From NCBI GenBank assembly GCA_964630365.1, contig CAZVUP010000001.1, positions 3,816 through 67,815 of the forward strand: a stretch of 64,000 nt of DNA, written 5' to 3'. Positions 1 through 64,000 of this stretch are shown in pieces. Both the position numbers and the translations under genes were made by a program. This DNA is from an uncultured Muribaculaceae bacterium (GTDB lineage Bacteria; Bacillota_I; Bacilli_A; RF39; UBA660). Below the pieces are notes generated by a model. That model did not search any database, had not been told where the DNA came from, and was given only the letters and a program-made list of their open reading frames with translations. How positions within the stretch are numbered: the stretch's first letter is position 1; each line of letters begins with the position of its first letter.

Positions 1-439
1 CTCCACCTCCAATAATAAAACGTATAAGTCCAAAAAACCAAGCTGAAACAACTCCATATAGTATTACTGAACCAGAAAGTTTAAAAATATTCGAACCAAT
101 TCCATAAATCAAACCTTCATTTTTAGAATCCATACAACTACTAGTCATAGAATGAGCAAATCCTGTAATTGGTATTAATAAACCACATTTAAACTTTTGC
201 ACTAATTTATCAAATAACCCCAATGCTGTTAAGAATGTCGCTAAAAAAATAAAAACAACTATCATTAAAGTCGCTGAATCAACCCGCGACATGTGTAAAT
301 ATTTACAAAACAATTCAATCATAAATTCTGCTAAAAAGCCCAATATCCCACCAGAAAAAAATGCAACAATAGCATTTTTTATTCTATTTTCTGGCACTTT
401 ATGTAAATCAGCTATTTTATTATACCTTGTACTCCGCAT
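1..439 (-). CDS. spoVAC: Stage V sporulation protein AC (SpoVAC/SpoVAEB family), 3' end cut by window edge
   Basis: Not in the ORF track because it runs off the edge. Hand translation from the ATG at 439 gives MRSTRYNKIADLHKVPENRIKNAIVAFFSGGILGFLAEF...LIPITGFAHSM...GSNIFKLSG. This is the multi-TM SpoVAC pattern. It lies directly downstream of a SigF/G-type sigma gene, as spoVA does in Bacillus. Confidence 0.7.
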   Translation of the reverse strand, partial: MRSTRYNKIADLHKVPENRIKNAIVAFFSGGILGFLAEFMIELFCKYLHMSRVDSATLMIVVFIFLATFLTALGLFDKLVQKFKCGLLIPITGFAHSMTSSCMDSKNEGLIYGIGSNIFKLSGSVILYGVVSAWFFGLIRFIIGGG

Positions 440-492
440 CTCTATCACCTAAAAATAGCTTAACCAAAAATAAAAATAGTATACAAAAAAAC

Positions 493-1113
493 TTAAGCAA
501 TCAAACGATCCTTAAGTTTTTTTAATACCTTAGCTTCACTTCTTGAAACTTGAACTTGACTAATTCCTAAAATATTAGATGTTTCACTTTGCGTTAACTC
601 ATCAAAATATCTCGCAATAATTAATCTTCTTTCCTCAACTGGAAGCTTCATAATTTCATTTTTCAAATCTAAAACTTCAGCACTAGTATTATCATAAGTT
701 TTACCTACATCATATAAGCTATTCTCCAGAGAATCAACTTCATCTGTCGCAAGAATTGCCATATCAACCATATCTTCCTCTACTTCCAAATATAAAGATA
801 TTTCTAAATTAGTAGGCTCTCTTCCTAATTTTTGTGCCATCATCTCCTTAGCTGAAATTATTTTTTTCTTTAATTCAATTAAACTTTTACTTACTTTTAA
901 ACTACTACTTTCTCGTATATACTTGTTGACCTCACCTACTATATAGTAATAAGCAAATGTTGAAAATTTAGTTTCATAACTATTATCAAAATGCTTATAA
1001 GCATCAATTAAACCAAGCATTCCAACTTGATATAAATCATCTCTATCAAATCTTTTTGGATATTTACTTATAATACTATATATTAACCCTTCATAGTCTA
1101 AAACTTCTTCCAT
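493..1113 (-). CDS. Sigma-70 family sporulation-type sigma factor (SigF/SigG/SigB group)
   Basis: Region 2-4 motifs: FSTFAYYYIVGEVNKYIR, LKVSKSL, LGREPT, LGISQVQVSRSEAKVLKKL (compare B. subtilis SigF LGISQVQVSRLEKKILK). Start moved to MEEVLDY (ATG 1113, GGAGG upstream) because the hairpin at 1142-1169 overlaps the longer ORF. Confidence 0.8.
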   Translation of the reverse strand: MEEVLDYEGLIYSIISKYPKRFDRDDLYQVGMLGLIDAYKHFDNSYETKFSTFAYYYIVGEVNKYIRESSSLKVSKSLIELKKKIISAKEMMAQKLGREPTNLEISLYLEVEEDMVDMAILATDEVDSLENSLYDVGKTYDNTSAEVLDLKNEIMKLPVEERRLIIARYFDELTQSETSNILGISQVQVSRSEAKVLKKLKDRLIA

Positions 1114-1141
1114 TATCCTCCTTTCAAAAAAAGAATAAAAC

Positions 1142-1169
1142 AAAAAATCGAATGAGTCTACTCATTCGA
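1142..1169 (-). terminator. Rho-independent terminator after the L,D-transpeptidase gene
   Basis: 9-bp stem TCGAATGAG/CTCATTCGA with a 4-nt loop, followed by a T-run on the minus strand. Confidence 0.6.
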
Positions 1170-1190
1170 CAAAAGCTTTCATATTTAGAA

Positions 1191-2210
1191 TTATCTTTTT
1201 ACTAAAACTAAACTACCAACATAAAGATCATTATAAGCTTCTTGAACTTTATCAAGCGGCATATTTATACAACCATGACTACCATTTTTTATATAAATAT
1301 CTCCACCAAAGTACTCTCTCCACACTGCATCATGCAATCCTTCACCGCCGTTATAAGGCATCCAATAATTAACGTGTGTTTCATAGTCTGCCCCTTTTAA
1401 TATAACATCTCTGCCCTTTGAATCAATATCAAATAGGCCCAAATCAGAAGGAGTAGAATCTTTACCAGTAACTACAGGTGTAGTTAATATTATATTAGTA
1501 TTGTTATATAAATCAAGTCTTTGATCACTAATATCAACAACAGCATAAGTACCTGTTAAAATAGTAACATCATCTTTAGACAAATAACCAATAATATCTT
1601 CAAATTGGACAAAGTATCTGCTATTATCTTCATCATATATTTTTACTAATTCCAACCAAGGCACATTTGCAATAACATTTCCAACTTCATCATAAATATA
1701 TGTATCTTTGTTAAGACAACCATTATATAAAACTTCCTTATTAATGATATAAGTCTCTTTAACATAGTCACCACAAACATAACCAGTTTGACCATTATAG
1801 TTAACAGCATACCAACCATTATCAAGTTTAGAATAAACTGGTAAAACCTCTCCTACATTTAAAACACCATACACTTCTGAATCTGTATTACTATCACTAC
1901 GTACATTTACAGAAGCTATAGTTCTAACTGCGGGAATTAAATAATTATCTTTTATTTCAAATGGAGTTTGTATTGGTTCTTCTACTACCGGTTCTTCTAA
2001 TACTGGTTCTTCAGTCTCTTCAATTTCTGGCTCAGGTGTTTCATAAATAATTTCTTCACTAACTTCAGGTAAATCACAAGGTGTTTCTACTGGTGTTGTC
2101 GCTCTTAAATATAAATCTTTAATATATCCTGCTTTACAGCCAGACAAAGTAAAAGTAAGTCCTAAAGTAACTACCCCGGCAACTAATCGAGTATGTAAAT
2201 TTTTAACCAT
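1191..2210 (-). CDS. Lipoprotein L,D-transpeptidase (SH3b + YkuD domains)
   Basis: Lipobox LSGC. SH3b-like ASVNVRSDSN...GWYAVNYNGQTGYV. YkuD catalytic motif SHGCINMP near the C-terminus. Confidence 0.8.
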   Translation of the reverse strand: MVKNLHTRLVAGVVTLGLTFTLSGCKAGYIKDLYLRATTPVETPCDLPEVSEEIIYETPEPEIEETEEPVLEEPVVEEPIQTPFEIKDNYLIPAVRTIASVNVRSDSNTDSEVYGVLNVGEVLPVYSKLDNGWYAVNYNGQTGYVCGDYVKETYIINKEVLYNGCLNKDTYIYDEVGNVIANVPWLELVKIYDEDNSRYFVQFEDIIGYLSKDDVTILTGTYAVVDISDQRLDLYNNTNIILTTPVVTGKDSTPSDLGLFDIDSKGRDVILKGADYETHVNYWMPYNGGEGLHDAVWREYFGGDIYIKNGSHGCINMPLDKVQEAYNDLYVGSLVLVKR

Positions 2211-2266
2211 ATTATCACCCTCAGTGAAGCATATTATATCATATTTTCAAATAAAAAGCAATAAAT

Positions 2267-2722
2267 CTACTTATCAGTAGATCCAAAGCCTCCTTTTCTT
2301 TTTCCTTCAGCTCTATCCCCATCACATATCAAATATTTAGTAAACATAACTTGAGCAACAGCATCACCTTTTTTAATATGTATTTCATGATCAGAACAAT
2401 TAAAAACTTGAACCATAAAATGACCATCATTATCAGGATTCTCATAATAATCAGAATCTATTAATCCAAATCCATGTGGTGTTAATAGCCCTTTTTTCGG
2501 TCCACCAGATCTACTTAATAGAAAATAACATTCATCATCCTGACAATATGCCTTTAAACCAGTTGGAATTAAAGTTGGTTTAATACCAGGCTTATAAACA
2601 GGAACTATAACATCTTCAGCTGCTTCAATATCATATCCAGCAGCGTGAGCTGTCTTTCTAACCGGAATATGAATATCTTTATCTTCCCATCCTTTTGCAA
2701 TCTCAAATCCTCTAACTTTCAT
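2267..2722 (-). CDS. dut: dUTP diphosphatase
   Basis: Motifs AAGYDI, SRSG, GLIDSDYY, GGFGSTD. Start set at MKVRGFE (ATG 2722, GGAGGT 6 nt upstream). Confidence 0.85.
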   Translation of the reverse strand: MKVRGFEIAKGWEDKDIHIPVRKTAHAAGYDIEAAEDVIVPVYKPGIKPTLIPTGLKAYCQDDECYFLLSRSGGPKKGLLTPHGFGLIDSDYYENPDNDGHFMVQVFNCSDHEIHIKKGDAVAQVMFTKYLICDGDRAEGKRKGGFGSTDK

Positions 2723-2773
2723 AAATAACCTCCACAATAATATCATACCATATTCATTGTAATATAGATTATA

Positions 2774-4672
2774 TCAAAAAGTCTCCATCAGCTTTCGAAT
2801 TTTTTCTTGAAAATATTCAACAGCCTTATTCTCCCCCTCATCCATTCCATAAATCTTTGAAACAAAATACTCAAAAATCTCATGATGTAATTCGCTACAG
2901 TTATCATCACATTTTATACTTTTTCCCTTGAAGTATATATATTCATCTAACTTTTCTGACATATATGCAAGATTTCCTACAAAGTACTTTTGATCTGTGT
3001 CATAACCATCATAATCAACATACACAGATACTGCAGGTGGATACCTGCCATCAGCTTTACTAACATAATCAATAACAAAACTGTGATCCGAAGTGAGTTC
3101 ATAACGAATCTCAAAATAATTACCAACATCTTGAGAGAAACTGCCTTGATCTTCAACTGGATTATACTCCTCAGGTGAAGAAGTTAAAAATTTTGGAAGT
3201 GGAAGGTCCTCAATATTAACTATCTCAGCCCTATAATAATCGCCATAACTATCCCAATAACCCTCTTCGTTTCTAAAAGGTTTACTGTAACCTTGAGTTA
3301 TAAATTTTGTCTCCGCCATCATGCCATAAAAACTTTCAACATTACTTACATCCCAATTTAAAATTGTATCAATATTTTCTAATTGATCACATCCATAAAA
3401 CATACTATACATATAAATAACACTTAATACATCCCAATTAGCCAAACCATCTACATCTGTTAAACTGCTACACTGCGAAAACATACTACCCATATGAATA
3501 ACATTTGATACATCCCAATTAGCTAATCCATCTACATTAGTTAAACTACTACAACCATAGAACATATAAGACATATTCCTAACATTTGATACATTCCAAT
3601 TTATTAAACCATCTACATTTGTTAAGCTACTACAATCATAGAACAAATCACTCATATTAGTGATATTTGTCACGTTCCAATTTACTAAACCATCTACATT
3701 TGTTAAGTTACTACATGTATCAAACATTTCATCCATAGTAATTACTTTTGATGTATCCCAATTCATTAAACTGTCAACATCTGTTATTCCAGAAACCGCA
3801 AACATCACTGACATATCAGTAGTTTTAGAACTATCAAAATAACTAAAATCAGCTATATCATTTAATGAATGTAAATATGGAAACATAGCAGCTGCATCCT
3901 CATTTAAGTATATTCTATTAGCTTCTGTATAGTAATAAATTATTCCTTGATCAAACCACATATAGATTGGATATTCTGAACTACTTAATGACACAATATT
4001 ATCTGCAGTTAATCTTGATTTCATAGTATTACTTCTTTTAATAGCTGTAATTGTAGTATCTAATCCAAGAGACTCAATTTTATTTCCATAACAGTTTGCT
4101 CTTTCGTCACCAGTCATTCCTACGCAAAGATTTACATCTTGAACATCTGCTCCCGCAAGTTTTCTCATTTGGAGATTGACAATTCCTCCCTGTTTAAAAT
4201 CAGCTTCCCTTATTTCTACTTTAATGTATCCTACATACTTATATCCTGCTATTTTAGGAGGTTTATAACTAAATTTATTATTTACTGACTTACTTACTTC
4301 ACTTTCGCCAATCTTATTTATAGCAAACACTGCAGTAGGAACTAAAGATAACATTATAATCAATAAAAATAACTTTAGTTTTTTTTGTCGTAGTACAAAT
4401 AATTCTACTAAAAAAACAGATAAAGCAATAACTAGCATCGCAATTGGACTTCTAGTAATTGGATTATCAATAATAGTATTATTCTTTTGATAAACCAATT
4501 TATATTCCACTTTATTATTTATTACGTCATCATTAATAACTTCTTTATTAATACTACTTTGTTCTTCATTACTTAAACTGTCATAATCTACTGATAATAT
4601 TTTCACATCATAGTCTTTTGCAAATACTATCGTTGGCATTAATAATAATATTAGTATTATTATTTTTTTCAT
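2774..4672 (-). CDS. BspA-type leucine-rich-repeat (DUF285-like) surface protein
   Basis: Signal peptide MKKIIILILLLMPTIVFA. About 7 tandem 25-aa units with consensus NWDVSNV.nMs.MF.gCSSLTNVDGL. Start at ATG 4672 with AGGTGA upstream. Confidence 0.75.
   Translation of the reverse strand: MKKIIILILLLMPTIVFAKDYDVKILSVDYDSLSNEEQSSINKEVINDDVINNKVEYKLVYQKNNTIIDNPITRSPIAMLVIALSVFLVELFVLRQKKLKLFLLIIMLSLVPTAVFAINKIGESEVSKSVNNKFSYKPPKIAGYKYVGYIKVEIREADFKQGGIVNLQMRKLAGADVQDVNLCVGMTGDERANCYGNKIESLGLDTTITAIKRSNTMKSRLTADNIVSLSSSEYPIYMWFDQGIIYYYTEANRIYLNEDAAAMFPYLHSLNDIADFSYFDSSKTTDMSVMFAVSGITDVDSLMNWDTSKVITMDEMFDTCSNLTNVDGLVNWNVTNITNMSDLFYDCSSLTNVDGLINWNVSNVRNMSYMFYGCSSLTNVDGLANWDVSNVIHMGSMFSQCSSLTDVDGLANWDVLSVIYMYSMFYGCDQLENIDTILNWDVSNVESFYGMMAETKFITQGYSKPFRNEEGYWDSYGDYYRAEIVNIEDLPLPKFLTSSPEEYNPVEDQGSFSQDVGNYFEIRYELTSDHSFVIDYVSKADGRYPPAVSVYVDYDGYDTDQKYFVGNLAYMSEKLDEYIYFKGKSIKCDDNCSELHHEIFEYFVSKIYGMDEGENKAVEYFQEKIRKLMETF
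3308..3910 (-). repeat. Coding tandem repeat (about 75-nt LRR units) inside the BspA-like gene
   Basis: Repeated WN(V/D)(S/T)N(V/I)..M..MF..CS.LT(N/D)VDGL units at ORF residues about 270-470. Confidence 0.7.
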
Positions 4673-4793
4673 ACAATCACCTACCATAATTATAGCAAGA
4701 CACAATTTACTTAACAATTTAAAAGCAATTAATCATTGCCGATTTACAAAAAGACAGCAATACCATATAATAGCAAACAAAAATAACTTTAAT

Positions 4794-4822
4794 ATAAAAA
4801 AAGACTATTGCAGTCTTTTTTT
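4794..4822 (-). terminator. Rho-independent terminator overlapping the stop of the 160-aa gene
   Basis: AAGACT/AGTCTT stem, extendable by flanking A/T, followed by a T-run on the minus strand. Confidence 0.5.
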
Positions 4823-5287
4823 AGGTCTAAGTCTAATACCACCAAAAATCATATCAAATACAATTATTATAGCTAATAAATATACTATATTACGATTAGC
4901 ATTCATAAATCTAACATAATAACCAAGATATGGAACACTTATAGCACCAATTTTAAAAACATTTTCACCATAAGTAATAGTTTTCTTATCTCCAACATCT
5001 ATACTATCATCAACTAAATCTTTAATCTTATAAATAGTATAGTCTGATCCCTTTTTCTCAAGTATATTATCCCCAACACGCAATTCTTCTAAATCTACAT
5101 TTTTATAATATATAAGTGTCCCTGTTTTATAATAATCATTATTAGAACTACTAATATTAGTAGCTTTATATCCCAATAAAAATGGAATAAAAGTAATACC
5201 ATATACAAAAAGTATAATAAAACAAATATCTGAAAATAAACCAATAATACCTTTTATAACTTTCAAAATAAAATTAATAACTTTCAT
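4805..5287 (-). CDS. SipW-like (ER-type S26) signal-peptidase homolog, probably catalytically degenerate
   Basis: N- and C-terminal TM segments. VPYLGYYVRFMN matches the SipW C-terminal LPYAGYMLHF. The SGSMEP box reads SSSNND, and the catalytic His box (THRIV) reads IYKIK. Confidence 0.45.
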   Translation of the reverse strand: MKVINFILKVIKGIIGLFSDICFIILFVYGITFIPFLLGYKATNISSSNNDYYKTGTLIYYKNVDLEELRVGDNILEKKGSDYTIYKIKDLVDDSIDVGDKKTITYGENVFKIGAISVPYLGYYVRFMNANRNIVYLLAIIIVFDMIFGGIRLRPKKRLQ

Positions 5288-5322
5288 AAATACTCTCCTA
5301 TGATATTATTATATACAATCAA

Positions 5323-7479
5323 CTATCTAGGAATCAAGCTTAAACTAACTTTATTTTTTTCTAAAGAAATATCATCTACATAACAATCTACTATATCGCC
5401 AACACTAAATAAATCTGATGGATGTTTTATATATTGATTAGACAATTTTGAAATATGAGCCAATCCATCATCATGTAATCCAATATCAATAAAAAGTCCA
5501 AAATCAACAACATTTCTAACTGTTCCCTGTAGTTTCATTCCTACAGTTAAATCCTTTATATCTAAAATATCACTCTTTAAAATTGGTTGTGGATATTCAT
5601 CACGTGGATCAAGATTAGGTTTTTTAAGTGAAGTAATAACATCTTCAAGTGTATAAATATCAGTACCAAGTTTTTCTTTATAAACATTCAAATCAATCTT
5701 ATCTAAAACATCTATCAATTCCTTTTTACCAATATCATTAATTGTCATGTTTAACTCTTTAAGTAAATTAAGGGCCACTTGATAACTTTCAGGATGAATT
5801 GCTGTTGTATCTAAAATATTATCTCCCTCAGTTATTCTTAAGAAACCAATTGCCTGCTCATAGGCTTTATCTGATAATAATTTCTTTTTTCTTATTTCCT
5901 CTCTTGATAAGATTTTACCAACTTTTTCACGATAATCAATTATTTTTTTAATAGCAGCCTTCGTAACTCCTGATACATATGAAAGAAGTGATGCTGAAGC
6001 AGTATTAATATTAACTCCAACATTGTTTACACATTTTTCAACTACAAAGTCAAGTGAACTAGATAATTTACTAGCACTTACATCATGTTGATAAAGACCA
6101 ACCCCTATTCCTTCAGGTGGTATTTTAACAAGTTCAGCAAGAGGATCTTGTAATCTTCTTCCAATACTTACAGCGCTACGTTTTTCAACTGCTAAATCTG
6201 GAAATTCTTCTATAGCTTGTTTGGAAGCAGAATAAATAGATGCTCCAGCTTCACTAACAATTACATATTTACAATCTAAATTATTTTCTTTTATTAATTC
6301 AGCACATAATTTTTCACTTTCACGAGATGCAGTACCATTACCAATTGCTATTATATCAACATTATATTTTTTTATTAACTTAAGAATTTCTTCTTTTGAA
6401 ATATTAATTCTCTTCTCTTCATCACCCTTTAAGAAAGGTTTAACTACAGTACTATCAAGATACTTACCATTTTTATCAACAACTGCCAATTTACATCCAT
6501 TGACATATCCTGGATCAAATGCCAAAACTATTTTTTCTTTTATTGGTGGAGTAAGTAAAAGAGCTTCTAAATTCTTTCCAAAATTAGTGATTGCTGCTTC
6601 TTCACCTTTTTCAGTAAGTTCACTTCGAACTTCTCTAGTAACAGAAGGAGCTATTAATCTCTTATATGAATCTGCTATAGCTTCTTTAACGTAACTAGTA
6701 ACAAAACTTTTATCATTCTTTATAACTTTCTTTTCTAAATAGGAAAGAATCTCATCTTTATTAACATCTATATTAACAGTTAGTATTTTTTCTTTTTCAC
6801 CACGATTTAAAGCTAAAATACGATGCGGTTTTATATATTTAACAGGTTCATTATAGTCATAATACATCTCATAAATATTAACTTCATCTTTAGCATCTTT
6901 TTTTAATTTAGAATTAATAATCCCATTTTTATAAAAATAACTTCTAATCCATTTACGATAAAATGCATTATCACTTACCCATTCAGCAATAATATAACAA
7001 GCACCTTCTACAGCCTGGTCAACAGACTTAACTTTATCTGTAATAAATTTTTTACTAATTTCTTCAATGCTACCAGTTGTAGGATATGACATCATAATTT
7101 TGGCCAGTCCCTCAAGTCCTAAAGCTATAGCCTCAGTTGCTTTACTCTTCTTTTTCTCTTTATATGGGCGATATATATCTTCAACTTCAACTAGTTTTAC
7201 ACAAGCCATAACGTTATTTCTTATCTCATCTGTTAACATTCCTTTTTCATCAATAAGTCGAATTACATCCTCTTTTCTTTTCAAAAGATTAACTTGATAC
7301 TCATACACCTCATTAATGCTTTTAATAGCTTCTTCTGATAAAGCACCAGTAGCTTCTTTTCTATATCTAGCAATAAATGGTATTGTATTACCTTCACTAA
7401 GTAAATTTAAAACGGCACTAACCTGTTTTATATCTATTTCCAAATTATTTGCTATTTCTTTTATAATCTGTTCATTCAT
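5323..7479 (-). CDS. tex: Tex-like transcription accessory protein (YqgF/HHH/S1 domains)
   Basis: N-terminal IKQVSAVLNLLSEGNTIPFIARYRKEATG. C-terminal S1 domain GTVRNVVDFGLFIDIG. ATG 7479 with GAGGTG 6 nt upstream. Confidence 0.9.
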   Translation of the reverse strand: MNEQIIKEIANNLEIDIKQVSAVLNLLSEGNTIPFIARYRKEATGALSEEAIKSINEVYEYQVNLLKRKEDVIRLIDEKGMLTDEIRNNVMACVKLVEVEDIYRPYKEKKKSKATEAIALGLEGLAKIMMSYPTTGSIEEISKKFITDKVKSVDQAVEGACYIIAEWVSDNAFYRKWIRSYFYKNGIINSKLKKDAKDEVNIYEMYYDYNEPVKYIKPHRILALNRGEKEKILTVNIDVNKDEILSYLEKKVIKNDKSFVTSYVKEAIADSYKRLIAPSVTREVRSELTEKGEEAAITNFGKNLEALLLTPPIKEKIVLAFDPGYVNGCKLAVVDKNGKYLDSTVVKPFLKGDEEKRINISKEEILKLIKKYNVDIIAIGNGTASRESEKLCAELIKENNLDCKYVIVSEAGASIYSASKQAIEEFPDLAVEKRSAVSIGRRLQDPLAELVKIPPEGIGVGLYQHDVSASKLSSSLDFVVEKCVNNVGVNINTASASLLSYVSGVTKAAIKKIIDYREKVGKILSREEIRKKKLLSDKAYEQAIGFLRITEGDNILDTTAIHPESYQVALNLLKELNMTINDIGKKELIDVLDKIDLNVYKEKLGTDIYTLEDVITSLKKPNLDPRDEYPQPILKSDILDIKDLTVGMKLQGTVRNVVDFGLFIDIGLHDDGLAHISKLSNQYIKHPSDLFSVGDIVDCYVDDISLEKNKVSLSLIPR

Positions 7480-7538
7480 TATTAACACCTCATCTTATAT
7501 AATAACAAAAATTATTTTTAAAAAAAAGAAAAGAAGCA

Positions 7539-8429
7539 CTAACTTGCCTCTTTTTTACAACTATATCCACTTGCATTCATCTCTTTTTCAACATTACTAA
7601 TATCATCATCATTTCTATATTTAGGATATTGTCCACCAGCTTCTGTAAACGCTGCAGTAATATCATCTAAATTAATTGCTGCCAGATCAAATATCTGAGT
7701 TTCAGTCAATTTACCTTCAACATAACTACAATTTATAGTAGCACCTGCAATAGATTTAGCACTATCCTTAATTAAATTACATCTAGCAGCCAACTCATCA
7801 AGCTTATCCTCATCCAAAGTAATATCCCCACGTGTTTCTAATACTAATTTCATCTTTTTTAATTTATTATCAGTAAAAGAAAATTCCGCATTATGCTTAT
7901 AATTCAAACTAGCATCAGCATCATCTAAAGAGCAAATAAGTCGACCTGTAGTTATCTCTGGAGTATTCTCCTCAGCACTAGCAGCTTTCTTTTTAAGAAC
8001 CATCTCATTAATTTCTGGCAAATATAAAACAAAAGCTATTAAAGCACCAAAAAATACAAATAATAAAAATAATTTAAATGCACTTGGTGGTTTATAATTC
8101 AACTCAGCTTGCCTCATTTTTTCCTTATAACTATTAGCAATTTTTTGCTCTTTTTCTAAATCTGGACCTAAATTGGCACTAACAACTTGTTGTGTTGCAG
8201 CAACATCTATTTTAGCCATATCTTCCCTAGTAACAACTTCACTCTCAGCTGGTAGTTCACCCAAAAGACTTTCTGGATTAAAAACATTTACATCAGTATT
8301 AGGATTAGCTTCTGGTTTTGAATCAGTACTAACCGAAGAAGTATTTACTTCAGTTTTAACATTAGTATTATCTGTAACAGAAGGATTAACTTCTGGTGTA
8401 GTATTCGTGTCCTTTACATTATTATCCAC
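7539..8429 (-). CDS. Hypothetical bitopic membrane protein with a low-complexity N-terminus
   Basis: Thr/Asn/Val-rich N-terminus, one TM (FKLFLLFVFFGALIAFVLYL), C-terminal globular part. GTG start with GGAGTGG upstream. Confidence 0.45.
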   Translation of the reverse strand: MDNNVKDTNTTPEVNPSVTDNTNVKTEVNTSSVSTDSKPEANPNTDVNVFNPESLLGELPAESEVVTREDMAKIDVAATQQVVSANLGPDLEKEQKIANSYKEKMRQAELNYKPPSAFKLFLLFVFFGALIAFVLYLPEINEMVLKKKAASAEENTPEITTGRLICSLDDADASLNYKHNAEFSFTDNKLKKMKLVLETRGDITLDEDKLDELAARCNLIKDSAKSIAGATINCSYVEGKLTETQIFDLAAINLDDITAAFTEAGGQYPKYRNDDDISNVEKEMNASGYSCKKEAS

Positions 8430-8468
8430 ACTACCACTCCTATTCTAAAAAAATTATATCATACTATT

Positions 8469-9098
8469 TTATCTTAAACTAGTAATTTTTTCTTGAAAAT
8501 TATCACTTAAAACAATATAACTACCAGATGTCATAATATCAGCATCCGAAAGTAGATTTCTACTCTTATCATTAACTCCACCATCAACACTAATTAAAGC
8601 CTTACTATTGTATGATTCTATTAATCCTCTTATCTCTTTTACTTTATCAACAGTCTCTGGTATAAAAGATTGACCACCTTCACCAGGATGAACTCCCATA
8701 ACTAAAATTAAATCTAAATAAGGTAAATATGGAACTAGTTCACTTACTTTTGTTTCCGGATTAATTGCTAACCCACATTTTATAGAATAGCTTTTGATAA
8801 GTTCTAAATCTTTAACAATATCTTCCAACACTTCAACATGAAAAGTTATATATTCTGTATTTAACTCTGCATATAAAGGAATATACTTTGAAGGATTTTC
8901 AACCATTAAATGAACATCTAATCTTTTAGAAGTATATTTATAAATATATTTCAACTCATTAAATTGCATAGTTTTATTCTTAACAAATTTACCATCCATT
9001 ACATCAACATGAATATAATCAACATCCGTTTCATTTAGCTTCATTAAATCTTTAGGAACATTCTTACTACTCAAAAAAGTTGCACTAATTTTTTTCAT
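8469..9098 (-). CDS. rpe: Ribulose-phosphate 3-epimerase
   Basis: HVDVMDGKFV, DVHLMV, MGVHPGEGGQSF, SVDGGVN. Conserved position after rsgA. Confidence 0.9.
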   Translation of the reverse strand: MKKISATFLSSKNVPKDLMKLNETDVDYIHVDVMDGKFVKNKTMQFNELKYIYKYTSKRLDVHLMVENPSKYIPLYAELNTEYITFHVEVLEDIVKDLELIKSYSIKCGLAINPETKVSELVPYLPYLDLILVMGVHPGEGGQSFIPETVDKVKEIRGLIESYNSKALISVDGGVNDKSRNLLSDADIMTSGSYIVLSDNFQEKITSLR

Positions 9099-9924
9099 TT
9101 TTACCTCCTATAAAACTCAAATAATTCAAATATCTACTCTCTAGTATATTATTCTCTAAAACTTCTCGTTTTACTGAACATTCTGCTTCTTTTGTATGAC
9201 TACAGTCTTTAAATGGGCAAGGATACAAAGAAAACTCAATAAAAGATCTTCTTATTTGCTCTTCTGAATAATTATTTAAATCTAATGCTGAAAATCCAGG
9301 AGTATCTAAAACTTTACCATTCATAAATTCAAATAATTCTACTACTCTAGTCGTATGTTTACCTCTTCCAAGTGCCACTGACACATCTCCAGTTTCTAAA
9401 TTCCAAGAAGGATTTAATCTATTAAGCAAAGTACTCTTACCCGCACCAGTTTGCCCTGTAAAAACACTTGTTTTATTAGCTAACAATTTCTTAATAGTAT
9501 CAATATCAGTATTATAAATAACTTTATAGCCAATTTTTTTATAGTATTTTAAACATTTTTCAATATCGGTAAATTCCTTATCTTCAATCAAATCCCTTTT
9601 AGTTATGCAAATAATTGGTTCAACATTATTAATTTCCATTAAACTTATGAACTTATCTAACAAGTTAAGTGAAAAATCAGGTAATTTTAAACTAGTAACT
9701 AAAATAGCTTGATCTATATTACTAACTTTTGGTCTTTGAAATATATTTTTTCGCTCTAAAATACTCTCTATTAATTTTTTTTCTTTACTGAAAAGAACAT
9801 AATCCCCCACTACCGGAGTAATATGTTCTTTTCTAAATATACCACGACATTTACAAGGATAGATATTATTTTCAGCGCTAACAAAATATAAATCACTACT
9901 AATTTTAATAATTTGTCCTCTCAT
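9085..9924 (-). CDS. rsgA: Ribosome small-subunit-dependent GTPase A
   Basis: GQTGAGKSTLLN P-loop. C-terminal Zn knuckle CPFKDCSHTKEAECSV. Synteny after prkC. Confidence 0.9.
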   Translation of the reverse strand: MRGQIIKISSDLYFVSAENNIYPCKCRGIFRKEHITPVVGDYVLFSKEKKLIESILERKNIFQRPKVSNIDQAILVTSLKLPDFSLNLLDKFISLMEINNVEPIICITKRDLIEDKEFTDIEKCLKYYKKIGYKVIYNTDIDTIKKLLANKTSVFTGQTGAGKSTLLNRLNPSWNLETGDVSVALGRGKHTTRVVELFEFMNGKVLDTPGFSALDLNNYSEEQIRRSFIEFSLYPCPFKDCSHTKEAECSVKREVLENNILESRYLNYLSFIGGKNEKN

Positions 9925-9933
9925 AAATCTCCC

Positions 9934-11739
9934 CTAATTTGTATTATTTTGATCGTCCTCTTCATCGCCACTATCATCTGTTGTTGGCTTATCTTTATCA
10001 GGAGTAGGAGTTGGTTTTGCCTTAGGCTTAACAGCAACTGTTACTCTTAATGTTGTACCTTTTATAATAGTACTTCCTACTGTCCTTGATTGACCAATTA
10101 TCGTTCCCTCTGAATAAGCAGTTGTTTCTTGTTCAACTTTTTCAAGAATCAATCCATATTTATTACAGAAAGTTTCAACATCACTTAAACTCCAACCTTC
10201 TTCTGCCATATTTGGAAAAGTATCAACAATGTTAGGTGTATAAAGAGTTAATGAATCTCCCTTTTTAACTTCGCTATCTGCTGCTAAAGACTGACCTATT
10301 ATTTCATCTTCATCATACTCTTTATCAGTATCAGCAGGTTCTTTCTTCTCAATTGTAACAACAAGACCATACTTTTCTTCTAATCTAGTCTTGACTTCAA
10401 TAGAATTCATACCAGTATAATCTTCTATTTTAAATGTTTCTTCTCCAACAGATTTATAGATTGTAATCTTACTACCTTTTTTAATACTTCTACCCTTTGC
10501 TGGATCAGTTTTAACTACTAGATTTTTCTTAACCTTTGTAGAATTAACAGTTTTTATTTGCGTATTAACTTCGAATCCTGCTGCTTGTAATTTTTTCTCA
10601 CAGGCACTAACTTTTAAATTTTGACAATCAGGAACTGTTACAGCCTTTTTATTAGAAAGAGCTGGTACAACGAAAAAGATAATTACTAAGATTAAAAAGA
10701 TTACCGCAAAAACTATTGCTAAAATAATAATTAGTTTTTTATTTTTCTTTTCTTCTACATCTTCAATTTTAGTAGCAATTTCATCTGTAGAAGTTTTTTC
10801 AGCTTCATCATCTAAAAACGCTTCTTCTTCTTTTTCTTCTTTTACTTTTTTAATTTTCTTTCCATCATTCTCATTTTCAGGATATTTATATTGATAAACT
10901 TCCTCATTCATTCTTTCATCATTAAGAGCAGTTAACAAATCCTCATGCATTTCCCTAGCTGACTCATATCTGTTCTTAGGATTCTTAGCAGTAGCTTTTC
11001 TAATAATATTCTCAATACTTTGTGGTATTGCTGGATTATCCTCCCTTAGACTTGGAAGTGGATCACGCATATGTTTTAAAGCAATTTCAACAGCATTATC
11101 ACCTCTAAAAGGTAATGAACCACTCAAAAGTTCATAAAAGATAATTCCCATAGAATAAATATCACTTTTAATTGTACAACCTTTTCCACTAGCTTGTTCT
11201 GGAGGTAAATAATGTACACTACCCATTACAGAATTAGTTTGTGTAAGTTGTGTAGAATTAAGAGCCATTGCAATACCAAAATCAGTTATCTTTATTTGCC
11301 CATCATCTTTAATCATAATATTTTGTGGTTTTAAATCTCTATGAATAATATATGAATCATGAGCGTGAGCCATTCCATCAGTAAGTTGACTCATAATATC
11401 AATAGCCTCACTAAGTGTCAATGTACCACGTTTTTTAAGTAATTGCTTTAGTGTTTTACCATCAACATACTCCATAACAATATAATACGTTCCATCATCT
11501 TCACCAACATCATACATCTCAACTATATTAGGATGTGCAAGAGAAGATGCTGACAATGCTTCTCTTTGAAATCTTCTAACAAATTTCTCATCATTAGCCA
11601 AATCACCACGTAAAACTTTAATAGCAACATTTCTATCCAAGATAGTATCATAGCCAAGATAGACATTAGCCATTCCACCTTCACCAATAGCCCTAATTAT
11701 TTCGTAGCGATCATTAATTTTTTGCCCCTTTGTAATCAC
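9934..11739 (-). CDS. prkC: Ser/Thr protein kinase with PASTA repeats
   Basis: Hanks kinase motifs (VAIKVL, HRDLKPQN, DFG, SVHYLPPE), one TM, three PASTA-like extracellular repeats. Confidence 0.9.
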   Translation of the reverse strand: MITKGQKINDRYEIIRAIGEGGMANVYLGYDTILDRNVAIKVLRGDLANDEKFVRRFQREALSASSLAHPNIVEMYDVGEDDGTYYIVMEYVDGKTLKQLLKKRGTLTLSEAIDIMSQLTDGMAHAHDSYIIHRDLKPQNIMIKDDGQIKITDFGIAMALNSTQLTQTNSVMGSVHYLPPEQASGKGCTIKSDIYSMGIIFYELLSGSLPFRGDNAVEIALKHMRDPLPSLREDNPAIPQSIENIIRKATAKNPKNRYESAREMHEDLLTALNDERMNEEVYQYKYPENENDGKKIKKVKEEKEEEAFLDDEAEKTSTDEIATKIEDVEEKKNKKLIIILAIVFAVIFLILVIIFFVVPALSNKKAVTVPDCQNLKVSACEKKLQAAGFEVNTQIKTVNSTKVKKNLVVKTDPAKGRSIKKGSKITIYKSVGEETFKIEDYTGMNSIEVKTRLEEKYGLVVTIEKKEPADTDKEYDEDEIIGQSLAADSEVKKGDSLTLYTPNIVDTFPNMAEEGWSLSDVETFCNKYGLILEKVEQETTAYSEGTIIGQSRTVGSTIIKGTTLRVTVAVKPKAKPTPTPDKDKPTTDDSGDEEDDQNNTN

Positions 11740-12479
11740 TTATCTTCACCTTCTTCGCGAACTAAATAAGCAACCGAAATATTATCTGTTCCACCCCTAT
11801 TATTAGCTTTCTGAATTAATTTAGAAACTTTTTCTTCAACGCTTCCTTCTCCTAAAAGAACCTTTTCAATACTTTCTTTATCTAGCATACCAGTAAGGCC
11901 ATCACTAGATAAAAGAATTTCTGTAATATCCATATCACAATCAAAAATATCAACATCTATTTCTAATGAAGCCCCTAGCGCTTTCATTAAAACATTCTTC
12001 TTCGGATGAACACTAGCTTCTTCTTTAGTAAGTTCACCAGCACTAACTAATAGATTAACCAATGTATGATCGTAAGTAACTTTATGAAGTTTATCATCTT
12101 TCATAACAAAACCACTAGAATCACCAACATTACCAAATAATAAATAATCTTTAGTTAAAATAGCTAGTACAAGAGTTGTCCCCATTCCCTTACTTTCAGG
12201 ATGAGTTTTTTCATATTGAAAAATAGAAGTATTAATCTCATCAACAACATCTCTTATCCAATTAACAGCTTCAACCTTACTCTTCACTTTAAACGATTCA
12301 GTAAAATGTTTACCTAAATAATCAATTGCTATTGAAGAAGCAACTTCTCCAGCAGAATGTCCACCCATACCATCAGCAATTGCCATTAAATAATCATTAT
12401 TATCATTTTTAATAATAATAACACTATCTTCATTATGATCCCTAACTTTACCAGCATCGGTTAGATAAAAAGTTTTCAT
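11736..12479 (-). CDS. prpC: PP2C-family Ser/Thr phosphatase
   Basis: RDHNEDS, ADGMGGH, LSSDGL, GGTDNIS. Overlaps the prkC start. Confidence 0.9.
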   Translation of the reverse strand: MKTFYLTDAGKVRDHNEDSVIIIKNDNNDYLMAIADGMGGHSAGEVASSIAIDYLGKHFTESFKVKSKVEAVNWIRDVVDEINTSIFQYEKTHPESKGMGTTLVLAILTKDYLLFGNVGDSSGFVMKDDKLHKVTYDHTLVNLLVSAGELTKEEASVHPKKNVLMKALGASLEIDVDIFDCDMDITEILLSSDGLTGMLDKESIEKVLLGEGSVEEKVSKLIQKANNRGGTDNISVAYLVREEGEDK

Positions 12480-13498
12480 AACTCCTCCTTCTTGCTTCTA
12501 AGTTGTCCACAAGCAGCACTTATTTTACTACCAAATTCTCTTCTTATTGTTACATTAATATTATTCTTTTTAAGTATATCATAAAAACGCATAATTTGAA
12601 TAGTATTTGTTCGCTTAAACTCTAAGTTATTAGTTTCATTATAAGGAATTAAATTTATATAACAATTTATATTAGAAACTAATTTGGCTAATTCAGTGGC
12701 ACATTCTACACTATCATTAATACCATCTAATAATATATATTCGAATGTGACACGTCTATTTGTCTTTTCTAAATATGTTCTAACAGCTGGAATTAATTTA
12801 TCAAGAGGATAAGCTTTATTAATAGGCATTATCTTATCTCTAATTTCATTATTAGGGGCATGTAAACTTATTGCTAAATTTATTTGTAATGGGAATTCAC
12901 TAAATTCCAATATCTTTGGAACAATACCACAAGTAGATACTGTAATATGTCTAGCACCTATAGCTAAACCTTTAGGATGATTTATTATCTTAAAGAACTT
13001 AATTAAATTATCATAATTATCAAAAGGTTCTCCAATTCCCATAACAACAACATGACTTATTCTCTCTTTAAGTAATTTTTCAATCATTAAAAGTTGCAAA
13101 ACCATTTCTGATGTCTCTAGATTTCTAACTTTTTTCCGACGACCTGATTCACAAAACCTACACCCCATATTGCAACCAACCTGACTAGAAATACAAACAC
13201 TATTACCATAGTCATGACGCATTAAAACCGCTTCAATATGTTCACCATCACTAAGTTCAAATAAGTATTTGCAAACATCAACATCTTCTTGAACATCTAC
13301 AATTTTTAATCTCTCAATTGAATAATCATTTTTTAGTTTTTCAATTACTTCTTTTTTTATATCTGTTATATCATCATAACTTTCTATTCTTTTCTCATAT
13401 AACCAACTAAATAATTGTAAGGCATGAAATTTTCTGGAACCAATATCTAAAAAATAGTTTTCAATCTCTTCAATAGTTAACCCATATATATTTTTCAT
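12476..13498 (-). CDS. rlmN: 23S rRNA/tRNA (adenine-C2)-methyltransferase, radical SAM
   Basis: CNMGCRFCESG radical-SAM box, MGIGEP, C-terminal SAACGQL. Start set at MKNIYGLT (ATG 13498). Confidence 0.9.
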   Translation of the reverse strand: MKNIYGLTIEEIENYFLDIGSRKFHALQLFSWLYEKRIESYDDITDIKKEVIEKLKNDYSIERLKIVDVQEDVDVCKYLFELSDGEHIEAVLMRHDYGNSVCISSQVGCNMGCRFCESGRRKKVRNLETSEMVLQLLMIEKLLKERISHVVVMGIGEPFDNYDNLIKFFKIINHPKGLAIGARHITVSTCGIVPKILEFSEFPLQINLAISLHAPNNEIRDKIMPINKAYPLDKLIPAVRTYLEKTNRRVTFEYILLDGINDSVECATELAKLVSNINCYINLIPYNETNNLEFKRTNTIQIMRFYDILKKNNINVTIRREFGSKISAACGQLRSKKEEL

Positions 13499-13548
13499 AC
13501 TACCACCACTCAAAACATTATATCATAAAAAGAAAAAAATTAACAAAA

Positions 13549-14250
13549 CTACCCAATAGGATTGTTAATTTCTTCAATTTTTCCAAAATTACTATAACTA
13601 AGTTCTATTCTAAGTGAATTCTGACAAGTCTTATTCAAAACACAAAAACTATCCAAATAAAGAACAACATTATCAACTATATTATTCTCATTAGCAATAA
13701 TAACTAAACGATTAGGATTTTCCAAATAATCACTATCAATATTATAAAAATACTTATTAATTGTATTGCTAGAAATTAAATAATTATAATTCTTTTTTCC
13801 ACTTTCATACTCTGTTTTAGATTCAAAACTAGCTAATTTGATTAGTTCAGAAATCTTATCACTATCAACAAAAATTTCATCAACAATATAAGGACTATTT
13901 ACACTATTTAAATTACTACCATCATAAATAAAATATTTATCACCAGCCACATAATAATTATTACCATTAAACTCAAATAAACTTTTATCATTATTCTGTT
14001 TACCAATATAGTTATATTCAATTCCATCTAGATTTATTTTATAAATAAAATCATAGTTTTTATTACTCATTCCATTATAATTAGTACTTTTATTTCCTTC
14101 ATAATTTTTTGAAGTATTTGAATTATTATGACCTATACCTAATAAAGCAAAAACAAACACAAAAAACAAGAAATAAAAAGCAAAGAAAAAGATAGCCCCT
14201 CCTCGAGGAGAATTTTTTATTTCTTCAAGTTTTTCAATTAAAATTTTCAT
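13549..14250 (-). CDS. Hypothetical membrane-anchored protein (occupies the usual rsmB slot)
   Basis: One N-terminal TM (GAIFFFAFYFLFFVFVFALLGI), Asn/Tyr-rich ectodomain, no recognised motif. Confidence 0.4.
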   Translation of the reverse strand: MKILIEKLEEIKNSPRGGAIFFFAFYFLFFVFVFALLGIGHNNSNTSKNYEGNKSTNYNGMSNKNYDFIYKINLDGIEYNYIGKQNNDKSLFEFNGNNYYVAGDKYFIYDGSNLNSVNSPYIVDEIFVDSDKISELIKLASFESKTEYESGKKNYNYLISSNTINKYFYNIDSDYLENPNRLVIIANENNIVDNVVLYLDSFCVLNKTCQNSLRIELSYSNFGKIEEINNPIG

Positions 14251-15176
14251 TATTTAAACACCTTACCAATTAATTTTTCTTTTCCAATACCATTAGCAAA
14301 GCTATAGCTATCCATCATTTTTTTCCCAAAAGGTTTAATTTTTTCTAAGACAATAGCACCATCACCAGTTTTGACAACAATTCCTGATTTAGTAACATCA
14401 ACTATTTGCCCACATTCACCTTTATAAATATCATTCGAAATACTACAACTATATATTTTCATTTCTTTATCATCAAACAAAGCATTAGCAGCAGGAATTG
14501 GTGATAGACCTCTTATAAGGTTAAAAACATCCCTACTCTTTCTAGCAAAATCAATTTTTTCTTCTTCCCGTTTTATGTTAAAACCAAAAGTAACCTCATC
14601 TTCATTTTGCTTAATTCTAGCATTAGTTTTATTTATTATACTTGGAAGTGTTTCTATTAATAATTTACTGCCAAGAATACTAAGTTTATCATATAAAGAT
14701 TCCAAATTATCACTATCATCAATAACGATTTCTTTTTGCCTGATAATATCGCCACTATCCATTTTTTCATCCATATACATGATAGTAACACCCGTCTTTT
14801 CATATCCATCAATTAAAGCATGATGAATAGGTGCACCCCCACGTAATTTAGGTAATAATGAAGCATGAACATTAATACAACCAAGCTCTGGATAATCAAG
14901 CAATTCTTTCGGAATAATTTGTCCATAAGCACAAGTAACAATTAAATCTGGTTTACAATCCAATATTCTTTGGTAGTTTTCCCTTATTTTTTCAGGCTGA
15001 AAAACAGGAATATCATATTTTAAAGCCAACTCTTTTACTGGTGTATTAACAACTTCTCTATGTCTACCAACCATCTTATCAGGCTGACTAACAACTAAAC
15101 AAACATCATAATTATCAATTAACCCCTGCAATACATTAACTGCAAAATCAGGTGTTCCCATAAAAACAATTCGCAT
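14250..15176 (-). CDS. fmt: Methionyl-tRNA formyltransferase
   Basis: MRIVFMGTPDFA, HASLLPKLRGGAPI, SGDII. Confidence 0.9.
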   Translation of the reverse strand: MRIVFMGTPDFAVNVLQGLIDNYDVCLVVSQPDKMVGRHREVVNTPVKELALKYDIPVFQPEKIRENYQRILDCKPDLIVTCAYGQIIPKELLDYPELGCINVHASLLPKLRGGAPIHHALIDGYEKTGVTIMYMDEKMDSGDIIRQKEIVIDDSDNLESLYDKLSILGSKLLIETLPSIINKTNARIKQNEDEVTFGFNIKREEEKIDFARKSRDVFNLIRGLSPIPAANALFDDKEMKIYSCSISNDIYKGECGQIVDVTKSGIVVKTGDGAIVLEKIKPFGKKMMDSYSFANGIGKEKLIGKVFK

Positions 15177-15180
15177 TTTA

Positions 15181-16356
15181 TTACCCCCTCAGTATGATAA
15201 ATATAGTAATAATAACCCCCAAACTAATTAATAAAGAACCAAGTAACATAAATACAGAAGCAATACCATATTTATCCAAAAATTCATTATTAGCTTCTCT
15301 TCTTCTAAAATTAGCTAATTCTTCTTCAAGTGCCTCTTCCTTTTTTCTTTTATTATTTTCATAATAACAATCTAAAGTAATAATCTCCATATCATTAGGA
15401 TTAATTTCAGCCATACAAGGCACTTTACTATACTTTGAACTAAGCAATCTATCAACAATATCATAAATATCAGCAGAATCATTCAAATATTCATTAATAT
15501 CAATAACTTCATTACTAATCAATTTTCTCTTTACCAAAAGTAAACTAATCTTTTTCTCTTTTTTATGTAATAATTTCCATTCATCATTAACTAAATCTAA
15601 AATATATTTACTATCGTTACTATCAAATTCATCATTTAAAAACCTTTTTAATGGTCCCATCAACAGATCATAATCATCTATCAAATAAGCATCTTCTCTA
15701 TTTATCTTAAAAAGATTCTTACCAAGTAAAAACTTACTAAAAAATAAAGGCGCATAAGCTGAGTAATAGCATCCCATTACAAAGTCATCAGTAAAATAAC
15801 TACTATTATCAGAAAAATCCTTATCTAAAATATATTTTTTATTATATTTTTTAAATATATCGTTAACTTTTAAAAATCTTGCATAATAATTTTCATATTT
15901 TTCTGGAGTATATCCTTCTTTTTGAATAGCATACTTATAACTGTAATTAAAACCATGTACAAAGTAGCCAGAAACAATATACTTATCATATATATAAGTA
16001 ATTATATTTTTTCTAGCCTCAGCACTATTAATATCTTTAACAGCCAATTTAATAGCTACCATTCGACATATTAACTTATTTATACCAATAGTAATATCTT
16101 CAAAATTATCTATTTTTTTATAAAGTTTTTCTACCTGTTCCAAATATTCATCAAATAAAACTAAATCATCTAAAATAATCTTATATTTTAATAATGCATC
16201 ATAAAAAACATAAAGTGCCAATTCGCTAGATATATACATATCAGGCATAACAAACTTATCCCGATTTTTATTAAAATAATGATCATTAGTTTTTATTTCT
16301 CTAATCAAACTAACAACACCGCTATGCTTTAATAAATCATCTAACACTATTGCCAC
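15181..16356 (-). CDS. Hypothetical protein with a C-terminal TM anchor (occupies the usual def slot)
   Basis: Long ORF in operon context with a C-terminal TM (IASVFMLLGSLLISLGVIITIFIIL). No recognised motif. Confidence 0.4.
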   Translation of the reverse strand: MAIVLDDLLKHSGVVSLIREIKTNDHYFNKNRDKFVMPDMYISSELALYVFYDALLKYKIILDDLVLFDEYLEQVEKLYKKIDNFEDITIGINKLICRMVAIKLAVKDINSAEARKNIITYIYDKYIVSGYFVHGFNYSYKYAIQKEGYTPEKYENYYARFLKVNDIFKKYNKKYILDKDFSDNSSYFTDDFVMGCYYSAYAPLFFSKFLLGKNLFKINREDAYLIDDYDLLMGPLKRFLNDEFDSNDSKYILDLVNDEWKLLHKKEKKISLLLVKRKLISNEVIDINEYLNDSADIYDIVDRLLSSKYSKVPCMAEINPNDMEIITLDCYYENNKRKKEEALEEELANFRRREANNEFLDKYGIASVFMLLGSLLISLGVIITIFIILRG

Positions 16357-16373
16357 CTCCGTTTTTAAAATTC

Positions 16374-16577
16374 TTATTTAGTTCCTAAATATGCCGTTAC
16401 ATAATAAACTACACCGAGTACAATAACAACACCAAGTACTAAAAGTAATAATCTTACAAAAGCATTATTTTTATCCCAATACCCATCTAATTGCGTAGAT
16501 GACTTTTCCATCAAATTTTCATAGTCTTCACGATTCTTTTTATTAATTTCTAACTCATTAGTATTTTTATTATCCAT
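16374..16577 (-). CDS. Small membrane protein
   Basis: ATG 16577 with GAGGTG 7 nt upstream. One TM (LLLLVLGVVIVLGVVYYV). Confidence 0.4.
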   Translation of the reverse strand: MDNKNTNELEINKKNREDYENLMEKSSTQLDGYWDKNNAFVRLLLLVLGVVIVLGVVYYVTAYLGTK

Positions 16578-16615
16578 AACAAACACCTCTATTCTAAATA
16601 TAAGAATATCATAAT

Positions 16616-18790
16616 TTAAAACATTTGACTAGGATTAAAATCAATATCAATCTTTATTTTATTATTTGTTTTATAATGATTAACTATTTTAACTAGTATT
16701 TCATATATCTCGGTAATATTTTTATACTTCAATATTATATTATATCTAAAATTATTATTAATTTTAAAAACAGAAGCATTACTAGGACCCAAAATACTAA
16801 CCTTCTCTAAATTTCTCGTAAGACTACGCTTTATTTTCAAAGCTTCATTATAAATATAATTAGCATCTTTCCCACTAATTCGAAGAGAACATAAATAATA
16901 ATAAGGTGGATAATTAAGTTTTTTTCTTATTAACATTTCTTCTTTATAAAAAGACATATAATCATGCTTACTAGCAAGTTTAATAGCATAATGATCCGGG
17001 TTAAATGTTTGAATTATAACATGCCCTTCTTTATTACTTCTTCCACTTCGACCTGCTACTTGGCTTAATAATGAAAATGTATTTTCACTACTTCTAAAGT
17101 CTGGGATATTAAGTGAAGTATCAGCATTAATAACTCCAACCAGTGTTACATTATCAAAATCCAATCCTTTAGCAACCATCTGTGTTCCAAGTAAAATATC
17201 ATAATTTCCAGTTCTAAACTGTTCGATTATTTTTTTATGCATACCTTTCTTACTAGTTGTATCATAATCCATCCTAAGAACTCTAGCAGTAGGAAAAGTT
17301 TTATGTAATTCTTCTTCAATTCTCTCCGTACCAAGCCCTAAACTATTCAAACTTTTTTCTTTACAACTAGGACAAATTTCATGATTAGCATCACCATAAC
17401 CACAATAATGACATCTTAATGTATTACTACTTTTATGATATGTCAATGTAATATCACAATTTGGACATTTAAATGTGTATCCACAGTTTTTACAAGAAAC
17501 AAAAGAAGCATAACCTCGCCTATTTAAAAATAAAATAACTTGCTCTTTCTTATCTAAACAATTATTAATAGCATCAAGCAAAACATTTGAAAAATGCCCC
17601 TTACTCTTTCTTATTTCTTTATTCATATCTACTATAGTAACTTCAGGTAAAGCCTTCCCATTTACGCGATTTGGAAGTGTTAATAAAGTAAAAACACCTT
17701 TAAAAGCTCTAGCCATAGATTCCAAAGATGGAGTTGCACTTCCCATTAATACTACTGCATTATGTTTTTTTGCCCTAAGTAAAGCAATATCTTTAGCGTT
17801 ATATCTAGGATTAGGATCACTTTGCTTATATGAATCACTATGTTCTTCATCAATAATAATTATCCCTATATTAGAAAGAGGTGCAAAAATCGCACTACGT
17901 GCTCCAATAACAATTTTTACTTCGCCCCTACAAATTCTCCGCCATTCGTCATATTTTTCACTAGGACTAAGGCCAGAATGAATCGCAGCAATTGTTTTTC
18001 CAAATTTACTTTGAAACCTTTTTATCATTTGTGGAGTTAAGCTAATCTCTGGAACAAGCACTATACTAGTTTTTCCAATTTTTAAATAATAATCAATTAT
18101 TTCCATATAAACTTCTGTCTTACCAGAACCAGTAACACCATACAACAAATAATTATTATTAGGATTATTTATTACTTGATTAACTACTTTTTGCTGCTCC
18201 AAAGTCAAATTTTTTTTCTCATATTCAATATTTTCATATTCAACACGATAATGTTCTCTCCTACTTTCAACTAAAATGCCAACCTCAACTAATCTCTTTA
18301 AACTCGCTGCTGATATATTAGTTAATATAGACTTTGAAACAATCTTTTTATTTTTAACTAAATCAATTATTTCCTTCTGCTTACTACCAAATTTTTTCAA
18401 ATCTAAATCAATATCATTTAGAGAATAATAATAGTCATATTTTATATTAATAGATGTACCATTTTTAGCTTTTAAAGCCTTTGGTAACATCACTTGATAA
18501 CAACTAATTAAAGTCGCTAAAGTATCTTTTTGCATTGTTTTTCCTAGCTCTAATAACTCTTCATTTAAAACTATCTCTGAATCAATAATTTCAACTATTT
18601 TTCTTAATTCTTTATCTGTTGTTTTTCTACCACTAAGTGTAAGCACAAACCCCTCTAACATCATATTACCAAAAGGTACTAAGACTCTTATACCAATTTT
18701 AATTTTATCCACTAATTCTGGAGGAACAAGATATTCAAATATTTTATCTACATTTTTATTAGATATTTCTACTAAAACACCTGCTATCAA
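16616..18790 (-). CDS. priA: Primosomal protein N' (replication restart helicase)
   Basis: GVTGSGKTEVY Walker A, DEEH box, Cys-rich Zn motif CKNCGY..CPNCD..CHYCG. Probable TTG start at 18790 preceded by GGAGGTG. Confidence 0.9.
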   Translation of the reverse strand: MIAGVLVEISNKNVDKIFEYLVPPELVDKIKIGIRVLVPFGNMMLEGFVLTLSGRKTTDKELRKIVEIIDSEIVLNEELLELGKTMQKDTLATLISCYQVMLPKALKAKNGTSINIKYDYYYSLNDIDLDLKKFGSKQKEIIDLVKNKKIVSKSILTNISAASLKRLVEVGILVESRREHYRVEYENIEYEKKNLTLEQQKVVNQVINNPNNNYLLYGVTGSGKTEVYMEIIDYYLKIGKTSIVLVPEISLTPQMIKRFQSKFGKTIAAIHSGLSPSEKYDEWRRICRGEVKIVIGARSAIFAPLSNIGIIIIDEEHSDSYKQSDPNPRYNAKDIALLRAKKHNAVVLMGSATPSLESMARAFKGVFTLLTLPNRVNGKALPEVTIVDMNKEIRKSKGHFSNVLLDAINNCLDKKEQVILFLNRRGYASFVSCKNCGYTFKCPNCDITLTYHKSSNTLRCHYCGYGDANHEICPSCKEKSLNSLGLGTERIEEELHKTFPTARVLRMDYDTTSKKGMHKKIIEQFRTGNYDILLGTQMVAKGLDFDNVTLVGVINADTSLNIPDFRSSENTFSLLSQVAGRSGRSNKEGHVIIQTFNPDHYAIKLASKHDYMSFYKEEMLIRKKLNYPPYYYLCSLRISGKDANYIYNEALKIKRSLTRNLEKVSILGPSNASVFKINNNFRYNIILKYKNITEIYEILVKIVNHYKTNNKIKIDIDFNPSQMF

Positions 18791-18835
18791 AATATCACCT
18801 CCACCAATATTATTATACAAAAAAAAAGAAATATT

Positions 18836-19111
18836 TTACAATATTTCATCATCATAAGACTCCAAAACAACACTACTTATTATAACAGGCTCACTACTAG
18901 AAGTATCTTTATCATTATCAACCTTAATTTGTAATGTTACTGTTGGATTAAATACTTTATCAGAATTATTAGAATCAAGCTTTTCAACACTAACTGATTC
19001 ATTATCTTTATTATGATTTTGCCTTTTTTGAACATTATCAATAATAAATCCCACAATAAAAGATACAACTGCTACAGATATTAAAATTATATATATTAAA
19101 TCCATAAACAT
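18836..19111 (-). CDS. Small membrane-anchored hypothetical protein
   Basis: N-terminal TM followed by an acidic/Ser-rich tail. Context only. Confidence 0.3.
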   Translation of the reverse strand: MFMDLIYIILISVAVVSFIVGFIIDNVQKRQNHNKDNESVSVEKLDSNNSDKVFNPTVTLQIKVDNDKDTSSSEPVIISSVVLESYDDEIL

Positions 19112-19174
19112 TCCTCTTTTTCTATCTTCTAATATTATAGTATAACAAAAAAAAGAAAAAGAGAAACTTTTTCT

Positions 19175-20224
19175 TTAAAATAAACGTAAAATATCGTTAA
19201 ATGTAATGACAACCATTAACAACATTAATAGTATTAAGAAAATCATATGAATCTTATTTTCTAACTCTGGATTAACTGGAGATCCTTTTATTTTCTCAAT
19301 TATTATAAATAGAATATGTCCACCATCAAAAGCTGGTATTGGAAGTAAATTAATAAAACCAACATTAATACTCAAGAAAGCTGTCAAATACAATATATTA
19401 GCCAGACCACCTTTACTCTGTTCACCAACAATTGAGTAAATTCCAACAGGTCCAGATAATTGTGTAACCTTAATTCCACCAGAGAATAAATAACCAACTG
19501 TTATAAACATTTGCTTAAAAATTGAAATTGTCTTTTTGTATGTATAAACAAGAGAAGCTACTAAACCTCTAGTCTTTTCCTGTTTAATTTCTATTCCATA
19601 CTTATAACTAGCTTTATCCCCACTACCAACCTTTTCTGGTTTTATTTGATATAGAATCTCATTACCATCACGTAATATCAATATATCATTCTTAACTTTA
19701 GGATTAGCAATTGCTAAATAAAGAGAAATATCATCGTTAGTACTTATTCTGTGTTTATTTATTTTTACTATTTCATCCCCAGCAAGTAATCCCGCCTTGG
19801 CAGCAGCACTACCACTACTTACTGCTGTTATAGTAGGGCTCATAGTAGTTCCACCCCACACTAAAGCAATAAAGAAAAGTAAAACTATTGCTAATAAAAA
19901 ATTATTAACTGGCCCAAACACCATAATTAAAAATCTTTGCCAAGCTGTCTTATTTTGAAGCCTTCTCTTTTTAGGTATTTTCTTTAAATCATCATCGTCT
20001 AAATCTTCACCAGCCATCTGACAAAAACCACCTATTGGAATAGCTCTTATAGTATACTCAGTTTCTTTTCCCTTTTTACTAAATATTTTGGGTCCCATAC
20101 CAATAGCAAATTCATAAACGTAAACACCCGCTATCTTAGCCCAGGTAAAGTGTCCAAATTCATGAATAAAAACAATCACACCAAGAACTAAAATAAAAAT
20201 TAATAAATTAATAATAAAACTCAT
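19175..20224 (-). CDS. rseP: RIP site-2 metalloprotease (RseP/RasP family)
   Basis: HEFGH zinc motif, PDZ segment, NLLPIPAFDGGH. Confidence 0.85.
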   Translation of the reverse strand: MSFIINLLIFILVLGVIVFIHEFGHFTWAKIAGVYVYEFAIGMGPKIFSKKGKETEYTIRAIPIGGFCQMAGEDLDDDDLKKIPKKRRLQNKTAWQRFLIMVFGPVNNFLLAIVLLFFIALVWGGTTMSPTITAVSSGSAAAKAGLLAGDEIVKINKHRISTNDDISLYLAIANPKVKNDILILRDGNEILYQIKPEKVGSGDKASYKYGIEIKQEKTRGLVASLVYTYKKTISIFKQMFITVGYLFSGGIKVTQLSGPVGIYSIVGEQSKGGLANILYLTAFLSINVGFINLLPIPAFDGGHILFIIIEKIKGSPVNPELENKIHMIFLILLMLLMVVITFNDILRLF

Positions 20225-20235
20225 TTTTATTCCTC

Positions 20236-21039
20236 CTATAATATTACTTCAAGTATAACAATAAATGCCAAAGTAACAAAAATCAAACTATCAAATCTAT
20301 CAAGAATTCCACCATGACCAGGAATTAATTTTGAAAAATCTTTAATTGCGTAGTCACGCTTAATTGCTGAAAAAACAAGATCACCAAGTACTGCTACCAA
20401 ACACAAAACTAGTGATACACAAACAGCCAATACCAATGGTATCTGTGGATTAATTACTGTAACATAAAATGCAGTTGATACAAAAGTACCCATTAATAAT
20501 CCCCCAATAAGCCCTTCAACAGTCTTATTAGGACTAATCTTAGGACATAATTTATTTTTACCAATAAACATTCCCGTAACAAGAGCAAATGTATCTGTCA
20601 TAACTGTTATTAATAATAAGTATATGATATAACTCAAATCAAAATTACGAGTAATTATTATCAAATTAAAACTAAGTCCAATAAACAATACGGAACCAAT
20701 TAAGAATAAAGCATCATTAAAACCATACTTTTTCAAATCATTAATAAATACCATTGGTGATAAAAACAAGAATATGATAAATGCCATAGTTCTATATTCA
20801 AAACTACTTTTAAATTCAATAGATGTAAAATTATTTAAACATACAAGCGCAACAATTACATACGCAATTAACTTAAGAAAAGTCGGAAATGGTCGTTGCA
20901 TCTCTCTAACCTTAAACAACTCATAAAGCCCACAAATACTCATCGCAGACATAAAGACTGCAAAAGGAATACCACCAACTAATAAAAATGGTACAAATAT
21001 TGCTGTTATTATAATTGCACTACTAATTCTAGTTTTCAT
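20236..21039 (-). CDS. cdsA: Phosphatidate cytidylyltransferase
   Basis: Polytopic protein. C-terminal KRDYAIKDFSKLIPGHGGILDRFDS signature. Confidence 0.85.
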   Translation of the reverse strand: MKTRISSAIIITAIFVPFLLVGGIPFAVFMSAMSICGLYELFKVREMQRPFPTFLKLIAYVIVALVCLNNFTSIEFKSSFEYRTMAFIIFLFLSPMVFINDLKKYGFNDALFLIGSVLFIGLSFNLIIITRNFDLSYIIYLLLITVMTDTFALVTGMFIGKNKLCPKISPNKTVEGLIGGLLMGTFVSTAFYVTVINPQIPLVLAVCVSLVLCLVAVLGDLVFSAIKRDYAIKDFSKLIPGHGGILDRFDSLIFVTLAFIVILEVIL

Positions 21040-21746
21040 TTGACACCTCCAAATCTTCTATTTCGCTTATTAAATTCCAAGATAGCTTTATCAAATTCTT
21101 CAACTGTAAAATCAGGAAAATAAACTTTTGGAAAATAAAACTCTGCATAACTTGCTTGATACATCATAAAATTACTTAAACGATACTCACCACTAGTCCG
21201 AATTACAAAATCAAGTGGTGGTAAATCATGATATAAATTTCTTTGTATATAATCTTCATCAATATCTTCTATATTTATTTTACCATCTTTATACAATGAA
21301 CATACTTTCTTTGTCATATCTACTATTTCAGCATGACTACCATAATTAATACAAATATTAAGTACCAACTTATCATTATCTTTAGTTTCTTCTACTAAAT
21401 CATCCATAGCCTCAAGAACTCCCTTAGGTAAAGGTTCTCTTCGACCTGAAAATATAACCTTAACATGACGTTTCTTAATAAAATCAAACTCTTTATTAAA
21501 TGTATTTATAAATAATTTCATTAAGAAATCTACTTCTTTAATATCTCTTTTAAAATTTTCTGTAGAAAAAGCATACAAAGAAACGTATTTAACACCAATA
21601 TCAGCCATATGAATACATAACTCTTTTAAAGTAGAAACAGCTCTCTTATGACCCATAGTCCTAATCTGTCCTCTCTCTTGTGCCCATCTACCATTTCCAT
21701 CCATAATTATTCCAATATGGTTAGGAACAACAATATCTTTATTCAT
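21036..21746 (-). CDS. uppS: Undecaprenyl-diphosphate synthase
   Basis: HIGIIMDGNGRWA, YAFSTENFKR, IRTSGEYRLSNFMMYQ. Confidence 0.9.
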   Translation of the reverse strand: MNKDIVVPNHIGIIMDGNGRWAQERGQIRTMGHKRAVSTLKELCIHMADIGVKYVSLYAFSTENFKRDIKEVDFLMKLFINTFNKEFDFIKKRHVKVIFSGRREPLPKGVLEAMDDLVEETKDNDKLVLNICINYGSHAEIVDMTKKVCSLYKDGKINIEDIDEDYIQRNLYHDLPPLDFVIRTSGEYRLSNFMMYQASYAEFYFPKVYFPDFTVEEFDKAILEFNKRNRRFGGVK

Positions 21747-21869
21747 AAACCTACCTCATACAAAATTATATAACAAACTTTCATAAATTAAAAGTTATAT
21801 CTATAAATAATCAAATCACAATTAACAAAAAGAATATTTTAATTATCATTTAATATGTAAAAATTTGTA

Positions 21870-21896
21870 AAAAAAAAGAAAGTAATAAAACTTTCT
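21870..21896 (-). terminator. Rho-independent terminator after the KH-domain gene
   Basis: AGAAAGT/ACTTTCT stem overlapping the stop codon, followed by a T-run of about 8-9 on the minus strand. Confidence 0.6.
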
Positions 21897-22143
21897 AAAA
21901 CTTATCAATATCGATTTTTACATATTTATTATCTTTTAAAGCACTACTTGCTTGAACTAAAGTCCTAATAGCATTAGCAGTACGACCTTCTCGTCCTATA
22001 ACACGTCCAATATCTGCTTCATCAACCATTACTTGAATAAGCATAACATCATCTTCTTCAGTAGGAAATTCTTTAACACTAACACCTTCAGGATTAGCAA
22101 CTAGCGACTTAACTATCTCTTCAGTTAATTCTACTAAATTCAT
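21895..22143 (-). CDS. khpA: KH-domain RNA-binding protein (YlqC/KhpA family)
   Basis: VIGREGRTANAIRTLV (GxxG KH motif). Immediately downstream of rpsP, as in Bacillus. Confidence 0.8.
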   Translation of the reverse strand: MNLVELTEEIVKSLVANPEGVSVKEFPTEEDDVMLIQVMVDEADIGRVIGREGRTANAIRTLVQASSALKDNKYVKIDIDKF

Positions 22144-22145
22144 AA

Positions 22146-22424
22146 CTATTTATCCTTTTTTTCATTTTTAGAATCAGCAAATTTCTTCATGATTCCTGCT
22201 TTACTAAATAAATTTCTAACAGTATCTGTAGGAACTGCTCCTTCATTTAACCATTTTAAAGCAACTTCTTCATTAATATTAACTTTACATTCTCCAACTG
22301 GAGCATAAGTACCTATTAATTCCAAATATTTACCATCTCTTGGACTACGTGAATCAGTAGCAACAATTCTATAAGTAGGTTTCTTTTTAGCACCCATTCT
22401 TGTTAATCTTAATTTAACAGCCAT
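22146..22424 (-). CDS. rpsP: 30S ribosomal protein S16
   Basis: [22 protein letters not shown]. Start at ATG 22424 with GGAGGG upstream. A consensus promoter inside the longer ORF excludes its N-terminal extension. Confidence 0.92.
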
Positions 22425-22455
22425 TTCTTTCCCTCCATTTCTAAATAACATAGAT

Positions 22456-22484
22456 ATTATAATAAATAAATAAAATGATGTCAA
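22456..22484 (-). promoter_or_regulatory. Consensus sigma-A promoter of rpsP
   Basis: TTGACA, 17 nt, TATAAT on the minus strand. The -35 box lies inside the 3' arm of the upstream terminator hairpin. Confidence 0.7.
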
Positions 22485-22506
22485 CTATTTTTTGTTGACA
22501 TCATTT
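22473..22506 (-). terminator. Terminator after the DUF3419-like singleton gene
   Basis: Perfect 13-bp stem AAATGATGTCAAC/GTTGACATCATTT followed by U-rich sequence. Confidence 0.65.
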
Positions 22507-22513
22507 ATATTTT

Positions 22514-23302
22514 TTATTTTTTTTGATATGCATAACCACATGAATCAAAACTATGCCTATCAAAACGACTATTAAATATAGTTTTTTCAAAAGCTAAAGA
22601 TTCACTATCATCAGGTCTAATAAGGCTAGAGCAAACAACTATACCTTCTGGTTTCAAAATAGAATGTAAATTATCACGAGTTCTAATAAGTTTTAAAATA
22701 TTACCTTGACAATACTCTAAAATATTAGATGCAATAACAACATCATACTTTTTAGATTTATCTATATCACCTGTAATATCTTGTTCAATAAATCTAAATT
22801 TTTTATCTGCAATTAATCTATGTAAAGACTGAACATCTTCGACATTATTTCTATGATAATTTGAAATACGATAAAGTAAATCTGCATTACTATCCTCACT
22901 AATTCTTGAAGTCAATAAATGCCAGAACAATAAAGCTTGTTGTTCCTCTTCAGTTTTACAAACAACTAAATTAAGAAGATTTTTAATTAATTTAGTATTC
23001 TTAATAATATCTTTAGGTGGATAATAAACACCCATATATTCAATTACCCATTTACGTAGATAAAGATAATAATATGCAAGATTATTAATATCAAATATAT
23101 CAACACTATTAGCTCCACCAAGATAAGAATAAAAAGCCTGATCTCCTGAACCACAAACAGTTAAAACATCTTTACCCTCAACCGAAAAATTACTAAATAA
23201 TTCTTTCAAATCTTCATTTGAAGCATGATAAATTTTATCATATTCTTTTTCTGATTTCTTTCCTGAAGCAACTACAGCTGCCTTCTTAAAATCATTAACC
23301 AT
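22514..23302 (-). CDS. DUF3419/BtaA-like SAM-fold protein (eighth, dispersed paralog of the 52.3-58.6 kb array)
   Basis: IYHASNEDLKELFSNFSVEGKDVLTVCGSGDQ...VDIFDIN...YDVVIASNILEY...GIVVCSS aligns with the array consensus. Start set at MVNDFKK (ATG 23302, GAGGGGTG upstream). Confidence 0.6.
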   Translation of the reverse strand: MVNDFKKAAVVASGKKSEKEYDKIYHASNEDLKELFSNFSVEGKDVLTVCGSGDQAFYSYLGGANSVDIFDINNLAYYYLYLRKWVIEYMGVYYPPKDIIKNTKLIKNLLNLVVCKTEEEQQALLFWHLLTSRISEDSNADLLYRISNYHRNNVEDVQSLHRLIADKKFRFIEQDITGDIDKSKKYDVVIASNILEYCQGNILKLIRTRDNLHSILKPEGIVVCSSLIRPDDSESLAFEKTIFNSRFDRHSFDSCGYAYQKK

Positions 23303-23303
23303 A

Positions 23304-23340
23304 TAATAACACCCCTCTTTTTTAGAAACGGGTGTTATTA
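23304..23340 (-). promoter_or_regulatory. Stem-loop between cotE and the singleton gene, covering its Shine-Dalgarno
   Basis: 10-11 bp stem AATAACACCC/GGGTGTTATT. The 3' arm contains GGGTG of the SD. There is no clear U-tract, so it may be a weak terminator or a translational structure. Confidence 0.35.
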
Positions 23341-23365
23341 TATCAAAAAAAGACATTTTTGTCAA

Positions 23366-23899
23366 TTATAACGTCTCCGAAATAAAATTTTCATCAACAG
23401 AATTAATATCTGATTCCCTATTATTAGCTGAATCTTCTTCTACTATTTCATCCCAAGGATCTTCATCCATATTAGCTTCTATTTTAACCTTAATATCTCC
23501 GACAAGCTCTATACCCAACTCTTTTTCAATTACATAATTAATCTTATTACCATCTATATCTACTTTTACGCAACTAGGTTGTTTTAAACTTCTAACAATA
23601 ACTTCTTCTCCACTAACATCTTCTCTATTATGCATCTTAATAACTTCATTATAATTATTAGTCTGACGAATAACATCAGTCTTAGTATCATTATCATAAG
23701 AATACCATATATTAATATCATAACTACCTTTAATATTTATTTGATTATCGCTCTTAGTACCATTAAAATTATGATTTATTACCCAACACCCCAATATAGT
23801 TGATGGATTATTTTCAAGAGAGACACTATTATTTGTTGTAAAGGTTTTCTTTCCTTTAGATACAACTGCTTTTGTCACAATTTCTCTATAATTTGTCAT
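23366..23899 (-). CDS. cotE: Outer spore coat morphogenetic protein CotE
   Basis: MTNYREIVTKAVVSKGKK, STILGCWVINH and YDINIWYSY match B. subtilis CotE (YREIITKAVVAKGRK, SILGGWIINH, YDINVWYSY). Acidic C-terminus. miaB-ymcA-cotE synteny. Confidence 0.8.
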   Translation of the reverse strand: MTNYREIVTKAVVSKGKKTFTTNNSVSLENNPSTILGCWVINHNFNGTKSDNQINIKGSYDINIWYSYDNDTKTDVIRQTNNYNEVIKMHNREDVSGEEVIVRSLKQPSCVKVDIDGNKINYVIEKELGIELVGDIKVKIEANMDEDPWDEIVEEDSANNRESDINSVDENFISETL

Positions 23900-23914
23900 A
23901 GACTCCTCCCAATT

Positions 23915-23942
23915 TAATATATGTAAACACCTAAAAAAAAGT
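23915..23942 (-). promoter_or_regulatory. Candidate mother-cell (sigma-K type) promoter of cotE
   Basis: AC, 17 nt, CATATATTA on the minus strand fits the remembered sigma-K consensus AC-16/17-CATAnnnTA. It sits about 15 nt upstream of the RBS. Confidence 0.35.
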
Positions 23943-23971
23943 ACTAAAATTAAATAAAATACAAAAAACAA

Positions 23972-23980
23972 TGCTATAAT
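23972..23980 (+). promoter_or_regulatory. Extended -10 promoter for the plus-strand gene at 24001
   Basis: TGcTATAAT located 20 nt upstream of the ATG. The -35 box is weak. Confidence 0.4.
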
Positions 23981-24000
23981 CAAAATAGGAGGATGATAAT

Positions 24001-24633
24001 ATGGCATCAGCAATTATCCATTTAGCTATCGCAAAAAAAGTTAAAGAACATGTAAAAGTAAAAAGAGAAAAAGATTACTTCTTAGGTGCTATCGCACCAG
24101 ATATATCAAAACAAGTAGGAGAAACAAAAGAAAAATCACATTTTTTAATAAATACATATGACGAAATACCAAACATTGATTTATTTGTAAAAAAATACCA
24201 TGACTTTAAAAATAACTCATTTGACTTAGGTTATTTTACTCATCTCTACGCTGATAAACTATGGTTTGAGGAGTTTATCCCTAAAATAATGACAGACACT
24301 TCTGTAAAACTATTAGATGGTACAATAATGAAAACTACTCCCGAAGAAATATTAAATATGTTATATGCTGATTATACTAATCTAAACATAAAAGTAATTG
24401 AAGAATATGATTTAGATTTATCACTTTTTTATGAAGAATTTATGATACCTAAAACTAATATTCAAGAAGTACCAATCGAAAAGTTAGACATCCTAATAAA
24501 TAAAATGGGAATTTTAGTAGAAAACTCTAAAGGAGAAAAAACCTATACAATAGATATGTTCTTAATAAATAATTTTATAGAACATGCTGTTGAAGAAATA
24601 TTAATAAAAATAGATGAATATAGTAAAAAATAA
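24001..24633 (+). CDS. Hypothetical protein (possible Zn-dependent PLC-like/metal hydrolase fold)
   Basis: AGGAGG RBS. N-terminal AIIHLAIA...GAIAPD...SHF His/Asp pattern. The assignment is weak. Confidence 0.3.
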   Translation: MASAIIHLAIAKKVKEHVKVKREKDYFLGAIAPDISKQVGETKEKSHFLINTYDEIPNIDLFVKKYHDFKNNSFDLGYFTHLYADKLWFEEFIPKIMTDTSVKLLDGTIMKTTPEEILNMLYADYTNLNIKVIEEYDLDLSLFYEEFMIPKTNIQEVPIEKLDILINKMGILVENSKGEKTYTIDMFLINNFIEHAVEEILIKIDEYSKK

Positions 24634-24667
24634 CCCTTGTATAGGATTATTTTTTTATTACCAAACT

Positions 24668-25867
24668 TTATTTAGTAGAAACAAACTTATTTTCTTCTCG
24701 AAATTTTTCTAATAATTCGATTGCATAAATATCGAATTTACCCTTATCCATATCACCAATATCAAAATATTGATAATTTCCTTTCAATGCTTCATTTAAA
24801 GCCATTTTTAAATACTCAATATCATGCTCATTAAGAATTTTAGCACAAGCTTTATCGAAAATTTCATAAGCTTGGGAATCATGATTAGCATAGTTATTTA
24901 CATCCAACCTCTCACCTAAAAGTTTTGTAAAAAAATTCAAATTTGCGGCATAATGTTGTGGTTTTAAAAATTCATCAACCATCCCAAAGTAATGATCAAT
25001 ATCCATTGCAGGATCAAATTCAATAGCCATCATCTCAAAAATATCTTTAACATTAGAAAGAAATTTTCCCTTTGAAATATGTTTTGAATTACTTAATTCA
25101 GATTTTATATAATCATCATTTAAGAATTGTTCTAAATTATCTTTATCAAATACAATATCTTTATAAAATTTATAAATAAACCCTCTAAAATCACCCAAAG
25201 AAATATTCTCGAGAGAATTAGAAGTAACTTTAAAACTAAAGTATTTTTGAAGCATATAAGCTACCATTCCATTATAACTCAACCAATCATCATAAGCTAA
25301 CCCAACAACACCGGAACGCATTAAAAAAGGATTCGTTTCCCTAGCACAAGAGCTAAGCAAAGGATGATCATTAATAAAATTAATAACTTTAATAGTATCT
25401 TCTTTATTTACCATTCGCAGTACAATAGAATCTGCCCTAGGGCAATCAGAAACTTTCGAAATTGTCATCATTTTATTATCTGCAATATAATCAAAAAGAA
25501 TTTTAACACAGTCTTCAACACTATCAGCAGGAAAATTTAAATACAATTTATATGAAGGTTCAACATAACTTGCGTTATTAAACTGTAAAAAATGATTTTG
25601 ACGCTGATCCTCATAAACCTGAAGATTTGGATTATCTTTGAAATGATTTTTCCAACTAATGAAATAATCACCATATTTAGGATGCATCATTGGTTTCTTA
25701 TTAAATTTTACTAATTCACCCTCATAAACTTTATATGTCTGTAAAGCAAAATAAAAATGTCTCCATTGTACTGGCATAGTTGGATTATCACTATATACTT
25801 TTTTAAAATACATCAAAAAATCTTCCATAGCATTTTTGCGTTCTACCTTTTTATCTAATTCATCCAT
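24668..25867 (-). CDS. Hypothetical protein inserted between the ymcA-like gene and cotE
   Basis: Start at MDELDKK (ATG 25867, GAGGAGGA upstream). No motif recognised. Confidence 0.45.
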   Translation of the reverse strand: MDELDKKVERKNAMEDFLMYFKKVYSDNPTMPVQWRHFYFALQTYKVYEGELVKFNKKPMMHPKYGDYFISWKNHFKDNPNLQVYEDQRQNHFLQFNNASYVEPSYKLYLNFPADSVEDCVKILFDYIADNKMMTISKVSDCPRADSIVLRMVNKEDTIKVINFINDHPLLSSCARETNPFLMRSGVVGLAYDDWLSYNGMVAYMLQKYFSFKVTSNSLENISLGDFRGFIYKFYKDIVFDKDNLEQFLNDDYIKSELSNSKHISKGKFLSNVKDIFEMMAIEFDPAMDIDHYFGMVDEFLKPQHYAANLNFFTKLLGERLDVNNYANHDSQAYEIFDKACAKILNEHDIEYLKMALNEALKGNYQYFDIGDMDKGKFDIYAIELLEKFREENKFVSTK

Positions 25868-25914
25868 AAAAACATCCTCCTCTTTAATAATATCACACTC
25901 CAAAAATAAAAACA

Positions 25915-26256
25915 CTAGTTTTCACTAGTGTCATTATTAAGTAACTTATAAAAGTAATCATTCAAACTATCTTTAACAAATTCTATCTTACCATTTACTT
26001 TTTCTAAATATTGTAAATACATAACATATAAAGGAATATCATTAAGTTTAGAATTAACTAAATCTAATTCTTCTTTTATTTTAGAATCATAATTACTATT
26101 AACATATTTTTTTTGTAATTTTTTAACTTTTTCTACTAAATCTGTTAATTCTTTATTATTATCCATTTTCTTTTTCAACTCAATACACTTTAAATAGTCA
26201 TTTGAATTTTTAATTTCTAAAATAACATCTTCTAATGCTTTATCTAACTTTTCCAT
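25915..26256 (-). CDS. YlbF/YmcA-family (RicA-like) protein
   Basis: 113-aa helical protein directly downstream of miaB, as ymcA is in B. subtilis. The family pattern is only loosely recognisable. Confidence 0.55.
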   Translation of the reverse strand: MEKLDKALEDVILEIKNSNDYLKCIELKKKMDNNKELTDLVEKVKKLQKKYVNSNYDSKIKEELDLVNSKLNDIPLYVMYLQYLEKVNGKIEFVKDSLNDYFYKLLNNDTSEN

Positions 26257-27652
26257 CTAAACTCCATGTCTTAGCATCCATAATTAAAACATCTACTATC
26301 TCACCAGGAACTAAGTCTTTATCTGATTCAAAATTAATTAATTTATTAGTTTCACTATATCCATAATACATATTTTTCTTATCAGATATTCCCTCTACTA
26401 ATACTTTTAATACTGATCCTTCTAATTTCTTATTGTTTTCTAAAAAATATTTATTAACAACTTCATTAAGTCGATATAATCGCTCTTCTTTTTCTTTTAA
26501 AGTAGTATTATCTTTCAATTTACAAGCAGGTGTTCCTTCTCTTTCCGAAAATATAAAAGTAAAAGCATTATCATACTTACACTCTTCAACTAAGCTCATA
26601 GTCTCTAAAAAGTCTTCTTCACTCTCACCCGGAAAACCAACTATTATATCTGTAGAAATACTAACACCAGGAACAGTATCTTTAATCTTATGAAATAATT
26701 CTAAATAACTTTCTCTAGTATAACGTCTTCCCATTAACTTTAATACTCTACTAGATCCACTTTGAACAGGTAAATGAACACTAGGCATAATATTAGAATA
26801 TTTTCCAATAACTTGAATCATTTTATCAGTAAAATCCCAAGGATGACTAGTCATAAATCTAATTCTTGGAATATCTTTTTTGGCAATATCTTCAAGTAAA
26901 TCTCCCAAGTTATAATCATCATATAAATCTTTTCCATATGCATTAACATTTTGTCCAAGTAAAGTTATTTCTTTATAACCATCTTCAATTAATTGATCTA
27001 CTTCCGCTAAAATATCCTCTTTTTTCCTACTTCTCTCTCTTCCCCTAGTATAAGGAACTATACAATAAGTACAAAATTTATCACAACCATAAATAATATT
27101 AACATAAGCTTTATAAGAATTAGCTCTCACAACAGGTAATCCCTCTATTAAGTCACCTTCTCTTGAATATACTTCAATTTGTTGTTTATTTTCATTTATA
27201 GCCTTATCAATTATTTCTGGTAATTCATGCATATTATGTGTCCCAAAAACAAAGTTGACAAACTTATAGTCTCTAAGTATTTCTTCAACAACACTAGCTT
27301 CTTGAGCCATACAACCACATAAACCTATTATTAAGTCCTTTTTCTCATTCTTCAAATGCTTAAGTCGACCTAACATTCCAAAAGCCTTATTATGAGCATT
27401 TTCTCTAATACTACAAGTGTTTAAAAGTACTAAGTCAGCTTTTAAATAATCGTCAACTTTCGAAAACCCTAATAATTCAAGTAATGCTCCAATATTCTCA
27501 CTGTCATGTTCATTCATTTGACAACCATAAGTTTTAATAAAATATTTTTTTCCACTATACTTGTTTAAAACTTTTTTATCAATTTTAAAATCTATTCTAT
27601 TATATTCCCTTTTATCTCTTCTTCGAGCTTCATTATAATCAGGTAAATGCAT
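26240..27652 (-). CDS. miaB: tRNA-i6A37 methylthiotransferase
   Basis: YGCQMN, NTCSIRE, radical-SAM CDKFCTYCIVP, TRAM C-terminus. Start set at MHLPDYNE (ATG 27652). Confidence 0.9.
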   Translation of the reverse strand: MHLPDYNEARRRDKREYNRIDFKIDKKVLNKYSGKKYFIKTYGCQMNEHDSENIGALLELLGFSKVDDYLKADLVLLNTCSIRENAHNKAFGMLGRLKHLKNEKKDLIIGLCGCMAQEASVVEEILRDYKFVNFVFGTHNMHELPEIIDKAINENKQQIEVYSREGDLIEGLPVVRANSYKAYVNIIYGCDKFCTYCIVPYTRGRERSRKKEDILAEVDQLIEDGYKEITLLGQNVNAYGKDLYDDYNLGDLLEDIAKKDIPRIRFMTSHPWDFTDKMIQVIGKYSNIMPSVHLPVQSGSSRVLKLMGRRYTRESYLELFHKIKDTVPGVSISTDIIVGFPGESEEDFLETMSLVEECKYDNAFTFIFSEREGTPACKLKDNTTLKEKEERLYRLNEVVNKYFLENNKKLEGSVLKVLVEGISDKKNMYYGYSETNKLINFESDKDLVPGEIVDVLIMDAKTWSLDGKVR

Positions 27653-27726
27653 AATATCACTCCCAACGAAAATATGATATACCAAAAAAAGAAAATATAC
27701 AAGTAAAAGAAAAACACCCAAGGGTG

Positions 27727-28404
27727 TTATTCATTTATTAAATGACTATTTATAATAGACTCCAATACAGTAAATCTATTATGCATTATATCGTTCTTTA
27801 TCACATCTATATTATCAGAAATATTATTAATTAAATCTGAAACATTATTTTCTAAATCCTTTTTCTCTAATTTTTCAACTATAGTTTCTAAATTAGTTAT
27901 TTTACTATACTTTCCATAATTAGAATTTTTTAAACTTATTTTCATTAGATTTATAAGTGTCTTAATATCAATATTATTAAATCTCTTATCACTTAATATT
28001 TTAAAAGCACAACACAAATGACTATTATTAAGAGCTCTATCTAATGCTGTTTCCCCATTATTATTCTGAATATTAGGTAAATAATTTGTCTTTTTACTTA
28101 ACTCTTCAAATACTTTAACTGCTGCTATTGAATCATCAAGTGCCAATATATGCGCAAAAGTATCCCCATCAGCATTAGCATGATTAACATCCCAATTTTT
28201 CTTCTTCATAAGCTTAATTACAAAATTATAATATTTAGCTTTTAATAATCTAGTTATTACATCATTACCAACGCCATCAACTAAATTAACATTAACTAAA
28301 TTATCATCAATTAATGCCTCAATAGTTTCAATCTCATCTTGTTTTATCAATGAAAAAATGAGCCCTGGATCATCCTTACAAGAATTATATAAATGTTCAT
28401 TCAT
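27727..28404 (-). CDS. Ankyrin-repeat protein
   Basis: Repeats of the type DGDTFAHILA...(A/V)V and NGETALDRALNN. Confidence 0.65.
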   Translation of the reverse strand: MNEHLYNSCKDDPGLIFSLIKQDEIETIEALIDDNLVNVNLVDGVGNDVITRLLKAKYYNFVIKLMKKKNWDVNHANADGDTFAHILALDDSIAAVKVFEELSKKTNYLPNIQNNNGETALDRALNNSHLCCAFKILSDKRFNNIDIKTLINLMKISLKNSNYGKYSKITNLETIVEKLEKKDLENNVSDLINNISDNIDVIKNDIMHNRFTVLESIINSHLINE

Positions 28405-28436
28405 TTTATAATCACTCCTTCATTAGACAGTTATTT

Positions 28437-28465
28437 ATTCTAACAGAGTAAAAATTACCTGTCAA
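28437..28465 (-). promoter_or_regulatory. Sigma-A promoter of the ankyrin-repeat gene
   Basis: TTGACA, 17 nt, TAGAAT on the minus strand, about 30 nt upstream of the ATG. Confidence 0.55.
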
Positions 28466-28633
28466 AAAAGAAAAAAGTCAAGCTATAAAAATTTTTTATT
28501 ACTAAGATTCCCTTGAAAATAGTAGGTTTCCTAAACTATTTTTTTTAAAATTTAGTAATTTTTAGAAAGCAATAAACAATAACTATAGCTTCTTTTATAT
28601 TTATAATGATTAATATTTTAAATTTTTATACAC

Positions 28634-28658
28634 AAAAAAACTACCCAATGGGTAGTTT
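28634..28658 (-). terminator. Rho-independent terminator after the SPFH gene
   Basis: AAACTACCC/GGGTAGTTT stem followed by a T-run on the minus strand. Confidence 0.65.
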
Positions 28659-28664
28659 GAAATT

Positions 28665-29792
28665 TTATAATTCTTTTCCACAATTAGTACAGAATTTTCC
28701 ACCAGCTGATGGTGTTCCACAATTAGCACAGAATTTTCCGCCTTCAACAGCAGCTCCAGCTGCAGCAGCCGGCTTATTACCATTAGCTAAATCTTGAGCA
28801 CTAACTCCTTGGTTTTGGAAAGCACCTTGTGCAGTTCCGCCAACCATTCCACCGCTTGCCATGTTCATCATTCCAACACCCATGAAGGCATTAGCAGCAC
28901 CACCTTCATTTTTAGCAGCATCTTGAACAGCTTGGGCATAAGCTCCAGTAAGAGTACCTTGTTGCATGTAACTGTTTGAAGAAAGTTCGTAATTATCAAT
29001 TTTCTTATTAGATTCTTCATCTAATGTAACAGATTCAACAACAAATCCTTTAATACTTATACCACGATCTCTAATTGGTTGATCGAATACTTTCTCATCC
29101 ATTGTTTTCTTAATTTCATCAGTTGCACTTGGAAGTTCCAAAACAGGTACTTTATGTTCACTATTACCTAATTCATTTAACACATTTTGGAAAGATCCAA
29201 TAACTTCAGATCTCATTTGCTCAATAATAGCATCTTTACGATATTCTTCAGCAGTACCAGCAATTTTACTCATAAATGTTGCTGGATCACTAATAACAAA
29301 TGTATATTTACCAAAACATTTAACTTCAACACGTAATGGTGTCATTGCACCAGTCATTTGATTTGGAATTGGATGTGACCAATCTTGAAAAGGAATTGGT
29401 GCTGGAGTTCCAAATTTATTATCAATAATCTCTTTTGCATTAATATAGAAAACAGCTTGTTCCTTATTAGGTGCTCCGTTATAAGTAAAACGAGTCCACA
29501 TTTCTTTGAATACTTCTCCGAATTGTCCAGCAAAGAATGATGGAGAACCTGATTGATCAAAAGTATAAATACCTTCTTCAGCAGTTGCATCTAAAATTTT
29601 ACCATTTTGAAAAATAACTGCAACTTGTCCTGGTGCTACTTGAATAGCACTATCTTTTGAAATAACGCCATTAGGAGTTGATACTCTCTTCATTAAAATA
29701 TCATTACCTAAATCTTCACATCTGATATACTCTTTCCATTGATCATGTAGAGTACTTCCTACTGCCCCAACAGCAGCTCTAATTAATCCCAT
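28665..29792 (-). CDS. SPFH-domain protein with a C-terminal double zinc ribbon (YdjI-like)
   Basis: N-terminal MGLIRAAVGAVGS...SPFH-like core. Ala/Gly-rich linker. FCANCGT...FCTNCG ribbons. Confidence 0.65.
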   Translation of the reverse strand: MGLIRAAVGAVGSTLHDQWKEYIRCEDLGNDILMKRVSTPNGVISKDSAIQVAPGQVAVIFQNGKILDATAEEGIYTFDQSGSPSFFAGQFGEVFKEMWTRFTYNGAPNKEQAVFYINAKEIIDNKFGTPAPIPFQDWSHPIPNQMTGAMTPLRVEVKCFGKYTFVISDPATFMSKIAGTAEEYRKDAIIEQMRSEVIGSFQNVLNELGNSEHKVPVLELPSATDEIKKTMDEKVFDQPIRDRGISIKGFVVESVTLDEESNKKIDNYELSSNSYMQQGTLTGAYAQAVQDAAKNEGGAANAFMGVGMMNMASGGMVGGTAQGAFQNQGVSAQDLANGNKPAAAAGAAVEGGKFCANCGTPSAGGKFCTNCGKEL

Positions 29793-29873
29793 AATACACT
29801 TCCTATCTCATATTTATTAATTTAATTATACTATATTTATTTAGAAATTCAAATACTTATTTATTTTAGAAAA

Positions 29874-31007
29874 TTAACAATATGTAATTCCGCAAGATGA
29901 AGAACCATCTTCACTAACACTACACATATCATCAGAACATCCAAGTGAAAATGAAACATTTCCATTTTTATATATATGAGCTCTAAAACTTCTATAATAA
30001 TTACAATAATAATAATCTAAGCCCTCATAGCATTTATCATTTCCAAAAAGAGAAACAACTTTTTGTTTATTTTCTTCAAAATAAATACTATCAGGATTAT
30101 AAATAACATAGCCAAACTCATCAACACCTTCTGTTGCCCCAGCTCCGGTTATATAATGTTCTCCACCATTAAATTTAAACCCAACGCTAGATTCAACTAT
30201 AATACCATTAACTATTTTATGACGTAAAAATACCACTTTTCCAGTCTCCTGAGCCGAATTATATACTTGAACATTATCAGGAATAGCTTGGCCAATTTGA
30301 CATGGATTATCCATATCATTAAAAGTATATACATAATAATCTTTTTTTTCTATCTCTACATTTGATGAAACTTTAATATCATATTTACATAAAGCAGAGA
30401 CACTTATAGGTATTAAAATTGCTAGAATAAATAACATGATACTTTTATTCAACTTTACATTTTTCAAAGCAATTATTGACAATACAGAACTAATTAAAAG
30501 TATTAACATAATAGTAATAAGTGAACTATAGCCAGTTATTGGATTCTTAGTCTTACCTTCACCCGTCATACTTAACACCAATTCTTTAGAATCACTATAC
30601 TTACCATATTCTAAAATACTATCTGGAACTTCTTTATTATAAGAAACCCTCAGTTGAACAGTTCTACTTTCCCCGGCCTTTAACACTTTAGAACCACCAA
30701 CATCTACGAACTCATACTTTACATATTCTGAATCACCACCTAAATTACTTGGTGATAATTCATAATCCAAATCAGTTGTATTTTTAACAACTATTTTATA
30801 CTGAACATAGTCTCCTACTTCAGAAAGCTTTAGATTCAAATTAATCTTACCAGCATCAATACTAGCACTATTAACTTCTTCAGCATTTCCACTTTTTTCA
30901 GATAATTCCACTGATTTTAAACTAATACCATCCGGACTACATTCTTCAGCAAAAACTACAATTGGCATCATAAGCAAGAACAACATAAAAATCACACACT
31001 TTTTCAT
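29874..31007 (-). CDS. Secreted two-module protein: TasA-like beta domain, NPITG-TM-basic segment, second TM, Cys-rich C-domain
   Basis: Signal peptide. INLNLKLSEVGDYVQYKIVVKNTTD (compare TasA NLSNLKPGD..F.F.N.G). KNPITG plus a 22-aa hydrophobic stretch plus KNVKLNK. A second TM ending VSALC. Cys-rich tail. Confidence 0.5.
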   Translation of the reverse strand: MKKCVIFMLFLLMMPIVVFAEECSPDGISLKSVELSEKSGNAEEVNSASIDAGKINLNLKLSEVGDYVQYKIVVKNTTDLDYELSPSNLGGDSEYVKYEFVDVGGSKVLKAGESRTVQLRVSYNKEVPDSILEYGKYSDSKELVLSMTGEGKTKNPITGYSSLITIMLILLISSVLSIIALKNVKLNKSIMLFILAILIPISVSALCKYDIKVSSNVEIEKKDYYVYTFNDMDNPCQIGQAIPDNVQVYNSAQETGKVVFLRHKIVNGIIVESSVGFKFNGGEHYITGAGATEGVDEFGYVIYNPDSIYFEENKQKVVSLFGNDKCYEGLDYYYCNYYRSFRAHIYKNGNVSFSLGCSDDMCSVSEDGSSSCGITYC

Positions 31008-31021
31008 ATTATCTCCTTTTT

Positions 31022-31828
31022 CTATTTACCATCATTACCTATAATTTCTTCATCAATATCTTTACGAACTATTAAAGTATTATTATCAAGAACCTCATCC
31101 AGATAATCTTTATATCCATTTTTATTAGAATTTTTAATATCATAAATGAATAGTATCACAACAATAAACGTCAATGATAAAGATAAAATAATTATTTCAA
31201 TCCAGGGAACTCTCTTAACTATATTTCCATCATCATCAACTTTATAATCACCATTTTCTTTCTCATAAAATCCTTTTAAAATCCTAATATAATTAACACT
31301 AGCTGAATAGTAATTACCTTGCTCTATGTCACTATAAACATATGATAATATAGCATTTATCCTATAATCCGAATAAATCTTAAATGTCTTACTATCACTT
31401 TTACCACTATTACCCATAAATATTTCTGGATCACTAGGATGCTTATAAATAACAAAAACTACACCATCATCAAGAAAATCATTATAATCATAAAAATTAT
31501 AAGCAAAATCACTAATACTTTTATCACCAATATCATCAACAGTAATAATTGCTAAATCAAAATTCGAATAATCTATATAATCATTAATTTTTTCGTACAA
31601 TGAACTTTCTTCTTCTTCACTGAACAAATCAGCAAAATCATAAATTTTTTCTTTACTTGATACTGCAGGAGTTTTTAGTATACTATCATAATTTTCATCA
31701 GTTACTATTACATCTTTCGGTAAATATAAATTATCATTTGTCCTAGTATAAGTATTTACACTAGCTTTACAATTAATACAAGTAAATAATAAGAATATAC
31801 TTCCTAAAAGCCACACTTTTCTTCTCAT
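31022..31828 (-). CDS. TPM-domain protein (YdjH-like), membrane anchored
   Basis: Signal peptide. IYDFADLFSEEEESSLYEKIN...DLAIITVDDI TPM pattern. C-terminal TM. Confidence 0.6.
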   Translation of the reverse strand: MRRKVWLLGSIFLLFTCINCKASVNTYTRTNDNLYLPKDVIVTDENYDSILKTPAVSSKEKIYDFADLFSEEEESSLYEKINDYIDYSNFDLAIITVDDIGDKSISDFAYNFYDYNDFLDDGVVFVIYKHPSDPEIFMGNSGKSDSKTFKIYSDYRINAILSYVYSDIEQGNYYSASVNYIRILKGFYEKENGDYKVDDDGNIVKRVPWIEIIILSLSLTFIVVILFIYDIKNSNKNGYKDYLDEVLDNNTLIVRKDIDEEIIGNDGK

Positions 31829-31836
31829 AATTCCTC

Positions 31837-32757
31837 CTATAGTAAACTAGCAAGCAAAAAACTAATTCCAAAAATAATTAAGAAAATCACCAAACTAGAA
31901 ACAATTAATTCAGGTATACCAAAAGTTAATTTAAACCTATTAATTTCATTTTGCCCATTCATTAAAAACTGATAATCTTTACCTTTATTATTAACATTTA
32001 AATAATAAACTGGAACAAATACTTTTTTATAATCATTTAAATTTGTTTGTAATCCATTTTCTGATACCTTTTTTAATTCATGTGAAACACTAGTTCTAAT
32101 AACACTTAAAGATTTATTAACAATCTTTGTATTAATCTGTAATAGTTCCTCTTTTTGATCCAGATCAGAATTAATAATTATATCTTCAAATCTATTTAAA
32201 TCAACTTTTTGTAAATTACTATAATCATAAGTAAATACTTTTTGAAAAATAAAATCATTAATTTTAGACCATAAACAAATAAATACATTTCGATAATCAA
32301 AATTATTATAATTTTTTACATTATATTTTTTTATTTCTTCGACATTTTTTCCATCTTTTAAAGTATTAATCTTATCACCAGCAATAAAAATAACATCACC
32401 ATTAACATTAATATCTACTAAACAAGCAGGTATATAAACAGCTGTAATATTATTAACTACTTTTCTATTTTTAAATACTAATGGAATAATTGGATTAAAT
32501 AACACTTTTCTTTTATATGCTTTTATTGCTTTTTCTTTTTCAACATTAAATGGTAAAAAGTATGAATAACCATTAGTATCAATCTTTTCATCACTGACAT
32601 TTAACGCATGCCCACAAAAAATACAAGTATCAACTTTTTCCTTAGAAAAAAGCGATAAATGACAATTATCACATGTATAACTTAACAACCCATTATCATC
32701 ACTATCCCTCAAAGCTTCTTGCAAAACATCTGTACTAAAAGTTCCCATCTGCATCAC
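31837..32757 (-). CDS. Zinc-ribbon protein with a C-terminal TM (YdjG-like)
   Basis: CDNCH...CIFCGH ribbon near the N-terminus. C-terminal TM. Positioned upstream of the TPM and SPFH genes. Confidence 0.45.
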   Translation of the reverse strand: MMQMGTFSTDVLQEALRDSDDNGLLSYTCDNCHLSLFSKEKVDTCIFCGHALNVSDEKIDTNGYSYFLPFNVEKEKAIKAYKRKVLFNPIIPLVFKNRKVVNNITAVYIPACLVDINVNGDVIFIAGDKINTLKDGKNVEEIKKYNVKNYNNFDYRNVFICLWSKINDFIFQKVFTYDYSNLQKVDLNRFEDIIINSDLDQKEELLQINTKIVNKSLSVIRTSVSHELKKVSENGLQTNLNDYKKVFVPVYYLNVNNKGKDYQFLMNGQNEINRFKLTFGIPELIVSSLVIFLIIFGISFLLASLL

Positions 32758-32783
32758 CTACTATGTTAATTATATCAAAAACA

Positions 32784-33482
32784 TTAATATCTAACAATAT
32801 CGTTAGGAATAAAAACTTTACCTATAATTTCTTTAACCACACTACCACAATAACTACATTTCTTTTCACCTAAACTCTTAATTGGTGAACCACAATTAGG
32901 GCAATGTATACCTAAAACATTAACATTATCTTTTATTTCATTCTCATCAATTACATAAATAAATTCCACTTTTGCTCTGTCTTGAGTTTTAATAGAATTA
33001 GAATTTGTTTCCAAATAATATTGAAAACTTGAACTAAAATAAATTGTTACAATAGCATTATCTTTTTTATAACTTGATATTACAGTTTTATGAAATTTAA
33101 AATTATTAAATTTAACGCTTTTATTTTTATAATCATTTATCATATCATCAGCATAACTTTTAATTTTACCCTTTAAATTAGATGTATCCTGTTCTTCAAC
33201 TGCATTAAAAACATCTAAAATTATTTTTTCTGATTTTCTTTTTAATTCATTAATATTAATATCCTGAAAATCTTTCTTTATCTGTTCTAAATAAATACTA
33301 TCCATACTAGAAAGGGACTTTTCTTCTTCCTGATCTTCAAGTCTAGCTTCTTTGATAACATCATTCAAATTCATTCCCGTAAAGCCCGCTCTATCCAAAA
33401 TATTTCTAATCTTACCTTTAGCAAAAAAGTATACAAATAAAGAAAAAACTATAAGAACTATAACTCCAATAAAAAACCACAT
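32784..33482 (-). CDS. Membrane protein with a Tim44-like domain and a C-terminal zinc ribbon
   Basis: N-terminal TM. CPNCGS...CSYCGS. ATG 33482 preceded by GGAGTG. Confidence 0.4.
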   Translation of the reverse strand: MWFFIGVIVLIVFSLFVYFFAKGKIRNILDRAGFTGMNLNDVIKEARLEDQEEEKSLSSMDSIYLEQIKKDFQDININELKRKSEKIILDVFNAVEEQDTSNLKGKIKSYADDMINDYKNKSVKFNNFKFHKTVISSYKKDNAIVTIYFSSSFQYYLETNSNSIKTQDRAKVEFIYVIDENEIKDNVNVLGIHCPNCGSPIKSLGEKKCSYCGSVVKEIIGKVFIPNDIVRY

Positions 33483-33523
33483 ATTAATCACTCCATTATT
33501 AATATAATCATATCATAAATAAT

Positions 33524-33550
33524 AAAAAAAGAAGAGAAAACTATCTCTTC
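33524..33550 (-). terminator. Rho-independent terminator after serS
   Basis: GAAGAGA/TCTCTTC stem followed by T7 on the minus strand. Confidence 0.6.
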
Positions 33551-33555
33551 ACATA

Positions 33556-34839
33556 TTATTTAACTTCAATTTTTTCTTTTCCACCCATATATGGTTGTAA
33601 TACTTTAGGTATTTTAATTGATCCATCCTCTTGATAATTATTTTCTACTAAAGCAATTAATCCACGTGGAGTAGCAACAACTGTATTATTTAGTGTATGT
33701 AAATAATAAGTTCCTTTTTCTCCTTTAGCTCTAATACCTAAACGTCTAGCTTGTGCATCACCTAGATTACTACAGCTTGCAACTTCAAAATATTTCTTTT
33801 GTCTTGGGCTCCAAGCTTCAATATCACAAGACTTAACTTTTAAATCTGCAAGATCTCCACTACAGCATTCTAATTGTCTTACTGGAATATCAAAATTTCT
33901 AAATATATCTACTGTCAATTTCCACATTTTATTATACCAATCCATTGATTCTTCTGGCTCACAGATAACAATCATTTCTTGTTTTTCGAATTGATGAACA
34001 CGATATAATCCTCTCTCTTCTAATCCGTGAGAACCTCCTTCTTTTCTAAAGCATGGAGAGTAACTTGTCATATTGATTGGAAGTTCATCCCTCTTAATAA
34101 TTTGATCTTTAAACTTACCAATCATAGAATGTTCTGAAGTACCAATTAAATATAAATCTTCTCCTTCTATTTTATACATCATAGCTTCCATTTCAGGAAA
34201 AGACATAACACCAGTAACTACATCACCATGAATCATAAATGGTGGTATAGCATAAGTAAAGCCATGATCAATCATAAAGTCTCTAGCATAAGCAATCATC
34301 GCTTCATGAAGTCTAGCAATATCTCCTAATAAATAATAAAAACCTTCTCCACTAGTTCTACCAGCAGCAACTTTATCCATTCCCTTTAATCTTTCAATAA
34401 TATCAGCATGATATGGAATTTCATAATCAGGTACAACAGGATCACCAAATTTTTCTACTTCAACATTTTCTGAATCATCTTTCCCAATTGGTACAGTCTC
34501 ATCCATAATCTGTGGAATAACGAGCATAATATCACGTATTTTTCCTTGAAGTTCTACCATTTCTTCTTCAAGCGCTTTTATTTCTTCACCATCTTTAGCA
34601 ATCTCTGCTTTAACTTTTTCAGCTTCTTCATTCTTACCATCTTTCATTAATTTACCGATTTCAGAACTTAAACGATTCTTCTCAGCTTTCATTCCATCCA
34701 TTTTTACCTGAACTTCACGAACTCTTTTATCAAGTTCATATACTTCATCAACTAATGGTAATTTCTCATCTTGAAATTTCTTCTTAATATTCTCCTTTAC
34801 TAAATCCCTATTTTCTCTTATTAATTTAATATCTATCAT
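33556..34839 (-). CDS. serS: Seryl-tRNA synthetase
   Basis: N-terminal coiled coil MIDIKLIREN. Class II motifs FRKEGGSHG..RVHQFEK and GDAQARR. Confidence 0.93.
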   Translation of the reverse strand: MIDIKLIRENRDLVKENIKKKFQDEKLPLVDEVYELDKRVREVQVKMDGMKAEKNRLSSEIGKLMKDGKNEEAEKVKAEIAKDGEEIKALEEEMVELQGKIRDIMLVIPQIMDETVPIGKDDSENVEVEKFGDPVVPDYEIPYHADIIERLKGMDKVAAGRTSGEGFYYLLGDIARLHEAMIAYARDFMIDHGFTYAIPPFMIHGDVVTGVMSFPEMEAMMYKIEGEDLYLIGTSEHSMIGKFKDQIIKRDELPINMTSYSPCFRKEGGSHGLEERGLYRVHQFEKQEMIVICEPEESMDWYNKMWKLTVDIFRNFDIPVRQLECCSGDLADLKVKSCDIEAWSPRQKKYFEVASCSNLGDAQARRLGIRAKGEKGTYYLHTLNNTVVATPRGLIALVENNYQEDGSIKIPKVLQPYMGGKEKIEVK

Positions 34840-35762
34840 TTTAATTCCTCCTTAAATAATTTATCATAAACATTTTTATACATTATTTTTTCAATTTCCT
34901 CGGCAGTGAACCTTTGACTTAATAATTTCTCTAAGTCCGCTTTAACAGTCTTATAATTAAAAACCATCTTCCCAAAGTCTTCATCAAATAATACTTTTGC
35001 AAAAATCATATCATCCGTTGAAACTCCAACATTATCAATACCAAGTATTGATACTGCTCTTTCAATATGTTCCAAATACTTAGAAGATAAATCAGTATTT
35101 TCACTATCACTAACAAAAGGTCCAAATCCAACTATCCCTAATAAACCATCAACTGATTGTAATGCCAATAACTGTTCATTATCCAAATTTCTCTTATGCT
35201 GACATATTTCAAAACAATTAGAATGACTAGCAATGACTTTAACCTTTTTGCCTAATGATCTCTGCTCTTTAATAAGCTCTATAGTATCATAAAAGGTCTT
35301 TTTATTCATATGACTCATATCAATAGAAATACCTAAATCAATAGCTTTAATTAAAAATTCTTTACCCTCAACAGTTAATCCATATTCTCCTCTATTTCCT
35401 GAACCATATTTATTTGGACAATTCCAAACTAATAAAATATTCCTAAGTCCTAAATTATATAATTGTTCAAGTTCAAAAACATCTTTGATATAGTCACAGC
35501 CCTCAATACTGAAAATAACTTTTTCACCAGGTAAATATTTTTTAAATAGAGAAACTGCTTTCTCAAACATTTCTACCACATTAAAATCTTTAGTCCCAAG
35601 TTCTCCTTCCATTTCATCTAGACTCATAAAATAAAGATTAGCTAAAAGTCCCGAGACATTATCACTATTAAAATTTTTAATCCATTCTTCTAAATAACTA
35701 TAATCATTTCTCAAATAACTATAATACATTATAGAAAGCAAATCATGATGCAAATCAATCAT
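34836..35762 (-). CDS. M19-family (renal-type) dipeptidase
   Basis: MIDLHHDLL (H.D metal site). VIASHSNCFEICQHKRNLDNEQL matches M19 SHSN...RN..D. Overlaps the serS start. Confidence 0.65.
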   Translation of the reverse strand: MIDLHHDLLSIMYYSYLRNDYSYLEEWIKNFNSDNVSGLLANLYFMSLDEMEGELGTKDFNVVEMFEKAVSLFKKYLPGEKVIFSIEGCDYIKDVFELEQLYNLGLRNILLVWNCPNKYGSGNRGEYGLTVEGKEFLIKAIDLGISIDMSHMNKKTFYDTIELIKEQRSLGKKVKVIASHSNCFEICQHKRNLDNEQLLALQSVDGLLGIVGFGPFVSDSENTDLSSKYLEHIERAVSILGIDNVGVSTDDMIFAKVLFDEDFGKMVFNYKTVKADLEKLLSQRFTAEEIEKIMYKNVYDKLFKEELK

Positions 35763-35780
35763 TTAATCATCTCCTCAAAA

Positions 35781-35962
35781 ATAAAAAGAATGGCCCAAGG
35801 AGTGCAAAGCACGGTACCATCCTTTTTTTTACTTAATTAGATAACGGTATTACCCGGAAAAAATCATCTATAGAGTAGATAAATAAGGTTCTATATCCGT
35901 TTTCACCAACCACGAACTCTCTACAATAGAAGTATCTTATTATTAGTTCTAATTATCGACTT
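35781..35962 (-). promoter_or_regulatory. T-box leader (tRNA-Ser specifier) controlling dipeptidase-serS
   Basis: Minus strand shows AGAGAG, GGTGAAA, F-box CCGTTA, and T-box GGATGGTACCGTG (35822-35810). A terminator/antiterminator follows, then a T-run. Candidate specifier UCU followed by A at 35874-35871, directly 5' of the Stem I base helix TCTAT/ATAGA. Confidence 0.8.
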
Positions 35963-35968
35963 GTTTTA

Positions 35969-35997
35969 ATTATATATAAAATTCATTATAAAATCAA
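35969..35997 (-). promoter_or_regulatory. Sigma-A promoter of the T-box operon
   Basis: TTGATT, 17 nt, TATAAT on the minus strand. The -35 box overlaps the upstream stop codon. Confidence 0.6.
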
Positions 35998-37241
35998 GCG
36001 CTTTTCGTTTTACCATAATTTATTTCACAATAATTATCAGACAAATAAGGTGTAAAACCTAATTCACGTTTAAAGTTAACAGTATCAGTATCTATTTCTT
36101 CATATAAAGTCTCATCAAAACCATATACTCCATCAGTCATTGCTATATAGTATTTTGCAGTACCATTCTCAACAACAATTTTTACACTAACTTCAATTGA
36201 TTCCCTAGAACCATACAAAACAAGAAATGTTTTTTTACCAACATCTGGATAATAAAGATAATATGTACCATTATCTTGCGAAAACTGAACTTTATCACAA
36301 CTTAATTGACTACTATTAAATCTTGATTTAGCTTCATAATAAACTTGATCAGCAACATATACATAATATGATTTTTTTATTTTATCAGCATAAGTAACAA
36401 AGTCATCTCTTCTATAATAAATAGTAATTCCTAATCCTCCAAATAAGAATAATAAGATACAAGTTAAAACAAACTTTTTAAACTTATAATCTTTTTCTCC
36501 AGTTAATCTTGTATCATTATAAATAATTCCCTTATAAACACTACCGCCAAAAGCTATTACCGGAAACATTATGAATGGAAATAAAATAACTAAAATAGCA
36601 CTAACTGAAAACTTTTTAGCTAAAGAGAATTGAATTTTTAAAAAATATAAAAATAAAAGTATATAGCCAACTAAAGCTAAAAGCAAAGTGAATTTATTCA
36701 TTTGCAAAAGAAAAGTAATTAAACCACTAAAAATAATAAAATATAAACCTGTTATCCATTTTTCACATGCTATTTGAAAATAAGTAAAATAGTTCAATAC
36801 CGGTATAAAAACAAACCACCATGGTTTATTTGCCTTCATATAGATAATTTGTAAACTAACAGACATCAAAAAAGCAAATGAAACTCCTACTGTAACTAAA
36901 CTCCATAAGGAAAGCATTTCTTTATTATAATCACCAATAAAAGAATGAACTAACACTGTCTCTAAAATAATTGCTAAAAAGAATAATAGTAAATTAAAAA
37001 TATAGCAAGCTACTTTATTACCAGATTTATTAGTTGTAATAATATCTCCCGCTCTTTGTTCACCATTAGTAACTGTTGCACCGCCACCAATTTGATAAGT
37101 ACTTGATTGATTAGGAACATATTGCATCATACTCTTATTTGCCTCATGATTAGGATTTAAATTTCCACATTTCATGCAATATCTTGCATCGGCCTTCATT
37201 TCTGCACCACAACGACCACAATAAATAATATTATTATCCAT
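35994..37241 (-). CDS. Zinc-ribbon polytopic membrane protein
   Basis: YCGRCGAEMKADARYCMKCGN, several TMs, C-terminal ectodomain. Start at MDNNIIY (ATG 37241, GGAGAGGA upstream). Confidence 0.5.
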   Translation of the reverse strand: MDNNIIYCGRCGAEMKADARYCMKCGNLNPNHEANKSMMQYVPNQSSTYQIGGGATVTNGEQRAGDIITTNKSGNKVACYIFNLLLFFLAIILETVLVHSFIGDYNKEMLSLWSLVTVGVSFAFLMSVSLQIIYMKANKPWWFVFIPVLNYFTYFQIACEKWITGLYFIIFSGLITFLLQMNKFTLLLALVGYILLFLYFLKIQFSLAKKFSVSAILVILFPFIMFPVIAFGGSVYKGIIYNDTRLTGEKDYKFKKFVLTCILLFLFGGLGITIYYRRDDFVTYADKIKKSYYVYVADQVYYEAKSRFNSSQLSCDKVQFSQDNGTYYLYYPDVGKKTFLVLYGSRESIEVSVKIVVENGTAKYYIAMTDGVYGFDETLYEEIDTDTVNFKRELGFTPYLSDNYCEINYGKTKSA

Positions 37242-37284
37242 ATAATCCTCTCCATTATAAGATAATTTTATCACAAAAATAAAA

Positions 37285-37310
37285 ATAAAAAAAGAAGCTA
37301 TTTCGCTTCT
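37285..37310 (-). terminator. Terminator overlapping the spoVS stop
   Basis: AGAAGC/GCTTCT stem followed by a T-run on the minus strand. Confidence 0.5.
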
Positions 37311-37558
37311 ATTATTAATTTTATTGCTGTTCTCTCTTCACCATCAATTGCTATATCTTGAAAGGCAGGAATACAAACTAAATTCTTGCCACTAGGTGCT
37401 ACAAATCCTCTTGCAATTGCTATTGCCTTAATTGCTTGATTAAGTGCTCCAGCACCAACAGCCTGAACTTCTACACTACCCTTTTCTCTAAAGACATTAG
37501 CTAAAGCTCCTGCTACACTATTTGGATTAGATTTACTACTAACTTTTAATGTTTCCAT
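37298..37558 (-). CDS. spoVS: Stage V sporulation protein S
   Basis: Near-identical over its length to remembered B. subtilis SpoVS (LKVS.KS.PNSVAGALA, GAGALNQA.KA.AIARGFVAPSG, IPAF.DI.IDGEERTAIKLI). Confidence 0.92.
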   Translation of the reverse strand: METLKVSSKSNPNSVAGALANVFREKGSVEVQAVGAGALNQAIKAIAIARGFVAPSGKNLVCIPAFQDIAIDGEERTAIKLIIEAK

Positions 37559-37596
37559 TTTTTCCTCACTTTCTATACTTAATACTATTCATAAAC

Positions 37597-37622
37597 AAAA
37601 AAAAATATGTCAAAAGACATAT
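37597..37622 (-). terminator. Terminator after the VanW-family gene
   Basis: ATATGTC/GACATAT stem followed by T8 on the minus strand. Confidence 0.6.
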
Positions 37623-38848
37623 TAATCTTCAGAATACCATGTAGTAGCAATAACACTATTATCAACTTCTACTCCATCTTTCCATTTATGCAAATATGTA
37701 CGATATCCTCTAACTCCAATCTTTACAGATTCTGTTGTATATTCATACCCATCTTTCGCATTACTATTTGACCAAAACTCAACATGAGCATTACCATTTT
37801 CAGAATATGCTTTAATATATATAGGATATTGATAAGTATTTTTAAACTGCATATCAACACACCAACCACTACTATAACTTGCAACAGTGGCATCAAGTCC
37901 ACCATCAATATAAAGACTCTTTTTCTTATGGGGATAACGTTTAACTATCTCTAATCCACCAAGCAAAGCTGCATTATAGGTTGTAGTTGCAATCTGACAT
38001 ACACCATTACCAACAAATTCATAATAAAAGACATATCCTTGTTTATTAAATGGACCAGCTTTATCACAATAACTAAATACTTCCCCAGGTTCAACAATAG
38101 TACCATTAATATATCCAAGTGCCGTATTCAAATTAATATTTCTCATATAAGTATTAGGCATAAATGGCGTTACAGCAGCAGATGTAAGAGTATCAATCTT
38201 AGCATAATTTTCATTTCCAACAGGTTGAACACTATTACCAACAAGTTCAACCACACTAGGACTAACTTCATTTGAAAAAGTTGTTTTAAGCGCTTTAATA
38301 CTTTCATCAATATTCAAATCATATCCAGCTGATCCGCCATTATAAGAAACACCATTAGAAGTATCAAAATATCCATTTACAACATCAACATGAGCAGCTA
38401 CAGCAATTTTATCAAAAACTTGCTTCAACATATCATCATTTACCTTATAAATTGCATTAAATACTTTTTTCTGCTTTCTATTTATAATTCTAATTTTTTT
38501 ACTATAATTTAAACTCTCTTGATATTTTTTTATTTGTTCAATAGTTTTTTCATCATCAATAGTAATTCCTAACTCATTTAATTTATAATTATACTCTACT
38601 CCATTAGCAACAAGTTTAATTGGTGTAGACAAAACTTTATAACTATTTGCTTCTAACGTTACTTTTGCACCATCAAAAGAATTAGAAGATAAATTAATAT
38701 CTCCAACATAAATTCCCGGAAGAACCATATTATTATATTTCTTTAACATGTTTGTATTATAAATAATAAGTCCTACATAAGCCAAAATCAAAATACATAG
38801 TAAAGAAATAATAATTATTAATTTATGTTTACTATCAATTTTTTTCAT
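37622..38848 (-). CDS. VanW-family protein
   Basis: N-terminal TM. VEPGEVFSY...GVCQIATTTYNAALLGGLEIVKRYPH...GLDATV...D.QFKN VanW signature. Confidence 0.8.
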   Translation of the reverse strand: MKKIDSKHKLIIIISLLCILILAYVGLIIYNTNMLKKYNNMVLPGIYVGDINLSSNSFDGAKVTLEANSYKVLSTPIKLVANGVEYNYKLNELGITIDDEKTIEQIKKYQESLNYSKKIRIINRKQKKVFNAIYKVNDDMLKQVFDKIAVAAHVDVVNGYFDTSNGVSYNGGSAGYDLNIDESIKALKTTFSNEVSPSVVELVGNSVQPVGNENYAKIDTLTSAAVTPFMPNTYMRNINLNTALGYINGTIVEPGEVFSYCDKAGPFNKQGYVFYYEFVGNGVCQIATTTYNAALLGGLEIVKRYPHKKKSLYIDGGLDATVASYSSGWCVDMQFKNTYQYPIYIKAYSENGNAHVEFWSNSNAKDGYEYTTESVKIGVRGYRTYLHKWKDGVEVDNSVIATTWYSED

Positions 38849-39768
38849 TACTCCACAACTCTTTTTATTTCTTTTAATATTCTCCTATATCCATCTTCAT
38901 TAAGATAAATACCATTTTCCGTATAATCTTCCTTTAATTCATCATTATCACTTATAAATGAATAAACATCTAAATAATTAACATCTTTCTCCTCAACAAG
39001 TCCTTCAATTTTTTTATTCAAAGAACTTATTAATTCATTATCAATACCATCATCTAAAATATCATCATCAAAATCATCAACATTTTTATTTATAGGATAA
39101 ATAGATTCAACATATATCTTAGCATATGGTCTATTTTCTTTTATTCCATCAATTATTTTTCCAAGGTTTTCTATAAGTTCATCTTCAGATTTGCCATCAT
39201 TTAAATCATTTATACCTAACTGAAGGAATACAATCGATGGATTATATAAATAAATCTTATTTTTCATATCATCCAAAATATCATCAGTAGTATAATGATC
39301 ATCTGCTTCTTTTACATAATGATAATCAACATCATCAAAAGAAAACTTTTCAGTATAAAAATCACCCACAAACAAATAATTATCATCTATTATTTTTTCA
39401 GGTTCCTTTTCTTTCTCTTCTACAACAATTTTCTCTTCACTTTTTTCTTTTTCAGTAGATTTAAAAAAGTTATGCTTTACCAAAAAAACAATTATTATAA
39501 CAATTACAAATAATGTACCTAATAAATAGAAAAAATGTTTAATTAAATCCCAATTAATATTCGAATGTTTTTTTTCTTTATAAAATTTCTCTTTTGATAC
39601 CTTAGAACTCTTAATTTTTTTATCTAATCTACCCTCTAAAAAACTAGTATCTAAACTATCATAATCATTAAGACGATCTTTATCAATCCTAATTCTCGTT
39701 GTCTGCTCTAATTCTTTCTTACTTTTTCTAGCTTTATTATCGTTATAAGGTTTACTACTTTTTGCCAT
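38848..39768 (-). CDS. Membrane-anchored SGNH/GDSL-like protein with a substituted catalytic triad
   Basis: Block III LGINDL is present. Block I reads VGDFY (Ser to Phe). Block V reads NGIYLNEDGY (Asp to Asn, His to Tyr). Confidence 0.55.
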   Translation of the reverse strand: MAKSSKPYNDNKARKSKKELEQTTRIRIDKDRLNDYDSLDTSFLEGRLDKKIKSSKVSKEKFYKEKKHSNINWDLIKHFFYLLGTLFVIVIIIVFLVKHNFFKSTEKEKSEEKIVVEEKEKEPEKIIDDNYLFVGDFYTEKFSFDDVDYHYVKEADDHYTTDDILDDMKNKIYLYNPSIVFLQLGINDLNDGKSEDELIENLGKIIDGIKENRPYAKIYVESIYPINKNVDDFDDDILDDGIDNELISSLNKKIEGLVEEKDVNYLDVYSFISDNDELKEDYTENGIYLNEDGYRRILKEIKRVVE

Positions 39769-39830
39769 ACAATCAACCACTTTCTACATCATTAACATTA
39801 TAGCAAATTATTAATAGATAAAAAAGATAA

Positions 39831-39861
39831 AAAAGAAAAAACGTATGAATTTTCATACGTT
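39831..39861 (-). terminator. Terminator after the 559-aa cargo gene
   Basis: ACGTATGA/TCATACGT stem followed by a T-run. Same sequence as the hairpin at 41624-41653. Confidence 0.7.
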
Positions 39862-41539
39862 AAGCCAATGGATAAATTTGATAGGGATTAGAACTACTCC
39901 CATTACCTTCTATAATTATTGTATTAGGATCTAAATACAATGTCGGCCAAATGTTAAAAGCAGAAGATACATTACTATAATTAGCAGATGAATTATTAAC
40001 AATATACCAAGCATTGGTTGCACCACTTTGTCCAGGAGTTATTGTCCATGTTGAATTGTTACTTTTTATCCAAGAAGAATTGGCACATGAAGTATATAAG
40101 GCCATCCAATATATTTGATGATTACAATTTGATAAATCTGCACTATAATAATAATCCGTTGGATACATTAATGCCACTTTTCCAGTCCAAGAAGTATCAT
40201 TACCACTATAAATAGATCCATTTCCATGCTCATAATAATACATATCACTAATCGAAACAAGAGCCAAATTTGGACTTGTAAAATATAAAGTTTCATCAGT
40301 AATGAAATTTCTTGTATCATCATTTTGCAAACCAGTAGTAGTAAAATCACAGTTTGATGTTGCAGCATTATCACCACTATAACACTTACCAGAAGCAGCA
40401 TTCCAATACAAACTACCACCAACACTAGCAGTTTCAAAACCAGAATTCAAAAGCTTATTGGCAGCAGATGTTTTCCAATTATTTGTCGAAGTGTCCCAAG
40501 AGTACTGACCAATAGGTGATTCTCTAAGTAATTTCACTTTACCGCCAAATACTCCTATTATCCGCCATTTTTCACAAGTACTATCACTTTGATTATCATA
40601 GTCCTGGCAATTAAAGTATATATAGTTACTAGGATTAGTGCCATAGTATCTTAAGTCTCCACCATTAGCACTATTTGCTCTACCACCAAACCTGTCATTA
40701 ATAATACCTAAAGATGTAGCTCTATTATATGTGTAATTGCCATTTTTAACCGTATTTATAACAGGATTTGCATAAATACCACTATAAAGTCCATCATCTA
40801 TATATCGGCTTAATGGCCAAAATTTTATTGTCACATCTGATTCTACACTATCTATTTTTACATATCTCTCCTTAATATTATATTGTGATCCAGCTACAGT
40901 ATAATTGTCAGTATTCGTAAAAGTTATACTGGCTCCACCAATTGGCACTCCAGATTGTATAAACTCCATATGATTCATTGCATATGTTTTATAATTATTT
41001 CCTCGAGGAGCATTTACATAGGTAATTGTATGATATCCTCGAAAATCAAATTCTAATAATAAATCAAAAGTTGTGTTATTCGCATCATATGCTCCATCAG
41101 CATATTTCATAGTAATATTAAATGTTTTTACTGCGCCTAAACTACATTTACTACTGTTATTATCATCACATAATGGTTCTGTCATTTGATAATTAGACAC
41201 TTCACAAACTAAATTACTAGGACAACCAGTAATTTCAGCAATTCCCATATTTTGATTTCCAATATTTGTAACTTCAACTGTATAAGTAACTGTTGAATCA
41301 GAATTAGGTAAAGAAAAATTTGGCGTAATATTATTAACATTATAATCTTCACTTATAGCTAACCCATCACTAGTACTACCATTAGGAGTAATATTAGTTA
41401 TACGTATATCTTTAATAATTCTTATTTGAGCACCTAAATCTCTCATCATCAAATTTCTATTCATTGCTGAAAAACCAACACTTATAGAAACTACAATAAG
41501 AAACACATAAATATAAACATACTTTATAAAATGCTTCAT
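39860..41539 (-). CDS. Secreted cargo protein 2 (shared leader/TasA-like N-module plus adhesin-like C-terminal half)
   Basis: Leader ...VGFSAMNRNLMMRDLG. N-module STVTYTVEVTNIGN. C-half CEKWRIIGVFGGKVKLL...W.TSAANKLLN...WTITPG...WPTLYL (the pattern I recall as DUF6273-like). Paralog of 41652-43334. Confidence 0.6.
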   Translation of the reverse strand: MKHFIKYVYIYVFLIVVSISVGFSAMNRNLMMRDLGAQIRIIKDIRITNITPNGSTSDGLAISEDYNVNNITPNFSLPNSDSTVTYTVEVTNIGNQNMGIAEITGCPSNLVCEVSNYQMTEPLCDDNNSSKCSLGAVKTFNITMKYADGAYDANNTTFDLLLEFDFRGYHTITYVNAPRGNNYKTYAMNHMEFIQSGVPIGGASITFTNTDNYTVAGSQYNIKERYVKIDSVESDVTIKFWPLSRYIDDGLYSGIYANPVINTVKNGNYTYNRATSLGIINDRFGGRANSANGGDLRYYGTNPSNYIYFNCQDYDNQSDSTCEKWRIIGVFGGKVKLLRESPIGQYSWDTSTNNWKTSAANKLLNSGFETASVGGSLYWNAASGKCYSGDNAATSNCDFTTTGLQNDDTRNFITDETLYFTSPNLALVSISDMYYYEHGNGSIYSGNDTSWTGKVALMYPTDYYYSADLSNCNHQIYWMALYTSCANSSWIKSNNSTWTITPGQSGATNAWYIVNNSSANYSNVSSAFNIWPTLYLDPNTIIIEGNGSSSNPYQIYPLA

Positions 41540-41623
41540 GTTATCCTCCGCTTACAAATATTTTGTGTACAATTTTGTATTCAAATAAATTGTAGCAAAA
41601 ATATCAATAACATACAATATAAA

Positions 41624-41653
41624 AAGAAAAAAACGTATGAATTTTCATACGTT
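41624..41653 (-). terminator. Terminator after the 560-aa cargo gene
   Basis: Identical ACGTATGA/TCATACGT hairpin and T-run. Confidence 0.7.
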
Positions 41654-43334
41654 ATGCTAGAGGGTATATTTTATAAGGTTTAGCATTTGTACCTTCACCA
41701 TCTATAAATATTGTATTAGCATATAAATACATTGTAGGAAGTACTGAATATCCTTCATAAACATCATTATAATTAGCTTTACTAGAAGATTCAACAATCC
41801 ACATATTACCTGTACCACTATACCCAGGGGTAGTAACCCACATTTTATTACTTTGTTTCATCCACGATGTATTAGCACATCCTGTTCCTAACCAATAAAT
41901 ATTAGCCGTACAATTACTTAAATTAGCACTATAATAATAGTCAGTTGCATAAGGGAGCATAACTTTTCCAGTCCATGATCTTTCAGCACCATTTCTTAAA
42001 CTTCCATTATTATGTTCTTGATAATACATATCACTTATAGATAAAAGAGCATTTTGAGGACCGGTAAAGTAAACGGTTTCATCTGATATAAAATCTTTTG
42101 TATCCCCATCTCTTAAACCATTACTTGTAAAACTACAATCAACTTGTTTAACACTTTGAAAAAGCCCAGCCTCAGTTGTATAACATTTACCACTACTACG
42201 ATTCCAATATAAACTGTTATTAACACTTTCACCACTATACCCTGAATTTAAAAGCTTTCTCATTGCTGATGTTGACCAAACATTACTACTTGGATCATAA
42301 GAAAAAGTCCCAATACTTGTTGTATTAATAATCTTAACTTTACCATTAAAAACACCTATTATTCGCCACTTTTCACAAGTACTATCTGATTGATTAGAAT
42401 AATCACTACAATTATAGTAAATATAATTATTAGCACTTGTTCCATAATATCTGACATTTCCACCATCAGGATCACTTGCTCTACCACCTTCTCTATCATT
42501 AATAAGGCCTAAAGAGGTAACTCGATTATAAGTATAAGAAGAAGAGCCGATAGTACCTCCATTAGAAACCGTACTTTTAGCACCATCAGCATATAATTTA
42601 TTTATATATTCACCAAGTGGCCTAAATCTTATTGTTATATCAGAATTTACAGATGCTGCATTAATTGTTAATGTTTTGTTACTCAAAGAATAATTAGTAC
42701 CATTAACTAGTGTTCCTCCATCATTAGTAATAGACATTCCACCAGCTGGATCATATGCTTGAATAAAATTAATATTATCCATAGCATATGTCTTATAATT
42801 ATTTCCACGAGGAGCATTTACATAAGTAACTGTATGATATCCTCGAAAATCAAATTCTAATAATAAATCAAAATTTGTGTTATTAGCATCATATGCCCCA
42901 GATGCATATTTAACAGTAACATCAAAAGATTTTACTGCCCCTAATTTACATTTTCCACTAGTATCACAAATAGGCTCTGTCATAGTATATCCAGAAACCT
43001 CACATACTAAATTACTAGGACATCCTGTAACATTAGCTATTCCCATTTCTACATTTCCAAAATTAGTAACTTCAATTGTATAACTAACAGTTGAATCTTG
43101 ATTAGGTAAACTTAAACTTGGCGTTACATTACTAACATTATAATCTTCATTCATAGCTAACCCATTACTTGTACTACCGCTAGGAGTAATACCAGTAACT
43201 CTTATATCTTTCTCAATTCTTATTTGAGCACCAATATCACGCATCATTAAATTTTTATTCATTGCCGAAAAACCAATAGTAAGTGTCAGAACTAAAAACA
43301 AAATAACAAAAGGAACAAATTTAAATCTTTTCAT
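41652..43334 (-). CDS. Secreted cargo protein 1 (paralog of 39860-41539)
   Basis: Leader ...IGFSAMNKNLMMRDIG. Same domain order. Blocks such as FDLLLEFDFRGYHT.TYVNAPRGNNYKTYAM are identical between the copies. Confidence 0.6.
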   Translation of the reverse strand: MKRFKFVPFVILFLVLTLTIGFSAMNKNLMMRDIGAQIRIEKDIRVTGITPSGSTSNGLAMNEDYNVSNVTPSLSLPNQDSTVSYTIEVTNFGNVEMGIANVTGCPSNLVCEVSGYTMTEPICDTSGKCKLGAVKSFDVTVKYASGAYDANNTNFDLLLEFDFRGYHTVTYVNAPRGNNYKTYAMDNINFIQAYDPAGGMSITNDGGTLVNGTNYSLSNKTLTINAASVNSDITIRFRPLGEYINKLYADGAKSTVSNGGTIGSSSYTYNRVTSLGLINDREGGRASDPDGGNVRYYGTSANNYIYYNCSDYSNQSDSTCEKWRIIGVFNGKVKIINTTSIGTFSYDPSSNVWSTSAMRKLLNSGYSGESVNNSLYWNRSSGKCYTTEAGLFQSVKQVDCSFTSNGLRDGDTKDFISDETVYFTGPQNALLSISDMYYQEHNNGSLRNGAERSWTGKVMLPYATDYYYSANLSNCTANIYWLGTGCANTSWMKQSNKMWVTTPGYSGTGNMWIVESSSKANYNDVYEGYSVLPTMYLYANTIFIDGEGTNAKPYKIYPLA

Positions 43335-43440
43335 ATAATATCTCCCGAAACTTTGATAGTAAATAATTTTTACTAATCAAAAATTATAAATGCCAATTAT
43401 TATAATATCATAATAATTATAGCATTAGTTTCACTAACTG

Positions 43441-43470
43441 AAAAGAAAAAATGCATGAATTCCATGCATT
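43441..43470 (-). terminator. Terminator after the cassette-B accessory gene
   Basis: ATGCATG/CATGCAT stem followed by a T-run on the minus strand. Confidence 0.6.
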
Positions 43471-43504
43471 ATTCTAACGTATAAAATATAAAAAAAAGGA
43501 TAAA

Positions 43505-44968
43505 TTATTTATTACCCTCTTCTAAATCTACTTCTTTAATTGTTAATAAATATAATTCTTCTTCATGACTAATAAAGAAATAACACTTCTGATGCTTATT
43601 AACAACATAATACTTAATTGGTAATTTTAAATTATCACGTACATCTAATAATTCTTGAAATTTACCAACTTTAATAACATTAATATTATCATTAATAACA
43701 GGAGCTGTTTCAGTCTCAACAATCAAACGATCATATTCTTTTAAAACTTTAGAAACATATTTATCATAATTAGATTTTTTTACCAAAACATACCTGATTA
43801 ATCTAACCAGTTTAATTGTAAAATATATCATTCCAACAAAACAAATAATTGCTAAAAGTGCAAAGAAATAATTAGTAACTGCTAAATGTTCAGTAGCTAA
43901 AACCTGCTTATTTTCATTAACCTCTTTATAATCTAACTTAACACTAATAGCTTTTTCAGATAGTGGGATATTTATAAGCATCTCACTATTGCCTTGTATA
44001 GGATATTTTACATCATATTTACTATTATCTTGTCTTACTCTAAAATAAACAAATAAATTACTCTTTGTCTCAAGACCATAACTAGTTCTAAAATTATTAG
44101 CTAAAGCATTATAGTAATTATAATCAATATTTATACTTTTTCTAATATTATGAGAAGAACTATTGCCAACCTTTTCTGTTACTGGTTCTTGTAAAACATA
44201 TTCTTTTTCAAAAAATAGATTTTTTTCACTATTATCAGTAATTTGAAGCTTAGCAACTATATCATATGTTAAATCAAGATCAACCATCTTATCAATATTA
44301 AAATTATAATCAAAATCTACATTAATATGATCAATAAGATTAGCTACATATAACATGTCTTTTCCTAAGTGATCCGTTTCATAGAAATTATTCTCTTTTA
44401 AATAAACTTGATAATCTAAGTTACTTTTTTCATTATAACTAATTGCATCACCATTAATTGTTGAAAAAGATTTTAGAATAAAGAATAAAGTCAAACCAAA
44501 TGATAATAATAACAATACTACCATTTTTCCTACACGATATTCATAACTAACATATTTTCCTTCATTTGGAATATGATTTTCAACTTTAGTTACATTTCCA
44601 CTATCTTGAAGTTTATTACTAGTATCAACACTTTCTTTTTCAGCTATTTGTTCAGATATCTCTGCAAGACTATCATCATTTGAAACAACATCATTAGAAT
44701 CCGGACTAAATGCATTAATAGACTCTTTTATCTGTCTTACTAAATCTTCAGATGTAATAGTTTCATCCATATAATCATCAACAATTTTATCAACATCTAA
44801 ATTGTTTTCGCTGGAATTCATATCAATTTCTTCAAGAGCTTTATTTATCTCTTTAACAAGATCTTCAGAACTCATAGTCTTTTCCAGTTCGTCATCTTTT
44901 CTAAGTGTCTCTTCAAGAGAATTCAACAATTCATTTGTCTGTTTCTTTTTTTTCTTGTGCCTAGACAT
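43505..44968 (-). CDS. Bitopic accessory membrane protein B (DUF5305-like) with an acidic cytoplasmic N-extension
   Basis: NEKSNLDYQVYLKENNFYETDHLGKDMLYVANLIDHINVDFDY aligns with 49406-50434. Order is TM, about 200-aa ectodomain, TM, cytoplasmic tail. ATG 44968 with GGGAGG upstream. Confidence 0.55.
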   Translation of the reverse strand: MSRHKKKKKQTNELLNSLEETLRKDDELEKTMSSEDLVKEINKALEEIDMNSSENNLDVDKIVDDYMDETITSEDLVRQIKESINAFSPDSNDVVSNDDSLAEISEQIAEKESVDTSNKLQDSGNVTKVENHIPNEGKYVSYEYRVGKMVVLLLLSFGLTLFFILKSFSTINGDAISYNEKSNLDYQVYLKENNFYETDHLGKDMLYVANLIDHINVDFDYNFNIDKMVDLDLTYDIVAKLQITDNSEKNLFFEKEYVLQEPVTEKVGNSSSHNIRKSINIDYNYYNALANNFRTSYGLETKSNLFVYFRVRQDNSKYDVKYPIQGNSEMLINIPLSEKAISVKLDYKEVNENKQVLATEHLAVTNYFFALLAIICFVGMIYFTIKLVRLIRYVLVKKSNYDKYVSKVLKEYDRLIVETETAPVINDNINVIKVGKFQELLDVRDNLKLPIKYYVVNKHQKCYFFISHEEELYLLTIKEVDLEEGNK

Positions 44969-44985
44969 CCACAAAAGCCTCCCTT

Positions 44986-46113
44986 CTATAATTCATTTAA
45001 CCAAACAGTTGGCATTCCTATAAAAGGAATTTTATGATCAACTGTTCCTATTATCATATCTTCAGTTATTACCCAGTTATCTTCATCATCATTACTATCA
45101 CCTTTACTATAGAAATAATATTTACCATTATCCTCTATAATATTAACTAAACGATGAACAATAATAACTCCCTCATATCTATAAGCAATTACTTGACCAG
45201 GTTTTAATTTCCCTATATGCTTATCGATCTTTTCAATAATAACTACATCACCTCGAGAAATATTAGGTTCCATACTACCACTTGCTATCGCAATTGCATA
45301 ATAATGGAAATAACCCGAAGTAAAATATACTAATACTATTGTCAACAAAACAGGCACAATATATGCACCTAAAAGCTTTTTATTATAATTTCTAGTTAAG
45401 AATTCATCATAATCTTTTGATAAAAATTTATGAACTCTAAATAAGAAACCAATAGGTAACAATAATTGAATAATAGATGTCAAATATTCATCTGGATTAG
45501 GTATTATTGGAAATACATAACGATATAGTCCAATTACTAAAGCAAAGAAAATTATAGGCTTATAACCAATTTTTAATGTTAAATAACAATAAACAATATT
45601 GCTTGCTATGACTGGTAATAAAGTCAATGCTATAAATATAAAGACTTTATAATTTGAAGAAAAATCAGATGCAGTAATTGCTACTGTAATATCTAAAAAT
45701 ATAAATAGCAACCAAGTCATTACATATAAAAGCCTATTACCTTCAGCTTTAGACATAATCATATAACGAAGTATTTCTTTTAAAACAATAGTAAAAGTTA
45801 TTGGTAATATAAATGTTTTTAATCCATATAAATTATAATAGCCATCAACTTTTGCAAAGCTTATAAAGATTCCCAAAAGATAAAACAAAATAAAGAATAT
45901 TATCAAATAAATAATAGTATCTAAAATAACATCTTTCGCATATCTATGTTTATCTTTTTCAAAACCAAATAAAAATTTAAAAGCTATAAGAACTACTATA
46001 AGAAATAATAACATTTTATATCCTGATAATATATTCCATACAAAACTATTTAGAATCAAGAATAAAAAAATTAGTACTTCAAAAGTCAATAAACGACTAT
46101 ACCCCTTTTTCAT
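44986..46113 (-). CDS. Polytopic membrane domain fused to a SipW-type (ER-type S26) signal peptidase, copy B
   Basis: About 250 aa with about 7 TMs, then IASGSMEP (Ser), IVHRLV (His), SKGDSNDDEDN, IPFIGMPTVWLNE. Confidence 0.7.
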   Translation of the reverse strand: MKKGYSRLLTFEVLIFLFLILNSFVWNILSGYKMLLFLIVVLIAFKFLFGFEKDKHRYAKDVILDTIIYLIIFFILFYLLGIFISFAKVDGYYNLYGLKTFILPITFTIVLKEILRYMIMSKAEGNRLLYVMTWLLFIFLDITVAITASDFSSNYKVFIFIALTLLPVIASNIVYCYLTLKIGYKPIIFFALVIGLYRYVFPIIPNPDEYLTSIIQLLLPIGFLFRVHKFLSKDYDEFLTRNYNKKLLGAYIVPVLLTIVLVYFTSGYFHYYAIAIASGSMEPNISRGDVVIIEKIDKHIGKLKPGQVIAYRYEGVIIVHRLVNIIEDNGKYYFYSKGDSNDDEDNWVITEDMIIGTVDHKIPFIGMPTVWLNEL

Positions 46114-46153
46114 GCTATCCTCCTAAATAATCTTGTTAAAATACATTATAGTA

Positions 46154-46180
46154 GGCACAACCGACATAGTCGATTGCGCC
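46154..46180 (-). promoter_or_regulatory. GC-rich intercistronic stem-loop between the TasA-like B and peptidase B genes
   Basis: 11-bp stem. It is perfect (with two G-U pairs) only in the minus-strand RNA and has two mismatches on the plus strand. The downstream sequence is only weakly U-rich. Confidence 0.4.
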
Positions 46181-46201
46181 ATCTATAAAAAATTCTAAGT
46201 A

Positions 46202-46855
46202 TTAATCTACAGAACCATATAGTAAAGAAACATCACCAAAAGCTACAGTGAAATCACCATCAGCTCTATCTCCACCTTCAGCATAAGTAATAGTTACTAC
46301 AACATCTTCACTAGCACCAACTGCTAATGCATGACTAGATATTGAACCATTTGATGAAGTATATGCAGATCCATCACCAACTTTAACACTGATAGAAATA
46401 TCATCACAAGCAGCGGTAACTAAAGCAGCAGTTGTTCCATTACCTGGAGTACAAACTTTAGCAGCAGCAGGACTAGAACCATTAACATTATTAAATGTTA
46501 CTCCATTTAAATAAGCTTGTAATTCACCAGTATTCTTAGCCTTAAAAGTATAAGTAGCAGTTTGTCCTGGTGCAGTAAAATTAGCTTTTAAACCAGTGAT
46601 ATCATGGTCACTATTGTTAATAGTAGCAGTATCAGCAGTAAAACCACTTGCTGGAGATAATGTTGGAGTTACAGAAGTACCATTTTCAGTACTATTAGTA
46701 AATACAACATTGAAAGTATTTTGATCAGGGCTAACAGCAGCACTAGACTTAATATTCAAAGTTTGAGAAAATGCTGCAAAACCTAATGATAAACCTCCAA
46801 CAGCTAACAATAAAGCAACAATTGCCATAACTTGAGCTCTTCTATTTTTTTCCAT
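46202..46855 (-). CDS. TasA/camelysin-like secreted protein B (candidate major subunit)
   Basis: Leader ...LSLGFAAFSQTLNIKSS (compare TasA GGTWAAFNDIKS). Ala/Thr/Ser/Gly-rich beta module with PGQTATYTFKAKNTGEL. AGGAGGTG RBS. Confidence 0.6.
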   Translation of the reverse strand: MEKNRRAQVMAIVALLLAVGGLSLGFAAFSQTLNIKSSAAVSPDQNTFNVVFTNSTENGTSVTPTLSPASGFTADTATINNSDHDITGLKANFTAPGQTATYTFKAKNTGELQAYLNGVTFNNVNGSSPAAAKVCTPGNGTTAALVTAACDDISISVKVGDGSAYTSSNGSISSHALAVGASEDVVVTITYAEGGDRADGDFTVAFGDVSLLYGSVD

Positions 46856-46980
46856 AGATTACACCTCCTTTTCCTTATTTCAAGCATATGATGACATTTC
46901 TTTTATTCTTTTTAGAGAGATAACAATCCCCATATCATGTACTTTCAATACATACCTATTGTCATATGCTATCTATGAAA

Positions 46981-47009
46981 ATTCTAACATCAAAAGCAGT
47001 AAAAATCAA
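46981..47009 (-). promoter_or_regulatory. Candidate sigma-A promoter of cassette B
   Basis: TTGATT, 17 nt, (TGt)TAGAAT on the minus strand. Confidence 0.4.
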
Positions 47010-47034
47010 GTGTATACAAATAATTTTTATATGC

Positions 47035-47066
47035 AAAAAAACTTTACAAATTTTTTGTAAAGTTTT
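47035..47066 (-). terminator. Terminator ending cassette A
   Basis: AACTTTACAAA/TTTGTAAAGTT palindrome immediately after the stop codon, with T-rich flanks. Confidence 0.6.
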
Positions 47067-47067
47067 C

Positions 47068-49416
47068 TTATTCAGATTTTATAAAGTGCATTCCCGTCCA
47101 CACTTGAACTCTATCACCAGGATTATAATAAGTATTTTCAGAAGTACTATACCATCTTCCAGTAATTAATTTAGATAATGTATAATAATCCCCTTCTTTA
47201 ACCAAATAATTACTTTTAATCAACATATTGTCCTGATCAGTAGTAACCATCCAATATCTTTCATTATTTTTCATTATTGGCGGTAACAACATATTATCAG
47301 CTATAATACTATTTTTAATATAATCTTTAAATAACGCTAAATTCGTTCGATTGTCATTAAGAAGAATTGCTAACTCGCCTGCTCTAAATCCTTTATACAT
47401 ATAATATGGTAATACATCTTCTAAGTATTTATAATCAATAGTTTTAACTACTCTATCATTACTCCATGTAATATCATCATTAAACTTATATAAATTCGTA
47501 ATATCCGTATATCTATCTGTCGTTATAAAATCATCAGATACTATATTATAATATCTAGTTGACGCTACAAAATAATATTTTTTATTCTCATTAACCACCT
47601 CAATATTAGTAACACTAACAGTAGTTAACTTATCACCATTTAATTTCTTAACATTAGTACCAATATGAAAATGTTCTCTATCCTTAAAATTAACAAACTT
47701 ATTCTCATCGGCACTAAAGAATGAATGATCATTAAAAATACTAATAGTTGAATTATCACTAAAAGTAATTTTTATATATGAAGGAGTTGTATAAGCTTTT
47801 TCAATCCATAATGGATATTCTGGAACAAGTCTACCTAATTCATAGCTCCATACCATTAATAAATCATCATATTTAATATCTTCTATATTCTTATACTTAC
47901 CATTAGCTAGTAAAACTTTTGTACCTTCAATTAAGCAACTACCACCTTCAGCAGTTATAACAACATCACCAACAACATTTGGAATCGATACTCGACCATT
48001 ATTATATGTATAACTACCAGTACCAAGAGTTTGTCCGCCCATTGTAACAGTAATAGACTCAGGTAAAGTATTATTACCACTAGCTGTCATTGTACCAGTA
48101 TAAGTTTGATTACGATTTACTGTCGAAGTATTAGGACAATTCAAATTAGTACAACTAAAACTAACATTAAAAACCCATTTATAAGCATCCGATGTGCTAC
48201 GTGAAGCGTGCCCACGACCAGTCGTTGCTGAATTAACATAATCGCTACCACTATTACCACTTTCATCTGTACCACTAACAACAAAATAATATGTTCCCTC
48301 ACTAAGACCAGTAACAACTAAACTCTCACTATCATCACTAGTATTCATAGTTTTAACAACACTTCCACTATTATTAAAAACAGTCACCGTATAGAAAGAA
48401 ATATTTGTATCATCCTCACCACTCCAAGTAACAAGAACAGATCCAACATCATCTTGAATAACAGCATTAACATTACTAATGAAAGGTGGTGTTGTATCAA
48501 CATAAACAACTGTCTTATCAACCAATAAAGAAATTCTACCAGCATTTATTGCACTATCACCAGTAGGAGTAACATACACAGTAACACGCTCTTCATCAAC
48601 ATTATATTCATTACCTGCTAACTCTTTTACATAAAAAGTATAATTAGAATCTCCTCCAGCTGTAATAGTCTGTGTTGGATATGGATTTCCATTAGCATCT
48701 ACTATTTGAAAGTGATCACTACTAATTGAAATATCAAAAGTACTATCATAACTATAAGTACTTAAAACCCTAACAGAAAACTCTGCTGTATCAGGATTAC
48801 CCCTTAAATCACCTGTCGTTGGAGCATTCATAGATGCCAAAATATGAGCCGTTGTATCTTCTGCTACTTGTGGCGCAAAATCTCCATTAATAACAAAAGT
48901 ATCAGTATCTTGCTCACTAGATGGATTAGTAAAAGTAAACGATACCGTAAACGTCTTTGACTCCCCTGAAGATATAACATCACCAGCGGCAATACCAGTT
49001 ATTGTATATCCTACATAAGAAGAATCAATAAGTTCTCCATTACTCTGTCTATTAACAGTCATTGGATAACTAAGACTCGTATACACAAAATCATAAAAAC
49101 TATCATTTTGAATAGTAACATCAAACACTGCAACATATGTAGCACTCTGATCAGCAACAGTCGTAAATTTAAGTCCAAAATCAATAGAATTACCATTATT
49201 AATTACAGGATTAGAAATAGCATTAGTGTGCGTTCCTTGAGTAACACTCTTAATATAAATATCTCCCCCAGCTTTAAAGATAGATCCCCCACTTAAATTC
49301 AAAATTTGCCCATAAAGAGCAAATCCCACAGTCATAAAAAGTAATACAAAAACAGCAAAAAAAGAGATTATAACGCTGCTTTTTAATCTTTTCTTCTCAA
49401 CATACCTATTCATCAT
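47068..49416 (-). CDS. Large secreted cargo protein: shared leader/TasA-like module, Fn3-like and Ig-like domains, Hint domain, unknown C-terminal domain
   Basis: Leader ...VGFALYGQILNLSGG. Fn3-like PPFISNV...VTWSG...GTYYFVVSGTDESGN. Hint block A GSCLIEGTKVLLANGKYKNIEDIKYDDLLMV (Cys codon 47935-47937). Block B-like ISIFNDHSFF. ATG 49416/49413 after GAGGA. Confidence 0.65.
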   Translation of the reverse strand: MMNRYVEKKRLKSSVIISFFAVFVLLFMTVGFALYGQILNLSGGSIFKAGGDIYIKSVTQGTHTNAISNPVINNGNSIDFGLKFTTVADQSATYVAVFDVTIQNDSFYDFVYTSLSYPMTVNRQSNGELIDSSYVGYTITGIAAGDVISSGESKTFTVSFTFTNPSSEQDTDTFVINGDFAPQVAEDTTAHILASMNAPTTGDLRGNPDTAEFSVRVLSTYSYDSTFDISISSDHFQIVDANGNPYPTQTITAGGDSNYTFYVKELAGNEYNVDEERVTVYVTPTGDSAINAGRISLLVDKTVVYVDTTPPFISNVNAVIQDDVGSVLVTWSGEDDTNISFYTVTVFNNSGSVVKTMNTSDDSESLVVTGLSEGTYYFVVSGTDESGNSGSDYVNSATTGRGHASRSTSDAYKWVFNVSFSCTNLNCPNTSTVNRNQTYTGTMTASGNNTLPESITVTMGGQTLGTGSYTYNNGRVSIPNVVGDVVITAEGGSCLIEGTKVLLANGKYKNIEDIKYDDLLMVWSYELGRLVPEYPLWIEKAYTTPSYIKITFSDNSTISIFNDHSFFSADENKFVNFKDREHFHIGTNVKKLNGDKLTTVSVTNIEVVNENKKYYFVASTRYYNIVSDDFITTDRYTDITNLYKFNDDITWSNDRVVKTIDYKYLEDVLPYYMYKGFRAGELAILLNDNRTNLALFKDYIKNSIIADNMLLPPIMKNNERYWMVTTDQDNMLIKSNYLVKEGDYYTLSKLITGRWYSTSENTYYNPGDRVQVWTGMHFIKSE

Positions 49417-50434
49417 AATCCTCTTTTTCAATTACATATTCCCAAGCCATATGTTCAAATATAATAACAAATCTTGTTCTATTCTTTTCTTGAACATAAT
49501 TAATTGGCGTTCTAACGTCATTATAAACTACTAACAAATCATCAAAAGAACTAACTTCTACTAAATTAAATTTACTTAGTTTTAATTCTTTTACTTTTAC
49601 CATAATACTACCATAATCATTAGTAATCTTAATAACATTTCCATTATAACTATCTAATTTCTTATTCTTAGCTAACCATACAAAATGCTTAAACACAACA
49701 TAGAATAATCCAAAGATATCTATTAAGAATAATATCTTAAAGATAATATGCTTTAAATCATTAAGTCTTACTTTACGAGTTATTTCTTTTTGTTTATTAT
49801 TTTGATCAGTATTAATAACACCCTCTACTGCTACTTTAGATAAAGGTATTTTTACACTTATTTCAGAATTAACAGGAATAGTATCTTCAGCACTAACTTG
49901 TGGTTTACCATCAACAACAAGTGCAAGTTTCAAGAATCCATCACTACTCAAATTATAAGTATCAACAAATGATAATAATAATTCATTATATTTCTGATAA
50001 TCAATATTAATTGACTCAGATATTTCACAATCTTCTTCACCAAATAAATATTTAGTTCTGATATCAGTTAAATTAAAACTCTTCTCCCAATAAGTACCAA
50101 CTTGATTATTTGTCTTTTCAGCACTAACTGTTGCTACTATATGATATTTTAATTCACCATCAACAGGAGTATTAAATAATACTTTATATTTATAATCAAC
50201 AACTAAATGATCTATCAAACTAGTAATATAGGTTTTATCTTTACCAAGAAAAGGTTGATCAAAGAAATTATTTTCTTTTAGATATACTTTATAATCAATA
50301 CTATTATCTTCATTGTAAGAGTATTTTATATCTTGGCAATCATTGAAACCAATGGAATAAAATACTAAACCAAGAATGACTAGTACTGCAACATATACCC
50401 AAAAATAATCTGTTGACCTTTTCTTTACTAGCAC
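49406..50434 (-). CDS. Bitopic accessory membrane protein A (DUF5305-like)
   Basis: NEDNSIDYKVYLKENNFFDQPFLGKDKTYITSLIDHLVVDYKY. TMs at about residues 10-28 and 229-250. GTG start with AAGGAGTG upstream. Overlaps the next gene by 11 nt. Confidence 0.55.
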   Translation of the reverse strand: MLVKKRSTDYFWVYVAVLVILGLVFYSIGFNDCQDIKYSYNEDNSIDYKVYLKENNFFDQPFLGKDKTYITSLIDHLVVDYKYKVLFNTPVDGELKYHIVATVSAEKTNNQVGTYWEKSFNLTDIRTKYLFGEEDCEISESINIDYQKYNELLLSFVDTYNLSSDGFLKLALVVDGKPQVSAEDTIPVNSEISVKIPLSKVAVEGVINTDQNNKQKEITRKVRLNDLKHIIFKILFLIDIFGLFYVVFKHFVWLAKNKKLDSYNGNVIKITNDYGSIMVKVKELKLSKFNLVEVSSFDDLLVVYNDVRTPINYVQEKNRTRFVIIFEHMAWEYVIEKEDYDE

Positions 50435-50439
50435 CTATA

Positions 50440-51594
50440 TCACTCCTTTCTTAAAAATTCATTAAACCAAACCGTTGGCCACCCTATATATTTACAAACA
50501 TAGATAACTTTACCAATAATATCTTCTTCTTCAATTAAATAACCATCTTCATTGTTATTGGCATCTCCTTTAGTATAGAAGAAAACTTGTTCCTCATATT
50601 CAACCTTTTTAACAACCCTATGAGCAATAATTTTACCACTCTTTTGATAGATTAATATTTCCCCAACTTCAGTATCTTTAGGATTTTTCTTATCAACCAA
50701 TACTGCATCTCCCTTATAGTAAACAGGTATCATTGAGTTTGATGCTATCGCAATCAATTGATATCTAAGTATTCCAGAAACTAGTATTGTTAAAATAATT
50801 AAAGCTACAACTAAAGGTCTAGTCATAAACCCAACACTAAATTTATTCTCTTTTCCTCTTCTTCTATCTAATCTATTTATTTTAACGATATATTTTCTAT
50901 CTGCTAAATAAATAACAAAAGGTATTAATATATGCATAGTCCCATATAAATACTCATTTAAATTAGCGAAGAATGGAAATATATATATATAACATTTAGC
51001 CAATACCTTGAATACTAAACTAGGTAATAGACCAAAATTATATGTCATATAACTACATAATAATTCCTGTGCAATTATAGGAAAAATAGTTATAGAAATA
51101 AAAATGAACCATTTAAGTTTATTATCAAGAAATCCTATATTCATCTCTAATAATATATTCAATATAATTAACAAAATAGTTAATATAACAATTTCACTTT
51201 TATTTATATAAGTACTTTTAATAAGAGTATATCTAAAAACCTCTTCAACCACTAAAAATATAAGTACAGGAATAAATCCATTTAATACTTTATCAACATC
51301 AAGTGAAAATGCTGTTTTAGAAAATCCAATTAAAATTCCAAGCAAAAAACAAATAAAGAAAAATCCTACAAAAACAGAAATTTCTATTTTTATAGCTGTC
51401 TCTCTATCAAAAGAATTATCCTTCTTATAACCTAAGAAGTAAATTGCCGGAATAAGTAAAATTACTAAAAAGCATACAATTACAAAGCTTCTACCAAGAG
51501 GATTATTATAGTTAGACATTAAAAGGAAATATAATACTTCAAATATTAATAAAGCTATCTCAAATATATAAATCCTTTTAAGTCTAACCTTCAT
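50440..51594 (-). CDS. Polytopic membrane domain fused to a SipW-type signal peptidase, copy A
   Basis: About 260 aa with about 7 TMs, then IASNSMIP, IAHRVV, TKGDANNNEDG, YIGWPTVWFNE. Confidence 0.7.
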   Translation of the reverse strand: MKVRLKRIYIFEIALLIFEVLYFLLMSNYNNPLGRSFVIVCFLVILLIPAIYFLGYKKDNSFDRETAIKIEISVFVGFFFICFLLGILIGFSKTAFSLDVDKVLNGFIPVLIFLVVEEVFRYTLIKSTYINKSEIVILTILLIILNILLEMNIGFLDNKLKWFIFISITIFPIIAQELLCSYMTYNFGLLPSLVFKVLAKCYIYIFPFFANLNEYLYGTMHILIPFVIYLADRKYIVKINRLDRRRGKENKFSVGFMTRPLVVALIILTILVSGILRYQLIAIASNSMIPVYYKGDAVLVDKKNPKDTEVGEILIYQKSGKIIAHRVVKKVEYEEQVFFYTKGDANNNEDGYLIEEEDIIGKVIYVCKYIGWPTVWFNEFLRKE

Positions 51595-51618
51595 AATCAC
51601 ACCATCTTTATATTAAAA

Positions 51619-52197
51619 TTAAGCTACATCTTCATAAAGAAAAGATCCATTAATTGTAATTGTTTTATCTTCTGTTGGTAAATCTGCTTGTGGAATATCT
51701 TCTTTATTTTTATAAGTAATAGTTAATGTTACATCTTTTGTAGCACCATTTTCATTAATTACATTAGATAAACCTGTTGCATTAGTAGTATAATCTGCTC
51801 CATCATAAGTAAGTTTACACTCAGCAAATTTTTGTTGATCAGCTGTTAAACCACTAAAATTAATAGTAGTAAGTTTTGCTTTAATAGTACCATCATTAAC
51901 AACTTTCCACTTTGCAACATAAGTATCACCTGGTTTATTCAAAGTTACATTGAAAGTAAAATCAGTATTTGTTAAACTACTTGATTGAGCAACATCAGCT
52001 GTACCACTTTCTTGTAAAGTTCCTGATTTATAATGAACATTCCAAGCATTTTTGAAAACAGCTTTACTTGAAGTACCACTAGCTCCACCACCGATATTTA
52101 ATGTTGTAGAATATAATGCGAAACCTACAGCCATGAATAATAGTACTGCTACCAATAAAATAATAGTCTTTCTTTCACTCTTTTTACTTTTTCTCAT
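51619..52197 (-). CDS. TasA/camelysin-like secreted protein A (candidate major subunit)
   Basis: Start MRKSKKSERK (ATG 52197, AGGAGG 7 nt upstream). Leader ...VGFALYSTTLNIGGG. FTFNVTLNKPGDTYVAKWKVVNDGT resembles TasA NLSNLKPGDKLTKDFQFENNGS. Confidence 0.6.
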   Translation of the reverse strand: MRKSKKSERKTIILLVAVLLFMAVGFALYSTTLNIGGGASGTSSKAVFKNAWNVHYKSGTLQESGTADVAQSSSLTNTDFTFNVTLNKPGDTYVAKWKVVNDGTIKAKLTTINFSGLTADQQKFAECKLTYDGADYTTNATGLSNVINENGATKDVTLTITYKNKEDIPQADLPTEDKTITINGSFLYEDVA

Positions 52198-52245
52198 CTT
52201 CATACCTCCTCTATTATATAAATTTAACATTTTTCGACATATTTC

Positions 52246-52274
52246 ACAATATTTTTATTAAAAATTTGTTGCAA
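52246..52274 (-). promoter_or_regulatory. Candidate promoter of cassette A
   Basis: TTGCAA, 17 nt, TATTGT on the minus strand. The -35 box overlaps the preceding terminator T-run. Confidence 0.3.
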
Positions 52275-52324
52275 AAAAAAATATTTGTGATATAAGGCAT
52301 TCCCTATTAAAAAACCACAAATAT
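52272..52324 (-). terminator. Terminator ending the seven-paralog array
   Basis: 9-bp outer stem ATATTTGTG/CACAAATAT plus an inner ATAGGG/CCTTAT helix, followed by T9 on the minus strand. Confidence 0.5.
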
Positions 52325-53149
52325 TTATTTTTTGTTGTATATATATACTTTATCAACTTCAACCATTTCATCTTGACCGGTGTATTCTTCAAATTTTATG
52401 TCTTTCTTATGCGGAGGTGCATAAACAGCTACTTGCCCATGCTCAGTTAAATGAGGTTGTACCTTATCATCTAAAAAACTAGTTAATGTAGTAAATTGCT
52501 CATTACTAAAATAGTCTGTTATATTCGACATAAAAACAGCATCATATTTTTCATCAGAACTAAGTTTAGAAATAAAGTCATGAAATGTAGCATGATGTAA
52601 TCTAACATCTACCCTTTCCAAGTTATCCCTTGTAACATAATAGTTTTCATCAAAAGCAAAACATCTAAGTCTACTATCAATAAAGAATTGTAAGAAGATA
52701 AATCTAGATTTATTATTTTTTAAATTTCCGCTTTGATATAATGTATCCCAAAATATTAGTGAATCTAAGTCCAACTCTTCTCTAATTTTTAAATATATAT
52801 TCAAATCAAATATCTCAGAAGGATCTCTAAAACCAAAAAAGTATGCAAATTCATCTTGACTTAAAGTTTTTAAAGCCGCTAATTTTAACTTTATCAAATA
52901 TATCTGAAATCTATTTTTATCAAAAGCATCTACTTCTTTTGCTCCACTATAAACAGCTTGTAAGATATGATCTCCACTGCCAGCAACAGTTAATACTTTC
53001 GCACCATCTAACTTAAACTTATCATAATAAATTGATAAAGCTTCATTTGTTCGAATATAAATTTTTCCATAATTTTTTGGATATTTCTGAAAATAAACAT
53101 CATTTAACATATTTATAGCAACTTCAATATCTCGTGGTAATTCCTTCAT
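52325..53149 (-). CDS. DUF3419/BtaA-like SAM-fold protein, array member 7
   Basis: IYIRTNEALSIYY, KVLTVAGSGDHILQAVYSGAKEVDAFDKNRF, KLKLAALK, FWDTLY, YDAVFMSNITDY, VAVYAPP. Confidence 0.6.
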   Translation of the reverse strand: MKELPRDIEVAINMLNDVYFQKYPKNYGKIYIRTNEALSIYYDKFKLDGAKVLTVAGSGDHILQAVYSGAKEVDAFDKNRFQIYLIKLKLAALKTLSQDEFAYFFGFRDPSEIFDLNIYLKIREELDLDSLIFWDTLYQSGNLKNNKSRFIFLQFFIDSRLRCFAFDENYYVTRDNLERVDVRLHHATFHDFISKLSSDEKYDAVFMSNITDYFSNEQFTTLTSFLDDKVQPHLTEHGQVAVYAPPHKKDIKFEEYTGQDEMVEVDKVYIYNKK

Positions 53150-53162
53150 AAGGCACCCCCAT

Positions 53163-53975
53163 TTATAATTTACTTTTTATATAAACTTTTTGCTTATCTA
53201 AATAAGTATCTTCAGTATAGTCTTCGTATTGTACTACATCACTCAGAGTCGGTACATATACTGCCATTTTGCCACCTGTTTCTAAGTTTTTACTTAAAAC
53301 ATGCAATACATAATCCTTAAATTCATTCTTTTCTACAAAAGTTAACCAATCATAAATATTAGATAGAAATATTGCTTTATAAGAATCTGTAAGCACTCCA
53401 CCTAAATCAAATAAATCACTCAAATAATAGCCAATAGATACATCATCTATTTTTTCCCTAATAGAATAATAATTTGCACTATCCCTGTAACTATCTATCC
53501 CCAAATCATGACGTTGTGGTCCAAAAACAATTCTATGAATATTTTTTATATTACCATCTTGATATAAACTATCCCAAAACAACTGAGCATCATCAGCTAA
53601 ATAATCAGAAAACTTCTCATAAATTCTTAGGCTCATAAAATCAAAAGCTCCATTATTTAATGAAAAAAAGTTTTCAAAATCTTCATGACTTAATGTTTTT
53701 ATAGCAGCAACCTTTAATTTAACAACATATAAAGCAAATCTATTATGATCAAACACATCTACTTTTTTTGCTCCTTCATGTACTGCTTGCAAAAGATGAT
53801 CTCCACTTGCCGCAACTGTTAAAACTTTTTCACCAGAAATTGAAAATTTTTTATAATAAGTTGATATTTGCTCATTTGTATTTAAAAAAGCTTTTGAATA
53901 AGTAGACGGAAAAATATAATTTATATCATTTAAAGTTCTAAGCGCAACTGCAATATCTTTTTTTACTTGATTCAC
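53163..53975 (-). CDS. DUF3419/BtaA-like SAM-fold protein, array member 6
   Basis: Same motif set (FLNTNE, VLTVAASGDHLLQAV, VDVFDHNRF, KLKVAAIK, FWDSLY, AIFLSNIYDW, MAVYVP). GTG start with GAAGGGGT SD. Confidence 0.6.
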   Translation of the reverse strand: MNQVKKDIAVALRTLNDINYIFPSTYSKAFLNTNEQISTYYKKFSISGEKVLTVAASGDHLLQAVHEGAKKVDVFDHNRFALYVVKLKVAAIKTLSHEDFENFFSLNNGAFDFMSLRIYEKFSDYLADDAQLFWDSLYQDGNIKNIHRIVFGPQRHDLGIDSYRDSANYYSIREKIDDVSIGYYLSDLFDLGGVLTDSYKAIFLSNIYDWLTFVEKNEFKDYVLHVLSKNLETGGKMAVYVPTLSDVVQYEDYTEDTYLDKQKVYIKSKL

Positions 53976-53977
53976 TT

Positions 53978-54802
53978 TTAACCCCTTCTCTCATAAACAT
54001 ATACTTTTCTATCTAACTCTTGTTGACCAATATATTTTTCATAATTAAATCCCTCATTATGATGCGGAACATATACTGCTACTCTAGCTTCTGGATTTAA
54101 ATGGCTATTTAAATCCTTCATAATAAATCTAGGATAATTTTTTTTACCCCATCCCATTAAATAATCATAAATATTAGATAAAAATACGGCACCATATTTT
54201 AGATCACTTTGAATACTATCTAAAACACCATAAATATCACTATGACAATAAGTGATTTCTACATTTTCTAAAAGTGTTTTTGTCATCCAGAAATTATCTT
54301 TCTCATCATATCTTTCAGCTGTTCTATCAAATCTAGAACTTAAAAAAGTCATATACCCATGCCAACTAATAAACCCAGCCTTATACATTGCATCCCAAAA
54401 CATAGCTGTTTCTTCATCTAAATAATCACGTATTTTTTTATAAAGATTAAAACTAAAATTCTCCCTAAATTTAGCATAATTATAAAAATTAAGAAATTCT
54501 TTTTGACTTAAAGCTTTAACAGCAGCAATCTTTAATTTAGCTGCATATATAGCAAACTTATTTTTATCAAATGAATCAATTCTCTTCGCCCCATAATAAA
54601 CAGCTTGTAATATTTGATCTCCTCCAGAAGAAACCGTTAAAACATTTCCTCCATCTATTGGAAAAAATCTATAATATTCAGATAAATTTTCATTAGTATT
54701 AACATAAATTGTTCCATACCCATCAGGAAAAGTATATGGACAAGGTGAATGTAAACAATCAACACCAATTTTTATATCTTTTTCTACTTCTTGTAAACTC
54801 AC
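53978..54802 (-). CDS. DUF3419/BtaA-like SAM-fold protein, array member 5
   Basis: Same motif set (YVNTNE, VLTVSSGGDQILQAV, IDSFDKNKF, KLKIAAVK, FWDAMY, AVFLSNIYDY, VAVYVP). GTG start with AAGAGGGTG SD. Confidence 0.6.
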   Translation of the reverse strand: MSLQEVEKDIKIGVDCLHSPCPYTFPDGYGTIYVNTNENLSEYYRFFPIDGGNVLTVSSGGDQILQAVYYGAKRIDSFDKNKFAIYAAKLKIAAVKALSQKEFLNFYNYAKFRENFSFNLYKKIRDYLDEETAMFWDAMYKAGFISWHGYMTFLSSRFDRTAERYDEKDNFWMTKTLLENVEITYCHSDIYGVLDSIQSDLKYGAVFLSNIYDYLMGWGKKNYPRFIMKDLNSHLNPEARVAVYVPHHNEGFNYEKYIGQQELDRKVYVYERRG

Positions 54803-54804
54803 AA

Positions 54805-55659
54805 TTACACCCTCTTAAATTCTTTTTCTAACTTTTCTCCTCTTTTTAAAGTATAAACAACTCCCTCTTCTCCATGAGAATCATTAATTGAACAAATCTC
54901 TGGATCAGGATTATCAAATGGTGCATATACAGCCATTACCCCATCATCAGTAAGATATTCAGAAAGTTCTACAATTAAATCAGAAAACTTTTCTCTTTCA
55001 TCTAAAATTAACCAATCATAAATATTTGATAAAAATATGGCATCATATTTTCTATTCTTATCCAAACAAGCCACTAATTCATATAAACTTAAATTAAAAA
55101 AATTAATTTCAGAATTATTTAATCTTTTCTTTGTCTTAGTATAAAAATAAGGACTAGAAAATCTTCTAAAACCATAATCTAAACATTTTGTAAATAAAGT
55201 ATATGACCAAGCTACAAGATTATTTCTATTATCTGAAAGCTGACCTTCAAAATACATCGCATCCCAGAAAGCTTTAACATCATTATCTAAATAGATTCTA
55301 ATTCGCATATAAGTATTAGTATTCAAAAAACCTTTTAAACTATAATAATAATTTATAAATTCTTCTCTTTCTAGTACTTTCAAAGCAGTTATTTTAAGTT
55401 TTGCAGCATATATAGCTATCTTATTTTTATCAAAGGCATCTACTTCTCTAGCACCATTACAAACAGCTTGTAATATATGATCTCCTCCTGAAGAGACAGT
55501 AAGAACTCTTCCACCTTTACATGGAAAAGCTCTATAGTACTTTGATAAACCTTCATTAGTATTAAAATAAACACTACCGTATCTATCATCCATTTTAAAC
55601 TTATGTGTCTTATCTAGAATAGAAAGTCCCTCTTTTATGTCCTCTTCTATATTTGACAT
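54805..55659 (-). CDS. DUF3419/BtaA-like SAM-fold protein, array member 4
   Basis: Same motif set (YFNTNE, VLTVSSGGDHILQAVCNGAREVDAFDKNK, KLKITALK, FWDAMY, AIFLSNIYDW, MAVYAP). Its ATG abuts the stop of the upstream small gene. Confidence 0.6.
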   Translation of the reverse strand: MSNIEEDIKEGLSILDKTHKFKMDDRYGSVYFNTNEGLSKYYRAFPCKGGRVLTVSSGGDHILQAVCNGAREVDAFDKNKIAIYAAKLKITALKVLEREEFINYYYSLKGFLNTNTYMRIRIYLDNDVKAFWDAMYFEGQLSDNRNNLVAWSYTLFTKCLDYGFRRFSSPYFYTKTKKRLNNSEINFFNLSLYELVACLDKNRKYDAIFLSNIYDWLILDEREKFSDLIVELSEYLTDDGVMAVYAPFDNPDPEICSINDSHGEEGVVYTLKRGEKLEKEFKRV

Positions 55660-56022
55660 TTATTTTACCTTCTCTTCAGAAAGTCCTTCTAAATGCAATA
55701 AAACATCTTCTAAATGCTTGGTCTCATATGCTAAAGAACGTCCATATTCATTTAATGCTACATATTGACGAACTAATGAATTATCTTGTATTAATTTTTT
55801 TGCTTCTTCTGCTATTTCAACAAAACTAGAAAAAGTATCATCCTCCGTATTTAAAACCATATCAATGCTCAATCCATTATAAATAAGATAAGTACTTATC
55901 TCTACATATCTTTTTAATGAACTATCATCTAGTTTTCTAAGATTTTCTAAATCACCAATTACACTAGACAATAAAGCATTTTTTTCTCTATAAACTCTTT
56001 TTACATTTTTATAATTATCCAT
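55660..56022 (-). CDS. Small helical cytoplasmic protein embedded in the paralog array
   Basis: 120 aa with no TM or signal peptide and helix-favouring composition. AGAGGGGA RBS. Its stop TAA is directly followed by the ATG of member 4. Confidence 0.45.
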   Translation of the reverse strand: MDNYKNVKRVYREKNALLSSVIGDLENLRKLDDSSLKRYVEISTYLIYNGLSIDMVLNTEDDTFSSFVEIAEEAKKLIQDNSLVRQYVALNEYGRSLAYETKHLEDVLLHLEGLSEEKVK

Positions 56023-56114
56023 TAAACATATCCCCTCTACTAGGTAATTAATAAAAAATAGAAATAGAATAAACTATATATAAAATATAACTACCCCTCT
56101 TTTTATTGCTAGCT

Positions 56115-56143
56115 ATAATATCATATTTTCTTAAAAAAGTAAA
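56115..56143 (-). promoter_or_regulatory. Candidate internal promoter in the only sizeable gap of the array
   Basis: TTTACT, 17 nt, (TGa)TATTAT on the minus strand within the 143-nt gap. Confidence 0.3.
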
Positions 56144-56165
56144 GAAAAACAGAAACTAATCTAAA

Positions 56166-56978
56166 TTAATTTCTGCCATTTTTATGATAGACATAAACTT
56201 TTTCATCATCTTTTTTTATAGACCCCTTATATTCTTCAATATATGCTACTTCTTCATATGGAGAAGCATATACTGCAATCATTCCTTCATCAGTTAACAC
56301 TTTAGACAAAATATTTTCCAAAAAGGAATTAAATTCCAACATTTCATCACCACGTAACCAATTATAAATATTTGATAAAAATACCGCATCATACCTACTA
56401 TCAGGAGGTGTTTTATCTAAAACAGTATGTAATGTACTTAGATAATAATTAATCTTTACCCTCTCAAGATTATTTTTAGTCTTTTCATAATTTTCATCAA
56501 ATGCATAATATCCTTTAGAATTTTCTACTAAAAAGCCTCTATCAACTAAATAATCTATATACTCTTCACAATTCTTACTAGAATATAAAGCATCAAAAAA
56601 GATTCTTACATCTAAATCTAAATATTTTCGAACTTTTCTATAATAACTCATATTCTCAAAATCTTTATAATACTCACTAAATTCCCACTGATCTAATGCT
56701 TTAACAGCAGCAACTTTAAGCTTAGCAAAATATAAAGCAATCTTATTTTTATCAAAAGCATCTATTTCTCTCGCACCATTACAAACAGCTTGTAATATAT
56801 GATCACCTGATGCAGCTACAGTCAATACCCTACCACCTTCTATTGGAAAAACTTTATAGTATTGTCCTAAAGGCTCATTGGTATTCAAAAATGCTGTGGT
56901 ATACTCTTCAGGTACAGGAATACCATTCAAATATGCATACGTCAATAAAACATCTTTATAAGCTCCTGCTATTTTCAT
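56166..56978 (-). CDS. DUF3419/BtaA-like SAM-fold protein, array member 3
   Basis: Start MKIAGAYKD (ATG 56978, GAGGTGA upstream), overlapping member 2 by 23 nt. FLNTNE, VLTVAASGDHILQAVCNGAREIDAFDKNK, KLKVAAVK, AVFLSNIYNW, IAVYASP. Confidence 0.6.
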   Translation of the reverse strand: MKIAGAYKDVLLTYAYLNGIPVPEEYTTAFLNTNEPLGQYYKVFPIEGGRVLTVAASGDHILQAVCNGAREIDAFDKNKIALYFAKLKVAAVKALDQWEFSEYYKDFENMSYYRKVRKYLDLDVRIFFDALYSSKNCEEYIDYLVDRGFLVENSKGYYAFDENYEKTKNNLERVKINYYLSTLHTVLDKTPPDSRYDAVFLSNIYNWLRGDEMLEFNSFLENILSKVLTDEGMIAVYASPYEEVAYIEEYKGSIKKDDEKVYVYHKNGRN

Positions 56979-57795
56979 TATTATCACCTCTTCGATACAC
57001 ATAAATTTTTCCCCTATCAAAATGCTTTTGATTTTTATAATTAGCAAAAGTTAAATTCGCCTCAGCAACAGGAGCATAAGCAACAATAACCCCATCATCT
57101 GTTAGATGCTTACTACACTCTTCACTTATAAATCTATAAAATCTTTTTCTTTTAAGAAAAGATAAATGATCATATATATTTGATAAAAATATCGCATCAT
57201 ATAATTCGTCATCAGAAAGATTATCAACAAATGCATGCAAATCAGAATGATCATAACTAATTAAAGCTGAATCTAACTTAGATCTAGTATCATCATATCT
57301 ATCAGGACTACAATATGAGTCTAGACCATCATCACTAAATCTATAATAATTAATTATATTATCATAAAACTTATCAAGCCAACCTCTAACATACATTGTA
57401 TCCCAAAAAACTAAGACATCATCATCTAAATAATCTCTAATTTTACTATATATTTGTTTATTTAAAAATTTCTCATCATTCCAATCAAAAAAACTAATAA
57501 AATCTTCTCTTGAAAGCGCTTTAATAGCGGTTATTTTTAATTTGGCAAAATATAATTGAAATTTATTCTTATCAAATGTATCAATTCTTTTAGCACCATT
57601 AGAAACAGCTTGCAATATATGATCACCACTAGATGTCACAGTAAGAACTTTCCTACCCTCTAAAGGAATATATTTATAGTATCCTGAAACAAATTCATTT
57701 GTAGAAATATATATATAGTTATAATCACTAGGAAAATGCTCATTCCCATGCAAGATAGCTACTCCAACACTTATATCATAGTCTAAACTACTCAT
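56956..57795 (-). CDS. DUF3419/BtaA-like SAM-fold protein, array member 2
   Basis: YISTNE, VLTVTSSGDHILQAVSNGAKRIDTFDKNKF, KLKITAIK, FWDTMY, AIFLSNIYDH, IVAYAP. Confidence 0.6.
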   Translation of the reverse strand: MSSLDYDISVGVAILHGNEHFPSDYNYIYISTNEFVSGYYKYIPLEGRKVLTVTSSGDHILQAVSNGAKRIDTFDKNKFQLYFAKLKITAIKALSREDFISFFDWNDEKFLNKQIYSKIRDYLDDDVLVFWDTMYVRGWLDKFYDNIINYYRFSDDGLDSYCSPDRYDDTRSKLDSALISYDHSDLHAFVDNLSDDELYDAIFLSNIYDHLSFLKRKRFYRFISEECSKHLTDDGVIVAYAPVAEANLTFANYKNQKHFDRGKIYVYRRGDNNENSRSL

Positions 57796-57815
57796 AATAC
57801 CACACCAATCTAAAT

Positions 57816-58625
57816 TTATTTATCTTTTTTATACACATATACTTTTTGATAAGAATCTATTATTCCTTCATAAGGTACTATTTCAGGATTAGTTACATAA
57901 GGAGGTGCATATACCGCAATAGCCCCCTCAGAAGATAATCTCTCAGCTAGATTTTTATTAATACATCTATTAAATTCCCTCTTAGCATCTAAACTTAAAT
58001 AATTAAAAATATTTGATAAGAATACACAACTATAATCAGCACTAGTATTTTTTTGTAAAAAATGATTAAGTGATGCATGATAAAAATTCATATCTACAGA
58101 TTCTAACCTTTTTCTAGTTAAATAATAGTTATCTGGAATAGAATAAGCAAAATCAGTAACATCAAATTGAAATTCCGAAAAAAATAATTGTTTCGCAACA
58201 GAACGAAAACTAACTAATTTTTCATAAAGTGCATCCCAAAATAGTTTTGTCTCATCATCTAAATACAAACGAATTTTATGATATAAATCAGTATCAAAAA
58301 AAGTAATTTCATCATAAAAAAAACTTTGAAATTCATAACAAGACAAAACTTTAATTGCCGCTATTTTTAATTTTGAAACATATAGTGCAAATTTATTTCT
58401 ATCAAAAGCATCTATTTTACTAGCCCCTTTACAAACAGCTTGTAATATTTGATCTCCTCCGGAAGAAACAGTTAAAACTTTATTTCCCGCTATAGGAAAT
58501 TCATTATAATATAAAGATAGTTCTTCATTAGTATTTACAAAAACATGTCCATAACTTCTTGGAATAGGCCTAATATCTGTTAAAACTCCTAAAGCAACCA
58601 TAATATCTTTTTCTACTCGACTCAC
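57816..58625 (-). CDS. DUF3419/BtaA-like SAM-fold protein, array member 1
   Basis: GTG start with GAGGTG 5-6 nt upstream. FVNTNE, VLTVSSGGDQILQAVCKGASKIDAFDRNKF, KLKIAAIK, FWDALY, CVFLSNIFNY, IAVYAPP. Confidence 0.6.
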   Translation of the reverse strand: MSRVEKDIMVALGVLTDIRPIPRSYGHVFVNTNEELSLYYNEFPIAGNKVLTVSSGGDQILQAVCKGASKIDAFDRNKFALYVSKLKIAAIKVLSCYEFQSFFYDEITFFDTDLYHKIRLYLDDETKLFWDALYEKLVSFRSVAKQLFFSEFQFDVTDFAYSIPDNYYLTRKRLESVDMNFYHASLNHFLQKNTSADYSCVFLSNIFNYLSLDAKREFNRCINKNLAERLSSEGAIAVYAPPYVTNPEIVPYEGIIDSYQKVYVYKKDK

Positions 58626-58682
58626 ATTAACACCTCTAGTTGAAAACGATTTATAGCTATAATAACATTTTTATTAAAATAA

Positions 58683-58716
58683 GCCAATAGAAACTAGCAA
58701 AAGTTAGTCTATTGGC
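58683..58716 (-). terminator. Terminator overlapping the stop of the S11 carboxypeptidase gene
   Basis: GCCAATAGA/TCTATTGGC stem (extendable) followed by U-rich sequence. It separates that gene from the paralog array. Confidence 0.55.
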
Positions 58717-59848
58717 CATTTAAAAGTGACTTTAAAGATTGTTTGTATAAATCTATTATTCCTGCTTTTGAAACAGATTTATCTACTGTTAGAGGAACAC
58801 TTTTAACCTTTTTACCATCAGAATATATAATAATTTTACCAACTACATCTCCTACTTTTATTGGCGCACTTATTTCTTTTCTTACATCAATATCATAAGT
58901 ATATTTATTACTTTTATCACCATCATCTAAAACATTTACATCTTCAATCAGTTTTAATTTGACCATATCTTCCTTACCACTAATTACTTTAATTTTACCA
59001 ATATCAGAATTTTTCTTTAATATATTCTTAATTTTATAGTTTTGAAACCCATAATCAAGTAAAGACATCGCTTCACTATTCCTAATTTTACTACTTTCTT
59101 CTTTCATAAGAATACCAATTAAACGAAGTCCATTTCTTTTGGCCGTAACTGCCATACAATAACCCGCATCATCAGTATGACCTGTTTTTAATCCATCAAC
59201 TCCATCATATAAATTAATAAGCTTATTAGTATTAACTAACCAAAATTTTCGATCAGTATCTTTTCGTAAATAATCTTCATGAATAGAAGAAAATCTCAAA
59301 ATATCTGGATGATTAATAATTAATTCTCTAGCAATCATAGCCATATCATAACTTGTAGAAAAATGACCATCTTCATCAAGCCCTGTACAATTCTTAAAAT
59401 GTGTATTTTTAAGACCCAACTCTTTTACTTTATCATTCATTCTTTTAACAAACTTTTTCTCATTACCACTAATATATTCAGCCATAGCTACAGTTGCATC
59501 ATTACCACTAGCAACAGAAATACCTTTCATCAAATCTTCAACACTCATCTCTTCACCAGTTTCCAAATAAATTTGCGATCCACCCATATCACTAGCATTC
59601 TTACTAACAGTAACCATATCAGTCCACTTAATATTACCTGATTCAATTTCTTCTAAAATTATTATTTGTGCCACCATCTTAGTCATAGAAGCAACACTTA
59701 CTTTTAAATTTTTCTCTTTTTCAAACAATACTTTTCCACTATCAGCATCAATTAAAATTCCACTCCCAGCCTTATTAAGCAACTCTTCTTCTGCAAAAAC
59801 ACTAATAGGAAAAAGAAATAAACTAAGTATTAACAATATTTTTTTCAT
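58709..59848 (-). CDS. D-alanyl-D-alanine carboxypeptidase (S11, PBP5-like)
   Basis: Signal peptide. SMTKM (SxxK), SGND (SxN), KTGHT (KTG). C-terminal beta domain. Confidence 0.85.
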   Translation of the reverse strand: MKKILLILSLFLFPISVFAEEELLNKAGSGILIDADSGKVLFEKEKNLKVSVASMTKMVAQIIILEEIESGNIKWTDMVTVSKNASDMGGSQIYLETGEEMSVEDLMKGISVASGNDATVAMAEYISGNEKKFVKRMNDKVKELGLKNTHFKNCTGLDEDGHFSTSYDMAMIARELIINHPDILRFSSIHEDYLRKDTDRKFWLVNTNKLINLYDGVDGLKTGHTDDAGYCMAVTAKRNGLRLIGILMKEESSKIRNSEAMSLLDYGFQNYKIKNILKKNSDIGKIKVISGKEDMVKLKLIEDVNVLDDGDKSNKYTYDIDVRKEISAPIKVGDVVGKIIIYSDGKKVKSVPLTVDKSVSKAGIIDLYKQSLKSLLNGQ

Positions 59849-59878
59849 ATAATCCTCCTACAATTTTCTATGTAAAAT

Positions 59879-59895
59879 ATGAATAATTTATTCAT
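59879..59895. promoter_or_regulatory. 17-bp perfect palindrome in the divergent intergenic region
   Basis: ATGAATAAtTTATTCAT between the divergently transcribed S11 and M15 peptidase genes. Confidence 0.3.
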
Positions 59896-59939
59896 AAAAT
59901 AATTTTTTAATGCTATTATATAATTAGGAGATATGATAT

Positions 59940-60836
59940 ATGAGTAAGAAAAAAAAGAAAAAAATAAAACTCAAAAAGAAAAACATTATTATTTTTCTAA
60001 TATGCCTATTTTTAATTATCTTTATCCCCATAAAGACAATAAATTTAATATCTAAATCAATTTCAAACCATAAAGTAAAGCTTAAAGAACAAGAACAAGC
60101 AAAGAAAAAACACAATAATGGAATAAATAAAAATATTAGTTATTATAATAAAAACTATTTATCACGTTATTTGAAATATAAAAAAGAAAATAAAAACTTA
60201 TCAGATGAACAAATAATAAAAAATGTAAACATGAATTTAGACTTAAAACAATATGAGGATACAATAAAAGCTAAAAACTTAAACACGGAAAAAGTATTAG
60301 TAAATAAATATTACTATTTAGAAGAAGATTATGTTCCAGATAACTTAGAAGAAATTAATAAACAATACGCCTTAAATGGCATGAAATTAGTAGATGTCGC
60401 TAAAGAAGCTTTTGAGGATATGGCTAAAGATGCTAAAAAGGAAGATTTAACAATAGTAGCTATGTCTTCATACCGTAGTTATGATTATCAAGTTGATCTA
60501 TATAATCGTTATGCTAAAAAAGATGGTACAGAAGCAGCAGATACGTATTCTGGTAGACCAGGACATTCTGAACATCAAACCGGCTTAGCAGTCGATGTAT
60601 ATAACGAAGAAAAAGATTATACTAATTTTGAAAAAACAGATGAATATGAATGGATGATAAAACATGCTCATGAATATGGTTTTATACTGAGATTTCCTAA
60701 AGATAAAGAAAAAGAAACTGGCTATCACTTTGAATCTTGGCATTATCGTTATGTCGGTCAAGAAATAGCAAAATATATAAAAGAACATAATATTTCATTT
60801 GAAGAATATTATGCCACTAAAATAAAAGATTGGTAA
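59940..60836 (+). CDS. M15B (VanY-like) D,D-carboxypeptidase, membrane anchored
   Basis: N-terminal TM. SSYRSYDYQ, RPGHSEHQTGLAVD, ESWHYRYVG metal/catalytic motifs. Confidence 0.8.
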   Translation: MSKKKKKKIKLKKKNIIIFLICLFLIIFIPIKTINLISKSISNHKVKLKEQEQAKKKHNNGINKNISYYNKNYLSRYLKYKKENKNLSDEQIIKNVNMNLDLKQYEDTIKAKNLNTEKVLVNKYYYLEEDYVPDNLEEINKQYALNGMKLVDVAKEAFEDMAKDAKKEDLTIVAMSSYRSYDYQVDLYNRYAKKDGTEAADTYSGRPGHSEHQTGLAVDVYNEEKDYTNFEKTDEYEWMIKHAHEYGFILRFPKDKEKETGYHFESWHYRYVGQEIAKYIKEHNISFEEYYATKIKDW

Positions 60837-60878
60837 CAATCTTTTTTTATGATAAAATTATAATAGAAAGGAGAATAT

Positions 60879-61646
60879 ATGGAAAAAGAAAAGAAAAATG
60901 GTGGTAAATTCTTACTTGGAATCGTCTTAGGTTTATTAGTAGGTGCTTGCTGTAGTTTTGGATATTTTAAATTTGTAAATCCCCAAATAGTTGAAACTAC
61001 TAAAACAAGTAGCGATAAAGAAGAAAAAAAGGAAAATGCTACTAAAGAATGTCCAAAAGTCTATGATTCATATGATGAAGTAGCCATATCAAACATTGAA
61101 AAGTTTATGCATGCTGATGGATACTTTTGTGGAACACAAGATAGTTTCTTTAAAGATACAAAAGTAACTGCTGCTGATATTTCAAATTCACAAGCTTATT
61201 TAACTGTAGCTCAAAAATACTATGAAAATAAAGAAACAATCTCAAAAGAACAAATAGAATCTGATATAGCTGCATTATTTGGCAAAGATTACAAATATGC
61301 AGGTAGTGATGATTTTGGACCTGGAAAAATATGTACATCCCACTATTATGATAGTGCAACTGGTAACTATCCATATCAAGAAACTGCTTGTGGTGGTACA
61401 TGTGGACCAAGTAATCCAAAATACTACATTTCAAAAGCAGTACTTGATGACGGAATTTTGACAATAAATTTAAAAGTCTTATTCCAAGATGGTGATGAAG
61501 GTGTTTATTTTTCAGATCCAGCAAAAACACAAAAAATAAACGAATATTCTGAAATGAAAATAATTCAAAAAGGAAAATCATATCGTTTTACATTAAAAGA
61601 AGAAAATGGAAATTATGTGTTCGTATCAAGTGAACCTATAAACTAA
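60879..61646 (+). CDS. Hypothetical membrane-anchored protein
   Basis: AGGAG RBS, one N-terminal TM, Cys-containing ectodomain, no recognised motif. Confidence 0.45.
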   Translation: MEKEKKNGGKFLLGIVLGLLVGACCSFGYFKFVNPQIVETTKTSSDKEEKKENATKECPKVYDSYDEVAISNIEKFMHADGYFCGTQDSFFKDTKVTAADISNSQAYLTVAQKYYENKETISKEQIESDIAALFGKDYKYAGSDDFGPGKICTSHYYDSATGNYPYQETACGGTCGPSNPKYYISKAVLDDGILTINLKVLFQDGDEGVYFSDPAKTQKINEYSEMKIIQKGKSYRFTLKEENGNYVFVSSEPIN

Positions 61647-61672
61647 AAAAGACTGAAAATTCAGTCTTTTTT
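61645..61672. terminator. Bidirectional terminator between convergent genes
   Basis: AAAAGACTGA/TCAGTCTTTT hairpin with A/T runs on both sides. Confidence 0.6.
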
Positions 61673-62243
61673 AATCATATTTTTTTTGAAAATATTTATA
61701 CAACCAATAAAACCCTGTAAACAATAACCATACAACTAATAAAAAGTTGCTTACTTGTACTAAAGATAATATTGTATCATTTTGATACAATACAGATGTA
61801 TTAACTAAATCAACTGCATCATAAGACGCTAAGGCTATAAATGACATAAAAAAGTAATATAAAATACTAAAGAATAAATAATTAATAATTTTTTTAACCT
61901 TAGATATCTTTTTACTAAATAAAGTCCATAATATCATCACAGTTACAAAGATAATAATAAAGAAATAAACAATAGTTGATGGAAAATAAATATAATTCAT
62001 AACAGCCTTTGTAAAGGAATGAAAACAAGTTTTAACATAAGTACTATAACTAATAAGTATTCCTATAATAAAACCAATATATACTCCAATACCTATCATT
62101 TGAACCATCTTATTATCACGTTTCAAATTTACAACTAAAATCAAAAATAAAAGAAGGCTAAGTAGAAGTGTCTCTATAGATAAATAGGAAGAGCAAATAT
62201 ACTTAAATATCACTCGTAATCTTCCTATTAAAGACAAATTCAT
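61671..62243 (-). CDS. Polytopic membrane protein (unknown function) downstream of the sortase
   Basis: About 5 hydrophobic segments. Starts 12 nt after the sortase stop. Confidence 0.4.
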   Translation of the reverse strand: MNLSLIGRLRVIFKYICSSYLSIETLLLSLLLFLILVVNLKRDNKMVQMIGIGVYIGFIIGILISYSTYVKTCFHSFTKAVMNYIYFPSTIVYFFIIIFVTVMILWTLFSKKISKVKKIINYLFFSILYYFFMSFIALASYDAVDLVNTSVLYQNDTILSLVQVSNFLLVVWLLFTGFYWLYKYFQKKYD

Positions 62244-62255
62244 ATTATCACCTTC

Positions 62256-62927
62256 CTAGCCAACAAGTTCAGAAATATATACAGTCTGTGTATAATCATT
62301 ATTCTTTGTACATGTAATCATTGTTAATGTAGTTCTATCATAATTCCTTACAATTCTAACAATTCCAGTTTTTGGTACTTCATAAATATTAACTATTTGA
62401 TATTGGTATCTAACTCCACCATAAGTTACATATGCATAATCACCAACATTTAAGCGATAAAGATACGCAAAATATGATATATAAGCATCTCCAGAATGTG
62501 CCATTAAAATTAAATTTCCATTAACAACATCCGGAAGGCTTGATCCACCTACCATAGTAACATTATATTGAATATTATTATATTTCGAACCGACGTTATA
62601 AAATCCCCTTTTTAACCCTATTTTTGGTATTTCCAAGACTCCTAAGTATTTACTATAATCTATTGGTCTTGGAGCTGCTTGTGGTTCTTCAGGACTAACC
62701 TCCACATTATTAGCTATGGGTGTATCAGAAACCAAGCCAGTATCTTCTGTATCATCTGTAACATCCATCATAGCAATTCGCATATCAGAATAGATTTCAT
62801 CTTTTGTTTTGATTAAATAGTTCCATGACAAAAATACAATTCCCAAAAATATAAGTAAAGAGCCAAGCATTAATGTATGGCTCTTTTTAATCTTACTGCT
62901 TAATTTCAACAGGTTTTGCATTAGCAT
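62256..62927 (-). CDS. Sortase-family transpeptidase
   Basis: N-terminal TM. LILMAHSG (His) and TLTMITCT (TLxTC Cys). No Arg in the 17 residues after the Cys. The start is uncertain because the ORF overlaps the upstream gene. Confidence 0.7.
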   Translation of the reverse strand: MLMQNLLKLSSKIKKSHTLMLGSLLIFLGIVFLSWNYLIKTKDEIYSDMRIAMMDVTDDTEDTGLVSDTPIANNVEVSPEEPQAAPRPIDYSKYLGVLEIPKIGLKRGFYNVGSKYNNIQYNVTMVGGSSLPDVVNGNLILMAHSGDAYISYFAYLYRLNVGDYAYVTYGGVRYQYQIVNIYEVPKTGIVRIVRNYDRTTLTMITCTKNNDYTQTVYISELVG

Positions 62928-64000
62928 AAATAATTCCTACACCACATAACAATACTATTAATCCAATGAAATAAATTGTTTGTACTTTGTTCATTCCAGT
63001 ATCTGGAGCAGCAGCTACTTCTAATGTAGTACCATTACTAATACTTGTAGTATCACCAGTAACGGAAATAACTCTTTGCCATGATTTTCCATTTGAATCA
63101 GTTCCCTCAGTACCATAATAATGTCCAGTCAATGTATCAAAATTACCAGTTACACTAATTGTAAGTCTTTGAACTTCTTCTTTAACTTTTGACTTTGGTA
63201 CTCTAACATAGAACTTATTTATATTCTTACTAACATTTGAAGTATCAATATTATTACCATCTGCATCAACAACGTAAGCTCCTTCAATTCCATTTACAGA
63301 AATAGAATATCCTTTAAAATCGCTAACCAAATCATTTTCAATTATAACACTAATTTCTGGAGATTGATAAAAATCTTCACCCTTAGTAAATTCTGTACCA
63401 TTTGCTTCAACACTAATTACATTATTACCAATTGCTTTAGCATCTGCTACTAAATCTTTTACATATTTATTATATATATTTATACCTTCATCAGGTAACA
63501 CAATTGGAGAATCAGCATTATCAGTATATGAAGTAGCTAACTGTAGAGCTGTAGCAGCATCGCTACCTGGTGCAATTCCACCATTAGCACCCAAATACAT
63601 CCAAATTGCAACCTGAGTTATCCAAGCTTGCTCATAAACACTATCGCCATTATATGAATAAGGTTTTTCAACATTACCATATCCAACATTTAAAATATAT
63701 AAAAGACCAAAATCCTGAATTTCTTTTGGAGATCCACCAACTTTTTCTATTGTATAGGTTGGTTTGTTAAAACTGATTGGAGCTTCATGCTCAATACAAA
63801 AAATTGGGTTTGTTTCAGCTTCATCTGAAAAATAAAGCGGAATATATGCACTCTTGCCATTTACAACAGATCTAAATCCATGATCACTAGCATAAAATGT
63901 AAAAGACTCGCCAGTTGGTGAAGTAGGTGCCGCATAACTTATTTGGTTAATACCAAATGCTACAAGAGATACTATTGCAAATATAGCAACAGCAAAACTT
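62893..64000 (-). CDS. Thioester-domain (TED) surface adhesin with a sortase sorting signal, 5' end just beyond the window
   Basis: Hand translation of 63601-63999 extends the ORF: ...AIFAIVSLVAFG (signal peptide)...PIFCIEHE (Cys codon 63796-63798)...AWITQVAIW (TQxA(I/V)W Gln). C-terminus APDTG, hydrophobic stretch, NAKPVEIKQ. Confidence 0.7.
   Translation of the reverse strand, partial: SFAVAIFAIVSLVAFGINQISYAAPTSPTGESFTFYASDHGFRSVVNGKSAYIPLYFSDEAETNPIFCIEHEAPISFNKPTYTIEKVGGSPKEIQDFGLLYILNVGYGNVEKPYSYNGDSVYEQAWITQVAIWMYLGANGGIAPGSDAATALQLATSYTDNADSPIVLPDEGINIYNKYVKDLVADAKAIGNNVISVEANGTEFTKGEDFYQSPEISVIIENDLVSDFKGYSISVNGIEGAYVVDADGNNIDTSNVSKNINKFYVRVPKSKVKEEVQRLTISVTGNFDTLTGHYYGTEGTDSNGKSWQRVISVTGDTTSISNGTTLEVAAAPDTGMNKVQTIYFIGLIVLLCGVGIIYANAKPVEIKQ

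Follow-up and report, generated by a model that had tools for sequence, protein, structure and literature searches.

Two signal peptidases with an eight-helix N-terminal membrane domain lie in a conserved gene cassette with putative fibre subunits

We found that two genes in the window, by which we mean the whole 64,000-nucleotide stretch of DNA that was analysed, each encode a signal peptidase whose usual single anchor helix is preceded by an eight-helix membrane domain. Beyond what a sequence-only reading of this DNA had noticed, the two genes belong to a conserved four-gene cassette, and the secreted proteins of the locus share one signal motif; the cassette and the motif are the main clues to function. 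The explanation that we favour, with slightly better than even confidence for the whole of it, is that the fusion peptidases are dedicated to processing these secreted proteins, that the products would assemble into fibres by donor-strand complementation, and that the N-terminal domain (N-domain) would dock their signal-anchors.

Results

Two fusion peptidase genes with an ER-type catalytic domain

The two peptidases and their domains are located as follows.

50440-51594, minus strand: fusion peptidase copy 1, 384 aa from the ATG at 51594
50872-51594, minus strand: eight-helix N-domain of copy 1, residues 1-241
50443-50769, minus strand: ER/archaeal-type S26 catalytic domain of copy 1, residues 276-384
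44986-46113, minus strand: fusion peptidase copy 2, 375 aa
45406-46113, minus strand: N-domain of copy 2, residues 1-236

Both ORFs were recovered at the positions that the sequence-only reading had given. The frame of copy 1 (50440-51600, minus strand) is open from a GTG at 51600, and the ATG start agrees with the start of the closest homologues (MKVRLKR...). Two numberings of copy 1 are used below, one of 384 aa (from the ATG) and one of 386 aa (from the GTG), E118 in the former being E120 in the latter. Copy 1 begins with eight predicted helices; a basic linker in the cytoplasm connects them to an anchor helix, which is followed by the S26 catalytic domain. The full-length copies share 31% identity (E = 2e-50). 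In public records members of the family are named simply 'signal peptidase I'.

The model of archaeal/ER-type signal peptidase I, TIGR02228 (curated cut-off, 51.85 bits), matched copy 1 with 84.5 bits and copy 2 with 76.4 bits. All of the ER-type S26 boxes that had been reported for the two copies are present: SNSMIP at 285, AHRVV at 324 and KGDAN at 342 in copy 1, SGSMEP at 278, VHRLV at 319 and KGDSN at 337 in copy 2, and the tail IG(W/M)PTVW(F/L)NE in both. The catalytic residues are S287, H325, D344 and D350 in copy 1 (384-aa numbering) and S280 and H320, plus the KGDSNDDED box, in copy 2, so that both serines fall in the range of about 280-289 read from the sequence before. The general base is His, not Lys, and both Asp of the GDxNxxxD box are kept in the two copies; among 216 homologues, conservation of these three residues and of the Ser is 99-100%. 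As judged from sequence, both enzymes are catalytically intact Ser-His signal peptidases I of the ER/archaeal type. When the full-length AlphaFold2 model was compared with the PDB by Foldseek, the best matches were 7p2q_A and 7p2p_A, which are chains of human SEC11 (SEC11A/C), with target-normalised TM-scores of 0.61-0.63 and E about 1e-4.

The peptidases had been described as SipW-type. This holds for the catalytic domain, which passes TIGR02228 and is of the SipW/Sec11 type, but not for orthology: the SipW equivalog NF046067, with a cut-off of 190 bits, gave only 50.6 bits for copy 1 and 61.8 bits for copy 2. The window peptidases would work like SipW, yet they are not its orthologues.

The fusion is widespread and is not an artefact

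In an exhaustive search, 1,399 clusters (50%-identity representatives) matched the N-domain; the hosts of the family are uncultured gut Bacilli and Saccharibacteria. Most of the best 150 representatives are 372-390 aa long. In 80 species-level genomes, 86 ORFs match the N-domain, and 85 of them also carry the C-domain; the single exception is a locus (L022) where the gene is split into pieces of 113 aa and 274 aa. Another five ORFs in these genomes have a C-domain match alone, and these are short peptidases encoded separately. In a search for free-standing N-domains, 29 of the best 150 representatives were shorter than 340 aa, and most of these are fragments, with ends at arbitrary internal positions as at contig ends. 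On one contig of 3.9x coverage (L083), an ORF with the N-domain alone precedes rsmG; this locus is probably decayed or chimeric.

The split gene in L022 and the N-domain-only ORF in L083 are what could be cited for the idea that the long ORF joins two genes by way of an assembly error, either the loss of a stop codon or a frameshift. We regard the chance of this as negligible. Both window ORFs are uninterrupted, with no in-frame stop, and the same single-ORF layout of 372-390 aa recurs in the two window paralogues, in nearly all N-domain-matching ORFs of other genomes and in most of the best 150 representatives.

The N-domain is strongly conserved and has no match in Pfam, NCBIfam or the PDB

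The AlphaFold2 model of copy 1 (386-aa numbering) has helices at 2-28, 34-56, 66-91, 102-129, 134-152, 161-188, 191-207 and 216-240, followed by the peptidase anchor helix at 257-275, which makes nine membrane helices before the catalytic domain. The pLDDT is mostly 75-93 across the eight helices and the anchor, and a Kyte-Doolittle scan detected 7-8 of the helices. An N-terminal domain of about seven transmembrane segments had been proposed earlier; the long membrane domain is real, but the predicted count is eight. The charge distribution of the fusion fits the positive-inside rule, and the predicted topology puts the N-terminus inside, the Lys/Arg-rich linker in the cytoplasm and the catalytic domain outside. 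Compared alone, the two N-domains are 29% identical over 213 aa (E = 8e-21), in agreement with the homology that had been suspected between them. An internal duplication of four plus four helices was considered and rejected (hhalign probability, 1%).

Conserved positions in copy 1 (384-aa numbering) are G86, G90-F91, E118, R121, P172, Y182, P207, Y215 and P225. Across the 216 homologues (386-aa numbering), G88 is conserved in 100%, E120 in 99%, R123 in 98%, P209 in 100%, P212 in 97% and P227 in 95%; copy 1 itself has Ala at residue 210, where 97% of the homologues have Pro. Because the Gly, the E..R pair, the P..P pair and the last Pro are as conserved as the Ser, His and Asp of the active site, the N-domain is under selection as strong as that on the active site. 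The domain otherwise has few polar residues.

No family for the N-domain was found in Pfam-A 2025 or NCBIfam 2026, which were scanned at E <= 10 with 11 and then 72 diverse members. Both scans turned up nothing but scattered hydrophobic noise, NapE and the transmembrane region of EPS_sugtrans for example, and none of the families listed recurred with a meaningful score; SPC25 was among the Pfam matches, with E = 2.6 in 2 of the 72 members, and is also noise. Profile searches with the N-domain gave no match to PDB sequences, and the best 50 Foldseek hits of the full-length model in the PDB cover the catalytic domain, none of them the N-domain. The earlier view that the domain cannot be placed in a known family is therefore borne out by Pfam-A, NCBIfam, PDB sequences and these best 50 structural matches. 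As for the possibility that it is a common, characterised family, it is common, yet uncharacterised, and this does not refute the earlier observation.

A count of eight helices, and an invariant Glu and Arg in the fourth that loosely resemble motif 1 (EExxxR) of CPBP proteins, might suggest a second enzyme, either a CPBP/Rce1-like or signal-peptide-peptidase-like protease that clears the signal-anchor or a transferase that modifies the new N-terminus. This is very improbable, since the spacing is E-x-x-R and not E-x-x-x-R, the N-domains of the 216 homologues have no conserved His, Asp pair, Ser or Cys, and no protease structure was matched by the N-domain among the best 50 Foldseek hits. A CPBP/Rce1 glutamic protease (EExxxR, FxxxH, HxxxN/D) was rejected on the spacing, the lack of a conserved His and the absence of PF02517. 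An exosortase/archaeosortase (conserved Cys, Arg and His) was rejected because there is no invariant Cys or His; neither PF02517 nor an exosortase or archaeosortase model was among the first 25 Pfam and the first 25 NCBIfam families listed at E <= 10 for the 72 diverse members.

A conserved four-gene cassette

The other genes of the locus are listed below.

51619-52230, minus strand: small secreted protein 1, a putative fibre subunit, with a probable ATG at 52197 (192 aa)
49406-50434, minus strand: DUF5305 protein 1, 342 aa (PF17231, 32.2 bits against a cut-off of 29)
47068-49431, minus strand: large secreted protein, 787 aa
46202-46855, minus strand: small secreted protein 2, 217 aa
43505-44974, minus strand: DUF5305-like protein 2, 489 aa, 30% identical to DUF5305 protein 1
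41652-43334, minus strand: secreted protein, 560 aa
39860-41539, minus strand: paralogous secreted protein, 559 aa

The cassette is composed of a small secreted protein, the fusion peptidase, a DUF5305 protein with two transmembrane segments and a large secreted protein, in this order, and the window has two copies of it. DUF5305 was found in 79 of 81 loci and a homologue of the small secreted protein in 67-77. DUF5305 protein 1 has transmembrane segments at 11-29 and 230-248 on either side of a domain of about 200 aa, and is predicted to be an accessory subunit of the peptidase. DUF5305-like protein 2 has an extra acidic N-terminal extension of about 150 aa, with its transmembrane segments at 152-170 and 369-387. 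The N-terminal region of the 787-aa protein is related to the small subunit; the protein also has Ig-like repeats and a Hint (intein-like) domain with Cys499 as its first residue. There is no chaperone or usher in the cassette, no sortase at the window locus and no TapA in the window.

The same terminator-like hairpin lies downstream of both the 560-aa and the 559-aa paralogue. Additional SipW-like genes that are catalytically dead occur in some related loci. Seven tandem DUF3419 genes upstream were rejected as part of the cassette, since they recur only in a locus of the same species. A promoter scan was uninformative (98 sites against 96 expected).

The secreted proteins share a signal-anchor motif

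In all five secreted proteins of the locus, the signal-anchor is of a kind specific to this family; it ends in [ML][ST][VI]-G-F-[AS] and is followed by a conserved amphipathic strand, x-[YF]-S-x-T-L-N-I-x-G. With a slash at the putative cleavage site, the sequences are FMAVGFA/LYSTTLNIGG in small secreted protein 1, LSLGFA/AFSQTLNIKSS in small secreted protein 2, MTVGFA/LYGQILNLSGG in the 787-aa protein, and the variants LTIGFS/AMNKNLMMRD and ISVGFS/AMNRNLMMRD in the 560-aa and 559-aa proteins, respectively. The motif occurs five times in the window, solely at the N-termini of these proteins. Among 145 proteins, the residues at the putative cleavage site are G in 100%, F or Y in 94% and A or S in 100%, and mature position 2 is aromatic (Y or F) in 87%, followed by an alternating L-x-I-x-G. 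The frequency of the top residue is 60% in the signal region and 41% in the mature part. A signal region more conserved than the mature part is atypical of ordinary Sec signals, which argues for specific recognition. The hydrophobic h-regions of the signals are long, about 17-20 residues.

The length of these h-regions is also consistent with another role, in which the N-domain is a non-specific scaffold that stabilises the enzyme, recruits DUF5305 and perhaps thins the bilayer, like SPC12/SPC25, so that a long h-region can be cleaved, the signal itself not being read. The gene that follows is almost always DUF5305, which in other proteins occurs as a fusion with signal peptidase I and has been likened to the eukaryotic signal peptidase complex (10.64898/2026.01.04.697558), and the N-domain is poor in polar residues. 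However, residues conserved at 95-100%, among them those of the buried Glu/Arg pair and of the Pro-rich loops on the outer face, exceed the needs of a passive anchor, and so strongly conserved a signal region in the substrates implies a reader. We think a scaffold rather unlikely, although it is the strongest of the competing roles.

That the same signal-anchor is on every putative fibre component also fits an assembly platform, that is, an N-domain that holds the anchored subunit at the base of the fibre and couples cleavage to donor-strand insertion, making the protein a peptidase-polymerase. The logic would be like that of pilin-specific sortases or of SipA/LepA, a homologue of signal peptidases on which the polymerisation of streptococcal pili depends; 4n31, a signal-peptidase homologue that acts in pilus polymerisation, is among the Foldseek matches. 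The lack of a chaperone, an usher and a sortase noted above, and the dead SipW-like genes in related loci, point the same way. This role is nevertheless improbable, since in the literature AbpX and TasA polymerise in vitro without such a factor.

Matches of the small secreted protein to TasA and AbpX

The AlphaFold2 model of small secreted protein 1 had as its top Foldseek match the TasA fibre 8aur_A (E = 2.1e-4, with a weak TM-score of 0.31), the sole match at E <= 0.001. A profile of the small proteins had AbpX, 9sj2_C, as its top match among PDB sequences, with a weak E-value of 0.08; in the register of this alignment, W2 of AbpX falls on the conserved Tyr and the cleavage falls after GFA. 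An acidic residue at position 4 marks the AbpX clade and is tied to calcium-dependent assembly (10.64898/2026.01.04.697558). In the 145 proteins, mature position 4 is not acidic but mostly Q, S, T or N, so that the small proteins are not typical members of the AbpX clade. PF12389 (camelysin/TasA) matched none of the window proteins; a related protein in another locus (L082) gave E = 0.019 and 15.3 bits against a cut-off of 22.5. Most likely, the cassette builds TasA/AbpX-like surface fibres.

Discussion

In the mechanism that we propose, the fusion peptidase is the dedicated processing enzyme of the secreted proteins of its locus and would cut after G-F-A, with small residues at -3 and -1. Cleavage would bare a donor strand at the N-terminus whose second residue is aromatic, as it is in TasA and AbpX, and the subunits would polymerise by donor-strand complementation to yield a surface fibre, the large proteins serving as tip, adhesin or anchor components. 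The eight-helix domain would be an intramembrane docking platform to which the unusually long, conserved signal-anchor binds from the side. In helix 4, the buried Glu-x-x-Arg would lie near the cytoplasmic face, by the basic n-region of the signal, and the conserved G-x-x-x-G-F and P-x-x-P-N-L-x-x-Y loops would be on the outer face, close to the site of cleavage. The peptidase and DUF5305 may form a multi-subunit holoenzyme that is functionally comparable to the eukaryotic signal peptidase complex. Docking of the signal-anchor in the membrane is our best inference from conservation and predicted topology. The sequence-only reading had suggested docking, translocation or polymerisation as roles for the extra domain; docking fits the evidence best, and a role in translocation found no support.

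A further-reaching idea, which we put forward tentatively and hold to be doubtful as a whole, is that the N-domain is a new intramembrane receptor of a sorting signal that makes a signal peptidase into a dedicated machine for fibre maturation and assembly. It would read [ML][ST][VI]-G-F-A through the Glu/Arg pair and the outer Pro-rich loops, and with DUF5305 it would be the prokaryotic counterpart of the eukaryotic signal peptidase complex. Its part would resemble that of PilD for type IV pilins or of exosortase/archaeosortase for their sorting signals, and in these small-genome gut Bacilli and Saccharibacteria cleavage may be coupled to insertion of the donor strand at the cell surface.

The AbpX loci are encoded with a dedicated signal peptidase I of ten transmembrane helices and with DUF5305, a predicted accessory subunit (Sleutel et al., bioRxiv 10.64898/2026.01.04.697558, January 2026). 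The polytopic architecture has thus already been mentioned, in one sentence of that preprint and without explanation. The peptidases that it names are WP_338249487.1, A0A1M6GRN4 and A0A2R7Y7S8. Likened by description only, that peptidase and ours are both of the TIGR02228 type with a polytopic extension and are encoded beside a DUF5305 gene, and in both cases the subunits, putative ones in the window, begin with an amphipathic donor strand that is aromatic at position 2. The window peptidases have nine predicted helices and no C-terminal transmembrane segment, whereas ten are reported for the AbpX-associated enzyme. Two distant members of the N-domain family, P0194 and P0192, are in loci of AbpX type, which encode a GGDEF protein and DUF5305 as well as several small subunits. 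A further hydrophobic helix at the C-terminus of P0194 brings the number in that protein to ten. The window substrates differ from those of AbpX in the missing acidic position 4, and the window cassette has a large Hint-domain protein where AbpX loci have LPXTG/SLH anchors and sortases. The hosts also differ: the window family is found in uncultured gut Bacilli and Saccharibacteria, the AbpX system in Thermoproteota, Chloroflexota and cultured Clostridia.

In Bacillus subtilis, SipW is encoded with TasA and TapA, and there, as is inferred here, an ER-type Ser-His peptidase is encoded beside the fibre subunit that it processes. The exposed donor strand begins A-F-N-D... in TasA and (A/L)-(Y/F)-S-x in the window proteins. 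The SipW model has 189 positions and no polytopic domain, unlike the window peptidases, and we know of no DUF5305 gene in the tapA operon.

The haloarchaeal tafi (Tat-fimbriae) locus offers another parallel, since deletion of TafD, a peptidase paired with DUF5305, abolishes fibres. In the locus of TafD and TafG, as in the window, genes for a donor-strand fibre (a putative one in the window) accompany a signal peptidase and its DUF5305 partner. However, TafD has four predicted transmembrane helices and a C-terminal extracellular domain instead of the eight-helix N-domain, and its substrates are exported by the Tat pathway. The eukaryotic signal peptidase complex (SEC11, SPC22/23, SPC25 and SPC12) likewise has a Ser-His peptidase amid extra transmembrane helices and a beta-sandwich accessory subunit, but its extra helices are on separate subunits and have no detectable sequence relationship to the N-domain.

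TasA-like donor-strand fibres are an emerging biofilm and adhesion system common to bacteria and archaea. The fusion family, with more than 1,000 clusters, is a handle on how fibre subunits are selected, processed and held at the surface without a chaperone or an usher, and it offers testable residues (E118, R121 and the P-x-x-P loop) together with a defined substrate motif. Definition of the N-domain and the signal motif would improve the annotation of uncultured gut Bacilli and Saccharibacteria and would flag probable surface fibres in them.

Results

Two Ser-His signal peptidases fused to a conserved membrane domain

The window has a G+C content of about 28% and carries almost all genes on the minus strand, including two cassettes.

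Genes of the two cassettes, in order within each cassette
51619-52230, minus strand: cassette 1, first gene, small secreted protein
50440-51594, minus strand: cassette 1, second gene, fusion peptidase (copy 1)
49406-50434, minus strand: cassette 1, third gene, DUF5305 protein
47068-49431, minus strand: cassette 1, fourth gene, secreted protein of 787 aa
46202-46855, minus strand: cassette 2, first gene, small secreted protein
44986-46113, minus strand: cassette 2, second gene, fusion peptidase (copy 2)
43505-44974, minus strand: cassette 2, third gene, DUF5305-like protein
41652-43334 and 39860-41539, minus strand: cassette 2, after the DUF5305-like gene, secreted paralogues of about 560 aa each

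The copy 1 reading frame (50440-51600) is open from a GTG, and the ATG at 51594, giving 384 aa, agrees with the start in its closest homologues; the coordinates 50440-51594 of the sequence-only reading are therefore exact. Copy 2 encodes 375 aa. That reading called both proteins SipW-type, which holds only in part. Their C-terminal regions scored 84.5 (copy 1) and 76.4 bits (copy 2) on TIGR02228, the archaeal/ER-type signal peptidase I model (curated cut-off, 51.85), so that an ER-type S26 domain stands, but on the equivalog model of B. subtilis SipW they reached 50.6 and 61.8 bits, far below its cut-off of 190. All the S26 motifs it quoted are in both copies: the nucleophile is Ser287 in copy 1 and Ser280 in copy 2, the general base is His325 and His320, respectively, which is the ER-type signature, and the GDxNxxxD box is intact. 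The copies align end to end with 31% identity (E = 2e-50), and their N-terminal membrane domains (N-domains) alone with 29% identity over 213 aa (E = 8e-21), as expected of the homology proposed for them. Each of the two ORFs joins a conserved eight-helix domain to an intact Ser-His peptidase.

In the AlphaFold2 model (11 homologues as input; mean pLDDT 76.5, pTM 0.67), the predicted order is eight N-domain helices, a basic linker of low confidence, an anchor helix (257-275) and a beta-rich catalytic domain. Kyte-Doolittle analysis and charge distribution are consistent with an N-terminus-inside topology; the N-terminus is MKVRLKR, Lys/Arg clusters lie in loops 2-3 and 4-5, and about nine basic residues follow helix 8. 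The count of about seven hydrophobic segments is therefore corrected to eight plus the peptidase's own anchor. Against the PDB, Foldseek ranked two chains of the human signal peptidase complex highest, SEC11C and SEC11A (7p2q_A, 7p2p_A; E ~1e-4), with LexA/UmuD and streptococcal SipA next; among the matches listed, only the catalytic domain was matched and the N-domain was not.

The N-domain in sequence databases

In a scan with 72 members of the N-domain family (mutually < 38% identical), no family of Pfam-A (2025 copy) or NCBIfam (June 2026) matched the N-domain even at E <= 10, and its profile had no match in PDB sequences, which agrees with the earlier failure to place it in a known family. 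No internal duplication was detectable within it. Its motif is spaced E-x-x-R and no His, Cys, Ser or Asp pair is conserved, which disfavours CPBP/Rce1, exosortase, rhomboid and aspartyl protease as identities.

Conserved N-domain residues in 216 full-length homologues (386-aa numbering of copy 1)
G88: 100%, end of helix 3
G92-F93: 91%, outer loop 3-4
E120: 99%, helix 4
R123: 98%, helix 4
P174: 88%, helix 6
P209: 100%, outer loop 7-8
P212: 97%, outer loop 7-8
Y217: 89%, outer loop 7-8
P227: 95%, helix 8

The catalytic Ser, His and Asp are conserved to the same degree in these homologues. E120 and R123 lie in the half of helix 4 that faces the cytoplasm. That the N-domain has a second enzymatic activity is unlikely, because its residue inventory speaks against it. 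Residue 210 of copy 1 in the 384-aa numbering (50965-50967) is Ala, within FPFFANL; Pro occupies this position in 97% of the 216 homologues (P-x-x-P-N-L), and also in the relatives P0001 and P0002 (96-98% identity).

A word-seeded search with the N-domain found fused proteins only (372-384 aa). Searched exhaustively with HMMER, 1.84 billion cluster representatives yielded 1,399 proteins matching the N-domain profile at an E-value of 1e-3, 886 at 1e-10 and 253 at 1e-30. Among the 150 best matches, 121 are at least 340 aa long, and the shorter ones mostly end at arbitrary internal positions, like contig-end fragments. A species-level scan, with one genome each, placed relatives in 166 stretches; the retrieved set comprises 80 loci. 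The closest is in a goat-jejunum 'Bacilli bacterium' MAG (94% identity); other hosts are uncultured gut Bacilli, 'Tenericutes' and 'Mycoplasma/Clostridium sp. CAG' genomes. In the retrieved loci, 85 of 86 ORFs matching the N-domain carry both domains on a single ORF, the sole exception being a split gene in L022, so that the fusion is one gene and an annotation artefact is excluded. Five further ORFs matching the C-terminal domain only are separate short peptidases. Public annotation of the fusion proteins is simply 'signal peptidase I'.

One low-coverage metagenome contig carries an N-domain-only ORF of 235 aa (L083:1953-2660), with a small subunit gene before it and an rsmG-like gene immediately after; neither an S26 domain nor DUF5305 was found on this contig. 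The locus may have decayed, or the assembly may be chimeric.

Eight retrieved loci, from Candidatus Saccharibacteria/Nanosyncoccaceae MAGs (L008, L009, L010, L015, L019, L021, L024 and L025), share the four-gene cassette with gut Bacilli, and their fusion proteins are 32-36% identical to the window's. This suggests that the cassette moved between phyla among small-genome host-associated bacteria, with binning errors possible; several loci are labelled Muribaculaceae or Bacteroides.

A conserved four-gene cassette

Genes of cassette 1 overlap or are separated by 5-24 nt. The cassette is conserved across 81 loci (80 retrieved and the window): the order of small protein (180-250 aa), fusion peptidase, DUF5305 and large protein (500-850 aa) is near-invariant, with DUF5305 homologues in 79 and small-protein homologues in 67-77 of the loci. 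Each DUF5305 protein has a domain of about 200 aa between two TM segments, in agreement with the published extracellular beta-sandwich, two TM helices and cytoplasmic domain (bioRxiv 10.64898/2026.01.04.697558).

The DUF5305-like paralogue of cassette 2 has an additional acidic N-terminal extension of about 150 aa (36 D/E vs 20 K/R), which is absent from cassette 1. An identical terminator-like hairpin (AACGTATGAAAATTCATACGTT) lies 3' of both 560-aa paralogues (41632-41653 and 39840-39861), which indicates a recent tandem duplication. Directly upstream of the cassette (52325-58625, minus strand) are seven tandem paralogues of about 270-290 aa matching DUF3419 (BtaA-like, SAM-dependent fold); this array recurs only in the same-species locus L002, so it does not belong to the conserved cassette. 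In some related loci (L014:3497-4096, L020:6083-7220, L045:4303-4914), additional short SipW-like genes of 193-203 aa with two TM segments are located just upstream of the cassette. Two of them (L014, and L020 at 6639-7220) no longer have the His and GD boxes and look catalytically dead from their sequences, recalling the SipA/LepA pilus-assembly factor.

Secreted proteins with a family-specific signal

All five secreted proteins have one N-terminal hydrophobic segment ending in G-F-(A/S), which is absent from every other translated frame of the 64-kb window. The consensus of 145 homologous proteins is a K/R-rich n-region, about 20 hydrophobic residues and [ML][ST][VI]-G(100%)-[FY](94%)-[AS](100%), followed by x-[YF]-S-Q-T-L-N-I-N-G-T-A-T-V. 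It satisfies the signal-peptidase rule, with G at -3 and A/S at -1. The top-residue frequency is 60% in the signal region and 41% in the mature protein; ordinary Sec signals have the reverse pattern, being less conserved than the mature part. The proteins thus carry a family-specific signal-anchor and cleavage motif.

The small protein was modelled by AlphaFold2 with pLDDT > 85 throughout its beta-sandwich core. Only the TasA fibre (8aur_A, E = 2.1e-4) reached E <= 0.001 among its Foldseek matches, which also include the cannula protein CanA; the TM-scores are low. The best PDB sequence match of its profile is AbpX (9sj2_C, E = 0.08), and a relative in L082 has a sub-threshold camelysin/TasA Pfam match. 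From these TasA/AbpX-like features, we read the small proteins as putative TasA-superfamily subunits near the AbpX clade. The alignment with AbpX begins at its residue 3 and W2 of AbpX falls on the conserved Tyr, which places cleavage after G-F-A. The acidic residue at position 4, which the AbpX authors tied to calcium-dependent assembly (bioRxiv 10.64898/2026.01.04.697558), is not present in the consensus of the 145 proteins.

The 787-aa protein contains a Hint (intein-like) domain, with weak Hom_end_hint and intein_Nterm matches and Cys499 at about 47935-47937 (minus strand). The Hint N-terminal motif C-L-[VI]-E-G-T-x-[IV] is kept in 28 of 34 large downstream proteins of other genomes. A self-cleaving or self-ligating module would be unusual in a fibre tip or anchor protein, and it might stand in for sortase-type anchoring.

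Discussion

The fusion is real, conserved and uncharacterised, yet already reported, though barely described. A preprint of January 2026 described the SPase I that serves AbpX in archaea and bacteria as 'structurally distinct, possessing ten transmembrane helices', and offered no role for the additional helices; by its account, AbpX loci also code for minor subunits and tip proteins, together with an 'SPase I accessory' protein, DUF5305, which is sometimes fused to SPase I in an arrangement recalling the eukaryotic complex (bioRxiv 10.64898/2026.01.04.697558). In the haloarchaeal tafi system, the peptidase TafD, which fibres require, pairs with the DUF5305 protein TafG. Two distant N-domain family members have loci of the preprint's type. 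P0194 (438 aa; E = 6e-11), with five small 'GFAYA|HW...' proteins and DUF5305 at its locus, has an additional C-terminal hydrophobic helix that would bring the total to ten, and the locus of P0192 encodes DUF5305 and a GGDEF protein. Through P0194 and P0192, the window proteins are linked to the preprint's class, to which they probably belong as a variant from gut Bacilli with nine helices instead of ten.

The sequence-only reading suggested a docking, translocation or polymerisation module; its observation is confirmed and its interpretation partly supported. We propose that the N-domain docks the conserved signal-anchor laterally within the membrane, where its Glu/Arg would lie near the basic n-region and its conserved outer loops near the scissile bond. 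The enzyme would cut after G-F-A and free an amphipathic donor strand for polymerisation, and together with DUF5305 it may form an assembly resembling the signal peptidase complex of eukaryotes. Rival explanations are that the N-domain is a non-specific scaffold or thins the membrane, or that it is a polymerisation platform. Lateral docking of the signal-anchor gives this unnamed domain family, with > 1,000 clusters, a hypothesis that is concrete and testable and is tied to the assembly of TasA-like fibres.

Follow-up and report, generated by a model that had tools for sequence, protein, structure and literature searches.

DUF3419 (PF11899) is a protein family whose founding characterised member is BtaA, the S-adenosylmethionine (SAM):diacylglycerol 3-amino-3-carboxypropyl transferase. 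Papers found in our literature search that mention DUF3419 concern BtaA and betaine lipids or do so in passing, and none describes an array of such genes, in agreement with the preliminary description of the DNA analyzed here, which knew of no described function for one. Batteries of SAM-dependent enzymes encoded in a row have their best-known precedent in the mycobacterial cluster of mmaA1-mmaA4 and paralogs, which consists of tandem, diverged class I SAM-dependent paralogs that have kept the cofactor site. These mycolic-acid methyltransferases and cyclopropane synthases act on one class of lipid, each at its own position or on its own variant.

In the window (the whole stretch of 64,000 nucleotides that we analyzed), seven short DUF3419 paralogs of 269-284 aa, W1-W7, are encoded on the minus strand. 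They show 38-44% pairwise identity and can be aligned end to end, with 46 invariant columns and, among the invariant motifs, NTNE, VLTV..GD..LQAV..GA, D.FD.N, KLK..A.K.L, F.D..Y, and F.SNI; the common motif series reported earlier is thus confirmed. The features of the locus, and a distant family member encoded elsewhere in the window, are as follows.

Upstream boundary: 58672..58722, minus strand, intrinsic-terminator-like hairpin and U-run closing the upstream dacA/PBP5 gene
P1: 58656..58687, minus strand, promoter-scan site with -35 TTGGCT, 17-nt spacer, and extended -10 TGTTATTAT(AGC)
W1: 57816..58625, minus strand, short DUF3419 paralog, 269 aa, GTG start; PF11899 59.5 bits; ortholog B1 (L010) 65%
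W2: 56956..57795, minus strand, short DUF3419 paralog, 279 aa; PF11899 60.4 bits; orthologs A1 73% and B3 54%
W3: 56166..56978, minus strand, short DUF3419 paralog, 270 aa, 23-nt overlap with W2; PF11899 45.7 bits
Internal terminator-like hairpin: 56139..56177, minus strand, with UUUUUCUUU after it; the stop codon of W3 lies in the 13-bp stem
P2: 56112..56143, minus strand, promoter-scan site with -35 TTTACT, 17-nt spacer, and extended -10 TGATATTAT(AGC)
S: 55660..56022, minus strand, acidic, all-helical orphan protein of 120 aa inside the array; its stop codon abuts the W4 start
W4: 54805..55659, minus strand, short DUF3419 paralog, 284 aa; PF11899 49.2 bits; ortholog A2 75%
W5: 53978..54802, minus strand, short DUF3419 paralog, 274 aa, GTG start; PF11899 59.5 bits; ortholog B4 59%
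W6: 53163..53975, minus strand, short DUF3419 paralog, 270 aa, GTG start; PF11899 51.0 bits; ortholog A3 63%
W7: 52325..53149, minus strand, short DUF3419 paralog, 274 aa; PF11899 72.9 bits; orthologs A4 58% and B5 62%
Downstream boundary: 52270..52326, minus strand, terminal intrinsic-terminator-like hairpin and nine-U run (folded as 52265..52330)
W8: 22514..23302, minus strand, eighth and distant member of the family, 262 aa, encoded away from the array between cotE and rpsP

The genes are tightly packed, with distances of 20, -23, 2, 2, and 13 nt for W1/W2, W2/W3, W4/W5, W5/W6, and W6/W7, respectively, so that the gaps, the single overlap, and the three GTG starts noted previously all stand. 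W3 starts with an ATG preceded by the Shine-Dalgarno site GAGGTG, in an open reading frame that remains open back to 57047. The seven genes are not consecutive as had been stated, however: an unrelated 120-aa open reading frame, S, and a 143-nt spacer separate the third and fourth copies.

Both hairpins that bracket the array fold stably, with a U-run after each, as the preliminary description had it, although neither was called by a simple terminator scanner. The upstream hairpin has a folding energy of -15.7 kcal/mol (z -4.8) and the terminal one of -15.1 kcal/mol (z -3.6), and in each case none of 200 shuffled sequences was equally stable. By contrast, the single operon proposed between them is split by an internal hairpin, a second promoter-like site, and S. 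The internal hairpin (-11.3 kcal/mol, z -3.8) has counterparts at the same position in two relatives, L001 (-6.4 kcal/mol) and L010 (-11.5 kcal/mol, z -3.7), with different stem sequences. Three relatives with protein identities of only 54-75% share a nearly unchanged P2 block, and the P1 block ATGTTATTATAGC is conserved in L001 and L010. The extended -10 motif TGnTATTATAGC occurs twice in the window, in P1 and P2, compared to 0.17 occurrences expected. Because the spacer contains a conserved terminator-like hairpin and a promoter-like site, the locus looks like two transcription units in the same direction, P1-W1-W2-W3-terminator and P2-S-W4-W5-W6-W7-terminator, which the shared promoter motif might co-regulate.

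The S gene is conserved in the same position in L001 (76% identity) and L010 (35%), and a word-indexed search of 5.8 billion proteins yielded only four clusters. The AF2 model of S (pLDDT 92.6) consists entirely of helices, and the protein has a pI of 4.9. The model had no significant structural match, and no match to S was detected in Pfam, NCBIfam, PHROG, or PADLOC. S may be an accessory protein specific to its clade, acting as a scaffold or as a regulator.

Membership of the array proteins in DUF3419, suggested earlier, is borne out by the profile comparison: all seven score 45.7-72.9 bits against PF11899 (385 model positions, cut-off 28.2 bits), and the threshold is also passed by all 68 diverse family members tested. 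The alignments cover only positions ~9-130, the N-terminal third of the model, with E-values of 1e-12 to 1e-20. The likeness to BtaA that had been proposed holds only as a distant relationship within the common Pfam family and does not extend to orthology, given this restricted match, the length of ~270 aa, and the lack of a BtaB-like partner among the neighbors scanned. Rather than being BtaA orthologs, the W proteins belong to a large, previously unnamed short branch of DUF3419, with lengths of ~270-350 aa and, at E<=1e-10, 2,121 clusters. W8 shows 25-32% identity to other members and scores 17.2 bits against Pfam DUF3419, below the cut-off, but is recognized by the family HMM built from alignment A3 (E = 8.8e-35, 116 bits). 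It was absent from the preliminary description.

The AF2 model of W7 (pLDDT 89.1, pTM 0.89) adopts a class I SAM-dependent transferase fold, as expected from the earlier reading of the motifs. Its neighbors in a Foldseek search are all class I SAM methyltransferases, including AviRa (1o9g), PKMT1 (5do0), XrdM (8rdl), and UbiG (4kdr), with which it shares the Rossmann-type SAM core; the top match is an uncharacterised Leptospira protein (6ulo). Since these matches are weak (TM 0.31-0.48, 9-16% sequence identity) and a profile search of PDB sequences detected no relative, no solved structure represents the family or its helical insert. Each copy has a SAM core in which motif I reads VLTV-x-S-[SG]-G-D, strand 2 is followed by an acidic D-x-F-D-x-N, and strand 4 by L-S-N-I. 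Five residues, E34, D58, D75, S204, and N205 (in the NTNE, SGD, FD, and SN motifs), are invariant across the 68 diverse homologs. A helical insert of ~85 residues follows strand 2; only a few of its residues (KLK..A.K and F-W-D..Y) are conserved in all copies, and the remainder has diverged along with both termini. Averaged over all pairs, identity reaches 0.71 in the SAM core and 0.62 in the KLK helix, compared to 0.30 in the helical insert and 0.25-0.28 in the termini, a pattern that fits the diversified substrates envisaged in the preliminary description.

Orthologs in the relatives are 54-75% identical, compared to 33-44% between paralogs. L001 has kept four copies (W2, W4, W6, and W7) and L010 five (W1, B2, W2, W5, and W7), where B2 has no clear ortholog in the window; conversely, no ortholog of W3 was found in either. 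Gene order in the array is collinear across L001 and L010, with different copies absent in each. On this comparison, six or more of the seven copies predate the split of the three related lineages, with differential loss thereafter. The dN/dS values of the surviving copies (0.18-0.40, compared to 0.17 for the flanking PBP5 gene) indicate that the survivors are under purifying selection, so that the view of the copies as old, intact duplicates is upheld. Independent assemblies agree on the sequence of the array at 99.97-100% identity.

Gut Firmicute lineages other than the host have built their own arrays of two to seven copies (three in L011, seven in L013, two in L014, four in L039, and five in L041). 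Nevertheless, most family loci (31 of the 42 non-redundant ones) contain a single copy and lie among housekeeping genes. Members elsewhere adjoin RNase J/rplU, a TrmA-like gene/efp, mnmA, DNA polymerases, or pnp/suf genes, and no neighbor family recurs in more than five of the 42 loci. The array in the window is flanked by dacA/vanY on one side and by two TasA-like/SipW-fusion/DUF5305 cassettes on the other, an order found again in L001 and L008 and, in part, in L010. A natural protein of 611 aa, P0030, consists of two complete fused family domains, each with the SSGDQ and LSNI motifs.

We consider the best explanation, to which we assign about an even chance, to be that the locus encodes seven predicted active, cytoplasmic SAM-dependent group transferases that share a chemistry but differ in their acceptors. 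All copies would perform the same reaction on the same kind of reactive group, most likely methyl transfer, with 3-amino-3-carboxypropyl transfer, as in BtaA, as an alternative, and they would differ either in the acceptor that they recognize or in the position or variant that they recognize within a single acceptor class. The proteins are hydrophilic, with no predicted transmembrane segment, which is consistent with a cytoplasmic location. All seven are acidic (pI 5.0-6.1, net charge -3 to -10), which would make a nucleic acid a less likely acceptor than a lipid, peptide, or small molecule, although acidity is a weak argument against RNA substrates. Several observations run counter to such a battery: no neighbor gene is conserved that would suggest a pathway, the structural matches are weak, the diverged insert and termini could form oligomer interfaces instead of recognizing acceptors, the P0030 fusion points to physical coupling between copies, and the differential loss in relatives shows that individual copies can be dispensed with, which redundancy would fit as well. 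The fusion and the variable termini, which often form interfaces, are also what one would expect if the paralogs were subunits or consecutive steps of one machine, hetero-oligomers, perhaps assembled on S, that act on one substrate, for instance alkylating it iteratively or at several sites. The tight packing, with the 23-nt overlap, gaps of 2-20 nt, and a stop codon abutting the next start, and the conserved position of S speak for this arrangement too. A fixed complex is, however, hard to reconcile with the different copy subsets kept in L001 and L010, family members elsewhere are mostly single-copy, and S is absent outside a small clade, so we regard this alternative as possible but rather doubtful.

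The remaining readings appear less probable. That the proteins are BtaA-like enzymes that place homoserine-type head groups, resembling betaine-lipid precursors, on diacylglycerol or other lipids, one lipid per copy, seems unlikely, even though BtaA is the sole characterised DUF3419 protein in the literature searched, the W proteins pass the PF11899 threshold and presumably keep the N-terminal motif series of its consensus, and cdsA and uppS in the window indicate ordinary glycerolipid metabolism. The match is weak and partial (~9-130 of 385 positions, in proteins of ~270 aa), compared to P = 2e-106 for Rhodobacter sphaeroides BtaA against PF11899 (PMC6642084). No sequence feature separates 3-amino-3-carboxypropyl transfer from methyl transfer, and the neighbors scanned include no BtaB-like N-methyltransferase. 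Moreover, we know of no report of betaine or homoserine lipids in Firmicutes. Methylation of RNA, the ribosome, or translation factors, at a different site for each copy, would account for the translation genes that often adjoin family members (rpsP beside W8; RNase III/RNase J and rplU-rpmA in L011; the TrmA-like gene and efp in L013; mnmA in L014; rpsO/pnp in L017), for the rRNA methyltransferase AviRa as the second and third structural matches, and for a weak, sub-threshold match of W3 to the RsmD family (PF03602, 21.9 bits). Yet no translation-related neighbor family is found in more than five of the 42 loci, housekeeping genes are simply common, the structural likeness is confined to the generic SAM core (TM <=0.39), and the acidity of the seven copies is unusual for RNA-binding enzymes, all of which makes this reading improbable. 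Modification of the adjoining secreted TasA-like, SipW-dependent fiber proteins or other envelope components, a link hinted at previously, is suggested by the position of the array between dacA/vanY and the TasA-like cassettes. This order is seen in close relatives only, whereas the L011, L013, and L014 arrays and the single copies have different neighbors; there is no conserved gene partner, and the envelope link is therefore unsupported. Considering also that the array is set apart on both sides by terminators and by promoters of its own and that the enzymes are apparently cytoplasmic, we find it very improbable. Least credible, and in our judgment hardly plausible, is a non-enzymatic array of immunity or decoy proteins, or a defense-island component, that merely keeps a SAM-like fold. 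Diverged tandem paralogs with differential loss do resemble immunity-gene arrays, and W4 has one weak PADLOC match, to mad2 (E = 5e-4); but neither the SAM-binding nor the putative catalytic motifs vary among the seven copies and 68 distant homologs, single-copy members occur in core-genome contexts, phage (PHROG), plasmid, and consistent PADLOC matches are lacking, and no toxin gene is adjacent.

Among the known systems, BtaA shares with the W proteins the Pfam family and the N-terminal SAM-binding half, both are soluble without a membrane segment, and the LK..A helix and FWD motif are, we assume from the consensus, common to both. The W proteins differ from BtaA in their length and partial alignment, in the lack of a btaB-like gene among the neighbors scanned, and in being Firmicute proteins that are sometimes encoded in multi-copy arrays. 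The same family domain is found by the family HMM (E below 1e-10) in radical-SAM-type relatives from metagenomes (L022, L024, L052, L054, and L082), where, unlike in the window, it is single-copy and part of a fixed operon; in two of these loci it is fused to a radical-SAM-like N-terminus. The partners in these operons, labeled by reading N-terminal sequences, are B12-binding radical SAM-like, CoaE-type kinase-like, ATP-grasp-like, and methyltransferase-like proteins, and the array in the window lacks the radical SAM, kinase, ATP-grasp, and methyltransferase partners. The mmaA enzymes belong to the CMAS family, not DUF3419, with no sequence relationship to the W family detectable to our knowledge; they come from another phylum and have known substrates, and the likeness of the two clusters lies in their organization only.

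ORF calling placed seven paralogous genes, denoted W1 to W7 in transcription order, on the minus strand at 52325-58625, together with a small ORF, denoted S:

57816-58625, minus strand: W1, 269 aa, GTG start
56956-57795, minus strand: W2, 279 aa
56166-56978, minus strand: W3, 270 aa
55660-56022, between W3 and W4: S, 120-aa ORF unrelated to W1-W7
54805-55659, minus strand: W4, 284 aa
53978-54802, minus strand: W5, 274 aa, GTG start
53163-53975, minus strand: W6, 270 aa, GTG start
52325-53149, minus strand: W7, 274 aa

The full-length alignment of W1-W7 (38-44% identity) contains 46 invariant columns, which reproduce the motif series reported in the preliminary description. All seven genes are preceded by purine-rich Shine-Dalgarno sites, with spacings between W genes of 20, -23, 2, 2 and 13 nt, and encode acidic (pI 5.0-6.1), hydrophilic proteins without a predicted membrane segment. 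The count of seven paralogs stands; the genes had also been called consecutive, but a 143-nt spacer and S separate W3 from W4, the S stop codon directly abutting the W4 start. S is retained at the same position in two relatives (76% and 35% identity), and its homologs form only four clusters in a word-indexed search of 5.8 billion proteins. The S protein (pI 4.9) was modeled as all-helical (pLDDT 92.6); Foldseek retrieved only generic helical hairpins, with nothing below E = 0.1, and no family match was found in Pfam, NCBIfam, PADLOC, or PHROGs. S is a putative clade-specific accessory, and a function as a scaffold or regulator would be a guess.

Direct RNA folding substantiated the terminators proposed at both ends of the array: the upstream hairpin (58672-58722; -15.7 kcal/mol, z -4.8) and the downstream one (52265-52330; -15.1 kcal/mol, z -3.6) are each followed by a U-run. 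A third hairpin (-11.3 kcal/mol, z -3.8) is located just 3' of W3; its 13-bp stem contains the W3 stop codon, and the sequence after it is UUUUUCUUU. Hairpins with different stem sequences occupy the equivalent position in two relatives (-6.4 and -11.5 kcal/mol). None of the three array hairpins was called by a simple consensus terminator scanner, so direct folding was needed. Right downstream of the post-W3 hairpin is a promoter-like site, P2 (TTTACT-17-TGATATTAT), in a sequence block that hardly varies among three relatives whose proteins share only 54-75% identity; the promoter-like site upstream of W1, P1 (TTGGCT-17-TGTTATTAT), is conserved likewise. The 64-kb window contains the extended -10 motif common to both sites, TGnTATTATAGC, at P1 and P2 only, two occurrences against 0.17 expected. 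An Rfam search of the whole window detected no riboswitch or other RNA family. Given the internal hairpin, the conserved P2, and the shared extended -10 motif, we read the locus as two putative units in the same orientation whose promoters resemble each other, P1-W1-W2-W3-T and P2-S-W4-W5-W6-W7-T, where T is a terminator-like hairpin, which replaces the original interpretation as one separately terminated operon of seven genes.

The array was recovered with 99.97% and 100% nucleotide identity from two independent assemblies of goat or ruminant gut samples (L008 and L009). In a goat-jejunum Bacilli MAG (L001/L002/L005), four copies (A1-A4) and S lie between the same flanks as in the window, PBP5 upstream and TasA-like/SipW genes downstream, and a third relative (L010) carries five copies (B1-B5) and S. 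Based on identities and a neighbor-joining tree, W1 pairs with B1 (65%), W2 with A1 (73%) and B3 (54%), W4 with A2 (75%), W5 with B4 (59%), W6 with A3 (63%), and W7 with A4 (58%) and B5 (62%); W3 has no ortholog in L001 or L010. Paralogs within a genome are 33-44% identical. Orthologs pair across the relatives in collinear order, and the gaps are too small to hold pseudogene remnants. Six or more of the seven copies are therefore older than the split of these lineages, and different ones were cleanly deleted later in each relative. Ortholog dN/dS is 0.18-0.40, compared to 0.17 for the flanking PBP5 gene, values that are upper-range estimates since synonymous sites are near saturation. The view of the copies as old, intact duplicates is thus upheld by orthologs that exceed paralog identity and by these ratios.

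W7 was modeled with AlphaFold2 from 15 sequences (pLDDT 89.1, pTM 0.89). The model consists of strand 51-55 (VLTV) leading through the SGD loop into helix 60-67, strand 72-77 with FD at its end, a helical insert at approximately 80-177, strand 181-186, strand 202-206 with SN at its end, and a sheet at the C-terminus. This arrangement agrees with the alternating beta/alpha core of class I (Rossmann-fold) SAM transferases, in which strand 1 leads into a glycine-rich motif I and strand 2 closes on an acidic residue. Foldseek comparison with the PDB retrieved SAM-dependent enzymes, class I methyltransferases and their relatives (AviRa, PKMT1, XrdM, UbiG, TehB, CypM, and others), with TM scores of only 0.31-0.48; the top match was 6ulo, an uncharacterized Leptospira protein, and all functionally annotated matches with E below 0.01 were SAM-dependent methyltransferases or closely related SAM-dependent enzymes. 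Among viral structures, only generic methyltransferases were found, the best match being an uncharacterized giant-virus protein. Five residues, E34, D58, D75, S204, and N205 (W1 numbering), which fall in the NTNE, SGD, FD, and SN motifs, are invariant in 68 diverse homologs. The predicted SAM fold, already suspected from the motifs, is supported by the model layout and its Foldseek neighbors, along with the invariance of D58 and D75. Sequence searches of the PDB with a single protein and with the 68-sequence profile yielded no true relative, only chance matches with E above 0.008; this family has no representative among solved structures.

Conservation among W1-W7 is unevenly distributed. Mean pairwise identity is 0.71 in the SAM core (strand 1, helix, strand 2), 0.62 in the KLK..A.K helix, 0.54 in the NTNE..YY segment, 0.40 from strand 3 to strand 4 (motif IV), 0.30 in the helical insert, and 0.25-0.28 at the N- and C-termini. 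Within the insert, F129, D131, and Y134 (the F-W-D..Y motif) are invariant in W1-W7. From this distribution, we infer a probable shared catalytic constellation with a variable periphery, a pattern that fits one chemistry applied to different acceptors and also fits variable oligomer interfaces.

All seven proteins exceed the whole-protein gathering cut-off of the Pfam family PF11899 (DUF3419), 28.2 bits, with scores of 45.7-72.9 bits, corroborating the initial family assignment; no NCBIfam model matches them. PF11899 was also matched by 68 of the 68 diverse homologs, with a best E-value of only 1.1e-21. A search with the profile of the seven copies against 1.84 billion representatives clustered at 50% identity retrieved 3,418 clusters at E<=1e-3, a number that drops to 2,121 at E<=1e-10 and to 269 at E<=1e-30. 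In the best 150 of the 3,418 clusters, lengths are almost always 270-360 aa. Named examples, from MAGs of Bacilli and Clostridia, carry only the already known label "DUF3419 family protein." In the literature searched, we found no description of this short branch, its size, its lack of a characterized member or structure, or its repeated expansion into arrays. The window encodes a distant eighth member, W8 (22514-23302, minus strand, 262 aa), between cotE (23366-24013) and rpsP/khpA; it contains the motifs VLTVCGSGDQ, IFDIN, and ASNILEY and matches the family HMM (E = 8.8e-35), with a PF11899 score of 17.2 bits, below the cut-off. W8 may correspond to the single-copy form in a housekeeping context that is found at most other loci. 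In the same, otherwise conserved, region, a 415-aa ORF without a Pfam match (24668-25915, minus strand) is found in the order miaB, 113-aa ORF, 415-aa ORF, plus-strand gene with a borderline zinc-phospholipase-C-domain match, and cotE; the 113-aa ORF lies where ymcA is found in Bacillus subtilis.

A scan of genome contigs with the seven-paralog alignment yielded 3 loci only, because the derived peptide patterns were too clade-specific, and a metagenome scan with a 12-sequence alignment added 80 further loci. Copies were counted in all loci with an HMM from the 68-sequence alignment and ORF calls. A single copy is present in 31 of the 42 non-redundant loci that span 6 kb or more, and 2-8 copies in the others. 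Contexts include three copies between RNase J and rplU-prp-rpmA (L011), one plus six copies with a TrmA-like methyltransferase gene, whiA, radC, and efp nearby (L013), two copies after mnmA (L014), and, in L015, L016, and L017, single copies surrounded by metG/alr, DNA polymerase genes, and pnp/suf genes. Further arrays of four (L039), five (L041), and at least three (L018) copies show within-locus identities of 37% to 69%, indicating expansions of different ages. One copy of the L013 array, D5 (12102-13073), has NKSGDE and LSD in place of VGSSGDQ and LSN and matches Pfam only faintly; it may be an inactive pseudoenzyme that is kept within the array.

Directly downstream of the window array are two paralogous secretion cassettes (41652-52230, minus strand):

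51619-52230 and 46202-46855, minus strand: TasA-like small secreted proteins
50440-51600 and 44986-46113, minus strand: SipW-type signal peptidases fused to a multi-pass membrane N-terminus, 31% identical (E = 2e-49)
49406-50434 and 43505-44974, minus strand: DUF5305-like proteins

Large proteins by these cassettes include a 559/560-aa pair, 59% identical (39860-41539 and 41652-43334). Farther along, a surface-protein ORF with a C-terminal membrane anchor (62893-63600, minus strand) lies upstream of and overlaps a sortase-like ORF (62256-62927, minus strand), whose syntenic counterpart in L008 has a Pfam Sortase match; the arrangement is also present in syntenic relatives. This part of the window has just two plus-strand genes, vanY (59940-60836) and one for a 255-aa secreted protein (60879-61646), and they coincide with the only positive GC-skew bin.

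Neighbor clustering across the 42 non-redundant loci identified no conserved gene partner, with no family present in more than 5 of the 42. A link to ABC exporters was rejected: these are generic half-transporters whose distance and strand vary, without consistent adjacency. One neighbor set recurs, limited to a distant sub-branch from metagenomes (L022, L024, L052, L054, and L082), where the family domain is part of a fixed operon. Judged by eye from N-terminal sequences, its partners there resemble a radical SAM protein of the B12-binding type (~460 aa), a kinase of the CoaE type, an ATP-grasp protein, and another methyltransferase. At two of these loci (L022, 9125-10921; L054, 8981-10804), a radical-SAM-like domain with a CxxxCxxC motif precedes the family domain in one fusion protein (598 and 607 aa). 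This operon resembles a biosynthetic pathway and could offer a route to the chemistry of the family. Since other contexts differ and no neighbor family exceeds 5 of the 42 loci, the TasA-like/SipW/PBP5 neighborhood is synteny in one small clade and not a family-wide association, and the envelope link drawn from position is not sustained.

The array thus comprises seven intact, anciently duplicated, and selectively maintained class I SAM-fold proteins of the short DUF3419 branch, in two promoter/terminator-delimited units, and arrays recur in other Firmicute lineages. We give roughly even chances to the array being a battery of active SAM-dependent transferases that would have a single chemistry in common and recognize different acceptors. 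For the class I SAM fold, methyl transfer is the default; 3-amino-3-carboxypropyl (ACP) transfer as in BtaA, the SAM:diacylglycerol ACP transferase, whose reaction yields 5'-methylthioadenosine, may be the alternative, and sequence gives it no preference. A hetero-oligomeric or sequential machine appears unlikely: adjacent paralogs can act as a physical pair, as suggested by P0030, a 611-aa protein from a 5.5-kb ENA metagenome contig in which two complete short-DUF3419 domains, each with its own SSGDQ and LSNI motifs, are naturally fused, but differential copy loss in relatives weakens this explanation. That the copies are BtaA-like lipid ACP transferases is distinctly unlikely.

Suggestive neighbor genes would fit methyltransferases of RNA or the translation apparatus, an option that we find improbable given that the proteins are acidic and no neighbor association is statistically consistent. 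Modification of the adjoining secreted fiber proteins is highly improbable, and a non-enzymatic immunity or defense array is barely credible: PADLOC matched only one of the copies, and weakly (E = 5e-4), no match was obtained in PHROGs or in a plasmid tblastn search, and the neighbors are housekeeping or secretion genes.

The array offers a well-defined and testable lead for enzymology in uncultured gut Firmicutes. The short branch is much larger than the BtaA part of the family and widespread in uncultured gut and rumen Firmicutes, and several lineages expanded it into tandem arrays in which the cofactor site is kept and the parts presumed to bind the acceptor diverge. Seven natural variants from a single strain, their orthologs in relatives, and clean natural deletions there make up a ready comparative set for finding substrates, which could also settle methyl versus aminocarboxypropyl transfer. 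An acceptor that is a lipid or other cell component would imply a new modification system for Gram-positive gut anaerobes; ordinary small-molecule methylation would provide a useful family annotation and little more. A broader proposal, rather unlikely in its entirety, is that this large uncharacterized family performs SAM-dependent alkylation, possibly BtaA-like ACP transfer, of an acceptor class whose modification is not yet known from Gram-positive anaerobes; head groups of membrane lipids or glycolipids would be examples. The recurrent 3-7-gene arrays would then be specificity batteries that diversify this modification.

The only characterized DUF3419 activity in the literature searched is that of BtaA, in betaine-lipid synthesis. 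W1-W7 (269-284 aa) align to only ~9-130 of the 385 PF11899 positions, with at most one short second stretch, and lack the full-length architecture; coverage is likewise partial in distant short-form homologs. Compared through PF11899, Rhodobacter sphaeroides BtaA matches with P = 2e-106 (PMC6642084), whereas W1-W7 match with E of 1e-12 to 4e-20. The btaAB pair and the fused BTA1 include the partner N-methyltransferase BtaB; in contrast, the array is surrounded by PBP5/DacA, VanY, TasA-like protein, SipW fusion, and DUF5305 genes, and no methyltransferase domain was detected among the neighbors scanned. Of the BtaA-likeness suggested at the outset, family membership therefore holds, and strong full-length similarity and a BtaB-type partner among the scanned neighbors do not. 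Because the match is partial and far weaker than that of BtaA, the window proteins are, by sequence criteria, bona fide but distant, truncated relatives of BtaA rather than its orthologs.
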